A program made the translations under genes and the position numbers. A model generated the notes under the pieces. It was not told the origin of the DNA. It saw only the letters and a list, made by a program, of their open reading frames with translations, and did not search any database. A stretch of DNA of 54,330 bases, the filler included, from Jimgerdemannia flammicorona (Eukaryota), in the NCBI GenBank assembly GCA_003990765.1. It is 3 parts of 3 records of this genome, joined end to end, with 100 filler letters (N's around TTAATTAATTAA, not from the genome) between each part and the next. Parts side by side here need not be neighbours in the genome. Positions count along the whole stretch, not along the records: positions 18,149 to 36,190 come from RBNJ01002321.1; 2 more parts are not named here. One strand, given 5' to 3'. The first letter of the stretch is position 1. Each line of letters starts with the position of its first letter. Positions 1 to 54,330 of the stretch are shown here, in pieces.

Positions 1-3000
1 CCTCCGCGGAATCCGTTCTGCTCGATTCGAAGGCAATCAGGCATGCACCATCGGGTGAGCACCGGATTACGCTATTATGTGGAAACTCGGCGACGACTGG
101 CTGGAATTGTCCTGTGACCAAGCTATATACACGGGCGCGACCGTTCGTTTCGACGAAGCATAGATCTTCGGTACCGGTGATGAACAGGATCTGCGATATT
201 TCAGGGGTCACATTATTATACCACGGAAGGATTTGGATGTTGGCATTTCGGGAAAAGAGGTTACTCCGATTTTCATCGAAGCTGAATACGTTTAGCTATA
301 AATAAAACCGCGATAAATGACTGTTAAAAGCAAGCCAATTGAGACACATTCTATGGCTAATACAAATTCACTGTACTCACAGATCCACTCTCTGAACAAT
401 ATACAGCGAATAAGCCGTTGGTATCTTCGAAAGCTGTCAGCTCGAACTCTCGCGAAAACTTTCTGAAGGAATTGCCTGTAGCAATGGCCCCCCCGATGCG
501 AGAAGCCTTTTCGTAATACAACTCCGTAGCGTGATTTTGGATATTATGCAGAATACAGAGAATCTTCCCGTTTTCTAACTGATACATTTTTCTGAAGTAT
601 ACGCAAACAAGCCCGAGGTGTTAGTCGGATAATATCGCAAAAAATCGGGAACGGCGATCCCACGCAATAGATATACATATACACACCTCAAACTGTAGAT
701 TTGTGGATCGTATTCCAGACTGGGTAGGGTTTGTGCACCATAACCGTAGAATTGCGGAGAAGGGCAATATGACTCGTCATCGATTGCATCCGTCGCGAGC
801 TTCTGAAAGTCAGCCTGATCCAGGCGCGTCTCGTGAAACGTCAGGCGGACCTTTGGAGGTTTTGGAGTTTCCAGCTCATACTCCCACTCCACGAGAATAT
901 CTTTCATTAGGCTATATTTTTTGACTAAAACGCAATAATAATAATAATAATAATTGTGTATTAGACACAAAACAAGTGGCGCCTGCGAAAGGAACAAGAA
1001 GCAAACAAAATTAATCAAAACGTCCATCACATACCTTCTCGTTTCTTGATGGTCTTGATATGCAAAGTACAACTTTATGAAGGAAAATATTTTGTGAAAA
1101 ACAAAGCTTTTTAAGATACTGGACACGCTTGAGCATCCAATTTCGAGAACGAACTTACCCAGAATCATATTTATCCATAAGGAGTTGGCGAATACGCACT
1201 CGGTTTGCTTCCTCCAAAATTGCAATTTCCTTTTTCTCAGCCTTGTCAAGTTCATCTAGCATTGTGGACCTTGTAGATTTGAACTTGCGATTGAGAATAC
1301 TCTTGATATCGTCACGTAGCGTGTTATTCGCCCAACGCTCCAATTGTTCCGCAAATGTGTCTTGGAAGATCTTAACAATGCTGGCCAAATCAGGGATGGC
1401 AGCATCATCCTCCTCGATATCGACGAAACGTATGAAGTCGGCGAATTCGGGATCAGAAGTACTCCGCAATTTTTCGTCAGCTATACGCATGATTTTTTCA
1501 ACCACTTTGAAGGTTTCATCGCCCTTGAAAAACTTGGTGACCCAGCTATTCTTCGAATCGGGGAGATTCTTTCGCACGAGGGAAAATAGGTCTTTTTCAT
1601 TGTCGAAGAAGATCTCCTTGACGAGCTCTACAACTGAACTGGAGGAGGTTGTGGGATCACGATTACTCCACATGTACGAAGCGAGAACATGGGCAAGGAG
1701 AAACCGCTTTTTCTTCTGCTTCCACGCCGCATTGCTGACCACGCGGATAAGGTCTCCAAGTTCAGAGTTGATTACATCTCGGTGTTCCGAAGGCAAATCT
1801 GACTCGTCTGTGTAAGGATGTTATTACTGGTTAGCCTCCTTTCATTACAATAATTACAACCAAAATACTGGAGTAAATCATTTTTTTACCTGAAGGTTTC
1901 TGATCTGTCAATTCCACCAAAGTAGGATACACTCCATGCAAATACTGTGTTCGATGGCTTTCAAACCATTTGTTGGCCTTGTCTATCTCATTGTCAATTT
2001 TCTGATATATGGTTTGCTGCTGCGCTTTGAAGTTCTGTTGTATCTTTCTACGTTCATCTTCCACGACAGGCAAGCATTGATCAGCCAATTCCCGCGGTAC
2101 ATCGGCATATTTGATGAACACGCCGAAATCGCCAACAGTCACCGCATCCGAGAAAACCAATTTGCAAGAAGGTAGCATTTGCCTCATTTTTTGTTCGAAT
2201 GTATAACAACCAATCGACTCGCCCTTAGTTAAATGATTGACGCTTGCCGGGATTAGGCGCTTGGTGATCAACGTTTGATTATTTCTGCTTTCCACGATTT
2301 CCGGGCGTAAATCGAGATCAATATGGGTTTCGCTACGTTCGTAATTATCGGTCGACCCAGCAATTCTGATCTGTTAACGGAAGGCATACGATGAGTATAT
2401 AGAGGAAAACACCAACATGAATTGAAACAAGTGAAAACTTGCCTTAAACCCTTCTCGAAAAGTGAAGTCTTCCTTTTGTTCTTGATTTTTTTGAACCTCG
2501 AACTCGAAGCAATTCGCGTCGCCCTCGTTGTCCTCCATGAAATCTTCCAAAGTGTCCTCATCTTTCCACTTGAAAGAATCGACATCGTCTTTCGTCAAGA
2601 GACAGACCTGGATGTCCGTGAGCTTGCATAGATACCTGAAGTATATGATTAAGAAACCACGTTATGTTTGTGTCGTGTGCATGCCCTACATTCAAACTCT
2701 CCCAGAGAAATAGAACCAACCTTTGAAAGTTGATCATGTTTTTCTTCTTGTCCGAAGAAGCATTGTCAGCAAAAGATCCGCGCTCTGGCCAGTGAATGAC
2801 GAGGCCACAACCGGACGGCTTGTGATGGTAAAGATAGATGCCAGCATTCATCGAAGCCAACTCTTGTCTCGAATCATAAGGGGCTTCGCATTGTTCGCGT
2901 AGGGTTCGAAGCCTGTAGTCGGGATATTTGATATAATTATGTCATTCTAGGTCGACGATTTTAAATGTGAGTGCATGGCATTGTAACGTACGTTTCGTTC

Positions 3001-4004
3001 GATATAGCGCCGACATTATGAAGGAGTTGAGCAATCATGACGGGATTGCCGTAGATACCGATGTAGTGCATGCACAGCTTGCAAAGTTTTGTGTAATCGA
3101 CGTCTGTTAGAGAACGGAAGCTCCCAGGGACGACGTCATTGCAAAACCTCTTCATTTCTTCTCGGGAAAGAATGACCTTGTCGACTAAGGGAGAGAGGCA
3201 AGAAAGAAAAAAAAAAGAATTATACACTCATGAGATTTTGATATTATGATGTCGTTACAAAAGAGCGTAATATTACTCACCTAGTCCGTTCACGCCGTTG
3301 TCCTTGTAAAGATACAGCATGCCGTAGAGGTTCGGCGCCATCTTAGGATCGTCGATCTTTAGCTTGCTGAAGCTGATATCCGACTCGGACGCGGAATCGA
3401 ATTCGTAATCACCGACGTTGATATCTTCGTCCGTTGGGACAAAGGTGTGGATATTCGCACCGGGAATAGATGAACTTCCAGCCCTCAAGTTTGTAGAGGC
3501 GCTTCTATTCATAAGATCAGTGGAGGAAACCGAGTCAGAAAGCGGATGACATATTTTATAGTGTAAATTTGCAGTCAGCAATGAAACACCCACCCGACGT
3601 GATCTGAAGCATCGACACCCATGCGTTCTGGACCGTTGCCGTCGGTACCGACATAGGCTACTCCGGTTGTGGATGCATCCCCTTCGGTATGATTTACATA
3701 CGGTGTATAAGGATTCGGGTTGGCACCAATGCTTACTCTCGTCGTTGACACGAATAGTATGTCGCAAGAAACGTGAAAGACACATACCAATTTCCTCTGT
3801 TATTTGCGTTGGAGGCATGGGTGTTTGCGTTGTGTTTTTGGTATTTGAATTCTGTTGAGGTCTTTTGTTAACGTTTGTGTGTTTGATGTCAACGAGGCGA
3901 GAAAATGTACGGTCCAGGTGCTTATTTTTATACTGTCTGTGAAAGAGATAAAAACCCAACCGGTTTGGAGACACGCAACCACCTTTTCTCGACCTGGCAG
4001 ACAT
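1..4004 (-). CDS. Large multi-exon uncharacterised fungal protein, 5' part only; continues beyond the left edge
   Basis: In-frame exons joined by canonical splice sites: an exon ending at 3281, then 3184-2992, 2912-2721, 2635-2443, 2370 to ~1890, 1807-1159, and further exons to position 1. The spliced peptide includes GLVDKVILSREEMKRFCNDVVPGSF and GIYLYHHKPSGCGLVIHWPERGSFADNASSDKKKNMINFQRYLCKLTDIQVCLLT. The start codon (4004) and the first exons are uncertain. Confidence 0.75.
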
Positions 4005-4560
4005 TTTGTCTGGGTACCAATCCGAAATGGCAAAGCCAGCATTGGGTCCTTCAAACAAACCAAATGGAGGCGAGCGGATGGGAGGATCTCGCTGCGGTCC
4101 GTTGTTTTGGATTTGATTTATTGGATTCGAAAAAAAAAAAAAAAAAAAAAAAAAATTGAGTATGCATAATCTTCGAATGTACACATTGTCTTTACAGTAT
4201 GAATGAATTGCAACAGAAGGTAGACAAAGTCAAGTCGTAATCTCGTATCCTTCAGCAATCTGTGCGACGTATTGTGGAGCCAAAACTAGGTTTCTGGAAG
4301 CCCCATAAGAATTTCCCTTGGAACGTAAACTTGTAATCGGCATTGAAATTCTGAGAACAATGCATAATAAATAACCCCGATGTGGGACGGTACAGCATTC
4401 AGGGGGAAAGAATCAACCTTGCCTCTTTAAAATCGCTGCGGAAAGGACAACTGACTGTTTGTTTGTAATTATCCAAGACCAGCGGAGCGCGCCATAGCAT
4501 GTACTCGGCCTGGGGTAGTAGGCACAGCTTCATTTCACTTATAGTTTCCATGAATGGCCC

Positions 4561-4680
4561 TTTTCGTTTCTTTGTTTCTTTTCTTTGTTTCGTTTCTTTG
4601 TTTCTTTTCTTTGTTTCGTTTCTTTGTTTCGTTTCTTTGTTCGTTTATTTGTTCCGTTTCTTTGTTTCGTTTCTTTGGTT
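4561..4680 (+). repeat. Imperfect pyrimidine-rich minisatellite (TTTCTTTGTTTCG-like units)
   Basis: Repeated tttctttgtttcg and tttctttg units read directly. Confidence 0.85.
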
Positions 4681-5040
4681 CCCTTGCATGAATTTGAGTC
4701 TGAGTTATGCCAAGGTTCGCTTATGTCAACAAAATCGGCTTGCCTTTTTGAGCTACAATTTGCACTAAGCCGCCTTCTCGGAAAGGGTTTCTCCGTGCTT
4801 TACGTGGTGTAATTATCAGCAGATCTATACTTTGGGAAAAAGGAATACGAACCGCCCTATTCAAACACAACTTTTGGTAAGTACGATAGGCCACTGACGA
4901 AAGCGCATCCTCATGATTCGATGGCGACGTCCAGCGGTTAATCCAAGCCACACCATCAACGCGTAGTCGAATGTGCTCGACGATGGGTGCAAGCGTACCT
5001 GACCAACCTCCAGTTAACGTTGCAGGAATTCTTATGTCCA

Positions 5041-5085
<45 letters not shown>

Positions 5086-5116
5086 TTTTTTTTTTTTTTT
5101 TTTTTTCTTTTTTTTT
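5041..5116 (+). repeat. Poly-T tract
   Basis: About 75-nt T run with a few interruptions. Confidence 0.95.
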
Positions 5117-6074
5117 GGCCACATAAAAGGTACCGAGAAACTGGATTCTCTTGAACTCCGAATAAAATTCCATCTGGAGCAAAACCCTTATCAGGGTTGT
5201 TTGGCTTCACAGGTGTTGAGGTCGATGGCTAAGTTTACTGACCGGAACCACAAGACCATTGCAACGAGGAAATCTAAATGCATTTGGTAGAATGTTTCAC
5301 GGGAATAACGAAAAGTCTCACGGACTATAAATCAGCTTTGATGAAACGGCATTGAGGGCAATGGCGGTCAGCTCATGGAAATACAAAGATTCCGACTATT
5401 TCCTCTATCAATCAGCACGTATTTATATCAAATGCTAAACAGGAGGTCTGGGTGAACCTTGATTTGTGTGTGCACTGTCATCAATAATCGGAGCAAGCGA
5501 CCTTGAAATAGGAAAGGTCAACAAATTACATCTTTGGGCATCAAATTATATCTTTGGACATTCAATGTGTGGGTTAACGTGTGAGTTTGATGATCTCGAG
5601 CTATAGCATTTAATCCGTCCTGGCAATGTTGCAAATCTACAACGCATATGCAAACACCCCCTAAGTGCTCCGAACGAAACTTTATTAATTAACGAGACTG
5701 CGAGCAGCTATGCGGATAAGAAAACCTAGCATATCACCTGATATACCACGTGCGAGACTTCGGTCTCGTCTCGATCAGAACGTCCCGATCAGTCGATCGA
5801 GTCTCCCTCCAAACAAGTGAGTCCTAAAGATTTTTCGCTCGACCAAACCGCCATCTCCAATCCCAGCGACTTTGGTCATCTTCCTCTGCGCCGAGCACCA
5901 CACAACAAATAAAATAAAATAAAATAACCCTCTCCCCCCCCCCCCGACTTATTTTTCAGCTCGGCCATGGAGATCGAGCGTGCTTTGAGAAAAAAGACGC
6001 ACTTGCAAATTTAAAGTCACGAATTTTTGACCTGCGAATCCTACACTTTCGATACACTGATCAAATCACCCCAA

Positions 6075-6477
6075 GTCACTGGAGACCTTTTAGCTATTAC
6101 ATTAATTACCCACATTGTTCTCATTATCTGAAGCAACCATTCTTACACGGTGGTTTGAATCAACATATATGCTTTACAACTCGGCAATCGCCGTGGACTG
6201 CAAGAAAGACGTGAAGGTACCCAAATAAGCTTTGCAAACCATACATATCTGAGGAATGACCGTTTCGTTCTTTTACTATCTCAGCTTCTCTACCAGCGAC
6301 CTGGGGAGATTCTCAAAAACAGACATCACCAGCTGCGACAACACCTCAAGCTCCCCTAGAGCTTACCCGTACCTTACATACACATCTTGATTTTTCCATA
6401 GTTTATCCACATGATTTGCTGCCGTATTTATTTCTATAAGACAATAACGAGAGACGCTTTCGTTCCAGGTAGAAAAC
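6075..6477 (+). repeat. Dispersed repeat, copy 1 (paralogous to 12056-12422)
   Basis: Shared blocks in the same order and orientation: gtcactgga..cttttagctat, tctgaagcaaccattcttacac.g.tgtttgaatcaa, caagaaagacgtgaaggt, aaaacagacatcaccagctgcgacaac, tttccatagttta, gccgtatttatttctata. Confidence 0.8.
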
Positions 6478-6935
6478 ATGTTACTGAAACACGCGGACCG
6501 GTAGGCGCTTGCTCGCCTTGAAGCACCTGTGAGAACGACGTAACAGGAAGGGGTGGCAGGTGAGAGATATTTACACCGGACCGTTGTATTGTCAAGATGC
6601 ATCGTATCGCTTCCAAGACGCCAATGAAAGTCTAGACAATGCCAATATTCACCGCCACAATGGCGGAAAACCTCCTCACCGTAGATTCAAACCGCAGCAT
6701 CTATCTAAATCGGAAGATTTTAACTTGTCAGGAGTGGAAGGTTTTCGCAACCATCGTGGGCAAGGTTGTGGTTTTCGGAGCGCAAGGCGTTGTACGCGTT
6801 GAAGACAGTCACGTTCACGAGGATATGAGTACGGATTTTTACCAATGAACAAAAAATATAATATACAGAAATGTTACATCATGACTCCCATAGCCCCACC
6901 ACCCTGGACCCCATTTCATTGTCCTATTCACCCCC

Positions 6936-8318
6936 TCACTCATTATTTCCTTTCCCCGCATCTTCTCTCGCCATCCCACTCTTCGGAACCTCAATAAAGC
7001 TCTTTCCCCTTCCCGCCACGACCGTCGCGACAACAGGCGCGACGAATCCCGCCAACCTCTTCTCGGGTTCATACTCCCCCCTCAATCCTTCCAATGGCTT
7101 CACCACCCGCACTGGCAGGTCCTCCATAACAAACGCGCACGGATACCGCCCAAAAAACTGCACGAACGCCACATCCGACCGCGGGTCCGGGTGGTCCGTC
7201 GCGAGGAAGACGGGAGTGAGTATCCCCTCGCGCGCGTTCGGCCCGACGCACCTAGCCATCAACATGGGACCCCGTCTCCTCGCAGAAGGGGAAACAGGAC
7301 CCGACATTCCCATCGCCTCGTCAAGCAGCTCTATAACACGCCCAACCGCGCTTTTCATTGCCTCCTGCGCGTCCTTCCCTGTCGGCCATTCGATGTATAC
7401 CCCGATATACCTACCCGCGCCACCCATGAGCGCTACAATTTCCGCTACGACGCGCAACAGGATCGGGTTCCGCACAACCATGGCTGACTGGATTTGAGTG
7501 CGGAGTTTGGCGTGCTCGGGGGTTAGGCTCGTGACACGCCCAGGACTGCCGACGCTATAGAGGTGGAGTAGGCGGTGCGGAAGGGCGAGGAAGTCGGAGA
7601 CGGGGTATTGGGTTTGGTAGACAATTCCCTCAGTGGAAGGTTGTGGGGGCTCATCGGAATCGTAGACCATCCATGCGTACCGCCCTACGTCCTCGCGCAC
7701 CTGCATGTCCGCCTCAACGAGCCCTAGCTCCGTGCGCAGGGTGAAGAGCGAGAGTTTGCTGTGCTCGACGATCTGGACGTGGTCTTTCAGTGCGGAGAAA
7801 TCATAAAATGTTGACCATGGCACGATGGCAAACCGCTCGTACCTCTCGCAGTCTTCCTGTACCTCATCCCATGCTCCCTGATTCTTTGCCACCCCACAGA
7901 TGGTGGGCCAGTCGTACATCACGAGCTCCTCGACGCGTTCGAGGAGGCGCGGGTAGGGACTCCATGTAAATGTGTATCCAAGGAAGGCCGGCGGTAACGC
8001 AAGAGTTCGGTTCGTGTAGGCGGCGAGGAGGAGCGCGTTCGTGAGCTGGGTGTGCTGAGCAGAGAGGCCCGAATGTGGGAGGTATGTGAGGTAGCGGGCG
8101 GCGTCACCGTGGCGTTGGCGGTGGAGGGCGAGCGCGGATGGGGGGGGGTGCAACGGATTGAAGGGAAAAGGAAAGGAGAAGGAAAAATTGTAGGGTGTGG
8201 AGAGGCAGAAGAGAGTGAAAAGGAGGACGAGGATCAAAAGGAAGAGGTAGAAGCGGTGGCGATTTAGGGAACGGAGGAGTCTGGGAACGAGCTTGAAGAG
8301 GAGAAAGGCGATGCACAT
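6936..8318 (-). CDS. CigA-like / O-fucosyltransferase-family (GT-B) type II membrane protein, 460 aa, intronless
   Basis: N-terminal TM anchor (FYLFLLILVLLFTLFCL), family motif YLTYLPHSGLSAQHTQLTNALLLAAYTNRTLALPP, VPWSTFYDF and VFLATD. Confidence 0.75.
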   Translation of the reverse strand: MCIAFLLFKLVPRLLRSLNRHRFYLFLLILVLLFTLFCLSTPYNFSFSFPFPFNPLHPPPSALALHRQRHGDAARYLTYLPHSGLSAQHTQLTNALLLAAYTNRTLALPPAFLGYTFTWSPYPRLLERVEELVMYDWPTICGVAKNQGAWDEVQEDCERYERFAIVPWSTFYDFSALKDHVQIVEHSKLSLFTLRTELGLVEADMQVREDVGRYAWMVYDSDEPPQPSTEGIVYQTQYPVSDFLALPHRLLHLYSVGSPGRVTSLTPEHAKLRTQIQSAMVVRNPILLRVVAEIVALMGGAGRYIGVYIEWPTGKDAQEAMKSAVGRVIELLDEAMGMSGPVSPSARRRGPMLMARCVGPNAREGILTPVFLATDHPDPRSDVAFVQFFGRYPCAFVMEDLPVRVVKPLEGLRGEYEPEKRLAGFVAPVVATVVAGRGKSFIEVPKSGMAREDAGKGNNE

Positions 8319-8632
8319 TTCACCGGTGTCGAGGGGGAAGGGGTAGGAGCGGAATGGAATGCGTCAGGTCGTGGAGTGTAAGCAAGCAGTGTGCACGTGA
8401 CCCAGGTGACATCTACACCCATCCTGGCAGGCCAGGGCGCTTTATAAATATGGCGGGCCATTACCTTTTTTTAATCATGCGCGGATCGTACAGCTCAACC
8501 CCGTCTCGGGAAGGATGGGTAGGTTGCATACCCATGTAAGATGGAAAACCATCCCCCTTCATTCCCCTTTATCCGAAACAATAAACACCATTTATTATCC
8601 CATCCCTTTACAACAATTAAATTATAGCCCCT

Positions 8633-9999
8633 TCACTCCTTCCTTTGGCTCTCATCACCTTCAACCCATTCCCTCCCCCTCTTAACCAAATACTCAACCT
8701 CGACCACCTTCGTCAACGGGATTACCCATTTCTCATACAACTCCACCACGGCCTCAACGGGAATTCTTAGCAATTTGCTCTGGTCCTCGCCCTCCACCAC
8801 GTCTTTACCAACGTCCACGTCGTCCAGTGACTGCCCATATATGAGCGCCTTGCGCCCCAACCGCTTCAGTAGCGTAGCCTCAACAGCTTTGTTTGTCAGA
8901 AGCGCATCGATCCCCGCTAGGTCGTTGGCCCGCGCGAGCGCTGCGTAGGCCGAAGGAGATTCGCGGAACTTGCATTCGGCGATGTATTTGCCTGTGAGAT
9001 GGAGGTATGCAAGATGTTAGTGGGTGACAACTTGAAAGTGAGTGGGAGCGCCTTGGTGCCAGCAACTCAATAGTACGACGTCGCTCGATAGTGTCCCGCA
9101 GTGTCGCGTCACGCCACTTCACGTAGGGCTTTCCCTCTAACCTGCCCACCGCCACTTTTAATCGAATATTTACCATAATGAATCCTCTTGCTGAGCGCCT
9201 GCAACACCTCAACGTCCCTGGTGGTAGCGGACCCATAGTTCTGGTCATCGCCCGGCCTGGTGACGGCGGCAACAATGTGTTCGAGGTATATGCGCATAAT
9301 TTGTGGATTCACGTTGATGTCGTTCGGGTGCAGGAACTGCGGGTAGGCCAGCGCGGGCAGGATCGGCATAGGCAGGGGTGAGGTGAAGGCATATTCGTCC
9401 GGGCTGGTGGAGGCGGGAAGGGGTAAGGGGGGCCGGAGGGAGATTAGAGGTGAAAGAATGAAAGGAGGGAGAGGGGAATAAAAGAGCCGTACCTGGTGTA
9501 ACGGCGGACTTTGGCTGGTGGTGTGTAGTGCATTGCGTGTGCGGTGCAGAATGGAATGCGAGAAACATGAAAACATTTAATAGGACCCTATTCTCCTTCT
9601 CTCAATTATACAAACCCACATCATACCAAGTACCGTTACCCCCCCCCCTCCCACACAGAACTCACCATGTACCTTCTCCGTCTCCCACAAAAAGAACTCG
9701 AGGAAGCTCTTCTCGCCCGTCACGTCCTTGAACTGCTGCGCTGCGGGCTCGTAGATGACCGAGTTGTGAGCAAACTGCGCGCGTTCAATCAGCGCTGTAT
9801 TCATAAATCAACAATGTATAAGCGTCCTCTCTTTTCCGAATTCGACTTCGAGACGCGTCCACCATACCACACGCGACAACGCAATCACGCTTCCCATCCC
9901 ATCCCACGTACCGAATATGATGGTGTCCTCGAGGCGGATTAGTGTGTTACGCACGCGCGGGAGCGAGAAGAGGTCGGCCTCGCTGGAAAAGAAGTTCAT
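8633..9999 (-). CDS. ARO7: Chorismate mutase (eukaryotic AroQ type), 5 exons
   Basis: Exons 9999-9912, 9794-9666, 9514-9493, 9403-9174 and 8991-8633, all GT-AG and in frame. Motifs [67 protein letters not shown] and [18 protein letters not shown]. Confidence 0.97.
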
Positions 10000-10484
10000 G
10001 GTTGGGTGTGGTGGGTGTTCGTGTGTGCTGGAGAAGCGGGCTTGACATAATTAATTAGTGTTTGAGATGGGCCGCATGGTGACTGCTGATCTGATCAATA
10101 GGCATAATAGGCATGGAGGCATAGAGGAACATTAAAACACGTGGGCTGAGAATGCTTCAGGCAATATCCGCACTCGATAGTATCGACTATAAATAAACCA
10201 TTCACATGACCGAGATATGCGGATGATTTATTATGTATACGGTGTCGATATTCTTTTCTGTAATGACGGCCGTGACGGCCAATGAGTAATGCCAACAAAC
10301 AAAAGGTAATGGAAAAGAAAAAGTAGAGAAATTATTCAAAGAACCGTCTCCCGCCTGCGCTACAAAAGTTAAAAAGGTCGATCCGCAAACCAATCATCTT
10401 CCCAATCATCTTCCCAAACCCAACGCCGCGCACATCGTACACGAAAATCTTCCCCCGATCGTTCCCATCCATCCAGCGACCGCA

Positions 10485-11600
10485 TTACTCAGAGTCGACC
10501 CACTGGGACGCAAGGGCGCCGAAGAAGGGGATCTCGTACCGCTCGAGCGAGGCGCCGTCCATATAGGCGCGGTAGCTGGCGTACGAAGGGAAGATCAGGA
10601 TTTTTGATGATGGGATCCCAGACACATGAAAACTATCGTTCCCCGGTACAAGTACTCACCCAAGCCACGCCACCAGCGCGATGTCGGCGAAGAAGAGTAG
10701 CCACGACAGAAGAGAAGAGATGAACATGATGATAAAGTGGGCGAGCATCAAGGTGAGGAAAAGGAGAGAGGACTAGTGGATGAAGATTCGGAAGAAAGTG
10801 CGAAAGGAATGACGTGAACATGGTTTAGCGTTCTCAAGTTTCATGCGCGTGTTTCCATGATCGTCTCTTGTACCAAATAGATGTTACATAAAACCCCCCA
10901 GAGAATTCGCACCTGCCATGCGTGGAACCGCACGTAGTCGTTCTTCTGCTCTACGACTAAGAAGAAAACGCCTGGCGGACGACGCGTGTGATATATATGG
11001 TTCGGTGGATGAGGTCGGGTAGAAGGTTGCATGAAAATAAAGGGGATTTCAGCGCGAGTTAGACGACGTAAGAAAAGCACAAACAAAGTGTGCATGCCAG
11101 AAAGTGGTTCGGTTCGATGCGTCAGGGTCGAAATAGTCGGGCTTGGCACGGGTGTTTCATGTCAAGAAAGCGAAGTCAACTACACCAGTTTTCCTCGATC
11201 GTTAGTTCTCCGCTTCTCCATAAATTCCCATCCTTATCCCTCTAACCACTCCACTTTCCAATGCACTTCTCAAGTTAAAAAAAAAAAAATTCTCACCCGT
11301 AACGGCGCCCAACGCATAGGTCAACGCAGCCTCGACATCAACCCTAACCGGCAAACTAGTCTCATATTTGTTCACCCTAATCTGTCCTTGTACCTGCTCC
11401 CCTCCTCTAGTGGGAGCGCTCGACGAACTCCCGATGCCGGCCTCCAAGGCAGACGCGCTGTGGGTGAGCGAGGACGATTGGGTAGGGATTGGTTGGTACT
11501 TGAGCGAGGGCTTGGGAGGAGAGACGGGGGCTTTTAGCTTGGCCTTGGAAAGGCGACTGCGGTCGTCGGGGGCGGGCTGATAGGGGGCGAAGTCGGACAT
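10485..11600 (-). CDS. Small multipass membrane protein, UPF0132/DUF4870-like, 4 exons
   Basis: Exons 11600-11297, 10971-10913, 10772-10660 and 10575-10485. Spliced protein MSDFAPYQPAPDD...NKYETSLPVRVDVEAALTYALGAVTGVFFLVVEQKNDYVRFHAWQSSLLF...GYRAYMDGASLERYEIPFFGALASQWVDSE*. Confidence 0.85.
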
Positions 11601-12055
11601 GGTTGGGAGGAGTGGTGTGTGTTATGGTGTGTGGGAAGTGGAAGTGTGAAGTGTGGGGAGACGAAGGAACGACATGTGACCTGTGCGTCGAGTGTGACGC
11701 CATGGCTTGGCGCTATAAAATCGGCCTTTTGCTGTTAAGAAATACTCTGCGATTAGAATTTCCTAAACAAGGTGGCCTTTTTGTACCTAGGTCCCAGTGT
11801 CTACAATGTAATCTGGAGACTTGTAGCCATTAAAACTTGGACCGAAACCACATGAAATATTGCATTGTGCTATCTTGTCAAAGTGCGTCGTTTAGGACTT
11901 CACTGCGGCACACGTGTCAGCCACGTGCGTGTGGATGTATTAGCCATAAGGTAACTTTTTAAAAAACTTCGCCTCATATATTCCCTGTTTCTCGGACCCA
12001 TTCTGCAGTTGAGGTGGCCGCACACCTTATATTTGCGAAATTTAAGTATTATCAG

Positions 12056-12422
12056 GTCACTGGAAATCTTTTAGCTATACGTTCATTGCCATATCATATA
12101 CCACATCTCTGAAGCAACCATTCTTACACAGTTGTTTGAATCAATAAATATTTTGTAATTCGGCAAACAACAATCAACTCCACCTCTTAGTTTACAAGAA
12201 AGACGTGAAGGTGGCCAAAGGAAGGTTGCAAACTCTACACATGCGAGGAATGGTCGTTTAGAGAGATTATCAAAACAGACATCACCAGCTGCGACAACGT
12301 CCCAAACCTCCCTAGAGTTTATCCGCACCTTGCGTATGTATTTTGATCTTTCCATAGTTTACCCGGCCGTATTTATTTCTATACGATAATGGCGACAGGC
12401 GTCTTCGTTGGAGATAGAAAAC
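12056..12422 (+). repeat. Dispersed repeat, copy 2 (paralogous to 6075-6477)
   Basis: Same conserved blocks as copy 1, with indels. Confidence 0.8.
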
Positions 12423-13516
12423 TTAGAAACCTGTTATGAACCACGTGAGCTTGCACCACGAAATTTATATATAGAAGGTAGTCAAAAAGCCAGCAAAGCC
12501 CAGAGGAAGATCGATCCTCCGCGCGCCACCGCCAGCCCCACCAGCCACACACTATTGCCATGGGACGCGGTTCAATGTATTGAGTTTTTTATGAACCAAT
12601 CTTTTTGTAAGGGCTGGTCCCCGAGTAAGTATTGGCGCTTTGATATTTCACTTAAGAGTTGAGCGAGATTCAAAGTCATCTAGTGGCAAGAGTATGCGAA
12701 TTGTGGCGTCATGTCATATTGTGGAATCTGTCACTACAGGGCGCAAGCGATTCCACGACAGCAAACAAACAAAACGAACACTGCGCAATGTCAAAAAAAG
12801 AAAAAACAAAGGAGCATTGTATTGCATGACGCCAAACAAGCAAAGGTGATATAGAAAGGGTAGAAAGGAAAAGAGTGCATGAATGACTGCATTGACGATC
12901 ATCAATTGGCCAATAGGGTTCCATTAACCATCATTAATTAGCTACTCAGGTTGAACCCCTCTTTATGTGACAACGCTTTGGTAATCTAATGGCGACAGCT
13001 GACAATATTGTTTTGTGATTGTGTCGACACTCTAATAGATGATGACCATGGCAAAGCCGAGTACAATGGCGTGTGTCAAACACGGAGGATTTTAAATGCA
13101 CACAGCTGATCGGTACAAATATAGAAATTTTGTGTTCTCTTTGAAACTATTCGAAGAGTATTCCATTCATCCTCCCCCTTTTTTTATCCCCCCTCCCCCC
13201 GACATTCTTCCAATAATAATAATGATTAAAGGAATACAGAAATTTAATCACTGGTCAGTTCGTGCCAACCACAAATTTGTAGCGCGATGCTTGTATATAA
13301 AGAAAGTGTGTCGTCTAGTTTCATCAAAGTTCGCGTTGGCCATCAGAAATAGCCTTATCATATGCGGGGCACCCATCCCGTGTAACAAAAGAACCTCAGC
13401 GTCGGCAGTGCCGTTTTCCACAGCCCTGGAGCCTGACGTCACCTACCTGATAGTATGTGGTGGCGGGTGCCCCACCACTTTGGCGAACGTGGCGTGAAGT
13501 TCTATACCCAAAAAAC

Positions 13517-13560
13517 CTAGAACCAAAAAACGCTAGAACCAAAAAACGCTAGAACCAAAA
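13517..13560 (+). repeat. 16-bp tandem repeat CTAGAACCAAAAAACG, about 3 copies
   Basis: Read directly. Confidence 0.85.
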
Positions 13561-14598
13561 AAAAAAAATTCCACAGAACATTTCGAGTGGCAGGGTCTAA
13601 TGGACGGAACGAGCTAAATGAGCATTACCTTATATTTTAATATGATTATGCCCTTCTTACATATTCTTGATATTAATAATTCGATTCGAGATTGTCGAAA
13701 TTCGCGGCCTAAAAATGTGACAAACAAATAACCCCCCCTTTTTATGGATTGGTTTCGCTTATGAATTTTTCGCAATACCAATATTGCACTCCGGAAATAC
13801 AGGGTCCAAAGACCGTTACTACCGTACGACACTGCCGTAGCTGACAACAGCTTCAACTACTGTACAGCCATTACTTTGAATCCCCGACAATCTCACCAAG
13901 TCGGGTCCACCATTAAGGGTGAAGGTTTGTCGCTGGGATCCCGCCAACGTCGATCGCTCTCTGCGCAAGAAACTTGAGAGAATTTCGACCGTTAAGGGAT
14001 ATCCTTCCCAACAGGCAAGCTTCCAGCCTCGACCCCTTCCATGAAAGGAAGTGGGTCGCCTAGCTTTGGCAACGCTCTGGCGTGGTGAGAACTTAAATAC
14101 GTCCTGGATACTCGTGTGGTGGCGTGTCCATACTGGTATCTACGACGGCGGGGCCCGTTTTAGGGCCGGCAGGGCTGGAAATGGAATCAGGTACAATAAC
14201 TCCTGTCGTGGCACCCCAAAAGTAAATGGGGTGTTTCGAACGGATCGACGGGGACGATACATAGATAATCAGTTCAGTATCGGTAATGTGTCAAGCAGGG
14301 CTATTATTATCATCAGTCTGTTGATCGGGTATCCCGAATTCTGGAAAACCAGGGTAGGGGTGACTGAAGATATTTAAAGGTGGCAGTGTTTACAGGTCAC
14401 ATGCGAGCCAATTTGCAGAGATTTGTACTGTGGCGCAACCCACCTCCAGTAATTTGGGTACTGTTACACTGCCCATCCGTTGTATTGTGTGCACGAGGCG
14501 CAGATGTGGCCCCGTCGAACATTAAATAGAAAACCCCCATCCCCTCTTGTTTGTTTGTCGTGACAAATCCGCGACCTTTTTACCCCCCCCCCCCCACG

Positions 14599-15978
14599 AT
14601 GGCCGGATCGTTACCCTCCATTGTCAATAGCCGCCGTAACGCGCACTCTAGCCTCGCCATCTTCTCCCGCGTGGCCTGGTCCCGCCTCGTCGAATCCCGA
14701 TGGACCAAACTTCTACCCATCCTGGCCCTGCTGCAATGGGCCGGGATTGTGTGGCTGGAGGCGCTTATCTACCGCGACAACATGACCGAGTACGGCGTCC
14801 TCCTTGTGTATGTCAACCAATACCAGAACGACACCAAGCTCGTCCACGCCGTCAACAGCTTCGATAACCGCGCCGCAGAGAGCTTCTTCTTCATTATGTT
14901 TGTTTTCTTGTTGTTCCTCTTCGCGGTCGACGCCGTCATCCGACAGAACTCGATCCAGCTTTTCGCCTACGGCGCCGTCAATATTCTCTGCATCTCTTTC
15001 GGCATTTTCCAAATCTACGAGGCCGTCAAGTGGTTTGGAAATCTCGATGACATTCAGAAGCACTACCACGACGAGCTCAATCCCACCCTCCCAGACATCC
15101 CAGCCTACCACCTTGGTTTTCAGCGCCTCTACGCCTGTGGCGTCTTAGCTGTTAACCTCGTCACCACCATCTTCCTCATCTTCCTGGTCTGGAAACTCTA
15201 TGTTCAGTTCGGCTGGAACGTGTACAAGCGCATTGGCGCCGACGTCCGCATGCAAGCCATGTACCGGCAGTACCAAATCTTCCTCGTCTGCCTCAAACTC
15301 ACCCCCCTCTTCCAAGCCCTCTTCCACGCCTTCTACATCGGCATCCTCATCGAAAATGATTTCGGCAACCCCCCCCCCGCCACATCCATCTACCACATCA
15401 TCATCACTGTCCTGATCCCCCTTTCCTTCCTCTTCATCGGTTCCGCCGCTCGCCGCGAGATACGCTGGGCCATGATCGCTTATGTCCTCCTCAACCTGAG
15501 CGTCATCATCAACTTTGGCCTCATACTCAGTGACTTCAGTTCGTCCGCCACATGGATTTTCCTCATAGCATGTGGCGTCATCGACTCCCTTCTTAACGTC
15601 GCCTATGCCCTCATCGTCGCAAATAACTTTGGTAAAGGACTCAAAGATACCATCCGTCTCCTCGGCGAAGAGGATTCGGATAGGTTTGGCATCTCTCATA
15701 GGGTGAGTATCGACGGCGGCACCGCTGAGCATCAGGAACAGCTGCGCGCTGCGCTCGCTGACCACGAGGAGAAATACGAGGTCCCGGACAGCGAAGACGA
15801 CTACGACGCGGCTTGGGCAATTGACGTCAACCAAGGAAACAACACCGCATCGAACGTACCGCAGTCGCTCGACGCAGGATTGGGGCCACCACCTCTCCCA
15901 CCGCCGCATAGGGTGCCCATCAGGACCTTTACGGACGGGTCGGAGAAGTACAAGACGTCCGACGCGTGGAACGGTTGA
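14599..15978 (+). CDS. Multipass membrane protein, UPF0658 (Golgi membrane protein)-like, intronless
   Basis: ATG at 14599, about 8 hydrophobic helices, motifs DAVIRQNSIQL and WKLYVQFGWNVYKRIGADVRMQAMYRQYQIFLVCLKL, NNFGKGLK after the last helix, strongly GC3-biased codons. Confidence 0.75.
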   Translation: MAGSLPSIVNSRRNAHSSLAIFSRVAWSRLVESRWTKLLPILALLQWAGIVWLEALIYRDNMTEYGVLLVYVNQYQNDTKLVHAVNSFDNRAAESFFFIMFVFLLFLFAVDAVIRQNSIQLFAYGAVNILCISFGIFQIYEAVKWFGNLDDIQKHYHDELNPTLPDIPAYHLGFQRLYACGVLAVNLVTTIFLIFLVWKLYVQFGWNVYKRIGADVRMQAMYRQYQIFLVCLKLTPLFQALFHAFYIGILIENDFGNPPPATSIYHIIITVLIPLSFLFIGSAARREIRWAMIAYVLLNLSVIINFGLILSDFSSSATWIFLIACGVIDSLLNVAYALIVANNFGKGLKDTIRLLGEEDSDRFGISHRVSIDGGTAEHQEQLRAALADHEEKYEVPDSEDDYDAAWAIDVNQGNNTASNVPQSLDAGLGPPPLPPPHRVPIRTFTDGSEKYKTSDAWNG

Positions 15979-17077
15979 GGACGCAGGTCGGTGGTGGCAG
16001 TCGTTGTTGGTGCTACGATAAAATCCATTGTTCCATGTAAATTTCACTGATCCTTGCCTCCTTGTTCGTAAAAGGACAAGAATTTTATTTTATTTTTTGA
16101 CGTGAAGTATTTATCCTCAATGTAGTTTTTAATTCTGTTGTCGTTAATATCGGGGGGTTTTTTTTTCTTTCTTCATTGGTTGAGGTGCACGACTGGCGAG
16201 AACCAGGTTAATGGGTTCTGTGTAAAAGCAGGTGACCAGCTTTATGGTGAGCTATTAATAGCTTACTAGTGGGACGTACGTCCAATGATGTCAGAGCACG
16301 CCTTATGTTCTCGTTTTCCATTGGGAGCCACCACCTGATACTAGCCTACGCTTTAAGTTTATTTGTCAAAGGCGAGGATGACCACGACATTCGCTTTCGT
16401 TCAGTAACGTTGTGAGAAAACCCGAAAGATGCACATGATTATCTTATATTGCACAACCGAAATCCATTTTGTCAAAATTGTCGTTCTTGACAATACGTCC
16501 CCATAAACATCAAAAATACCTTTTATTCTCTGCATATACACTCTGAACAAAGCGAGCTTCGTACATCAGTTGCGCCATTCAATGCCACACCACACACCAT
16601 GAAATCATATTGCGTACTACGATCGAATGATCTTTGTTGACTTTTGTGATCATTGGATTCTCGCTCGACGGCTGCCTTTTATCTGGAACTCGGCTGAGGC
16701 GTATGGTTGGGTTGCCATTCGAAGACGATCCGAATGGTCTAAAGCCGCATCCTTTGGAACGATTCCTGGTTTCCAAGACCTTCTCCAGAACCGGTTTTGG
16801 GAGCGGTGACAACTGCAGACACAATTCGCATTTTATATGTACAGACACAATTCGAACGCCTTTATCGTCTCAGTATACATCTAACCCGCGTGAAATTGGA
16901 TCGTAAGTGTTCGAGGAAGTATTTTTTACATACAATTGCTTCCGTCATTATGTAATTACATAACACCCAAACGGCAGGATAGTCGGGCGCGCATACAAAT
17001 AGGGACCGGTGGCCGAGCACGGGTCTTTTTTTCTTTTTTCCCCTTCCATTACCCAAACATACAGGATTACCCACCAA

Positions 17078-17345
17078 CAGGATGCCCTGGTGGTGGAAGA
17101 CAACAACCCGCAAACGGGAACCCTGTTTACTATCGCCGATACCGTTCCGATCTTATTTCCCCTTCCTTTGCCCAAACAAGTTCTGGTGGTGGAAGGACAA
17201 CAATCCGCAAACGGGAACCCTGTTTACTATCGCTGGTATCGTTCCGATCTTATTTCCCCTTCCTTTGCCCAAACAAGCAGGATGCCTTGGTGGTGGAAGA
17301 TAACAACCTGCAAACGGGGCACCCTGTTTAATATCGCTGGTACGT
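17078..17345 (+). repeat. Tandem repeat of a ~100-bp unit, about 2.6 copies
   Basis: Unit ggtggtggaaga.aacaa.c.gcaaacggg.accctgttta.tatcgc.g.tac.gttccgatcttatttccccttcctttgcccaaacaag starts near 17089, 17185 and 17289. Confidence 0.9.
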
Positions 17346-18013
17346 GGACGTGGCCCAGGCCTTGATGGTTGGCATACAGGGCGACGTGGTAGAGGCCGCT
17401 ACGGGAACAGATGATATCACATGATTGTTGAGAATGGAAAGGTTGGTGCTTCGAAACTTGTAGGCTTGGATTACGGTTCCAAGGTGGAGATCACAAGACC
17501 TTCCTTTTTTGCTGTCATTTTTTATCCCTTCGTCTGGCAATGTATCCGCCGTATTGGCACTTGCCATTTCCCCAGGCTCTTTGGCTTTCAATCCTATTTC
17601 GTAGTTCGAAATAATGTCGTTATTATATGAGGGACATGAACTGGACTCCTAGACACAGGCATTAATTATTACTTTAGAACGGCTAATAGTGTTGAACGGG
17701 ATGACACGTAATAATAAAGTATACTGACAGCCGCCTCTACATATTCTGGACACGTGAGCGCTCTCCCGCGGCAACTTCGTAAAATTGAAGTGAACCAAAC
17801 GTGCCGTCAATGCCGAGCATGTCGTGAACCCTTCATAATATCATTCGAATACCGCCATATACAAACCTTTAAAAAACCTCATAGGATGTGGATGTTTTAC
17901 AAACATAGAGAGCCGCATTTGTTGCCACCCCGTCAAAACTGTGCGATATAAATTTTGACTTGCCCAAATCAATCCGCCTACTGAACCCTACTTCAAATTC
18001 TACACGGTTATGC

Positions 18014-18048
<35 letters not shown>

Positions 18049-18148
18049 NNNNNNNNNNNNNNNNNNNNNNNNNNNNNNNNNNNNNNNNNNNNTTAATTAA
18101 TTAANNNNNNNNNNNNNNNNNNNNNNNNNNNNNNNNNNNNNNNNNNNN
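18049..18148. other. Assembly gap with artificial TTAATTAATTAA all-frame-stop linker
   Basis: N-run + TTAATTAATTAA + N-run, 100 nt in total; same structure at 36191-36290. Confidence 0.95.
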
Positions 18149-18379
18149 GCTAGCAAACTTGTATAAATAACCCAGTATCTTCGAGTGAATAAACCTCAGA
18201 TCGAAATAGTTCAAAGCAAAGAGATAGCAAAGGAACTAGTAAGCCTGCGGGCAGATACACTTCGAACTCACCCACCCTCCCCTGCAACTTCAAGAAGACT
18301 CTGCGAGAGTCAGAACAGTCAAGTTTTCAAGATACAGAAATCCGACGTACTTTCAAGAGTAAGCATCCGCTACGTTACA
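18149..18379 (+). mobile_element. 3' part of an LTR (solo or 3' LTR) related to the A/B family
   Basis: aacttgtataaataacccag...gagtgaataaacctcag resembles 28014-28058 (TATA box plus AATAAA). It ends in GTTACA at 18379 with no PBS after it, and retains CpGs. Confidence 0.6.
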
Positions 18380-18720
18380 CTAGCTACTTTATTCTCTATT
18401 TATATTATCTTATAAAAAAAATAAACTATTTGCTATTTTAACTATAATACTAAAGTCTTTTTTTTTAGTTTAGTCTGTCTTACTCTAGTTTGTACTTATT
18501 TTACTTATTGGAGATATATAAGATCTACTATATCTAATTCAACTATAGCTTTATCTTTTATTTAGCTACTACTTTTATTATTATATATCTTCTATTATAC
18601 CAAATTATTAGATCTTTAATTATATATATCTTTAATATTAAGATATATAAATTATAGATATAAATATAAGTATATCAATATATTTTAAATAGATAAAATA
18701 TTTTTAACAAGAGTCAGAAG

Positions 18721-19044
18721 TAGTACTCAAAATAAATTAAATTAAGATTTAATTTAATTCAAGTTTCAATTTAAACCTTAATTTTCAAAATATAATAACT
18801 TAATAAAAATATACAAAATTTAACTTATTAGATTTATTTTATTTAAAAGAATTTAGAATAATAAAAATTATTAAATTTGATATTTTAAAGTTAACTTTTA
18901 ATTTCAAATTAAATTAGACCTCAATTTGATTTAAATTTAATTTAATTTAAATTTAATTTAAATTAAAAATTTCTTAATTTAATTCAATTCAAATTAACCC
19001 CTATTTAATTAATTTAAATTGATTTAATTTATTTGAGAATACTA
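18721..19044. mobile_element. hAT-type MITE, heavily AT-converted copy
   Basis: Termini TAGTACTC... and ...GAGAATACTA, perfect 8-bp TSD GTCAGAAG (18713-18720 and 19045-19052), internal homology to 38205-38577. Confidence 0.85.
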
Positions 19045-22000
19045 GTCAGAAGTATATCATTATCTTATTAATACTTTTTTTTTTACTTTAATTATTAAAA
19101 AGCAATTAAAGTAATCTTTTATTAAATTGATAATTTTTCAGTTTTCAATTACTTTAGTATAAATATTTTTATCAGATATATCAGTATTAGTATCAATAAC
19201 TATATTGAGAATAAAACCTTCTATGTATAATAATAATAGTACTACTATAGTATACTATATATTACTCTAAATTTCTTATTTAGACTTTATAAATTGACTG
19301 AGTAGACTATAATTTTGATCTAATTTATGTTTGTTTATCATGATTCTCATCCATATATCCCAACTTCTCAAGGCCTTCTATCTCTCTAGATTACTGAAGC
19401 TAGCCCACAAGTATGATCCTGCAGATCCACTCTTCTAACTTTCAAGCTCTACCTCTATAATCTCCAAGACCAATCTCTTGCACTTTGCTAATCTCTGCAG
19501 CAGTCCGGCAATTCTGGCTCAGGGTGCTCCATACTGAGGAGAAGACTGGCACCATCATTGGCAAGTTATTGAAGATGTGGAGCACCAATGAGATGCCACC
19601 AAGAGGAGAGCAAGCGAGTGAGAAGAGGGTGGATGGTCATTTGATTGGTTGGGGCTGTGTAAACATCACGGGATATTGCTTTATTTATTTGTTTCGCTAG
19701 TTATTTCATTTTCATTCCCTTTGCACAGATGCACATCGCTCAAACAGACTCTCATCCCATGCCATCATGCATTGCAAAGATCAGCTCAAAATACCCAACC
19801 TAAAATCCGCACAGTAGACCTCAGTTCGCGCGGGGCTGCCCAAGTATATTTTACTTTCGAATACCTCACTCAAGGTATAAAAAGAAAGTTTATCCGCGTT
19901 TTTCGCGACATGCTTGCGTATTCGGGTGTGCTTCTGTTTCGGGCATTGTAGAATCCTGCGGTATGGTAAAGATATGGATGATGCGATCGACTGTATCATT
20001 CTTTATATGTATGGTGGTGAAGAAATGAGATAGTTACTAATTGGAGATGCCCATGGTAATAATAAAAAAAAAAAAATGCAAGCCAAGGGGAAAGGGTGGA
20101 TCATATTGTGGAAGGATAGGACGACCCTTAAGATTTTCTTTGCCTGGAATTAGGATATTTTCCCGGCACTTAAATGACGTGTCACTATATTCACGAGAAC
20201 TGTCGGCAGGTGACAAATTATTAAGCTACTCCAGTGTGTTATCAACAGAATGAATATAATCCAACTACTATCTGTATTGAAAATAGAAATTATAGTGGTT
20301 TTTGCATACTTGGTATAAAATCGCAAGTCTCAATAATATTTTGAGGGAGAGGCGCAGTGCTTTTGATGAACGACCGCCTCTAGTTCTGGTTTCAAACCAA
20401 GGGCTGCGGCACAATGACCTAGCTTTCACTCAAACATATTCGACACGGCACTATGAATGGATCAAATTCCGGCGGATGAAAAGTGTGGATTAAAATAGTT
20501 AACAGCGATAGACGAAAATCTCGTAGTTTATTATGGGCAATCTTTGAATGTATTCTATAAGGGCGATTATCAGAAGTGGCAGGAATAAAAATGGTTGACA
20601 CATATTTCTCGATCGCGAGTATCTGTAATGTCAATGAAAATAATCTGGACCCCCCCCTTGGAGCAGAATCACCGCATTAAACCATCTCGACACTGCGCCA
20701 GGCCTCAAAATAAATGATACTACCCAACCGTGCAAGCTAGGTCCACATTTTTTTCAGATTGCTAGCCGGACGGAACGAACAAAACGAATTGAAGGAGCAG
20801 TGCCGGGACTTCTTTACTTTGGATTATGCATAACCTTTTACTCATACCGACATCTAGAGAGAAGATGGCCTGTGATTGTTCTTATTCACTTGCGACAAAG
20901 GCCAAAGGAAACTCTCCTCCTCCTCAATGCAATAGAACGATACATCCATTTCAACGCTTCAACCGGCGAAAAATAAATAAACACTCTCCGACTTACTGAA
21001 ACGGAGAAACATTTCCGAATGCTACGGCTACGAGATCTGTTCGCTTGTGATAGGATTTCAAATCGCGCCGAAACAACTACCTCCAGTCAAAGCGGGAATA
21101 CATTGCGAGGAAAATAGAATACCGAAAGACTGTGAATCAATAAACCCAGAAAATCGAGTACCGACATGGAAAAACTGGTGAACTAATATGAGAAGTCCAC
21201 TAATTTCATCATATTGTGCAAAGGTCGATGTTGAAAAAAACGTATTTGCTCACTTAGCTTCGGCAAACATCCGAATTAGTCCCTGTTGTTGTATGTGCAA
21301 TCTCCTCCACTGGGCTTTTTCCAAGCCATTATTTCACACGATGTGATGCACCGCGTGCACGGTCTCGAGTTTGGAGAGGCAGAGCAAGTTTAACATGAAT
21401 TCCACAGTAGGGTGCGGTCAGAAGGGAGCTGCATTTGCACTAAAAATCAAGGCGTGATGTAATATCACTGCCGTACACACCGTCTGACCAAATCATTAAC
21501 CCTCCCGCCCATTAAACCATATCATTCTTGCTCGGCCCAAGGGACTTGTCAGTTGACACAGTTCGAGGTATGGGTAGAGTGACTTTCTGTTAGATACAGG
21601 TTGAATCCCGTTGCGTCAATGTCTGTTTACAACAAAGAATACCAATTCCATCGCGAGGAGGAAAATGAGGCAAAGCGGGCATGGAAAATGGTGATGGCAT
21701 CTTATCAAATGTAAAACGTAAAACGGATAACGTATGCTACGCTCCTTGACTCACTGATTATAAATACTTATACTTCCCACCCAAAGTCGAGACTGCTCAC
21801 CCACAACTAATACACAACAGGCCACATCACTTCACGAGAGAAGAGAATAATCTGAAATGCATTGCATATGTAAACATTTTGGCCAAAGACATGACAATAA
21901 ACCCCAGCGCGCCAACCAACCACAATATGAAAGAATTTCGCACACAAACCTCAATATTATACGGCCAAATGGGTAAAAATGATGGAAAAATGAAAAAGAA

Positions 22001-23199
22001 AAATATAATTAAAATAAAGCGAAGATAGAAAATTACAGACAAAAACCACACTCTTGCAATCATTCTCCCTTTTGCCCCTCGTCTCATTCTATGTATCCCT
22101 TCGCCCTCTTCATGCCTTCCACAAACTTTGAAAACTCGTTACGCTCTCCCCGCCAGTACCGCTGCAGTAATTTCATACACCGTCACCGTAATTGCATAAA
22201 GAGCACGCATCAGATATGGATGTCGGCCTCGTCATGCGCAAAACGATGCCCGCCGCCGGTATATGCGACGCGCAGTTTTGCCACGTCTAAATTGCGTCCC
22301 CGACGGATTAAATAAGTCATCGGCTGCCGTCGATCCGGCCTCCGACGTGGTCTCCTCGAGTCCTGAAACCGGAGTATATGTACCCCATAGTCAAGACTCC
22401 CTGGCTCTGCCAGAGCGACTGGAAGACGATAGCGAGCGAAATTGGGATGCATAGGCGGCGGCGGAGACCCCGGTCGATCAGCGAGTTGTTGATGTTGGAA
22501 GGAGGCTGGCGAAAAATTGGGATGCCAGAGGGGGGGCTAGCTGCGAGTCGATGGCGTCCAACGCGCGGGTTCAGCCACATGTTGATTAGCGTGGCACCCT
22601 TCCAGACGGGGACGCCAGGTACAGTGTCGCGCTTTGGAGGGGAGCATCCGCTCCTACGAAGACGAGCGGCGGGGGTCGAAGCCCGACAGACATACTCAAT
22701 GACCAGGTAGGGTGATTTTAGGCTGCTCGTTGGTAGAAATTGCAAATATGCAGGCCTAGCTGCGTCGTGAAAACTATGGCTCGCGCCATTTCATATATAT
22801 ATTCTTGTTGTGAAGATATAAAATCGTCTTTGCTGCGCCCTTTAGTAAATTATCTAATTTTGACGTCACTGCCTTTTTTTTTTACCTCGTCCTTTCCTTT
22901 CTTTTAACTCTCTCACTTATGAATACCTCAGATCCTAGATCCAAACCGCCATCATGCCCAGAATATTGCCAACAACTCTACTCTACGCGTAAGTCTATTT
23001 CTTTCCTTCGAATTAGTAGGCATGGTGTTGGAAAGATGGAAACATAAAAAAATGTCAATATGCTTATAGTCCATATTCTCAACTAACAAGAGTCGTTTGA
23101 TTCATAAGTGCCATCCTCTGCTCGTCATAATATTAATAGCTACATTGAATTCCTTTTAAAGGTCGGTTCGCCACTCCGTATGGTGAAAAAGAAGAATAC

Positions 23200-24620
23200 A
23201 TTGCAGCCAAAATGTTTTGCAAAAACATCTTGCAAGCATGGTGGAGTAGATGGGAGGCAGAGTCAGTGGGCTGGGATGTGTTGACACTGCTGGTGGTCTA
23301 GGGAGGACTGAGCCTTGTTGACTTTACAAAGCACTTGCATTGCTTGAGAGCATGGTGGTTGAAACAGGTCAGCAAGTTTGAGGACCAGAGATGGGTACCC
23401 CTTATGCAATAGATATAAGAGATGAGATTCTCCCTTCAGGGAACTTCTGGTAACTTGTTATCCTTGGTAGTACTGGAAAGAAGTTATTGTATGTGATATA
23501 GGAGCTTCTGGTAGAGGGTAGTAGATGGAGTTCATCAGATTGATATCTGCTGGAGAGAGCAGTCTGGAGATCTAGAATGTAGAGGTGGGACCATCTTCTA
23601 CTGAAGGACTCACTGGCTATTGACTTTCAGCTTGAGGATAGTGTGGAGTACCAGAGAGAGCAGAGAAAAGACCTGTGGTCCAAGAGTTGGCAGATGGTAG
23701 ATATTGGTAGAGGGTAGGACTGGACTGATATTTGATCATGATATAAGGTAGTGTCAAGATAGCTTCTGCCCAAGTTCTGAGTGATGTGGTGGCAGCTTCT
23801 GTGATGGAATGTGATTCTGAACTTTGGTCAGACCACTTGATGGAAGGGAAGTTATTCAAATGTAAAGAGTATTTTAATATTGAGCAGAAGAGTAAGATGG
23901 TACAGACTCCAGAACATTGCCTGGGTGAGTATGAGATACTATCAGATTTCTAGTTGGTAATTGAGGGCTGATTGGGAGTGCAACCTTTAGAAGGAGTGAG
24001 TGGAGAGCAGTAGAGTGTCCTGTAGTTATAACTGGTGGGGGAGATTGGTAATAAATGGCTTTCTGTGGGGTGAGCCCTTATAATTTGAATTGGTCTCTTT
24101 GGACATTGACTATATGTCTTTGAGAATGGCCAGATATTGTTACTATGTGTGAGAGTGGCAAGGTAAGAGTGGCTATTATTAGAGTTACTAAATGAGTAAT
24201 GGGCTGGATGGAGACCTAAGGGGGGTACACTATGGGCTAGTAGAAAGGATATGTGCAAAGAGTGGGGGAAGGATTCAAGCAAGTTGGGGGGTGGTTACTT
24301 TCAATCAGGAAGAGATTGAGGGTAATCTCCATGAGGAGGTTGGGTAGGGAGTAGGGTTTTGATATTATATTGTATAGGTATAGATTGGTATGGTAATAAA
24401 TGCAGGAGTCCAAGCAACTATAAAATATATATATATATATAAGTATGGTGGAGTAGAGAGAAAAAGCAGCTTGGTACACAGTATGTGGGAACAGCTCACA
24501 TACGATGGATTGCCTGCCTTTGTAGTACACAAAAATTGTACCTGTGTTAGCATAAGTATGGCACATCTCTGGCTATTCGCAACTGCTGGGGAGCATACTG
24601 GTGGTGAAAAGTATGAACGA
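23200..24620 (-). mobile_element. Degenerate transposon remnant, possibly the C-terminal part of a non-LTR (LINE) ORF2
   Basis: Sharply bounded CpG-free block between CpG-rich DNA. Broken minus-strand frames (YLATLTHSNNIWPFSK; KYSLHLNNFPSIKW...SLRTWAEA) loosely resemble the post-RT region of fungal LINEs. No RT core motif seen. Confidence 0.35.
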
Positions 24621-24749
24621 TTGTTATTCAATCGAAGTGGTACTTGTGCGCTCCGCCATACGATGTTTTAGCAAGTTTGGCGTGTTGTGAAAACATGGCC
24701 AGAGCAATCACAGGTGGGTTTGTTTCTTAATGATATTTAAACCAAGGTC

Positions 24750-25433
24750 TTGGTTGTTTCTGCCCCGGCTCCGTTGATGTCGCCTCCGAGGAGGCAGTCG
24801 GATCGGCCATCGAGGCCACGATCGCCAGGTTTGGCAGACTTGGCGTGTTGCATTGCGCGGGCATCAAGGCGGGAAAGGTATATATGCACTCGATCTGATT
24901 TTAGCGTTATCCTAATTCATTCGCAACCCCCTCACTTTCAACCGTATCCCTCGCGTACAAAGATCGCCGAACCGGGCAAGCCCGGCGGCAACCTTGATAT
25001 ATTTGATATCATCATCCACGTCAACCTCCACGGAACGTTCAACATGTCACAAAAAGTGGCTGCCATGCTCGTAAATCAGGGGCCAATTAATGAGGACGGT
25101 ATGTTAAGGATGCCCACCATGATACTTATGCCCGCTTTCTCCGATCCATCAGACTCAACCCATTCCCCCCTTTTAACCACAGGAGAACGCGGCGTGATTA
25201 TTAACACGGCCTCGATCGCCTACCAGGACGGCCAGGTTGGCTAAGCGGCCTATGCGGCATCGAAGGGTAAATTAGCGCCTCTCCAGTCTGTTAACACAAA
25301 ACATCCCCAAGTTACTGAAAGACATTGAATTCCTGCCCACCCCGCTGAGTATGCCAAACTCGTGGCCATGGTTGTCGAGATGAACGGAGAAACAATCCGA
25401 CTGGATGGAGCGACGAGGTTGGGGAAGGCATGA
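24750..25433 (+). pseudogene. HSD17B10-like short-chain dehydrogenase (3-hydroxyacyl-CoA dehydrogenase type 2) pseudogene
   Basis: VDVASEEAV...HCAGIK, intron, VNLHGTFN, intron, ERGVIINTASIAYQDGQVG*AAYAASKG, then NGETIRLDGATRL. Premature TAA at 25242-25244, N-terminal Rossmann motif not found, and a deletion after YAASKG. Confidence 0.85.
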
Positions 25434-25635
25434 AATTGTGCGAGACAGGATGGTCAAGATGGCGGAAGGATGTTTGGCAGGGTATTGGGCATAATTGTAT
25501 CATAACATGAACGGATAATCCCGAGATCATATGGTTGTAATGATAAAACCAATGTTCTTCTTACACGAGCGCCTTCGGGGCAGAGTGTGCTGTCTGAACT
25601 TTGAAGATTTGTGTTTTTATTATTTTTTACAATTC

Positions 25636-27441
25636 AAAGATGGCGTGCCTGTATCGGCAACAAGTTATCTTCGGGTACTGGTTAACACCCTACTCCCTGG
25701 CGAGGTGAACAACATCTTCCCAGATGGCATTTCTCCGAGTCGTTGTGATGTGCATGCTCTTGGATGTGCCATATTCAAGAAAATCCAGGCCACCTGTTTG
25801 CTAATCCTCGACCATGCCGACACCCTGAAGCGCGCACAAGATCCGAGTCGTGGTGACAATGAGGCTGTATATTTGTGAAAATTGTTTGCAGACGTTTCGT
25901 CAAGAAAAGGAACCACCACAAAGTTCTTAGTAACCTCTCATGAACCTCTAGGGTGGACTTTGGTTGAGACGGAAATCCCACTCCAAAGCTTCTGTTCAGA
26001 CATCAAGAGCGGTTACGACGTGTTCCTTCAAAATCTTAATATCCCGACAAGGGAGAGAATTAAGAAAGAGGTGAAGAAGATAAGGGAGGAGAAGAAGTGA
26101 AGAGAGGACGAGGCGAAGGCGATGGGGGTAGAGGAGGCGGAGAAATTGGACAAGGAGGCAGAAAGGATGAAAGAGGAGGCGAGGAAATTGAAAACGAGGT
26201 GAAAAGGATGAAGGATGAGGTGGCAAGGATGCAGGGTGAGGCGAAGAGAATGCGGGAGGAGGCGCAGAGGGGAGAGTCAAAGAAGATGAAGGAATTGGCG
26301 AAGGAGATGAAAGAGGCGAAGAGGGTGAAGGAGGTGTAAGTAGATCCCGACAGGTTGCTGCATGATCTTGTGAAGTGCGTCGACGCGACAAATTATTGAA
26401 GGTCATTGCCGGTGAATATTACCAAACAATACTTGAACAACCTCATGCAATAGACGACCTCAACAATTATTTTAAAACAACGATCGACGCAGCAGCGCTT
26501 CATCAGACCGGTCACGAAAGTGGAGATTAACAAAATCCGCAAACTTTTCGATCATGAGACCTCGATATTGATAAGGGCTTGCAACACCTATGTCATCTCG
26601 GGTTATTGCTCAAGGAGGGTGAGGAGCAATACAGGAATCACATCGCTGTTTGTAAAGTTGCGAAACAGCTCAATACTGTGTTCAAACTTCAAAAAAAAAT
26701 TGAGGCGAACCTGCATTATGCCGTGATGAAAGGTTACGTCGAAATCGTGAGGCTATTCGTAACTGAGCTCAGTGTGGAAGCCAACTCTGAGAAGATATCG
26801 GAGAGATGCCTCTGCACCGCGCCACGGAGAACGGGCACGTCAAAGTCATGAGGATGCTCGTGTCTGAAGTCAAAGTGGACATAAATGCTAAGGACGATAC
26901 TGGAAAGACGCCGCTACACTGGACCACCGCGAGCGTGCACGTGGAGGTCATGAGGTTGCTTGTGTCCGAGCTTGGGGCGAATGCCAACACCATCTACAGC
27001 ACCCCGTAGAGGATGGCCACGTGGAGATCGTGAGGTTGTTCCTTGCCAAGTTTGGGGCGAAGGCTAACACCAAGGACAACTACAATCGGACACCACTGCA
27101 CCATGCCGCAATACATGGGCATGTGAAGTCGTTAGATTGCTCATGGGTGAATTCAAGGCAGACGCCAATGACAAAGACGGATGGACCTCACCGCACTTGG
27201 CCGCGGTGCACGGAAAGATTGAGATTGTGAGGTTGTTTTTGGTCGAGTTCCCAACACTAAGGACAACAACGGACAGATGCCATTGCACTGGGCCGCGAGG
27301 GTCGGGTGTGTCGATATTGTGAAGTTGCTGATTGCCGCTTCCAAGTGGACACCGACGCCACTGACACCACAAAGAGACCTCGCCAAGATAAAAGATAAGA
27401 ATGAAGCTATGAAGTACCTCAGGGAAATAGGATGTAAATAA
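25636..27441 (+). pseudogene. NLR-like (STAND/NB-ARC + ankyrin repeats) pseudogene
   Basis: Walker-B-like CLLILDHAD, RNBS-B-like KFLVTSH, a charged coiled coil (26050-26340), winged-helix/MHD-like LQHLCHLGLL...YRNHIAVCKVAK, and about 6 ankyrin repeats (DDTGKTPLHW, NYNRTPLHHAA, KDGWTSPHLAAVHG). Many stops and frameshifts; no P-loop found. Confidence 0.7.
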
Positions 27442-27665
27442 ATTTCTGAGCTAATTAAAAGATTTTTCCACAAAAATCCATTGACTGTCAGATATATCTT
27501 AGCTGAACTGTTAAGTTATCAATGATAACTCCAAAGGCAATGTTGTTTTTGAGATTTTATTTATTTAATTACAAAATAGTATTTTATATAATTAAAAATA
27601 ATATTTTAATTAATAAAATTTAATATAATAGTTTATTTAATTTTAATATATTACAATATATATAT

Positions 27666-29083
27666 TGTAACAGACCAAAACGTACCACCTGAATTATAAC
27701 TTAGCCAAATGATGTGAACAATTAGCATACTTACTCAGCATGATGTGACTTCCAGTGTATCATAGTTACTCATGCCCACCATACTTATAATTAGCCAAGA
27801 CACCAGATCAGGATTGTTTATCTATATCCTGAGGACACACTCATGTCTTGTGGACACACTCATGTCCTGTGGACACACTCATGTCCTGCAGACACACTCA
27901 TGTCCTGCAGACACACTCATGTTCTGTGGACACACCTGTACCCAGAGGACACACCCAAATATTACCGAAGATAGCAAATCTATAATTAGCCACATAGCAA
28001 CCAGATAGCAACCAACTTATATAAATTACCCCAGAGATGAGAGTGAATAAAACCTCAGTCTGAAATACAAACACCAAAGAAGCCTCTAAAGATTAAGCAT
28101 TGGTCCCCTTTCCACTCCAGTCTACTTTCTGATACAAAGCTGATTTTGCTGCCAAGTTCAAGGAAGAACTTCGCCACCTTTGGAACTATTGGTTTGCTTG
28201 CCAGATAAGTCTGAAGATTCTGCCTTTTCTGCTACATTAGAAAGCCACCTTGCCCAAGCCAGTTTCTGATACAACTTCACAGTGATCTGTCATATAAATG
28301 AAGCCAGTCTTTAACATAACTTTGCCAAGAAACCCTTTCCAAGCCACCATCCCATTTCCCAGTTAGAGCCTGCCAATTCAGAAAGAATCCGCATCACCTG
28401 CCATTTTTAAGTTTCTACTGTATTCCCAGTTGAAGCTGCTGATTCAGGAAGAGTCCGCGCAACCCGAGTTAAATTCTCAGTTGAAGTCACTGTTTCCTAG
28501 AAGCCCGCCGATTCAGGAAGAATCCGTGTCATCTGCCGTTTTCAAGTTATCTGCATTCCCAGAAGAGCCATCCGAGTTATTCATTATTCTCAGTGAGTCT
28601 AGGAAGAATCCACACCATACAATTCCCAGTGAGCCAAATCAAGTTATCCACCGAATTATCAGAACATCTGCATAAGGAACCTGCTGCACTACATAGAGAT
28701 TGTCACACTATACAAGATCATCATGCAGAAATCACATAAGGAGAACCGCTAAATTGCCAGACCATCACACACAAGGAGATCATTGCGCTACACAGAGATC
28801 ACCCATTACTCAAGAAGGAAGCTGCTCATGCTACACATAAATTGTGCCATTCCCAGTTGACCCAAGAAGAAAAAGACATACAAATCGCCGCTACACCTAG
28901 AGAACTGTCCCAATAAGGAAATTGCTTGCAGATATCCAGCTTTGACTCTTATACCACTAAACCCCAAGGATCTCAGGAATCTTAGAACATTTTGTTACTT
29001 TTTGACAAAGTAACTGGGGGCTCAAGCCAAACTACATCAACCTCCAACCTTGTAATTTGCCTCCATTGAGCTGGCATGTTACA
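27666..29083 (+). repeat. 5' LTR of copy A (~1.42 kb)
   Basis: Starts TGTAACA and ends TGTTACA. Collinear with 45219-46452 and 54030-54330 (minus strand). TATA-like TATATAAA near 28018 and AATAAA at 28046. Confidence 0.9.
27833..27935 (+). repeat. 19-bp palindromic tandem repeat in U3 (GGACA-cactca-TGTCC), about 5.5 copies
   Basis: Read directly, upstream of the TATA box. Confidence 0.9.
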
Positions 29084-29085
29084 TT

Positions 29086-29104
29086 TGGGGGCTCAACTGG
29101 GAAT
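29086..29104 (+). promoter_or_regulatory. Primer binding site, probably tRNA-Pro
   Basis: TGGGGGCTCAACTGGGAAT 2 nt after the LTR end resembles the tRNA-Pro PBS TGGGGGCTCGTCCGGGAT. The copy B equivalent is at ~54006-54027 on the minus strand. Confidence 0.75.
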
Positions 29105-32100
29105 ATTTCAAAATCAACATGACTTTTCAGCTCACAAGAACCCACAGTTAAACTGGATACATTTGATACAACACCAACCTCTGCCACCATAGGAGAACCA
29201 GTCATCACTAGCATTTAGACAAGAAGAGAAGTAATTACCTCAAGGCTTGCCAACTACCCAGCATCAGAAGGATCTCAACTAGAAGCAGGAGGCAGTACAG
29301 CCTGAAATCCCCAACCAGATCAACCAGATCTACCAGATCAACCAGACAATATAGGCAGCCCTGCTAGAATTTTTAGAGAACTTGTACAAGAACTAGAAGA
29401 CTTTATTACCCGGACCCAATACTTTACAGCCAGACACCCCACACCAGCCCCACCAATCTCACCAATAGAACCCCTACCACAACCTCTTGCAGAACTAGAA
29501 GTAGCTCTTACAAGAATACCTAGGCCTATTCTACCTCACCCAAGGACCAGAACACCATTTTCAAGATACCCAAGCACCGCCATCTCCAGTGACAGTTCAG
29601 AAAGTGAATCAGAATCAGAATCTGAACCTGAACCAGAGTCAGGAGAAAGTGATGACGAAATGGCCACCTCATTGCCAATCTTTGCAGGATATCCAGAGGA
29701 GGACCCCAGAGAATTCCTTGATGGAATTGAAGGAATTGCAGCCTTGAGAAATCTTTCAGATGAAAGAAAGATCACTATCTACAAAGCCCAGCTTAGAGAA
29801 CCAGCTAGAGGAATTTTCTACCGAACAGCAAACAACCCAGATTCAGAACTAGCAAGACAGATACAAGCAGCACTCTCTGATGAGCTAGAATATGAGGCCA
29901 TGGTCCACTGGCTCATCGAAAAGTATGCAGGAAATGAAACCTGCCACAAGGCTTAGAAATCTATCATGGAAATGAAGATGAACCTTGGAGAATCACCCAG
30001 AGCCTTCTTCATAAGAATCTAGAAGAGAATGCATTCTGCTGGGTTTAATGCCACCAATCAAGACATCATAGGTCCAATGACCTTCATGAATGGAATTCCT
30101 CTGAATATTGCCCAGCATGTCTGCACCTTAGGCATCAGAAGGTCTGAAGAGCAGGTAGATGCAGCCCAAGGATTCTTTGATATCAGGCAAGAAACCACCT
30201 GGAGTGATCATGACAAAAAGGAAGATAAAGAAGATATCCTGGTCAAGGCCCTGCAAGGACTCCTTCAAGGACAAGAAAGATCCAAAGAAAGGAGGCCAGC
30301 CAAGGAAGGAAAGAAGGATAGAAGCGAAATTCAAGATCTTAGCTCCAAGTTAGACCGATTGGTTGGTCAGATTGAAAAACTCACTACACGCGAAAATCAG
30401 AGCTACCAAGACAACAGAGGATACCCACCACAGAGGAGCCAAGGTTATCCATCAAGAGATAATAGGAATTACCAGTAAGAAGAAAGAAGGTACCCTGTCC
30501 GAGACAGAGCCCAAGTCCAATGCTTCCACTGTGGACAATTCAGACACTATGCCACTGAATGCGACAACAAAAGAAGTGACTGAAGGGACTCAGAACCACC
30601 AAACCGAAGGAATGACACTCAGTACAAGAAGACTGAAGTCCATCCTATTGAAGATTTCGAGGAAGCAAGCAACAGTGAAGACTACAGTGACCTAGACTTG
30701 TATCCTATCAAGGTTACCACCTGAAAGACAGTTTACCCAGCAGAAAAAAGAAAGAGACCTATGGAAAGACCATCCAGGAACATCAGCAGAAGAATTATTC
30801 AAGAAGAAGATGAAGAGCATAAGGAGGAATAAGTTGAAACACCTCCCCGAACCCCCTCACCCTTTGTGCCCAAGACAAATGAATTACCACCCAAAGATAA
30901 AGAAATGGAACAAGAAGAATGGGAACCTGCTGCTCCAAAGTCTAAGAAAAAGTATACTCCAAAGACCATGCCTAGAGATATTTACAATGAAGCCTGGCAG
31001 AAGATTCAAGAAGCCAAGATGGAAGTTCCTCTCCTGCAGTTCTTGCAATTGACACCAGCTGGAGTTTGAAACAAATTGCTGAGAACTACAAGGTCTAGCA
31101 CTGGCCAAGTTCCAATCCCACAGCAAGAACCAGCTCCTATTCCTGTTCAAGCAGCTGAAAGACATGTCAGCACCTATTTACATGGAGACATTGGAGGACA
31201 AAAAGCAAAAATCCTCATAGATACAGGAGCAGCTGTCTGTATCATTGCCAAACAATTCTTGGACACCCTCCAATGGCCCATTGATGGACCATCCAACCTC
31301 AGCATCATAGTAGCAGATGGAGCCTGAACTCAACTCCTTGGAGAAGTACAAAATATCACCATTGGAGCCATTGCAGGAGAAGCCAAAGGATGCCCTACAT
31401 GTCTCAAGAGACACAAGTGTTCCAAGCACTTCTCCAAGATCATGGGAACAAGGAAATCGCCTGGCACAGCCTGCCCAGAATGCAGAAGAAAGAAGAAGAA
31501 ATGCAGACATGTTCTGAAAACACCTGCAACCGAAGCTGCAGAAGTACAAGCAATTTGGGGTCAAGAATCATCTGAGGAAGAAGAAACTTCTGACCAAGAA
31601 GTTCCTGAACAAGAAGTGCCTGATGAAGAAGAAGTCCCCAAACTCATCCCCTGGGATGACCCTTGCTGGATACCACCTGAAGATAATGACCCCTGGAATA
31701 CAGAGGAAGGACCCAGTACCATCACCATAATCCCCAAGAAAGAAACCCACCAAGAGAAAGCTTTCCGGCTAGGAAGATGTCCACATCAAATGGTCTTCCA
31801 TTCTCCCTGAGACTATTGCTATCAGTATCATCTATTGGACCAACAAGAAAGACAGAGACCCCAGAGACCAGAACCCCCAACTACTCTTGCACAATCTACC
31901 ACCTTTCAGGAAGTCACCACAAGGTTACAAAGTCGATTTAGAGGACAAGGCTTCTTTACCCGAACAGAAATATACCCCTTGTCTACCCTTCCCCCAACCT
32001 ATGATCAAGATGAGTACCGATTCCCAAAACAACAAGAGATAAATAGCTGGGAACATCATTTCCAAGCAATGGGATATTGCAACCATGGGAGACACCCTGA

Positions 32101-32489
32101 TTGCCGAGACTGCAGACATCAGAAGATTCATCTCAGTCATGATGTTGCAGTGCACACCTTGAAGAAAGGAGATAACTGAAGCCAGATTCGAAAAAGTCAG
32201 ATTCAAAGAAGGCAGACCAAGAAGCCTGGAAAAAGAACTCTCAAGATCTATGATTTGGGAGAAGATATCCTAACTCTCATCAGACATGCAACCTGCCAAG
32301 GATGGGCAGAAGATGCCACCAACTTCATGGAAGCCCTTGACCCTATAGGAAGAAGGGGAATCAATTACCTTCGAGATCCCTCTACTGGAGCCAGATGGCC
32401 ACACCTCAACCTTAGAGCTTAGAGGCTTTCTGCCAGTGGAGCTTCAGCCTTAAGAAAGCCCGAACTCAGCAAGGATATTGCCCAGTATG

Positions 32490-32885
32490 CCCTACTGCAC
32501 CCCAAGGCCAAACCCCTGACCAAAGCCCACCCAGAGGATGTAGGATATCATCTTCACAGCCTGGAGGATGAATCTATCAAGCCTGGAAAAACCTTCATAG
32601 TCAGAACCAGATTAGCCATGCAGCCACCTCAAGGAGCTTATATTCAACTGACCTCAAGGTCCAGACTTGCAAGACAAGGAATAACTGTAGAAGGAGGAAC
32701 CATTGACCCTGGATATACAGGCGAAATCAAGGTTATCCTACACAACAGCAGTGCAGAATAGCACCAAATCATTAGAGGACAGAAGATTGCCCAAGTAGTC
32801 TTCATGAAGGTCAAGACCCCACAGTTACAGGAAGTTTCTGAACTAACTGAAGGAACAAGACAAGCCAAGAGATTTGGAAGTTCAG
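32490..32885 (+). pseudogene. Trimeric dUTPase domain inside the pol of copy A, between protease and RT
   Basis: All five motifs are recognisable: EDVGYHL, LTSRSRLA, GGTIDPGYTGEIKV, GQKIAQ, TRQAKRFGSS. Confidence 0.9.
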
Positions 32886-35769
32886 ATAGGAAAGAGGTAC
32901 ATCTCCTTCAAGTCAACCACCTCAAGAGGAATGTTCCCCAGCAAGTATACCGGCAGCCAGTCAGACTACACAAGAATCTCATCCTGGAGCCTGGAGAACA
33001 AACCACATTCGAAATCTTTGTACCACCCGATCCCAGAAACCTTTTCTTCAAGCCGAAGGAAGATATTCCACACCTGGATATAGAGGGACACACATTCTCT
33101 GACAAGATGAACCCAGTACACTCCCGAGGAACCAACCAAAGTTGGGAGACCATCATCTTGCCAAAAGGAACCATCATAGGACATCTGGTGCCTTTTCTCA
33201 ACCAAACTCATAGGGAAGTTTATGAACTAAACCTATCGGGAAATAGCAAAAGGTCCCAGAAGAAAGGAAAGACCCCTCTGTGACCTAGGAGACAGTGAAG
33301 CCTTCCACCAATATCAGAGAAGAATTAACATCTCAACAATAGCAATAACTTGTAGAACTTCTCAACAAATATCAAGATATCTTCACTACCAATTATGGCA
33401 ACCTGCCATACAACCCATCATATCACCACAGTATAAATACAGGAAGTGCAACACCCATCTGGCAGAAACCCTATAGAATACCCCATCATTTGAAAACATT
33501 CGAAAAGGAGCATATCCAAGAACTCTTAGACAATGGAGTCATCCGACCCTCTACCAGCCCCTGGGCCAGCCCTATACTTATTGTACCAAAGAAAGGAGAA
33601 TGGAGACTCTGTGTGGATTACAGAAAACTCAATTCAGTCACTGAAAAGGATGCTTATCCTTTGCTCAGAATCAATGACCTTTTGGACCAGCTATAAGATG
33701 CCAGATATTTCAGCAGTATGGACCTCTTCGCAGGATTCCATGAGATCCCCATAGTCCTTAAGGACATTCAAAAGACAGCCTTCCTTGCTCTAGGAAAACT
33801 ATTTGAATACCTCTGAATGCTCTTCGGACTTTGCAATGCACCCCCCACCTTCCAGAGGATGATGAATTCAGTCTATGCCCCTTTGATCCACCACTATCTG
33901 ATTGTATACATGGATGATTCCAACATCTATTCAGCAAATTTCGAAGAACACCTGCACCACCTAGAGGAATTCTTCAAGCTCACTCACAAGAATTACTTGA
34001 GATTGAATGTAAGGAAATGCTACTTTGGAAAACAGAAACTCAAATTCCTTGGATTCATGGTCTCAAAAGAAGGAACTCATACAGACCCAAAGAAAACTGA
34101 GAAGATCAACAATTGGCCAGTACCCAAGACTCCAAAGGAAATACTATCATTCTTGATACTAGTATCCTACTACAGAAGGTTTATCAAAGATTTTGCCCAA
34201 ATCGCTGCCCCAATCTGAATCCTTCTCAAGAAAGGAATACCATTCAAATGGACAGAATCACAGAAAAAAGCCTTCAGAGAACTCAAGAACCACATGACTA
34301 CAGCACCAATCCTTGTGTGCCCCAATCTACAGAAGCCATTCATCTTGTATATAGATGCCTCCAAAGATGGCCTAGGAGCAGTTCTAGCCCAAGAAGGACC
34401 AGACCAACAGCACCATATGATAGCTTATGCAAGCAGAGCTACCAATCAGCAGCAAATGAACTATGGTAGCACTAAACTGGAATGCCTTGCAGTTATATGG
34501 GTGGTCACCCTGTTCAAGCATTACCTCATCGGAAAAAGGTTCACCCTGATCACAGACCATGCAGCCCTCAAATGGCTATTCAACTGCAAGGAACCTACCA
34601 GAATTCTAGCCCAATGGATCCTTATCCTTCAGGATTACAAAATCACCATCATTCACAAAGCAGGGAAAGCTCACAACAATGTTGATGTACTTTCCCACCA
34701 ACCCCAATGAATCAGAAGAAGGGTGTCCCGAGGAACTACACCCTAAAGGAAGCTCCTCAGACCATCAAGGAACAAGAAAATCTCATCTGACAAGAACATC
34801 AGAAAGCCCACCAAGGACAGACATGCATAGAAGACAAGATTCGAAAACAACATCAACATTGGCCCCACCTCAGAACCCAAGTCCGAGACATCATTCAGAA
34901 GTGTGACATCTGTCAGAAGTATCAAGGAAAGAAGAACTATCAAGCCCCTCTACAACTGATCCCTGCACCTACTCACATCTTTCAAAGATGGGGAGTAGAT
35001 GTAATTGGACCTCTACCAGTTACACCAAGAAGAAACAAATACATTCTTGTATTTGTAGAACATCTGACCAAGTGGCCCAAGGCTTTCTCAATGGAAATCG
35101 CAGATGCCTTAACCATTGTAGGCCTCCTCCATGGACTTATACTCAGATATGGACCTCCAGAAGAACTCATCTCTGACCAAGGCACAGAATTCATCAACAA
35201 CATAATTACAAGTTATGCCCAAATTCACAAGATCCACCTCAAAAAGACCACATCATACTACCCCCAGACCAATGGTATGACAGAAAGGATGAACCAGACC
35301 ATCAAGAAAGGACTTGCCTGAGTCAACTCTACTAATTAGGACCTCTGCTTACCTGAGATCCTATGAGAAATTTGGAATACCCCTGCTACATCCACCAAAC
35401 AAAAGCCATTCGAAATGATGTTTGCCAAGAGAACCAGAACTGCTGACCATGAGAATCTCAGAAACCTCCTCAAGAAGGCAGAACAGTTACGAAATCAAGT
35501 CCAAGGACAGATTATCAAAGCCCAGGAAAGACAAAAGAAGTACTATAACCAAAAACAGAAGGATCAAGAGATCAAGATTGGAGATCAAGTCCTAGTTTGG
35601 AGAAGCATGATTGAGACAAACTTTGCTGCCAAACTGGAACCAAAATGGGAAGGACCTTATCTTGTATACAACATCAGAGGAACCAGCATCTATTTAAGAA
35701 GCATAGATGGATGAACCCTGAGAACACTAGTACACATCAATTGTCTCAAGATATACTTCCCCTCACACC

Positions 35770-36190
35770 ATGAATCAGAGAATTGACAACTGCCTCCAAA
35801 CTCTTATTCTCAGTTCCCTCCAAGCTCTATCAGTTCCCCTGCCTCAGTTCCGGGAACCCAATGGAATATATCTTCAGAGAATCTGAGTTCATCAAGAGAA
35901 CCTCACCTTGGCCGAGAGACTACTCCAGGTCCACCAGCTATAGGTATATTATGCAATTGGAGAACAATTGCAGAATCTCTCTCTCCTGGACCTAGCCTAT
36001 GTCCGAAACACCACTGGCCTGAACAGAAGGAATACTACTGCCGCAGACAGACTATATACAATATATAAACGAAATCCTTCTGCCTTAATCCAGGCCCAGT
36101 TTTCCCTGAATGACCTCCAAAGGATGACACAGCCCACCTACCTCAGCATTATTCACCAAGTGGAGATCCTATTTCCTGAGGAAGAAGAAG
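35770..36190 (+). pseudogene. Accessory ORF downstream of integrase in copy A, unknown function
   Basis: ATG at 35770 overlaps the end of pol. MNQRIDNCLQTLILSS...VYYAIGEQLQN...RNTTGLNRRNTTAADRLYTIYKRNP...EILFPEEEE, with two transition-type stops. Conserved in copy B. Confidence 0.7.
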
Positions 36191-36290
36191 NNNNNNNNNN
36201 NNNNNNNNNNNNNNNNNNNNNNNNNNNNNNNNNNTTAATTAATTAANNNNNNNNNNNNNNNNNNNNNNNNNNNNNNNNNNNNNNNNNNNN
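36191..36290. other. Assembly gap with artificial TTAATTAATTAA linker
   Basis: Same structure as 18049-18148. Confidence 0.95.
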
Positions 36291-37615
36291 TGACTTTATT
36301 TCAGAGGAAATAAGAGAGGTATTTATACAAAATATAATTCAATGGTTGCTAAGATATAAAGCTAAATATAAATTCCAATAACTAAAACTACTGAGTTCCA
36401 GGGCTGGCATTATTTAGTACCACATCAAATACCGGTGCTGGAACAATTTCGCGTCACTTCAGAATACCAGTGCTGGTATTATCCAGTGTTATATGAGAAT
36501 ACCGGTGCTGGCATTATCCAGTGTAACAAAGAACTTTTTAGAGCAGAAAGTTCAGGATCATGGGAGCTTCATCATCATCATCACTGAAGGAGATGAGATC
36601 CGCGAACTCTTCATGCAGGTCGCGCATTTCGCGTACTTCGTCACGCGGTTCGCGTGCTTCGGGTATGTCGCGTGGGATGACATCATTGCCGATGACGTCA
36701 TCACGTTCGGTGGGGAAATCGGGGACAAGATCTGGAGCTCTCCAGTCTATGAGGTTTTCTTCCACAAAGTAAGGGACAAATGTGGGGTCCTGGGGAGGTC
36801 TGACCTGGATGCTTGGGCCTTGGAATACTGAGATCAACCCTTGCAGGAACTGGTCTGGGTTGTCCTGAAGGATAGGGTGCCAGAAGTCTTCTACTTCTTC
36901 ACTGTTGAGGGTGATAGTGGACCGGGCTTCTGTAGCCACCCTGGCTTCTAGTGCATTGATGCGGTAAGATGACAGGTCTCTGAAATCTGAGACTCTAACA
37001 TACTCCAGGTTGGGAATCGACCATGGTGCATGCCTGAAGATCTGATGGATCTTCTTAGCTGTCCTCGTTTCACATATATCCATGGGAGTGGTATCTTGTA
37101 GCTCTTGGGTGCTGGTCTGTGGGAACTCCCGGTAGAGGAGGTTTCCTATTTCGTACTCCTACCACATTTGGAGGCATTCGGTGGCGATGGTGATCCTTGT
37201 TTCCATTTCACAGCAGTAGAGGATGAAGTGATAGGGGTCTGCAATACCCAGGTGAACACTAGGAGTCCTTCTTGAGTGGGTCTCCATGGCTCTTCTGATG
37301 TCTTGAAACATCCTTTCCTCGACCGAGATACCTTGATGATTCCTTGACCTTGAGGTTTGGTGGGCAGTAGGCATTTTGTTCGTGGTAAGTCTTTGAGCTA
37401 TTTTGGGATTGGGGTTCTTGTTGGTTGCTGCTACTGCGGTTCCTTGATCCTTCTTTTATATTCTTCAGGATGCTTGTGCTGTGGTCACAATGACTCACAG
37501 TTGGTCATCATTGCTCATCTCGCATGCCATATGATCTTCTTGTACTCTGATCTGGTGGCTTGTAAAGAAAGGCTGTCTCCTGTGCTGATGTCATCATTCT
37601 GGGGTCACCGTTACA
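36291..37615 (-). mobile_element. Putative LTR (element D) with an ORF-containing U3, cut by the gap
   Basis: Begins TGTAAC at 37615 on the minus strand. Short tandem repeats at 36400-36525, TATAAATA at ~36320-36327 and AATAAA at 36295-36300 give the same layout as the copy A LTR. Confidence 0.55.
36538..37374 (-). pseudogene. 278-codon ORF with one internal TAG; apparent homologue of the A/B accessory ORF
   Basis: ORFs 37159-37374 and 36538-37083 are in frame and separated only by TAG 37161-37159 and 25 sense codons. AACAAAATG start context; acidic C-terminus. Confidence 0.65.
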
Positions 37616-37749
37616 ATATATAATACACACATATATACACACATACACACGTAAACACACAAATACACATGTCAACAGATCAGTCTTCAATAGTTCACAG
37701 TACCAATGATGCTTCAAGTCAAACATCCCTAATAGTTCCACACCTTCCA

Positions 37750-39513
37750 TATAATCCTCACTCCAAAATCTGGCAACATTGTGCTAAGATATGAGATGAT
37801 GTTGTTTGTAATTATTGCAGATAAAAAATTAAGATGCACCTATTGACTTGTTTGACACACACATGATATTGTTTCATCCACCCCCATAAACTGCACCAGC
37901 CAGAAGTTCAAAATGCTTAGTGGTATGATCTTGAACATGAATCGATACATAAAAGACAAGCACTCTGACAAAATCAAAAAGAATACAGAGACAAATAAAA
38001 TCAACATCTAAGCTGTAGTGGGTATATTTATCCAATTGCCCAACTATTTCTATACCAACAATACTGTTTAATCAAAAATATTTAGCCATACTCTTGGCAG
38101 AATTTCAAAATCAGCTCATTCACTGGATTGTATGCACAGACCAGCCATTCACAACCATTGAGAGTGATCAATTGCATAGTATCTTTGGCCTCCTCAAGCA
38201 TGATTAGTGCTCCCAATAAATCGAATCAAATCAAATTTGGCCCAAACTTGATTTGATTTGATCAAATCAAGGGTCCAATTCGATTTGATTCAAATCGAAT
38301 CAAAGATCCAATTTGATTCGAAGTTCGATTCGAACCTTAATTTTCAAAATGTAATAACTCGACGAAAAATCATCTAAATTTAACATACTTTAGCTTATTA
38401 GATTCACCGTATTAATGTGATTCTAACAAGCTAAAGCTAAAGTACGTTAGATTTGGATGAGTTTATGCTGAGTTATTGCATTTTGAAAATTAGGGTTTGA
38501 ATCAGACCCTCAATTCGATTCAACTTTTGATTTGATTTGAATTGATTTGAATTGATTCGACTCATTTGGGAGCACTAAGCATGATTTATATTTGCCAAGT
38601 GCCGATACTATTTGCAAAGATGTTCTGGAGGCCTATAGAAAGGAGCATGACAATCTCTACTGAACACTTCAGGTAAAATAAGGGCAGCATCATGACCTTT
38701 GCAAGCTGAATTATATAAAAGAGCTCACCAATTTAACCTTACATTCAATAAGTAAAATTCAGCAGGCAAAATTTCATTTATGATCGACATATAGACATCC
38801 CCCAATGCAATTTCATTTCTGGGCATTACCAGTCATTGGATTGACCTCGATTGGCAGCTTAAATCTCTCACCCTTGACTTTGTCAAACTTGCTAGCTCTC
38901 ATTCTGGAGACAACATTGCAGATGCTTTTATTAGTTGTATCTGGGAGCTTGGGATCACAACCAAGGTAAAAAAAGGGGAGCTTACCATTAGGTCGGTATT
39001 TTGAGGGAGGTCCTTAAATAAAACAGATTTTGTTGGTTATTTATTTTCGCATAATTCGCCAACCAAATATTTCAAGTACAGATTTTGGCCATTACAATGG
39101 ACAATGCCACAAACAATTCAATATTTTTCCAAGTTTTAGCAGCCAGCCTCAAATAGGAAAATGTGACCTTTAGTGCAGAAAGCTGCCATGTGTGATGTCA
39201 GGCCCACATACTGAACCTTGCTGTTCAGGACTATCTTATGCACATAGACAAAACATCTGAGAGAGGAGGGGCCCTGGGTATAATTTTCAAACTACACAAA
39301 CTGATTGTGTCAGTCCAATCATCCCCACAATGATGAGACAAATTCGCTGTATAGTGTAGGGCAATCAGTTTAGCCCCGAAAGAGCTTATATTGGACATCT
39401 GTATACATTGGAACTCAACATTTGCAATGATCCAGCATGCACTGGAGTTTGCTGTGGTATGTATTCTTTTTTTCTTCAGTTGGCTGAAGCAACTGTTTTG
39501 GATAATAGAAGAT

Positions 39514-39544
<31 letters not shown>

Positions 39545-40610
39545 CCAATAGATTCAATAATGGCTACTGATAAGGAAATATGGACCGAGGCTCTAGGTGA
39601 AAGTGAGTGGGACATACTTAGGAATTTTGTCAGAGTTTTGGAAGTAAGTGGTGATTACTCTGACTCTATACTCATTTTGTCTACCTCTGCATAATGTAAT
39701 ACCTCATCACATATAACTACCAGTGTTTTGACAATTGTACAAAGGATATAGTCAAACAAATGACTCCAACAATAAGCTCTGCAATACTAGTATACAACCT
39801 TCTGATTGACCAGCTAGAGGACAAGCTCAAGGATAGGCTAGAGGGTTGCAGTGATTTACGGTTAAGCCCAGATCAGAGAGATACTGTGGAGGTTGCTTTA
39901 AGCAAGCTTAGAAAATACTACTCCCAAACAGATACCGCCATATACTCAATCAGTACAGGTATATTGATGTCAGCATGTGGCCATTGCCTCTTCCAAAACA
40001 GAGAAAACCCCACAAAAACTCACTCTCCTTTTCTTCAAACAGTGCTAGACCTATGCTTAAAGCTACAATATCATAAAGATCAGGGCTGGGAGCAGTACTT
40101 CATTGAGAGAACCAAGCAGGCCATAATCAAAGTGTACTGAAAAAACTACACACTGCCACAAGATTCCAGCCAAAGTCTGGATGAATATACTGAGGGATCC
40201 CTTCTGTCCCACATTTACTTCAGCAGAAAGAGGAAGAGGGAGCCATCAGTGAAAGAGCTGTTGTCAATAGATGAACTTACCATTTACCTTGCTAGCAACT
40301 ATATGGTTCTGCTGGAGGGTGTAGAGGTGCTCAACTAGTAGAAGGTGGGTTGTCAGGCAGGCATTAGGCCAATTTAACTCACCAATATAACCACTGCTCT
40401 ATCTACCAGGGCATGCAGCTGCATCAAATGGACTTCTCCAGCCTATATAGTATGGCTTGGGACTACCTGGCAATTCCTGCCTCCAGCACTCCCATTGAGT
40501 GGGTGTTCTCAGATGGAGTAGACCTCGTTGTCCCAAAGAGGTATGTGCTGAATACTGAGACAATCTGGACATGTATATGTCTGAAGTCTTGGTGGGGCTC
40601 GGGCTGCTAA
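37750..40610 (+). mobile_element. hAT (Ac-like) transposase gene, intron-containing, degenerate
   Basis: BED-finger-like SKIWQHC...VVCNYC; ISFMIDI*TSPNAISFLGITSHWID; HSGDNIA; ITMDNATNN; CQAHILNLAVQ; LDICIHWNSTFAMI; dimerisation domain MAWDYLAIPASSTPIEWVFS. Confidence 0.9.
38205..38577. mobile_element. hAT-type MITE inserted in the hAT transposase gene
   Basis: TIRs TAGTGCTCCCAA and TTGGGAGCACTA, perfect 8-bp TSD AGCATGAT (38197-38204 and 38578-38585), subterminal (T)CGAAT/ATTCGA-type pentamer arrays. Confidence 0.93.
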
Positions 40611-40749
40611 AATTCAGTAGGTCTGTAGATAAGTTGATTGGCCTTGTGGAATATTTAATACCTTTCAAAATAATAAAAAAGAAAAAAAAAACCTAAGAAC
40701 TCGGCCCAGAGTTTGCGGTCTAAGTGGAGTGGGGTTGGTGGTAGAGAGA

Positions 40750-41240
40750 GCACACAATATTTGTGGCCCTCAGTCAGCAGCAAGGGGCAGCCCCAAGCTG
40801 CTGGTGCCTTGGTCGGTGGGCAGGTCAGTGGGTCGGTGGGCAGGTCAGTGGGTTGATGGGTGGGTTGGTGGGTTGGTGGGCGGGTTGGTGGGTCAGTAGA
40901 GGGAGTGTGCAAAATTTGTGGCCCTCCGCTGGCAGCAAGGGGCAGCCCCAAGCCACAAGTGTCTGGGTCAGAGGGGTAGGTAGAGAGAGCATGCAAAATT
41001 TGCAGCCCTCTGCCAGCAGCAAGGGGCAGCCCTAAGCTGTCAGCACCCAGGTCAGTGGGCAGGGTTGGTTGGCAGGCATGGGGTCGGTGGAGGGAGCATG
41101 CAAAATTTGTGGCCCTCCACTAGTAACAAGGGGCAGCCCTAAGCCACAAGTGTCCAGGATGGGTGGGGCAGATGGAGAGAGTACACAAAATTTGTGGCTC
41201 TCCACTAGTGGCATAGGGACAGCCCTAAGCTGCCATGGAG
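40750..41240 (+). repeat. Array of five ~45-bp units downstream of the hAT transposase, probably subterminal repeats
   Basis: AAATTTGTGGCCCTC..CTGGCAGCAAGGGGCAGCCC.AAGC-like units near 40757, 40911, 40995, 41102 and 41188, separated by GGTGG-rich spacers. Confidence 0.8.
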
Positions 41241-42789
41241 TCCAGGACAGAGGGTGCTTCTGGTAGTCCAAGGGTACTTCTGGCAGTCAGAGGGTGTTTC
41301 TGGCAGTCGAAGTCACTGGTTTGGGTCCCATGGACACCCCGGCCCTGTGCTGCAGTGCTGCACTGGTGGCACTATAGAGCAGAGCTGAGGGGCCAGTAGG
41401 GCCCTGTATAATGGCTAAGCTAGTGCTGTATAATAGGCACCTGACCCAATCCCTCATATAAGACTGCCCAACCTATACAAAATAGCTGCCTAACCCTCAC
41501 AAAAGATTGCCTAACCCTTGTAAAAGATTGCTTAACCCTCACAAAAACTGCTCCACTCACCGGTCCCAGGCCTTGATGAGCCTATTATCTGTTGTGAGTG
41601 TGACAACTGTTATATCCGAGCTCTCCTCGAAGGCAATGGTACCATGGTGGTCATGTGGTTGGAATAGGACAGCTATGTTGGCCGCAAATGGGACCCTGAA
41701 ACCATAGGTGAGGTCATACTAGACTCTGCCACTATTCTCCCAGGTTGGGCTCTTTCTTTCCAGGATGTAAAACATTACTGGGGTGACATTGTTGTCTGTG
41801 TATATGGGCAGAGAAAGGTTGCACACAACATATTCTAATATGATGCAAGCATATGGTTGGATGAACCCTTGGCCCAGGACCTCATACTGCCAGGCTATGC
41901 TGGTGGATGCCTGCCCTTGGTCCAGCCCCAGGAGCCCTGGCTTGGAAACCTGCCGAAATGGATAGCAATCAGTCAGTTCTTTTTGTGTGTGGGAGAGCAG
42001 AAACTCCCCAGACTACAGTACCCTGAAAAGCACTCCTCACCTCATACAGCATGCTAAATTGCGCCAAGAATATATATACAGCCATGCCGAGATCACCACT
42101 AAGCTGGCCTACCATACACTCTACCAATCTACTCAAAGAACCCCAGATCATAGCTGCCATCACCACACAGGCCATGTTGTGCTTGCATATAGTTTACTCT
42201 TCAATAGCACTTCTAAAGTTCTGGTAGGGGTATAGAATCTTGTGCATCCCTGGAATTATATCAAAAAGAGTATGTTGGCGAAGAGTGTGATTTATCTGGG
42301 GAGAGGTTAAAAAAAAAGGAAGACGAGTGCAGGGGATTTCAGAACTCTGGAACCCACCCTTCACTAGTGTTGCAGTATACCCAATTCCTGTCCAAACCCC
42401 CTCTCCTTACTTTTTTCACCCCCTCTTTCCTGCCACCCAGTATTTGATGCAATCCTCACAAATCTCATTAATGTGGTGGTAAAGCTCATCACTGTAGAGA
42501 TTCCTTATCATCATCACAACCACCTCTCTACATTTGTTAATAAATATATAGTTCTCTTTATCATTGGTTACTCCTGCTGGCCAATGGACCCCTTGGTCGA
42601 GTATGATTGGCTCTAATTCAAATGTAGACCCCCAAGCCTTGATGACAATGCTGGTACTGCTTATGCTGAACATCTTGCTCTCAAATTTCTCTATTTGATC
42701 AGATGCCAGACATGGTTAAACTCAGGTAACTTTGAACTCTCCTTTCCAATGAAACTGAGCCTTAATCTGAGGGACTGAGATAAGTATGT

Positions 42790-42940
42790 GGACAGGTTGC
42801 ATGCAGATGGGTTGCATGTAGATAGATTGCATGTGGGCAGGTTGCATGTAAGTGGGTTGCATGTGGGCAGGTTATAGGCAGGTTGCATGCAGACAAGTTG
42901 CATGCAGGCAGGTTATGTATGAATGGGTTGCATGCGGGTG
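42790..42940 (+). repeat. ~15-bp tandem repeat with GGTTGCATG core
   Basis: About 9 imperfect units read directly. Confidence 0.8.
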
Positions 42941-43829
42941 TGGGTGTTTTTTAGGGGGAGACCATATAAAAATGAAATTAAATAAAACACAGAGATGGGT
43001 ATTTCAGAAAAAGAGTGTAAGTGAGTGAGTGAGTGAGCTGTATGCCGACAAGTTACATGCTGATGAGTTGTATGAGTTAGACAAGATTGCTCATGAAGGC
43101 TTACTTCTGTTCCTTTTGAGACCTCCATTATGCAATGCATTGACTCAACAGCTCAGCCACCAAAGGCATGCCCTGCAACATCCACCAGCCTTTCTTCATC
43201 TTGACCAAATGTTGCAAATAAAGTTAGCAGATCTCACCATAGAGCTGTAGACTCTAAGAAAAGCATGAGGTGAATTGGGTCATGCTGGGGAAGTTTAAAT
43301 AAATATAAGTAAACAAGTGGTGGCCAAGTGAGCAACCTACATCTACTATTGGCTGCTCCAAAAAGGCTACCACATATATAGCTGTGAGGTCTGTGAATTC
43401 TGAGATCCGAAGGGCCATCATGAGTTATTGCCAGAATTCTCCCTCATCCCTTCCATTGCCATTGCCATCACCACCACCACCACCATCACCCCTTTGGCTC
43501 TCAATAAGCAGCTTGTGTGCTGTCTATATAAGAAAGAATCTAATATTATCAGCAGAGAGTGCATTTCCACCTTGAATACTCCCTCTTTTGATAATTATTA
43601 CAGGGTGAAAAATGAGTAGACTGGACCAATGTATGAATTAAGGGCTGCTATTTTGTTTACTTGTGATGTAGCAGGAAAGAACAAAGAAAAAGAACAAAGA
43701 AAAAGAACAAAGAAAAGAACAAAAGAAGAGAGGGAGCAAAAGGAAAGGTGATATCACCAAAGTGTAATAGGAAAAAAAAAACAAGAGCAAAATGAACAAA
43801 AGAAAGAGTGATGTCACCAAAGATTTCAA

Positions 43830-44021
43830 TCTGGATGAACTAATCCAGATGGACCAATCCGGATGGACCAATCTGGATGGATCAATCCAGATGGATTAAT
43901 CCAGATTAATCCAGATCAATCTAGATCAGATCACAAGATCAATCTGAGTTGATTTGAATCCATTACATGATGAATCTGAATTGAATCTCATCCAGATCAA
44001 CTCCATTTGTTCAGAGCACTA
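43830..44021. mobile_element. Terminus of a hAT-like element
   Basis: Subterminal repeats (CCAGATGGACCAAT, GATC, TGAATC) end in GAGCACTA at 44021, the same terminal 8 nt as the MITE TIR, and abut Gypsy pol sequence abruptly. Confidence 0.55.
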
Positions 44022-45218
44022 TCCCTATCTCTACTACCCTCAAGCTACTCCAGCACTTTCTGGGTATTACTGATTACTACTGAAGGTTTATCCAAGAATA
44101 CTCTGCCATTGTAGTCCCACTGACCAGCTTGGCCCACAAAGGAGTAAACATCAAAACTGAATAGATCCCCAAATATACCCAGACTATGGACCATCTCAAG
44201 AGACTCCTTACTGAGGCCCCAGTACTAATTACACCTAATTCTACTAGGCTATTCACTCTGACTACAGATGTCTCTGATATTGTCATTGGGGCAGTACTCA
44301 GCCAAGAAGATTGCCCAGTAGTCTACCTTTCTCAAAAGCTCAAGCCAGCTGAGATCCAGTATACTACTCATGAGAAGAAACTTCTGGCCATTGTTACTGC
44401 ACTCCAAGAATAGCACTATTTCCTCCTAGAACAACTATTTGTAGCCTATACTGATCACCATACTCTATAGTATATTCACACACAGCCTATGCTGACTCAC
44501 AGACAAGCTCACTGGATGGAAATCATTGCCAACTTTATTATAGAAATCAAGTATATCCCAGACAAAACCAACCATGTGGCTGATGGTTTCTCTAGATATA
44601 TAGAAGATGAACTTGTCTTCATGGTTGAGATAATTCGAGATCTTACCCAAATAATCAAGGATGGCTACCAGCAAGACAGCCCCCTGGCAAATTTCCTTCA
44701 ATTCTACTGAGACCCAGAGGCCAAGGTCCCAGAACCCATGAGGCAAATGTCCAAGAGATTCACTTATCATGATGGACTTATCTACAGAGACTATAACAGA
44801 GTAGTTGTACTCAACAATGATACTCTGCAGCTTAAGATTATGCAGGAACTCCATGATACTCCTACAGCAGGACACTTTGGTTTCAAAAAGACCTACAATC
44901 TCCTCTCAAGAAAGTTTTACTAGCCAAGGATAACTAAAGACATCAAAGACTTTGTGGTCTCATACAAGATATGCCAAAGGTTCAAGAGTAGTAACAAGCT
45001 ACCAGCAGAACTTCTGCAACCTCTGCCTATTCTAAGTCATAACTGAGATCAGATTGTAATGGACTTTATTGTTCAGCTCTCCAAGACCAAAGTAGGATGA
45101 GATACTATTGTGGTATTTGTAGACCACCTAAGCAAATAAGCCCATTTTGCACCCACTAAGACCACTGCTACAGCTCCAGAGATTGCCAAGATTTTTCTCA
45201 ACTAAGTATTCAGGCTAT
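44022..45218 (+). mobile_element. Tf2/chromovirus-like Ty3/Gypsy pol fragment (RT end, RNase H, integrase), element C
   Basis: FLGITDYY*RFI, FTLTTDVSDIVIGAVLSQ, YTTHEKKLLAIV, TDHHTL, NHVADGFSR, HDTPTAGHFGFKKT, IVMDFIVQL, VVFVDHLSK. Interrupted at 45219 by the LTR of copy B. Confidence 0.9.
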
Positions 45219-46452
45219 TGTAATGTGCCTGGCTCAATGGAGGCAAATTACAAGGTTGGAGGTTGATGTAGTTTGGCTTGAGCCCCCAGTTACTTTGTTA
45301 AAAAGTAACAAAATGTTCTAAGATTCCTAAGGTCCTTGGTGTTTAGTAGTATAATAGTCAAAGCTGGGTATCAGCAAGTGATTTGTATGTTGATTTCCTA
45401 ATTAGGATGGTTCTAGATGTAGCAGTAATTTGTATGAATGGGTTTTCTTCTTGGGTCAACTGGGAATACTACAATTTGTGTAGCAAGGCAATTTCCAAAA
45501 GTATACAATTTCTGGGTAATGGCTTTGATGTGACAATCACTGTATAGTATGATGATCTTGGTACAATGATCTCTGTATAGTGCAGTGGGTTCCTTATATG
45601 GATATTCTGATAATTTGGCAGATAACTCAATTTGGCTCACTGGAAATTGTATGACATGGATTCTTCTGTAATGGGTTCACTGGGAACAATAAATAACTTG
45701 GATGTTGCAGGTTCAGCTTTGACTGGAAATATTACTCAGATGGCACAGATCTTTCTGAGAATGTGGATAACTTGAAAATGGCGGATGATATGGATTCTTC
45801 TGAATCGGCAGGCTTCTGGAAAATAGCTTGGATTCTTGGCAAGTTATGTCTAGACTGGCTTCATTTGTATGAATGGATCACTGTGAAGTTGCATCAAGAG
45901 ACTGACTTGTGGTAAGGAAGGTGGGCTCTCTGGGAATATAGCAGAAAGAGTGAAAATCTTCAGGCTTATCTGGCAAGTGAACCAATAATGTGGCTTATTC
46001 CTTAAGTGGCAGGTTTCTCAAAAGGCAGCAAAGTTCTTCCTTGAACTTGGTAGTAAATCTTCAAGCTTTGTATTAGAAAGTGGACCAGAGTGGGAATAAG
46101 GGGACCGATGCTTAATCTTTAGAGGCTTCTTTGGTTTGCACTTCAATTCAGACTGAGGTTTATTCACTCTTATCTCTGGGGTAATTTATACAAGTTGGTT
46201 GCTATCTGGTTGCTATGTGGCTAACTATAGGTTTGCTATCTATGGCAAGTTGTACAGGTCTAGCACAAGTGTGCAGGTCCAGCACAGGTATGCAGGTCCT
46301 GCACAGATATATCTTATCTGGTAGTCTGGCTATTTATACAGTTTCTGCAACAATGATTGCTGGTTACTATGCTGTGTATTCACATCATCTGGCTAATTGT
46401 TTGTGTCATCTGGCTAAGGTATAATTCAGGTAGTACATCCTGGTTTGTCACA
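45219..46452 (-). repeat. 3' LTR of copy B (~1.23 kb)
   Basis: On the minus strand it starts TGTGACAAACC at 46452 and ends CATTACA at 45219; aligns to 27666-29083. Confidence 0.9.
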
Positions 46453-46492
46453 TCAGCCTCCACTAAAGGATGGTCTATCCTCAGACTATCCT

Positions 46493-47008
46493 TTAGTCAT
46501 CATTCTAGTGTGGGTAAGTATCTTCTGCATCAATACCTGTTCCATCATCTTTATCATCTGTATCATGGTCACTCCATTCCAAGGGTTCTTCTTCTTCTTC
46601 TGGGAATAAGATTTCAACAGCATTGACAATGCTCAAGTAGATGGCTAGGTTCATTCCTCATGTATCATACCAGGAGAATTGTACTTGTATCAGAGCTGCA
46701 GGGTTTTGCTTGTAAAGTGTGTAGAGCCTGTCAGCAGCAGTAACATCTCTCCTTGATAGTCCTGTGGTATTTCTGATATATGTTTGTTCTGGGACTGGGA
46801 GGTTCTGCAATTGTTCCCCAATTACATAATAGGCCTGAAGTAGATGGACCTGTAGCAATCATCTGGCCAGGACAAGATTCTCTTGATGAATCTGGATCTT
46901 CTAGAGAGTGTTCCCATTGACTTCTCGAAATTGGGGTAGGGGGACTGGCAGTGATTGAAATGAGCTGAGAATAAGAGTCCGAAGGCAGTTGTCAACTCTC
47001 TGATTCAT
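46493..47008 (-). pseudogene. Accessory ORF of copy B
   Basis: MNQRVDNCLRTLILSS...AYYVIGEQLQNLPVPEQTYIRNTTGLSRRDVTAADRLYTLYKQNP...EILFPEEEEEPLEWSDHDTDDKDD, with scattered stops. Confidence 0.7.
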
Positions 47009-49884
47009 GATGTGGGAAGAGGTATATCTTGAGGTAATTGATGTGTACTGGTGTTCTCAGGGTTTATCCATCCATGCTTCTTAAATAGATGCTGGTTCCT
47101 CTGATATTATGTACAAGATAAGGTCCTTCCCATTTGGGCTCCAATTTGGTGGCAAAGTTTGTTTCAATCATGCTTCTTCAAACTAGTACTTGATCTCCAA
47201 TCTTGATCTCCTGATCCTTCTGTCTTTGGTCATAGTACTTCTTTTGCTTTTCTTGGACTTTGATAATCTGATCTCAGGTCTGATTATGTAACTGTTCTGC
47301 CTTCTTGAGAAGATCTCCAAGATTCTCATGGTCAGCAGTTCTCATTTTCTTGGCAAACATCATTTCAAATGGCTTTTGTTTGGTTGAGGCAGTAGGGGTA
47401 TTCCAAATTTCCCATAGGATCTCAGGTAAGTAGAGATCCCAATTGGTAGAATTGACTTAGACAAGTTCTTTCTTGATGGTCTGGTTCATTCTTTCTGTTA
47501 TGCCATTGGTCTGGGGATAATATGATGTGGTCTGTTTGAGATATATCTTGTGAATTTAAGCATAACTTATGATTATGTTGTTGACAAATTCTGTGCCTCG
47601 GTCAGAGATGAGTTCTTCTGGGGGTCCATATCTGAGTGTGAGTCCATAGAGAAGGCCTACTATGGTTAGAGCATTAGCAATTTCCATTGGGAAAGCCTCA
47701 GGCTACTTGGTCAGATGTTCTACAAATACAAGGATATATTTTTTTCTTCTTGGTATAACTAGTAGAGGTCCAATTATATCTATTCCCCATCTTTGAAAGA
47801 TGTGAGTGGGTGGGGGAATTAGTTGCAGAGGGGCTTGATAGTTCTTCTTTCCTTGATACTTCAGGCAGATGTCACATTTCTGAATGATGTCTTGGACTTG
47901 GGTTCTGAGGTGGGGCCAATGTTGATATTGTTTTCGAATCTTGTCTTCTATGCATGTCTATCCTTGGTGGGCTTTCTGATGTTCTTGTCAGATGAGATCT
48001 TCTTGTTCCTTAATGGTCTGAGGAGCTTCCTTTAGGGTGTAGTTCCTTGGGACACCCTTCTTCTGATTTATTAAGACTGTCAGGAAAGTATATCAACATT
48101 GTTGTGGGCTTTCCCTGCTTTGTGAATAATGGTGATTTTGTAATCCTAAAGGATAAGGATCCAGCAGGCTAGGATTCCAGTGAGTTTCTTGCAGTTGAAT
48201 AGCTATTTGAGGGCTGCATGATCTGTGATAAGAGTGAATCTTTTTCCAATAAGGTAATGCTTGAACAGAGTGATCACCCATATGACTGCAAGACATTCCA
48301 GTTTGGTGCTACCATAGTTCATCTGCTGCTGGTTGGTAGCTCTGCTTGTATAAGCTATCACATAGTGCTGTTGATCAGGTCCTTCTTAGGACAGAACTGC
48401 CCCAAGACTATCTTTAGAAGCATCTGTATACAAGATGAATGGCTTCTGTAGATTGGGGCACACAAGGATGGGTGCTCTAGTCATGCAGTTCTTGAGTTCT
48501 CTGAAGGTTTTTTCCTGTGATTCTGTCTATTTGAATGGTACTCCTTTCTTGAGAAGGATTCGGATTGGGGCAGCAATTTGGGCAAAATCCTTGATAAACC
48601 TTCTATAGTAGGATACTAGCATTAAGAATGATAGTGTTTCCTTTAGAGTCTTGGGTACTGGCCAATTGTTGATCTTCTTGATTTTCTTTGGGTCTACATG
48701 AGTTCCTTCTTTTGAAACCATGAATCTTAGAAATTCAAGTTTCTGTTTCCCAAAGTAGCATTTCTTTGCATTCAATCTCAAGTGATTCTTGTGGGTGAGC
48801 TTGAAGAATTCCTCTAGGTAGTGCAAGTATTCTTCAAAATTTGTTGAATAGATGTTGGAATCGTCTATATATACAATCAGACAGTGGTGGATCAAGGGGG
48901 CATAGACTGAATTCATCATCCTCTGAAAGGTGGGGGGTGCATTGCAGAGTCCAAAGGGCATTCAGAGATATTCAAACAGTTTTCCTAGAGCAAGGAAGGC
49001 TGTCTTTTGAATGTTCTTGGGGTCCATAGGGATCTTATGGAATCCTGCAAAGAGGTCTATACTGCTGAAGTATCTGGCATATTGTAACTGATCCAAGAGA
49101 TCATTGATTCTGGGCAGAGGATAGGCATCCTTTTTAGTAACTGAATTGAGTTTCCTATAATCCATGCAGAGTCTCCATCCTCCTCTCTTTAGTACAATAA
49201 GTATAGGGCTGGCACAGGGGCTGGTAGAGGGTTGGATGACTCCATTGTCTAAGAGTTCTTGGATGTGCTCTTTTTCAAATGTTTTCAAGTAATGGGGTAT
49301 TCTATAGGGTTTCTGCCAGATGGGTGTTGCATTTCCTGTATTTATACTGTAGTGATATAATGGATTGTATGGCAGATTGCCATAATCAGTAGTGAAGATA
49401 TCTTGATATTTATACTAGTTATTATTGTTGTTGAGGTGTCAATTCTTCTCTAATATTGGTGGAAGGCTTCACTGTCTCCTGGGTCACAGAGGGGCCTTTC
49501 CTTTCTTCTGGGACCTTTTGCCATTTCTCAATAGGTTTAGTTCATAAACTTCCCTATGAGTTTGGTTGAGAAAAGGTACCAGATATCCTATGATGGTTCC
49601 TTTTGACAAGATGATGGTCTCTCTACTTTGGTTGGTTGCTTAGGAGTGTACTGGATTCATCTTGTCAGGAAATGTATGTCCCTCTATGTCCAGGTGTAGG
49701 ATATCTTCCTTAGGTTCAAAGAAAAGGTTTCTGGGGTTGGGTGGTGCAAAGATTTCGAAGGTAGTTTGTTCTCTGGGCTCCAGGATGAGATTCTTGTACA
49801 GTCTGACTGATTGCCAGTACACTTGCTGGGGAACATTCCTCTTGAGATGGTTGACTTGAAGGAGATGTACCTTCTTCCTATCTG

Positions 49885-50275
49885 AACTTCCAAATCTCTT
49901 AGCTTGTCTTGTTCCTTCAGTTAGTTCAGAGACTTCCTGTAACTGTGGGGTCTTGACCTTCATGTAGACTGCTTGGGCAATCTTCTGTCCTCTAATGATT
50001 TGGTACCATTCTGCACTGCTGTTATATAAGATAACCTTGATTTTGCCTATATATCCTGGGTCAATGGTTCCTCCTTCCACTATTATTCCTTGTCTGGCAA
50101 GTCCAGACCTTGAGGTCAGTTGGATATAAGCTCCTTGGGGTGGCTGCATGGCTAGTCTGATTCTGACCATAAAGGTTTTTCTAGGCTTGATAGATTCGTC
50201 CTCCAGACTGTGAAGATCATATCCTATATTCTCAGGGTGGACTTTGGTTGGGGGTTTGGTCTTGGGGTGCAGCAG
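49885..50275 (-). pseudogene. dUTPase domain in the pol of copy B
   Basis: ENIGYDLHS, LTSRSGLA, GGTIDPGYIGKIKV, GQKIAQ, TRQAKRFGSS. Confidence 0.9.
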
Positions 50276-53200
50276 GGCATACTAGGCAATATCCTTGCTG
50301 AGTTCAGGCTTTTCTAAGACTGAAGCTCTACTAGCAGAAAGCCTCCAAGCTCTAAGATTGAGGTGTAGCCATCTGGCTCCAGTAGAGGGGTCTTGGAGGT
50401 AGTTGATTCTCCTCCTTCCTATAGGGTCAAGGGCTTCCATGAAGTTGGTGATATCTTCTGCCCATCCTTGGTGGGTTGCATATCTGATGAGAGCTAGGAT
50501 GTCTTCTCTCAAATTATAGATCTTGAGGATTCTTTTCTTGGGCTTCTTGGTCTGACTTTTTTGAATCTGGCTTTTTCAGATCTGGCTTCAGTTATCTCCT
50601 TTCTTCAAAGTATACACTGCAATATCATAACTGAAGTGAATCTTCTGATGTCTGCAGTCTCAGCAGTCAGGGTGTCTCCCATGATTGCAATATCCCATTG
50701 CCTGAAAATGATGTTCCTGGCTATTTATCTCTTGTTTTCTTGGGAATTGGTACCCATCTTGATCATAGGTTGGGGGAAGGATAGACAAGGGGTATATTTC
50801 TGTTTGGGTGAAGAAGCTTTGTCCCCTAAATCAACTTTGTAACCTTGTGGTGACTTCTTAAAAGGTGGTAGACTGTGCAAGAGTAGTTGGGGGTTCTGGT
50901 CTCTGGGGTCTCTGTCTTTCTTATTGGTCCAACAGATGACACTAATAGCAGTAGTCTTAGGAAGAGTGGAAGACCATTTGGTGTGGGCATCTTCCTAGCT
51001 GAAAAGCCTTTTCTTGGTGAGTTTCTTTCTTAAGAATAATGGTGATTGTACTGGGTCCTTCTTCTGTATTCTAAGAGTCATTGTCTTCAGGTGGTGTCCA
51101 GCAAGGGTCATCCCAAGGGATGAGTTTGGAGACTTCTTCTTCATCAGGTGCTTCTTGTTCAGGAACTTCTTGGTCAGAAGTTTCTTCTTCCTTAGATGAT
51201 TCTTGACCCCAGATTACTTGTACTACTGCAGCTTTGGTTGCAGGTGTTTCTGGAACATGTCTGCATTTCTTCTTCTTCCTTCTACACTCTAGGCAGGCTG
51301 TGCCCAGCAATTTCCTTATTCCCATAATCTTGGAGGAGTGCTCAGGATACTTGTGTCTCTTGAGACATATAGGGCATCCTTTGGCTTTTCCTGTGATAGC
51401 TCCAATGGTAATAGGGATAGTGTTCTTGGCTCACACATTATCTTCTGGTCAGTTATCCACCAGATTGATTTGGGGATTGAGTCTGGGATCATTTCCATCT
51501 TCAGATTCTTCCTCTTCTTCTGTGGTGGATTCTTCACTGCTGGTATACTCTTCCTGAATAGTGACCTTCTTCTTTTTCTTTGATTGCTCATAGCTGGTCA
51601 CCTTAACCCTATACTTCTTGCCTCGATAATCAAACTTGAGTACTTGTTGGCCGATATCAATAACTGCATTCATTTCCTTCATCCAGTTGGTACCAAGAAT
51701 CATGTCATAGGTGACAGCTTTAGTGACAACAGCTTTGGGGATGGAGAACTGAATGTGTCCAAGAGAGATGGTAATATTTCATACTTCTCCAATGGGTTGA
51801 GTTCGGGCTCCATCTGCTACTATGATGCTGAGGTTGGATGGTCCATCAATGGGCCATTGGAGGGTGTCCAAGAATCATTTGGCAATGATACAGATAGCTG
51901 CTCCTGTGTCTATGAGGATTTTTGCTTTTTGTCCTCCAATATCTCCATATAAGTAGGTGCTGACATGTCTTTTGGCTGCTTGGACAGAGATGGAAGCTGG
52001 TTCTTGCTGTGGGATTGGAACTTGGCTGGTGCTAGACCTGGTGGTTCTCAGCAATTTGTTTCGGACCCCAGCTGGTATTAGTTGTAAGAACTGCAGAAGA
52101 GGGACTTCCATCTTGGCTTCTTGAATCTTCTGCCAGGCTTCATTGTAAATGTCTCTAGACATGGTCTTCAGAGAGTACTTCTTCTTAGGTTTTGGAGCAG
52201 TGGGTTCCCATTCTTCTTGTTTCATTTCTTCATCTTTTGGTAGCAATTCATTTGTCTTGGAGACAAAAGGTAAAGGAGTTCAAGGAGGTGTTTCTACTTG
52301 TTCCTCTTCATGTTCTTCATCCTCTTCTTGGATAATTCTTCTGCTGATGTTCCTGGATGGTCTTTCTACAGATCTCTTTCTTTTCTCTGCTGGATAGACT
52401 GTTTTCTGAGTTGTAACCTTAGTGGGATACAAGTCTAGGTCACTGTAGTCTTCACTGTTGCTTACTTCTTCGAAATCTTCAACAGAATGGGCTTCAGTCT
52501 TCTTGTACTGAGTATCATTCCTTCAGTTTGGTGGTTCTGAGTCCCTTCAGTCACTTCTTTTGTTATCATATTCAGTGGCATAGTGTCTGAATTATCCACA
52601 GTGGAAGTATTGGACTTGGGCTCTGTCTCAGACAGGGTATCTTCTTTTTTCTTGCTAGTAATTCCTGTTATCTCTTGGTAGATAACCTTGGCTCCTCTGT
52701 GGTGGATATCCTCTATTGTCTTAGTAGCTCCAATTTTCATATATAGTGAGTTTTTCAATCTGTCCAACCAATCAGTCCAACTTGGAGCTGAGGTCTTGGA
52801 TTTCACTTCTATCCTTCTTTCCTTCCTTGGCTGGCCTTCTTTCTTTGGATCTTTCTTATCCTTGAAGGAGTCCTTGTAGGGCTTTGACCAGAATGTCTTC
52901 TTTATCTTCTTTCCTATCATGATCACTCCAAGTAGTTCCTTGTCTGACATCAAAGAATCCTTGGGCTATATCTACTTGCTCTTCAGACCTTCTGATACTC
53001 AGGGTGTAAACATGCTGAGTAATGTTTGGGGGAATTCCATTCATGAAGGTCATTGGACCAATGATGTCCTGATTGGTGGCATTGAACCCAGTAGCATACA
53101 TTCTCTTCTGTATTTTTGTGAAGAAGACTCTGGATGACTCTCCAAGATTCATCTTCATCCCCATGATGGATTCTTGAGCCTTGTGGCAGGTTTCATTTCC

Positions 53201-54029
53201 CACATACTTTTCAATGAGCCAGTGAACCATGGCCTCATATTCTAGCTCATCAGACATTGCTGCTTGTATCTGTCTTGCTAGTTCTGAATCTTGGTTATTT
53301 GCTGTTTGATGGAAAATTCCTCTGACTGGTTCTCTGAGCTGAGCTTTGTAGATGGCAATTTTTCTTTCATCTGAGAGATTTCTCAAGGCTGCAATTCCTT
53401 CAATTCCATCAAGGAATTCTCTGGGGTCTTCTTCCAGGTATCCTGCAAAGGTTGATAATGAGGTGGCCATTTTATTGTCACTTTCTTCTGATTCTGGTAC
53501 AAGTTCAGATTCTGATTCTGATTTACTTTCTGAACTGTCACTAGAGATGGGGATGCTTAGGTATCCTGAGGATGGTATTCTGGATCTTGGACAAAGTGAA
53601 ATAGGCCTAGGTATTCTTATAGGAGCTATTTCTGACTCAGTAAAGAGTTGTGGTAAAGGTTCTATTGGTGAGATTGGTGGGATTGGTGTGGGGTGTCTGG
53701 CTGTAAGATCTCAGGTTCACGTGATAAGATCTTCTAGTTCTTGTACAAGTTCTCCAAAATCTCTAGCAGAGCTGCCTATATTGTCTGGTTGATCTGGTTG
53801 GGGATTTCAGGCTGTACTGCCTCCTGCTTCTGGTTGGGATCCTTCTGATGCTGAGTAGTTAGCAAGTCTTGAGGTAATTACTTCTCTTCCTGTCCAAATG
53901 CTAGTGATGACTAGTTCTTCTATAGTGACAGAGGTTGGTGTTGTATTAAATATATCCAGTTTGACTGTGGGTTCTTGTGAGCTGAAAAGTCACATCAATT
54001 TGAAATTGATTCCTAGTTGAGCCTCCAAA

Positions 54030-54330
54030 TATAACATACCTAGCTCAATGGAGGAAAATTACAAGATTGGGGGTTGATGTAGTTTGGCTTAAGCCCTCAG
54101 TTACTTTGTCAAAAAGCAACAAAATGTTCTAAGATTCCTGAGGTCCTTGGTGTTTAGTGGTATAATAGTCAAAGCTGGATATCAGTAAGCAAATTGTGTG
54201 TCGATTTCCTAATTAGGATGGTTCTAGGTGTAGCAGTGATTTGTGTGAATGGTTTCCTTCTTGGGTCAACTGGGAATATCACAATTTGTGTAGTGAGGCA
54301 ATTTCCAAAAGTATGTGATTTCTGGGTGAT
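54030..54330 (-). repeat. 3' end of the 5' LTR of copy B; runs off the window
   Basis: Matches 45219-45520; the terminal CA is mutated to TA; followed by the PBS. Confidence 0.9.

Follow-up and report, generated by a model that had tools for sequence, protein, structure and literature searches.

Locus-dependent C-to-T decay beyond the borders of a MITE in Jimgerdemannia flammicorona and its probable link to DIM-2-type cytosine methylation

The MITE copies and the repeat that hosts one of them

The window, by which we mean the whole stretch of DNA analysed (54,330 nucleotides, filler included), consists of three joined parts of the genome of Jimgerdemannia flammicorona. The initial annotation compared two copies of a MITE, here called A and B (Table 1), read the difference between them as RIP-like hypermutation and considered what would follow if the host were an early-diverging fungus outside the Dikarya. 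The host is indeed such a fungus, a member of the Endogonales (Mucoromycota), and so ordinary Pezizomycotina RIP does not apply. The strings quoted from the two copies are located at 18769-18810 (A) and 38328-38370 (B).

Table 1. Positions of the elements and decay zones in the window
Feature	Position	Strand	Remarks
End of a very young LTR, Ty3/Gypsy-type element	18149..18382	+	9 CpG kept; 0-1 differences from five other copies
Patch, left part	18383..18712	.	Host repeat H; some 70% of its ancestral G/C now A/T; left edge cut by the young LTR
Left TSD of copy A	18713..18720	+	8 bp, GTCAGAAG
MITE copy A	18721..19044	+	Old subfamily (alpha) of a presumed hAT-type MITE family
Right TSD of copy A	19045..19052	+	8 bp, identical to the left TSD
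Patch, right inner zone	19053..19298	.	Host repeat H; all-context C-to-T
Shoulder	19299..19760	.	CpG largely gone, at about one hit per site (0.49 per cytosine); non-CpG load 0.20 as far as 19603 and 0.09 after it
Undecayed rest of the same H copy	19761..20400	.	CpG intact; internal age control
TSD of copy B	38197..38204 and 38578..38585		Perfect 8 bp, AGCATGAT, twice
MITE copy B	38205..38577	+	Young subfamily, chiefly CpG-decayed

Copy A has 324 bp, a GC content of 0.11 and no CpG, and copy B has 373 bp, a GC content of 0.31 and 12 CpGs. Both belong to a family with short TIRs, an 8-bp TSD, no coding capacity and a high copy number (61 pattern matches for the alpha type and 774 for the young subfamily), which we take to be hAT from the length of the TSD and the start of the TIRs. 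The 30 loci most similar to copy B gave a 424-bp, CpG-rich MITE consensus, and 29 of them have 8-bp TSDs. As had been claimed, the TSD of copy A survives, and it is perfect; the TIR ends, which were also said to survive, are recognisable but carry the same transitions (TAGTACTC vs TAGTGCTC). The site of the left TSD is single in the majority of the other copies of the host repeat, and reads GTCGGGAG.

Between copy A and the B-type consensus there are 38 transversions at 320 sites, and many of these differences are common to other AT-rich copies, which represent older subfamilies. The two copies therefore belong to different subfamilies and are not ancestor and descendant. Their use as a before/after pair is flawed for this reason, as it mixes subfamily divergence with decay, and the direct A-versus-B spectrum was dropped as a measure of decay.

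Two other features of the family were seen. In the alpha alignment, the MITE cores have recurrent 11-bp deletions near CAAATTTG palindromes, which suggests microhomology-mediated repair after cleavage. An ORF fragment at 39700-40140, 1.1 kb from copy B, has no Pfam match; from its motifs we presume that it resembles a fungal hAT transposase.

The right flank of copy A is part of another repeat, H (35 matches), which is about 2 kb long and occurs in at least 27 copies that are 66-85% identical to the window copy and have an observed/expected CpG ratio of about 1. It has no Rfam match, no clear ORF and no consistent codon periodicity, and it is a repeat family that escapes decay. The flanks of copy A had been described as AT-saturated, and this is so: positions 18385-19310 have a GC content of 0.15, no CpG, a TpA/ApT ratio of 1.17 and a (CA+TG)/(AC+GT) ratio of 0.61, values within the RIP range. 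This tract lies in a region, 1-23 kb, with CpG observed/expected mostly near 1; over the greater part of the right half of the window, which is rich in TEs, CpG is depleted (0.02-0.3). Elsewhere in the window, a long intronless ORF at 14599-15978 encodes a multi-pass membrane protein that belongs to no Pfam family, and one protein search (14599-15975) found no homologue; ankyrin-like coding repeats at 26700-27450 adjoin an AT-rich stretch near 27590.

Decay follows the locus and crosses the element border

When aligned with tolerance of transitions, other H copies span both the AT-rich tract and the empty MITE insertion site, and across the patch region they have 52-56% GC and intact CpGs. Their majority state was taken as ancestral and decay of the window copy was polarised against it. 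Within the patch (18383 to about 19300) the window copy has lost 89 of 101 CpG, 47 of 56 CpA, 46 of 79 CpC and 23 of 56 CpT cytosines, with A/T-to-G/C changes at 4 of 214 sites and transversions at 15 of 531. Beyond 19620, the losses in the same H copy are 12/54, 10/67, 4/62 and 2/38, with 10/304 A/T-to-G/C changes and 11/544 transversions. Non-CpG C-to-T changes therefore number 116 of 191 in the patch vs 16 of 167 outside it in one and the same element (Fisher p=4e-25), and transversions do not differ (p=0.43). Among the H copies, only the MITE-bearing one is decayed; the 22 others that cover the patch region, from 26 fetched, show none of it (highest 150-column bin 12/37), with the proviso that H copies were found by similarity search and heavily decayed ones may have escaped.

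The zones around the patch are nested. The non-CpG load changes at 19298 and 19603 (0.62, then 0.20, then 0.09) and the CpG load at 19339 and 19761 (0.88, then 0.49, then 0.15). The patch has at least 900 bases, its left edge being hidden by the LTR and an assembly gap. C-to-T and G-to-A changes are balanced without strand clustering (runs p=0.68), and the trinucleotide contexts display no 5' TC or CC preference. The statement that simple CpG deamination is insufficient was borne out, as a CpG-only simulation gives losses of 0.55 at CpG and 0.10 at CpA vs the observed 0.88 and 0.84. Likewise, transversions do not scale with transitions in the patch or in the alpha MITEs. Neither age nor AT drift nor CpG-only decay can account for the patch.

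Copies of the MITE sampled by similarity to A are biased to AT-rich ones, and so the alpha subfamily was sampled with a degenerate pattern that accepts both states at every G/C. This gave 61 hits and none in the reversed control. From the 55 that were fetched, we analysed 35 alpha copies and 11 that belong to a sister subfamily (gamma), and set aside 9 as truncated or ambiguous. Polarised spectra by context, which the initial annotation had proposed for all family copies, were computed for copy A and the B set, and the non-CpG load for the alpha and gamma copies. Against the alpha reference, copy A has lost 12/16 CpG, 12/14 CpA, 3/5 CpC and 7/15 CpT cytosines, with no A/T-to-G/C change at 101 sites and 2 transversions at 151; the loss of 65% of its non-CpG cytosines is near the top of the alpha range. 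Across the 35 alpha copies and A, the non-CpG load is continuous from 0.05 to 0.66 and overdispersed (p=2e-30). The two strands carry parallel loads (r=0.80), and the load is related to flank GC (rho -0.68, p=5e-6) but not to transversions (rho -0.06). In alpha, then, the load is set by the locus and not by the family. The 11 gamma copies have loads of 0.21-0.42 with neither overdispersion (p=0.62) nor a link to flank GC (rho 0.28), and therefore the locus dependence is seen in alpha only.

The young subfamily is chiefly CpG-decayed. The 30 B copies have lost 662 of 2066 CpG (0.320), 50 of 953 CpA (0.052), 17 of 713 CpC (0.024) and 8 of 845 CpT (0.009) cytosines, with 9 A/T-to-G/C changes at 7602 sites and 28 transversions at 12,179. 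Their load is mildly overdispersed (p=0.011), and within single copies neither strand is favoured (p=0.79). The first 100 listed of the 774 pattern hits are, by eye, all lightly decayed. In simulation, the relative rates of B at a 30-60x dose roughly give the patch spectrum; CpC (0.58) and CpT (0.41) in the patch are somewhat higher than the 0.49 and 0.32 predicted at dose 40. From transversions (about 2% in alpha, about 0.2% in B), the age of alpha is no more than about nine times that of B, which would imply a higher local rate in the patch and a lower one in the best-kept alpha copies. Per site, CpG transitions in the young B copies exceed transversions more than 100-fold; the vertebrate CpG effect is roughly tenfold.

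Element and adjoining host DNA share a locus-specific load. Decay reaches the DNA beside the element at the window locus and in the TSD pairs, and a taper around other MITEs is partly seen. Only 9 of the 28 TSD pairs of decayed copies are perfect (GC 0.28) vs 31 of 52 in young copies (GC 0.44), so the TSDs of decayed copies have generally decayed after insertion. The TSD pair of copy A is better preserved than in a simulation of independent post-insertion decay, in which it remained identical in 5.6% of cases, and identical with at least four G/C kept in 0.3%, and thus the MITE may postdate part of the decay. Of 228 flanks examined, 67 have usable host homologues. Those of ten decayed MITE ends, the window's own included, have C-to-T rates of 0.44 vs 0.22 for the reverse at the border and 0.22-0.28 vs 0.16-0.17 beyond 750 bp, and those of 56 young ends have no C-to-T excess (0.21 vs 0.21). 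Empty-site homologues were available for 13 of 26 elements, three of which align poorly; seven loci have excess decay, mostly flat across the host and not tapering, two have none and one is weak. A halo test on composition only (15 alpha/gamma and four B flanks) was not used as proof because CpG-rich distal parts had been selected and some sharp edges are later TE insertions. Seeding of the patch by the MITE is the leading but unproven explanation.

The LTR that cuts the patch belongs to a family of Ty3/Gypsy-type elements that are about 6.2 kb long and contain a dUTPase-like ORF, with 814 pattern hits for the LTR end; by eye, no chromodomain was present in the ORFs of one decayed copy. Among the 40 copies scored, the LTR ends share 97-100% identity, except for a few that extended into the flank, and both young MITEs and LTR ends are spared except at CpG. 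The outer flanks, which mostly start with ATAT, CTAT, ATAG or CTAG, were CpG-free over 400 bp in all 20 examined, with a GC content of 0.15-0.32 whatever the decay of the LTR itself; as background, 23 of 180 windows fall below 0.30 GC. The idea that the LTR makes the halo while itself being spared was rejected, as the decay of the flanks does not depend on that of the LTR (rho -0.14, p=0.56, 20 flanks). Most likely the family integrates into old decayed patches, in which case the patch in the window predates the LTR. Two other decayed Ty3-type elements with dUTPase lie in inverted orientation at 29111-36190 and 46588-54001. They are 86-92% identical and differ mostly by transitions, with CpG far ahead, CpA about equal to CpC and CpT lowest, and have no strand runs (z -0.15 to 1.3).

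Methyltransferase genes and related systems in other fungi

The genome was searched for C5-methyltransferases exon by exon, PF00145 alone having missed two loci. Six loci were found, all of them DIM-2-like or DNMT2-like. One cytosine methyltransferase exon is 100% identical to a J. flammicorona protein, the next relatives being from the same species, Endogone and Phycomyces. C1744 is DNMT2, and C58 and C2181 are presumably DNMT2 as well, judging by their motifs. The C8187 protein has RFD-like and BAH regions that match weakly, and its catalytic domain is intact (PCQ and ENV motifs); its best solved match is DIM2 (9BAP/9BAQ, identified as DIM2 in PMC11315935), with an E value of 4e-47 vs 6e-31 to DNMT1. 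C11271 is its paralogue and has an N-terminus that matches DIM2 only. C3657 is DIM-2-like by motifs and by a weak match to the C8187 protein, and two of its exons had no match among solved structures. By these comparisons C8187 and C11271 clearly encode DIM-2-type enzymes, and C3657 probably does. An HP1 chromo-shadow domain is present at C3142 (E 1e-16). The proposed search for DNMT1, DIM-2, RID and DNMT5 homologues has therefore yielded DIM-2-type genes, and no RID, canonical DNMT1 or DNMT5 was seen in this limited, exon-wise search. The DIM-2 type is apparently expanded and is accompanied by at least two DNMT2-like genes, and no canonical DNMT1 was seen despite the very strong CpG decay.

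Some features of the decay are those of canonical RIP and others are not. Transitions without matching transversions are found here. CpA is not preferred (CpG 0.320 vs CpA 0.052 in young copies, and 0.88 vs 0.84 in the patch, where both are saturated), and young near-identical repeats are not targeted by homology. Strand-coordinated mutation clusters are a feature of canonical RIP; they are absent from the patch, the B copies and the Ty3-type pair, although repeated rounds could hide them in old copies. The RID-dependent RIP of Pezizomycotina also leaves TpA-rich, AT-rich relics from C:G to T:A transitions only (PMC12543289). Unlike the process described here, it acts on CpA first, hits the duplicated sequence itself and removes young near-identical repeats.

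Other related systems involve DIM-2. In TEs of Dim2-positive Zymoseptoria tritici, 5mC is reported in the order CG > CA > CC > CT, which is the order of mutation in Jimgerdemannia (PMC8016269). The two also share a DIM-2-type enzyme, a TE-linked C-to-T decay and no need of a sexual cycle. However, Zymoseptoria is an ascomycete in which Dim2 is described as a mitotic mutator, with more than 98% of new C-to-T changes at CpA and CpG spared (PMC8016269), a pattern that is not found in Jimgerdemannia, a member of the Mucoromycota with several DIM-2 paralogues that mutates CpG first and then also CpC and CpT. The DIM-5/HP1/DIM-2 branch of Neurospora crassa is similar in being independent of RID, in reaching DNA beside a repeat and in that AT-rich DNA recruits the pathway, there through DIM-5 (bioRxiv 10.1101/115501). 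It differs in being premeiotic, triggered by homology and strongly biased to CpA according to that source, which also scored strands, whereas Jimgerdemannia has no strand-coordinated clusters. DIM-2 methylation in Neurospora is reported to prefer CT. As Zymoseptoria Dim2 mutates almost exclusively CpA and Neurospora DIM-2 methylation prefers CT, neither model enzyme gives the Jimgerdemannia spectrum directly.

Outside the Dikarya, Phycomyces blakesleeanus, of the same subphylum, has DIM2 together with DNMT1, and its TEs have CG and CHH methylation (PMC11258239; reviews PMC7862722, PMC13297926) that peaks at the TE ends and varies from copy to copy (PMC11258239). It is described at the level of the methylome only, and it possesses the DNMT1 that the exon-wise search did not find in Jimgerdemannia. 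RIP-like composition is also reported from Entomophthorales, for example Zoophthora radicans, which belongs to a different phylum and for which the signal is described by indices, without polarised spectra or mechanism (PMC11105155). In a kingdom-wide survey of 1,239 genomes, which used scaffolds >50 kb only, RIP-like signatures are reported from few clades of ascomycetes, and the score of J. flammicorona is 'no_rip' (PMC12543289). We found no description of such decay in Endogonales in the literature searched, most subscription journals being outside its scope.

Of the two possibilities raised by the initial annotation, non-CpG methylation or a RIP-like defence, the methylation branch fits because DIM-2-type enzymes are encoded; classical RIP does not, as the decay is CpG-first, lacks strand clustering and spares young repeats. 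The process operates in the manner of a methylation-linked decay that depends on DIM-2, and it falls outside canonical RIP.

A methylated domain and the alternatives to it

We consider it probable that cytosine methylation at this locus was locus-dependent and guided by heterochromatin, with C-to-T decay spreading past the transposon borders. In this reading, a small domain of methylated heterochromatin would have persisted for a long time within an otherwise CpG-intact gene island and left the patch as its scar. The events may be pictured as follows. An alpha MITE is seen to have inserted into a GC-rich, CpG-rich copy of H. The locus would then have turned heterochromatic, and DIM-2-type enzymes recruited through HP1 would have methylated cytosines, CpG most and then CpA, CpC and CpT, with the mark spreading a few hundred bases past the element. 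C-to-T change on both strands in that order, the outcome of which is visible, would saturate the inner zone and remove mainly CpG from the outer shoulder; the change of CpG to TpA would take two steps, one at CpG and the next at the CpA so created. By analogy with Neurospora, the rising AT content may reinforce the domain, so that some copies run away and their sisters stay near-intact. The later insertion of the Ty3-type element into the scar is observed as an association. Chemically, the change would be either passive deamination of 5mC with poor T:G repair or the work of an enzyme-assisted mutator; the >100-fold CpG excess in the young copies, far above the vertebrate level, strains a purely passive version.

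The same chemistry would apply if the patch came first, seeded from within the assembly gap, and an already decayed MITE inserted late as a passenger. This order of events is possible but we hold it to be unlikely. The perfect TSD with four G/C kept (0.3% under independent decay), the unseen left edge, the many alpha copies at the edge of larger AT tracts and the flat excess at other loci would all agree with it; on the other hand, the TSDs of decayed copies have generally decayed after insertion (with 9 of 28 still perfect), young MITEs do not choose pre-decayed sites and the load of copy A equals that of the patch. A different process, which we regard as rather improbable, is a homology-triggered, premeiotic RIP that acts through the DIM-5/HP1/DIM-2 branch without RID, in which the internal inverted and tandem repeats of the MITE, or neighbouring elements, would drive C-to-T bursts into adjacent DNA. 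DIM-2-mediated RIP in Neurospora is reported to hit mainly single-copy DNA by repeats (bioRxiv 10.1101/115501), and heterochromatic repeats are reported to need DIM-2 (PMC11969663). HP1 and DIM-2-type genes are present, the mutation excess over transversions is extreme and, in old copies, any strand bias would be lost over many rounds. However, that branch is described as strongly CpA-preferring (bioRxiv 10.1101/115501) and here CpG leads; moreover, the lightly mutated repeats, where single rounds should show, have neither strand bias nor runs, the flanks of young MITEs have no excess, and LTR flank decay is independent of LTR age.

The remaining alternatives are weaker still. A local mutator acting on heterochromatin that is independent of methylation or linked to oxidation (an AID/APOBEC-like deaminase or TET/JBP) would account for the very large rate excess and for the hits in all four contexts, but it is the 3' base that sets the context order, with CpG in the lead as methyltransferases would have it, and there is no 5' TC/CC preference and no strand runs, which makes it quite improbable. 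Classical RID-dependent RIP on duplicated sequence is largely refuted and very improbable: the transition-only excess on both strands and the RIP indices of the patch speak for it, but CpG is ahead of CpA, the first 100 listed young copies are lightly decayed and the LTR ends nearly identical, the load is set by locus and not by family, no RID-like gene is among the six C5-methyltransferase loci of the limited, exon-wise search, and the species is scored 'no_rip' (PMC12543289). Simple age, AT drift or an assembly artefact has a negligible probability; alpha is older than B by transversions, but one H element is part saturated and part intact with equal transversions, a context-free model fails, and other copies are collinear with the element, its TSD and the host.

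A more far-reaching version of the methylation reading can be offered as a tentative and somewhat doubtful possibility, namely that the Endogonales may have an active, RID-independent mutator with expanded DIM-2 paralogues. It would be aimed by chromatin and not by homology pairing, would feed itself on its AT-rich product and would spread several hundred bases into host DNA, leaving sharply bounded scars to which a Ty3-type element may have become specialised. An active mutator is favoured by the >100-fold CpG transition excess in the young copies.

RIP-like defence is regarded as restricted to a few clades of ascomycetes, and J. flammicorona is scored as being without it (PMC12543289). An all-context, locus-dependent and leaking C-to-T process that would be linked to DIM-2 in the Mucoromycota bears on the origin of RIP and on whether DIM-2 alone can be a mutator. 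The locus, with its decayed and intact copies of H and its nested zones, is a before/after pair, which makes the methylome predictions directly testable. If true, a DIM-2 mutator would be a genome defence equivalent to RIP outside the Dikarya and a candidate for the ancestral condition that gave rise to the DIM-2 branch of RIP.

What the first reader, a model, noticed from the sequence alone, without database searches (positions are those of the whole stretch)
28356..29104. Unusually long U5 seeded with copies of the PBS complement (tRNA 3'-end mimics)
Seen: the PBS reverse complement is ATTCCCAGTTGAGCCCCCA. The LTR contains ATTCCCAGTTGA exactly at 28422-28433 and 28849-28860, ATTCCCAGTGAGCC at 28622, TTCCCAGTTAGAGCC at 28356, and weaker variants near 28474, 28556 and 28587. 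Copy B keeps the 28849 motif (GGGTCAACTGGGAATA on the + strand near 45453 and 54263). The AATAAA-to-LTR-end distance is ~1 kb, against ~190 nt in the related LTR at 18149-18379. Established: Tf1-type elements self-prime by folding the transcript 5' end onto the PBS. Inference: these units could occlude the PBS as an RNA switch, offer alternative self-priming, or be fossils of repeated primer capture.
Basis: partly seen in the sequence, partly recalled or inferred. Interest (0 to 1): 0.7.

Follow-up and report, generated by a model that had tools for sequence, protein, structure and literature searches.

The report
Primer-tRNA mimics repeated inside a retrotransposon LTR
A decayed fungal-type Ty3/gypsy retrotransposon carries several same-sense copies of the 3' end of its own primer tRNA inside its long terminal repeat; they are real and can mask the primer binding site, but most are units of an unstable tandem repeat and any function is unproven.

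Summary
The LTR of element A (27666-29083) has 7 same-sense copies of ATTCCCAGTTGAGCC, the complement of PBS nt 5-19. Shuffles give 0.42 copies, and there are none in antisense. The copies are not independent. Six are units of one decayed, copy-number-variable tandem array (28356-28635). Only the copy at 28849 is kept in all three LTRs of the window.

The element is a degenerate gag-PR-dUTPase-RT-RH-IN Ty3/gypsy element, with best named RT relatives in Rhizophagus and Rhizopus. Its PBS is of the tRNA type. It starts TGG two bases after the LTR's CA, and it is shared by three gag lineages but only over 18 nt. Tf1-like self-priming is therefore unlikely.

In copy A the 28849 motif is predicted to pair with the PBS 3' part (p 0.79). 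It masks the PBS more than 60 of 60 shuffles do. A sister subfamily, one member with an open 986-codon gag-PR frame, lacks the motif, and its PBS is not masked above chance. Array motifs diverge about as fast as their flanks.

Best reading (0.4): captured primer mimics acting as a subfamily-specific anti-PBS. A neutral relic (0.33) is nearly as likely. The "U5" label is untested because no TSS, poly(A) site or host tRNA could be obtained.

The parts
27666..29083 (+). 5' LTR of element A (TGTAAC...GTTACA), 1,418 nt
   Evidence: Alignment with both LTRs of copy B. The terminal inverted repeat was read.
27827..27935 (+). 19-bp tandem repeat, 5.7 copies, upstream of the TATA box (U3-type repeat)
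   Evidence: Tandem Repeats Finder, 91% matches. Absent from copy B.
28018..28051 (+). Conserved promoter and poly(A) core: TATATAAAT (28018-28026) and AATAAA (28046-28051)
   Evidence: Near-identical in A and B3. Shared with the LTR fragment at 18149-18379. Highest depth bin of this half of the LTR in run X1. Its function is inferred.
28356..28635 (+). Decayed tandem array of six units of about 31-82 nt. Each unit starts with a version of ATTCCCAGTTGAGCC, at 28356, 28422, 28473, 28555, 28586 and 28622.
   Evidence: In run X1 depth is very low here and contigs skip 40-323 nt.
28849..28863 (+). ATTCCCAGTTGACCC, the copy conserved in the A/B subfamily. It is complementary to PBS nt 8-19.
   Evidence: Identical in A, B3 and B5 within a 21-nt identical block. 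Pairs with the PBS at p 0.67-0.79.
28994..29014 (+). Hairpin GTTACTTT / AAAGTAAC with loop TTGAC
   Evidence: Predicted in all 4 sequences. One pair varies between A-U and G-U.
29015..29028 (+). Direct partial copy of the PBS (TGGGGGCTCAA + GCC), 69-70 nt before the LTR end
   Evidence: Exact TGGGGGCTCAA in A, B3, L006 and L018; B5 carries two substitutions.
29041..29047 (+). CCTCCAA, predicted partner of the spacer plus PBS nt 1-6
   Evidence: Pair probabilities 0.65-0.89. The same stem is predicted in L006 and L018. Run X1 reads C at 29043.
29066..29072 (+). TTGAGCT (TTGAGCC in B3, L006 and L018), a 7-nt copy of the tRNA acceptor 3' strand
   Evidence: Run X1 reads C at 29072.
29086..29103 (+). 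18-nt primer binding site TGGGGGCTCAACTGGGAA, after a TT spacer
29306..36190 (+). Degenerate internal region: gag (CCHC), protease, dUTPase, RT, RNase H and integrase. It is cut at 36190 by an N-linker.
45219..46452 (-). 3' LTR of copy B. The conserved motif lies at 45453-45467, with decayed array units around it.
46453..46464 (-). Polypurine-type tract of copy B, AGTGGAGGCTGA, directly before the 3' LTR
   Evidence: A loose end in run X2 reads CAGTGGGGGCTGA.
54009..54027 (-). PBS of copy B, with 2 substitutions (TGGAGGCTCAACTAGGAAT)
54030..54330 (-). End of the 5' LTR of copy B, cut by the window end. The motif lies at 54263-54277.

Best explanation
The motifs are same-sense copies of nt 58-72 of the tRNA that primes this element. 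That tRNA looks like a tRNA-Pro. The copies sit in the transcribed part of the LTR of a tRNA-primed, dUTPase-bearing Ty3/gypsy retrotransposon.

One founding copy was probably templated, either by the packaged primer tRNA or by the element's own PBS. It then spread by tandem duplication into a copy-number-variable array. Because the copies are complementary to the PBS, they act in the genomic RNA as anti-PBS sequences.

The copy nearest the PBS (28849), together with a short stem nearer the LTR end (29041-29047), sequesters the whole PBS in a long-range U5-PBS helix. Gag/nucleocapsid would have to open this helix before the tRNA can anneal. This would be a subfamily-specific brake or timer on initiation of reverse transcription.

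Shown: the anatomy, the enrichment, the orientation, conservation within the subfamily, and the predicted pairing. Inferred: the templated origin, transcription of this region, and any effect on replication.
For: - Enrichment and orientation: 7 sense copies against 0.42 expected, and 0 antisense.
- Conservation: the 28849 copy is identical in 3 of 3 LTRs, within a 21-nt identical block. The LTRs are otherwise about 80% (A against B) and 89% (B3 against B5) alike.
- None of the 40 best-supported differences listed for soil run X1 falls in 28849-28860 or 29086-29103, at summed bin depths of about 160-1,000. A further 125 differences were not shown.
- Predicted pairing: PBS nt 8-19 pair with 28849-28860 at p 0.67-0.79, and the spacer plus PBS nt 1-6 pair with 29041-29047 at 0.65-0.89. 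The 306-nt fold shows the same pairing. Masking by upstream partners is 0.93 against 0.60 +/- 0.14, and 0 of 60 shuffles reach it.
- The stem at 29041-29047 also pairs with the TT spacer, which the tRNA does not cover. This fits RNA-RNA pairing within the element.
- The PBS is of the tRNA type. It starts TGG two bases after CA. It is identical over 18 nt in three gag lineages, and position 19 reads T, T, G, G and A in A, L006, L018, L003 and L004.
- All 7 copies in A and both copies in B have A at tRNA position 58 and vary at position 57. This is the point where reverse transcriptase stops on primer tRNAs (established knowledge).
- Precedent: HIV-1 masks its primer activation signal in an extended PBS stem (PMC1865047, passages read). 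The HTLV-1 tRNA-Pro PBS sits in a 10-bp hairpin (PMC11251516, passages read).
Against: - The sister subfamily lacks any copy of 8 nt or more in the 349 nt (L006) and 272 nt (L018) upstream of the LTR end. L018 has an open 986-codon gag-PR frame, so the motif is not needed by the family.
- Its PBS is not masked above chance. L018 gives 0.40 against 0.31, with 22 of 60 shuffles reaching it. L006 gives 0.45 against 0.46, with 37 of 60.
- The more distant L003 and L004 have no significant copy in 350 and 190 nt. Shuffles reach their best scores 40 of 300 and 126 of 300 times.
- Array motifs are not clearly better conserved than their flanks between A and B3: 59 of 74 positions against 331 of 462.
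- In run X1 the array bins have summed depth 3-52, against 160-1,000 for the flanks, and contigs skip 40-323 nt there.
- There is no covariation. 0 of 39 predicted pairs show a double change among 4 sequences.
- High pairing in copy A follows almost by construction from an exact 12-mer complement.
- Inference: a sense anti-PBS would also lie in plus-strand strong-stop DNA, where it could compete in the second strand transfer.
- No TSS, poly(A) site or host tRNA was available.
Confidence: 0.4

Rival explanations
1. Neutral relic. One templated copy of the primer's 3' end, or an inverted copy of the PBS, landed in the LTR and was multiplied by replication or reverse-transcription slippage. The array and the 28849 copy have no role and are simply tolerated.
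For: - The array is hypervariable in run X1: depth 3-52, with joints skipping 40-323 nt.
- Array units are shorter or missing in B3.
- Motif columns are only marginally better conserved than other columns, 80% against 72%.
- The motif is absent from the sister subfamily, including the open-frame L018.
- The same LTR holds another tandem repeat, 27827-27935, so slippage is common here.
Against: - The 28849 copy is exact in 3 of 3 LTRs despite 11-20% divergence.
- It is not among the listed majority differences in run X1.
- All copies keep one orientation.
- A strong intramolecular partner for the PBS is unlikely to have no effect on priming (inference).
Confidence: 0.33
2. Clamp like the HIV-1 primer activation signal (PAS). 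Once the tRNA's 3' strand is on the PBS, the U5 mimic pairs with the tRNA strands that were set free, namely the acceptor 5' strand and the T-stem 5' strand. This stabilises or activates the initiation complex.
For: - The motif has the sequence of tRNA nt 58-72, so it is complementary to those strands by construction.
- The HIV-1 PAS is a U5 motif that pairs with the T-arm and is masked until needed (PMC1865047, passages read).
Against: - The tRNA sequence is unknown.
- The same sequence feature predicts both PBS masking and PAS action, so nothing done here separates them.
- The motif is absent from the sister subfamily.
Confidence: 0.1
3. Tf1/Tj1-type self-priming. The transcript folds, the motif anneals to the PBS, RNase H cuts after it, and the RNA's own 3'-OH primes minus-strand DNA.
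For: - There is a 12-nt exact complement to the PBS in the LTR.
- Self-priming is widespread in fungi (PMC4600332 and PMC6317226, passages read).
Against: - The PBS has tRNA hallmarks and is shared over 18 nt by elements with unrelated or 26%-identical gag.
- The complement covers PBS nt 8-19, so a primer end would sit 7 nt plus the 2-nt spacer away from the LTR's CA.
- The conserved TATA box lies about 830 nt upstream of the motif.
- No chromodomain was found at E 0.05 or better in 6 of 6 reading frames of two copies.
- L018 lacks the motif.
Confidence: 0.05
4. Repeated independent capture of the primer tRNA, with each motif a separate fossil.
For: - The copies are in sense orientation.
- The 5' edge lies at position 58 in every copy.
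Against: - Array units share flanking sequence (GATTCAGGAAGAATCCGC, AAGTTATC). Segments 28367-28413 and 28502-28548 are 83% alike, so these are duplicates of one unit.
- The shared edge is then inherited rather than independent.
Confidence: 0.05

Closest known systems
Tf1 / Tj1 self-primed LTR retrotransposons (fission yeasts) and predicted self-primers of the Tcn1 and TAR lineages
   Same: The LTR contains a stretch of about 11-12 nt that is exactly complementary to the PBS. The host is probably a fungus.
   Different: In those elements the complement is the first bases of the transcript, and the PBS matches no tRNA. Here the PBS is tRNA-like and shared between lineages. The complement lies far from the predicted start and does not reach the LTR-proximal PBS bases. 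No chromodomain was found (PMC4600332 and PMC6317226, passages read).
Retroviral PBS-domain structures: HIV-1 extended PBS stem with primer activation signal, and the HTLV-1 tRNA-Pro PBS hairpin
   Same: U5 sequences pair with or around the PBS and gate tRNA-primed initiation. The motif here has the sequence of the tRNA's own 3' strand, so it could also pair with the tRNA's freed 5' strands (T-stem and acceptor), much as the HIV-1 PAS pairs with the T-arm.
   Different: The retroviral elements are single, short (8-10 nt), close to the PBS and experimentally tested. Here there is a 12-15-mer 234 nt upstream plus an array of decaying copies. It is restricted to one subfamily and nothing is tested (PMC1865047 and PMC11251516, passages read).
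Variable tandem repeats inside LTRs and untranslated regions of LTR retrotransposons
   Same: Short units, variable copy number between insertions, and rapid decay.
   Different: The unit here begins with a 15-nt copy of the element's primer. I did not find this described in my searches. One search returned 4 papers, none on retroelements. Searches returned listings only, apart from the passages cited.
Cassandra TRIM elements carrying 5S rRNA sequence in their LTRs
   Same: A cellular small-RNA sequence fixed inside an LTR.
   Different: Cassandra holds a whole Pol III gene. Here there are only 15 nt of a tRNA 3' end and no Rfam match.

Membership tests
tRNA-primed LTR retrotransposon (canonical PBS) | The PBS begins TGG within a few bases of the LTR's terminal CA | tested here: met
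   GTTACA-TT-TGGGGG in A, L006, L018 and L003. ACA-AG-TGGGGG in L004.
tRNA-primed LTR retrotransposon (canonical PBS) | 18-nt complementarity to the 3' end of a host tRNA | not testable with these tools
   No genome is held. There are 0 tRNA genes in the window, in L001 and in 21 metagenome loci. Resemblance to tRNA-Pro primers (TGGGGGCTC...) is recalled.
tRNA-primed LTR retrotransposon (canonical PBS) | Identity between lineages stops after nt 18 (reverse transcriptase stop at m1A58) | tested here: met
   Position 19 reads T (A), T (L006), G (L018), G (L003) and A (L004). Run X1 reads G in 17 contigs. The 18 bases themselves were fixed by the search pattern.
tRNA-primed LTR retrotransposon (canonical PBS) | The same PBS is used by unrelated elements of the host group | tested here: met
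   L003 gag is 26% identical to A's gag. L004 gag has no tblastn match at 1e-4, a weak Retrotrans_gag hit and a CCHC motif.
Tf1/sushi-type self-priming element | The first ~11 nt of the transcript are complementary to the PBS | not testable with these tools
   No RNA run is listed. The only conserved TATA box lies about 830 nt upstream of the conserved motif.
Tf1/sushi-type self-priming element | The PBS has no tRNA match and is element-specific | tested here: not met
   The PBS is tRNA-like and identical in three gag lineages.
Tf1/sushi-type self-priming element | The complement covers the PBS bases next to the LTR, so that the primer's 3' end abuts U5 | tested here: not met
   The motif pairs with PBS nt 8-19 only.
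Tf1/sushi-type self-priming element | Chromodomain at the integrase C-terminus (chromovirus clade) | tested here: inconclusive
   No chromodomain at E 0.05 or better in 6 of 6 frames of A and B. Both copies are degenerate.
PBS-masking U5 structure / primer activation signal | A U5 sequence is predicted to pair with the PBS more than chance allows | tested here: inconclusive
   Met in A: 0.93 against 0.60, with 0 of 60 shuffles reaching it. Not met in L018 (22 of 60) or L006 (37 of 60).
PBS-masking U5 structure / primer activation signal | Compensatory changes keep the pairing | tested here: inconclusive
   0 of 39 pairs show double changes in 4 sequences. There are a few one-sided G-U changes.
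Ty3/gypsy (Metaviridae) with dUTPase | Order gag(CCHC)-PR-dUTPase-RT-RNase H-IN | tested here: met
   Pfam hits: dUTPase 1.3e-26, RVT_1 1.5e-28, RT_RNaseH 1.1e-35, rve 1.7e-9. The frame map is. dUTPase between PR and RT is described in fungi (PMC2864245, passages read).

The most novel reading that the evidence does not exclude
The LTR carries a variable-number array of mimics of the primer tRNA's 3' end. The array tunes initiation of reverse transcription. More or better copies would mean stronger masking of the PBS, which could for example shield it from host 3'-tRNA fragments until Gag opens it. Alternatively, the copies could hold the displaced strands of the annealed tRNA. This would be a copy-number-adjustable cis regulator of priming that has not been described for any retroelement.
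Probability: 0.12. Interest if true: 0.65.

Novelty: new variant of a known kind. Interest (0 to 1): 0.35.

Why it matters
Control of primer annealing is well studied in a few retroviruses and hardly at all in LTR retrotransposons. If the mimics work, they would show that an element can evolve a strong anti-PBS by copying its own primer. They would also give a natural series of copies with 0 to 7 or more mimics for testing how PBS accessibility sets retrotransposition rate. If they are neutral, the locus is still a clear example of a templated fragment of a primer tRNA, or of the PBS, fixed and amplified inside an LTR.

Tried and rejected
- Own genome: none is held, so there was no host tRNA scan.
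- tRNA genes: none in the window, in L001 or in 21 metagenome loci.
- Sequencing runs: no RNA holder is listed. Only one soil-metagenome study appeared, and its best run holds 0.14 of the sampled words. Laying its contigs gave depth and variants but no transcript ends.
- gag as a query: no homolog at E 1e-5 or better, so no gag-based locus search was made.
- Viral contigs: the RT query gave 0 confirmed relatives. The RT alignment gave 1 distant locus, L002. The PBS 16-mer gave 1 unrelated locus, L001. The LTR 22-mer gave 0.
- Genome contigs: the LTR 22-mer gave 0.
- Metagenome scan with the 18-nt PBS: 21 loci, about what chance predicts. 4 are LTR elements. Most of the other 17 carry the 18-mer inside a long ORF, and none shows retroelement features.
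- Inverted duplication of PBS plus leader: complementarity does not extend beyond 13 nt. The score of 26 equals the best of 200 shuffles.
- Rfam: 0 matches at E 1 or better in 27600-29400.
- Coding repeats: the longest open frames in the LTR are 102 codons (A) and 87 codons (B3). They are not joined to gag, and TGA closes the gag frame downstream of the PBS in L018 and L006.
- Earlier notes of this scan: nothing was found.
- One script timed out because of a faulty shuffle routine. It was rerun with plain shuffles.
- Literal sequence search of papers: 4 hits, all unrelated primers.
Full report
**What the window is.** The window is three pieces joined by N...TTAATTAATTAA...N linkers, at 18049-18148 and 36191-36290. 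Neighbourhood across those points is therefore not genomic. No tRNA gene is present and no whole genome is held.

Element A lies on the + strand. Its 5' LTR is 27666-29083 (TGTAAC...GTTACA), followed by a TT spacer and the PBS at 29086. A stop-ridden internal region follows, with gag (CCHC), protease, dUTPase, RT, RNase H and integrase. It is cut at 36190 by the linker, so its 3' LTR is missing.

Copy B lies on the - strand in the third piece. Its 3' LTR is 46452-45219 and its internal region runs to 54001. Its PBS is 54027-54009 and carries two substitutions. Its 5' LTR is cut by the window end. The A and B LTRs are about 80% alike, and B's two LTRs are 89% alike. Both insertions are therefore old.

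The best named RT relatives are from Rhizophagus, Dentiscutata and Rhizopus at 45-48% identity. Unnamed JGI and Logan proteins reach 65-79%. The only public run holding part of the LTR is labelled soil metagenome. A fungal host is likely but not shown. dUTPase between PR and RT has been described in fungal Ty3/gypsy elements (PMC2864245, passages read).

**The observation.** Scanning the A LTR with ATTCCCAGTTGAGCC gives 7 hits at local score 8 or more: 28356, 28422, 28473, 28555, 28586, 28622 and 28849. The mean in 200 shuffles is 0.42 and the maximum is 3. The reverse strand has none. B's 3' LTR has 6 hits against 0.33. Across the whole window, loose matches are not enriched, so the signal belongs to these LTRs.

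The distance from AATAAA to the LTR end is 1,032 nt, against 186 nt in the fragment at 18149-18379. That fragment shares only a 54-nt TATA/AATAAA core with A.

**The copies are not independent.** Hits 1 to 6 each begin a unit of about 31-82 nt. The units share further blocks. For example, 28367-28413 is 83% identical to 28502-28548, and 28441-28457 is 94% identical to 28510-28526 (alignment). This is a decayed tandem array. B3 has fewer and differently decayed units.

In run X1, 651 contigs were laid on the stretch. Summed depth is 443-655 over the promoter core and 160-1,028 over the last 270 nt of the LTR. Over the array (28330-28812) it is only 3-52. Contigs there skip 40-323 nt, and the bridging letters are again motif variants such as TTTCCCAGT. 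The array is thus variable in copy number between insertions.

Between A and B3, motif columns are 59 of 74 identical and other columns 331 of 462. That is no clear sign of constraint.

Most motif variants differ from ATTCCCAG by C-to-T changes. This fits the general decay of these copies: 112 of 130 classified differences between the window and X1 are transitions.

**The conserved copy.** ATTCCCAGTTGACCC at 28849 sits in a 21-nt block that is identical in A, B3 and B5, with poorly alignable sequence just upstream. None of the 40 best-supported X1 differences lies in it or in PBS nt 1-18, although 125 further differences were not shown.

It is not family-wide. A metagenome scan with the 18-nt PBS returned 21 loci. 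L006 and L018 belong to a sister subfamily, with gag 65-68% identical to A. They share the last ~110 nt of the LTR almost exactly. Yet they have no tRNA-like match of 8 nt or more in the 349 and 272 nt available upstream.

What they share with A and B is:
- a hairpin (28994-29014 in A);
- a direct 11-nt copy of the PBS start (29015-29025);
- TTGAGCC 19 nt before the LTR end;
- a C-rich stretch (29041-29047 in A) that pairs with the spacer and the PBS start.

L018 has an uninterrupted 986-codon gag-PR frame. An apparently functional relative therefore does without the motif.

**Kind of PBS.**
- The PBS begins TGG two bases after the LTR's CA.
- Its complement has the shape of a tRNA 3' end: T-stem CCCAG, acceptor TTGAGCC, discriminator C, then CCA. 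That reading, and the likeness to the tRNA-Pro primers of MLV and HTLV-1, is from memory. PMC11251516 (passages read) confirms only that the HTLV-1 PBS matches the 3' 18 nt of tRNA-Pro.
- Four LTR elements of three gag lineages carry the identical 18-mer: L006 and L018; L003, with 26% gag identity; and L004, with no detectable gag similarity, a weak Retrotrans_gag hit and a CCHC motif.
- The base after it varies: T, T, G, G and A. In X1, 17 contigs read G at 29104.

An 18-nt site shared by unrelated elements and ending where reverse transcriptase stops on m1A58 is the signature of tRNA priming. The tRNA itself could not be found.

**Self-priming.** Tf1 and Tj1 use the first bases of their own transcript, complementary to the PBS, as primer. 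Such elements lack a tRNA-type PBS (PMC4600332 and PMC6317226, passages read). Four points argue against that here.
- The PBS is tRNA-like.
- The motif covers PBS nt 8-19. It leaves seven PBS bases and the spacer between a would-be primer end and the LTR.
- The only conserved TATA box (28018) is about 830 nt upstream.
- No chromodomain was detected in either copy.

I give self-priming 0.05.

**Predicted RNA behaviour.** The RNA 28050-29300 was folded, assuming a start just after the TATA/AATAAA core. The 28849 motif pairs with PBS nt 8-19 at p 0.67-0.79. The copies at 28622 and 28356 are minor alternatives (0.12 and 0.08). Bases 29041-29047 pair with the spacer and PBS nt 1-6 at 0.65-0.89. The 306-nt fold gives the same helix, although its overall energy is unremarkable (z -1.3).

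Mean pairing of the PBS with upstream partners is 0.93, against 0.60 +/- 0.14 when the upstream part is shuffled, and 0 of 60 shuffles reach it. In L018 the figures are 0.40 against 0.31 (22 of 60). In L006 they are 0.45 against 0.46 (37 of 60).

The alignment fold of A, B5, L006 and L018 gives 39 pairs with no double compensatory change. Masking of the whole PBS is therefore a property of the A/B subfamily. It follows largely by construction from the 12-mer.

**Origin.** A 15-mer match cannot be chance in 1.4 kb, so it was templated. Complementarity to the PBS region does not extend beyond 13 nt. All copies have A at tRNA position 58 and differ at position 57.

This fits a reverse transcriptase that switched onto the packaged primer tRNA during minus-strand synthesis and stopped at m1A58. 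That would place tRNA-sense sequence on the plus strand. It equally fits a short inverted copy of the element's own PBS. The shared edge is inherited through duplication, so it counts only once. This step is inference.

**Verdict.** The pattern is real, strongly non-random and one-sided in orientation. Its multiplicity is explained by tandem duplication.
- 0.40: the copies act as anti-PBS sequences. The 28849 copy is a subfamily-specific mask of the primer site, in the manner of the HIV-1 extended PBS stem or the HTLV-1 PBS hairpin (PMC1865047 and PMC11251516, passages read).
- 0.33: they are neutral relics. This is nearly as likely.
- 0.10: a primer-activation-signal-like clamp on the tRNA.
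- 0.05: repeated independent capture.
- 0.05: self-priming.

The 'U5' label, the tRNA identity and any effect on replication remain untested. My literature searches turned up no description of primer-mimic arrays in LTRs, but they were narrow.

Noticed in passing
window 18049-18148 and 36191-36290: Runs of N flank the string TTAATTAATTAA. This looks like an all-frame stop linker used to join separate contigs. The window is therefore three unlinked pieces, and element A ends at a contig break, not at a genomic deletion.
   Followed up: partly
window 28994-29028; also L006 258-293 and L018 181-216: This is the best-conserved part of the LTR. It is an 8-bp hairpin (one pair varies A-U/G-U) followed directly by an 11-nt direct copy of the PBS start (TGGGGGCTCAA). 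The 8-mer TGGGGGCT also forms the core of the polypurine-type tract before the 3' LTR, seen in a run X2 loose end and, in mutated form, in copy B at 46464-46453. Its role is unknown. It could be a second tRNA or plus-strand primer site, or a partner of TTGAGCC at 29066.
   Followed up: partly
L018 319-825, L006 393-899, window 29306-29659: The gag frame is open for 169 codons (118 in A) before the first ATG, starting right after a TGA 24 nt downstream of the PBS. An in-frame CTG with A at -3 and G at +4 lies near its start (A; L018). The conserved leader motif TTTTCAG also resembles a splice acceptor. The L018/L006 differences are 2, 2 and 3 by codon position before the ATG, against 1, 1 and 18 after it. 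Coding of the extension is therefore not shown.
   Followed up: partly
window 32423-32900: A dUTPase domain (Pfam E 1.3e-26) lies between protease and RT. This layout is known from some fungal Ty3/gypsy elements.
   Followed up: yes
window 27640-29700 against run X1: 112 of 130 classified differences are transitions. The window copy mostly has T or A where the metagenome copies have C or G (T>C 42, A>G 27). This suggests deamination-type decay of the copy, by methylation or a RIP-like process.
   Followed up: no
window 27827-27935: A 19-bp unit (TCCTGTGGACACACTCATG) is repeated 5.7 times upstream of the TATA box in A and is absent from copy B. It is an enhancer-like U3 repeat, or a second product of slippage.
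   Followed up: no
L003 and L004: Two further LTR-element lineages in metagenomes use the identical 18-nt PBS. L003 gag is 26% identical to A's gag, and L004 gag is unrelated. Neither has a significant primer mimic in the 350 and 190 nt of LTR available.
   Followed up: yes
window 40740-41170; 6201-6408 with 12195-12364; 17099-17277: Other repeats lie in the window. There are four 85-nt G+C-rich units at 40740-41170. There is a pair of direct repeats about 5.96-5.99 kb apart, possibly LTRs of another element. There is also an 82-nt tandem duplication at 17099-17277.
   Followed up: no
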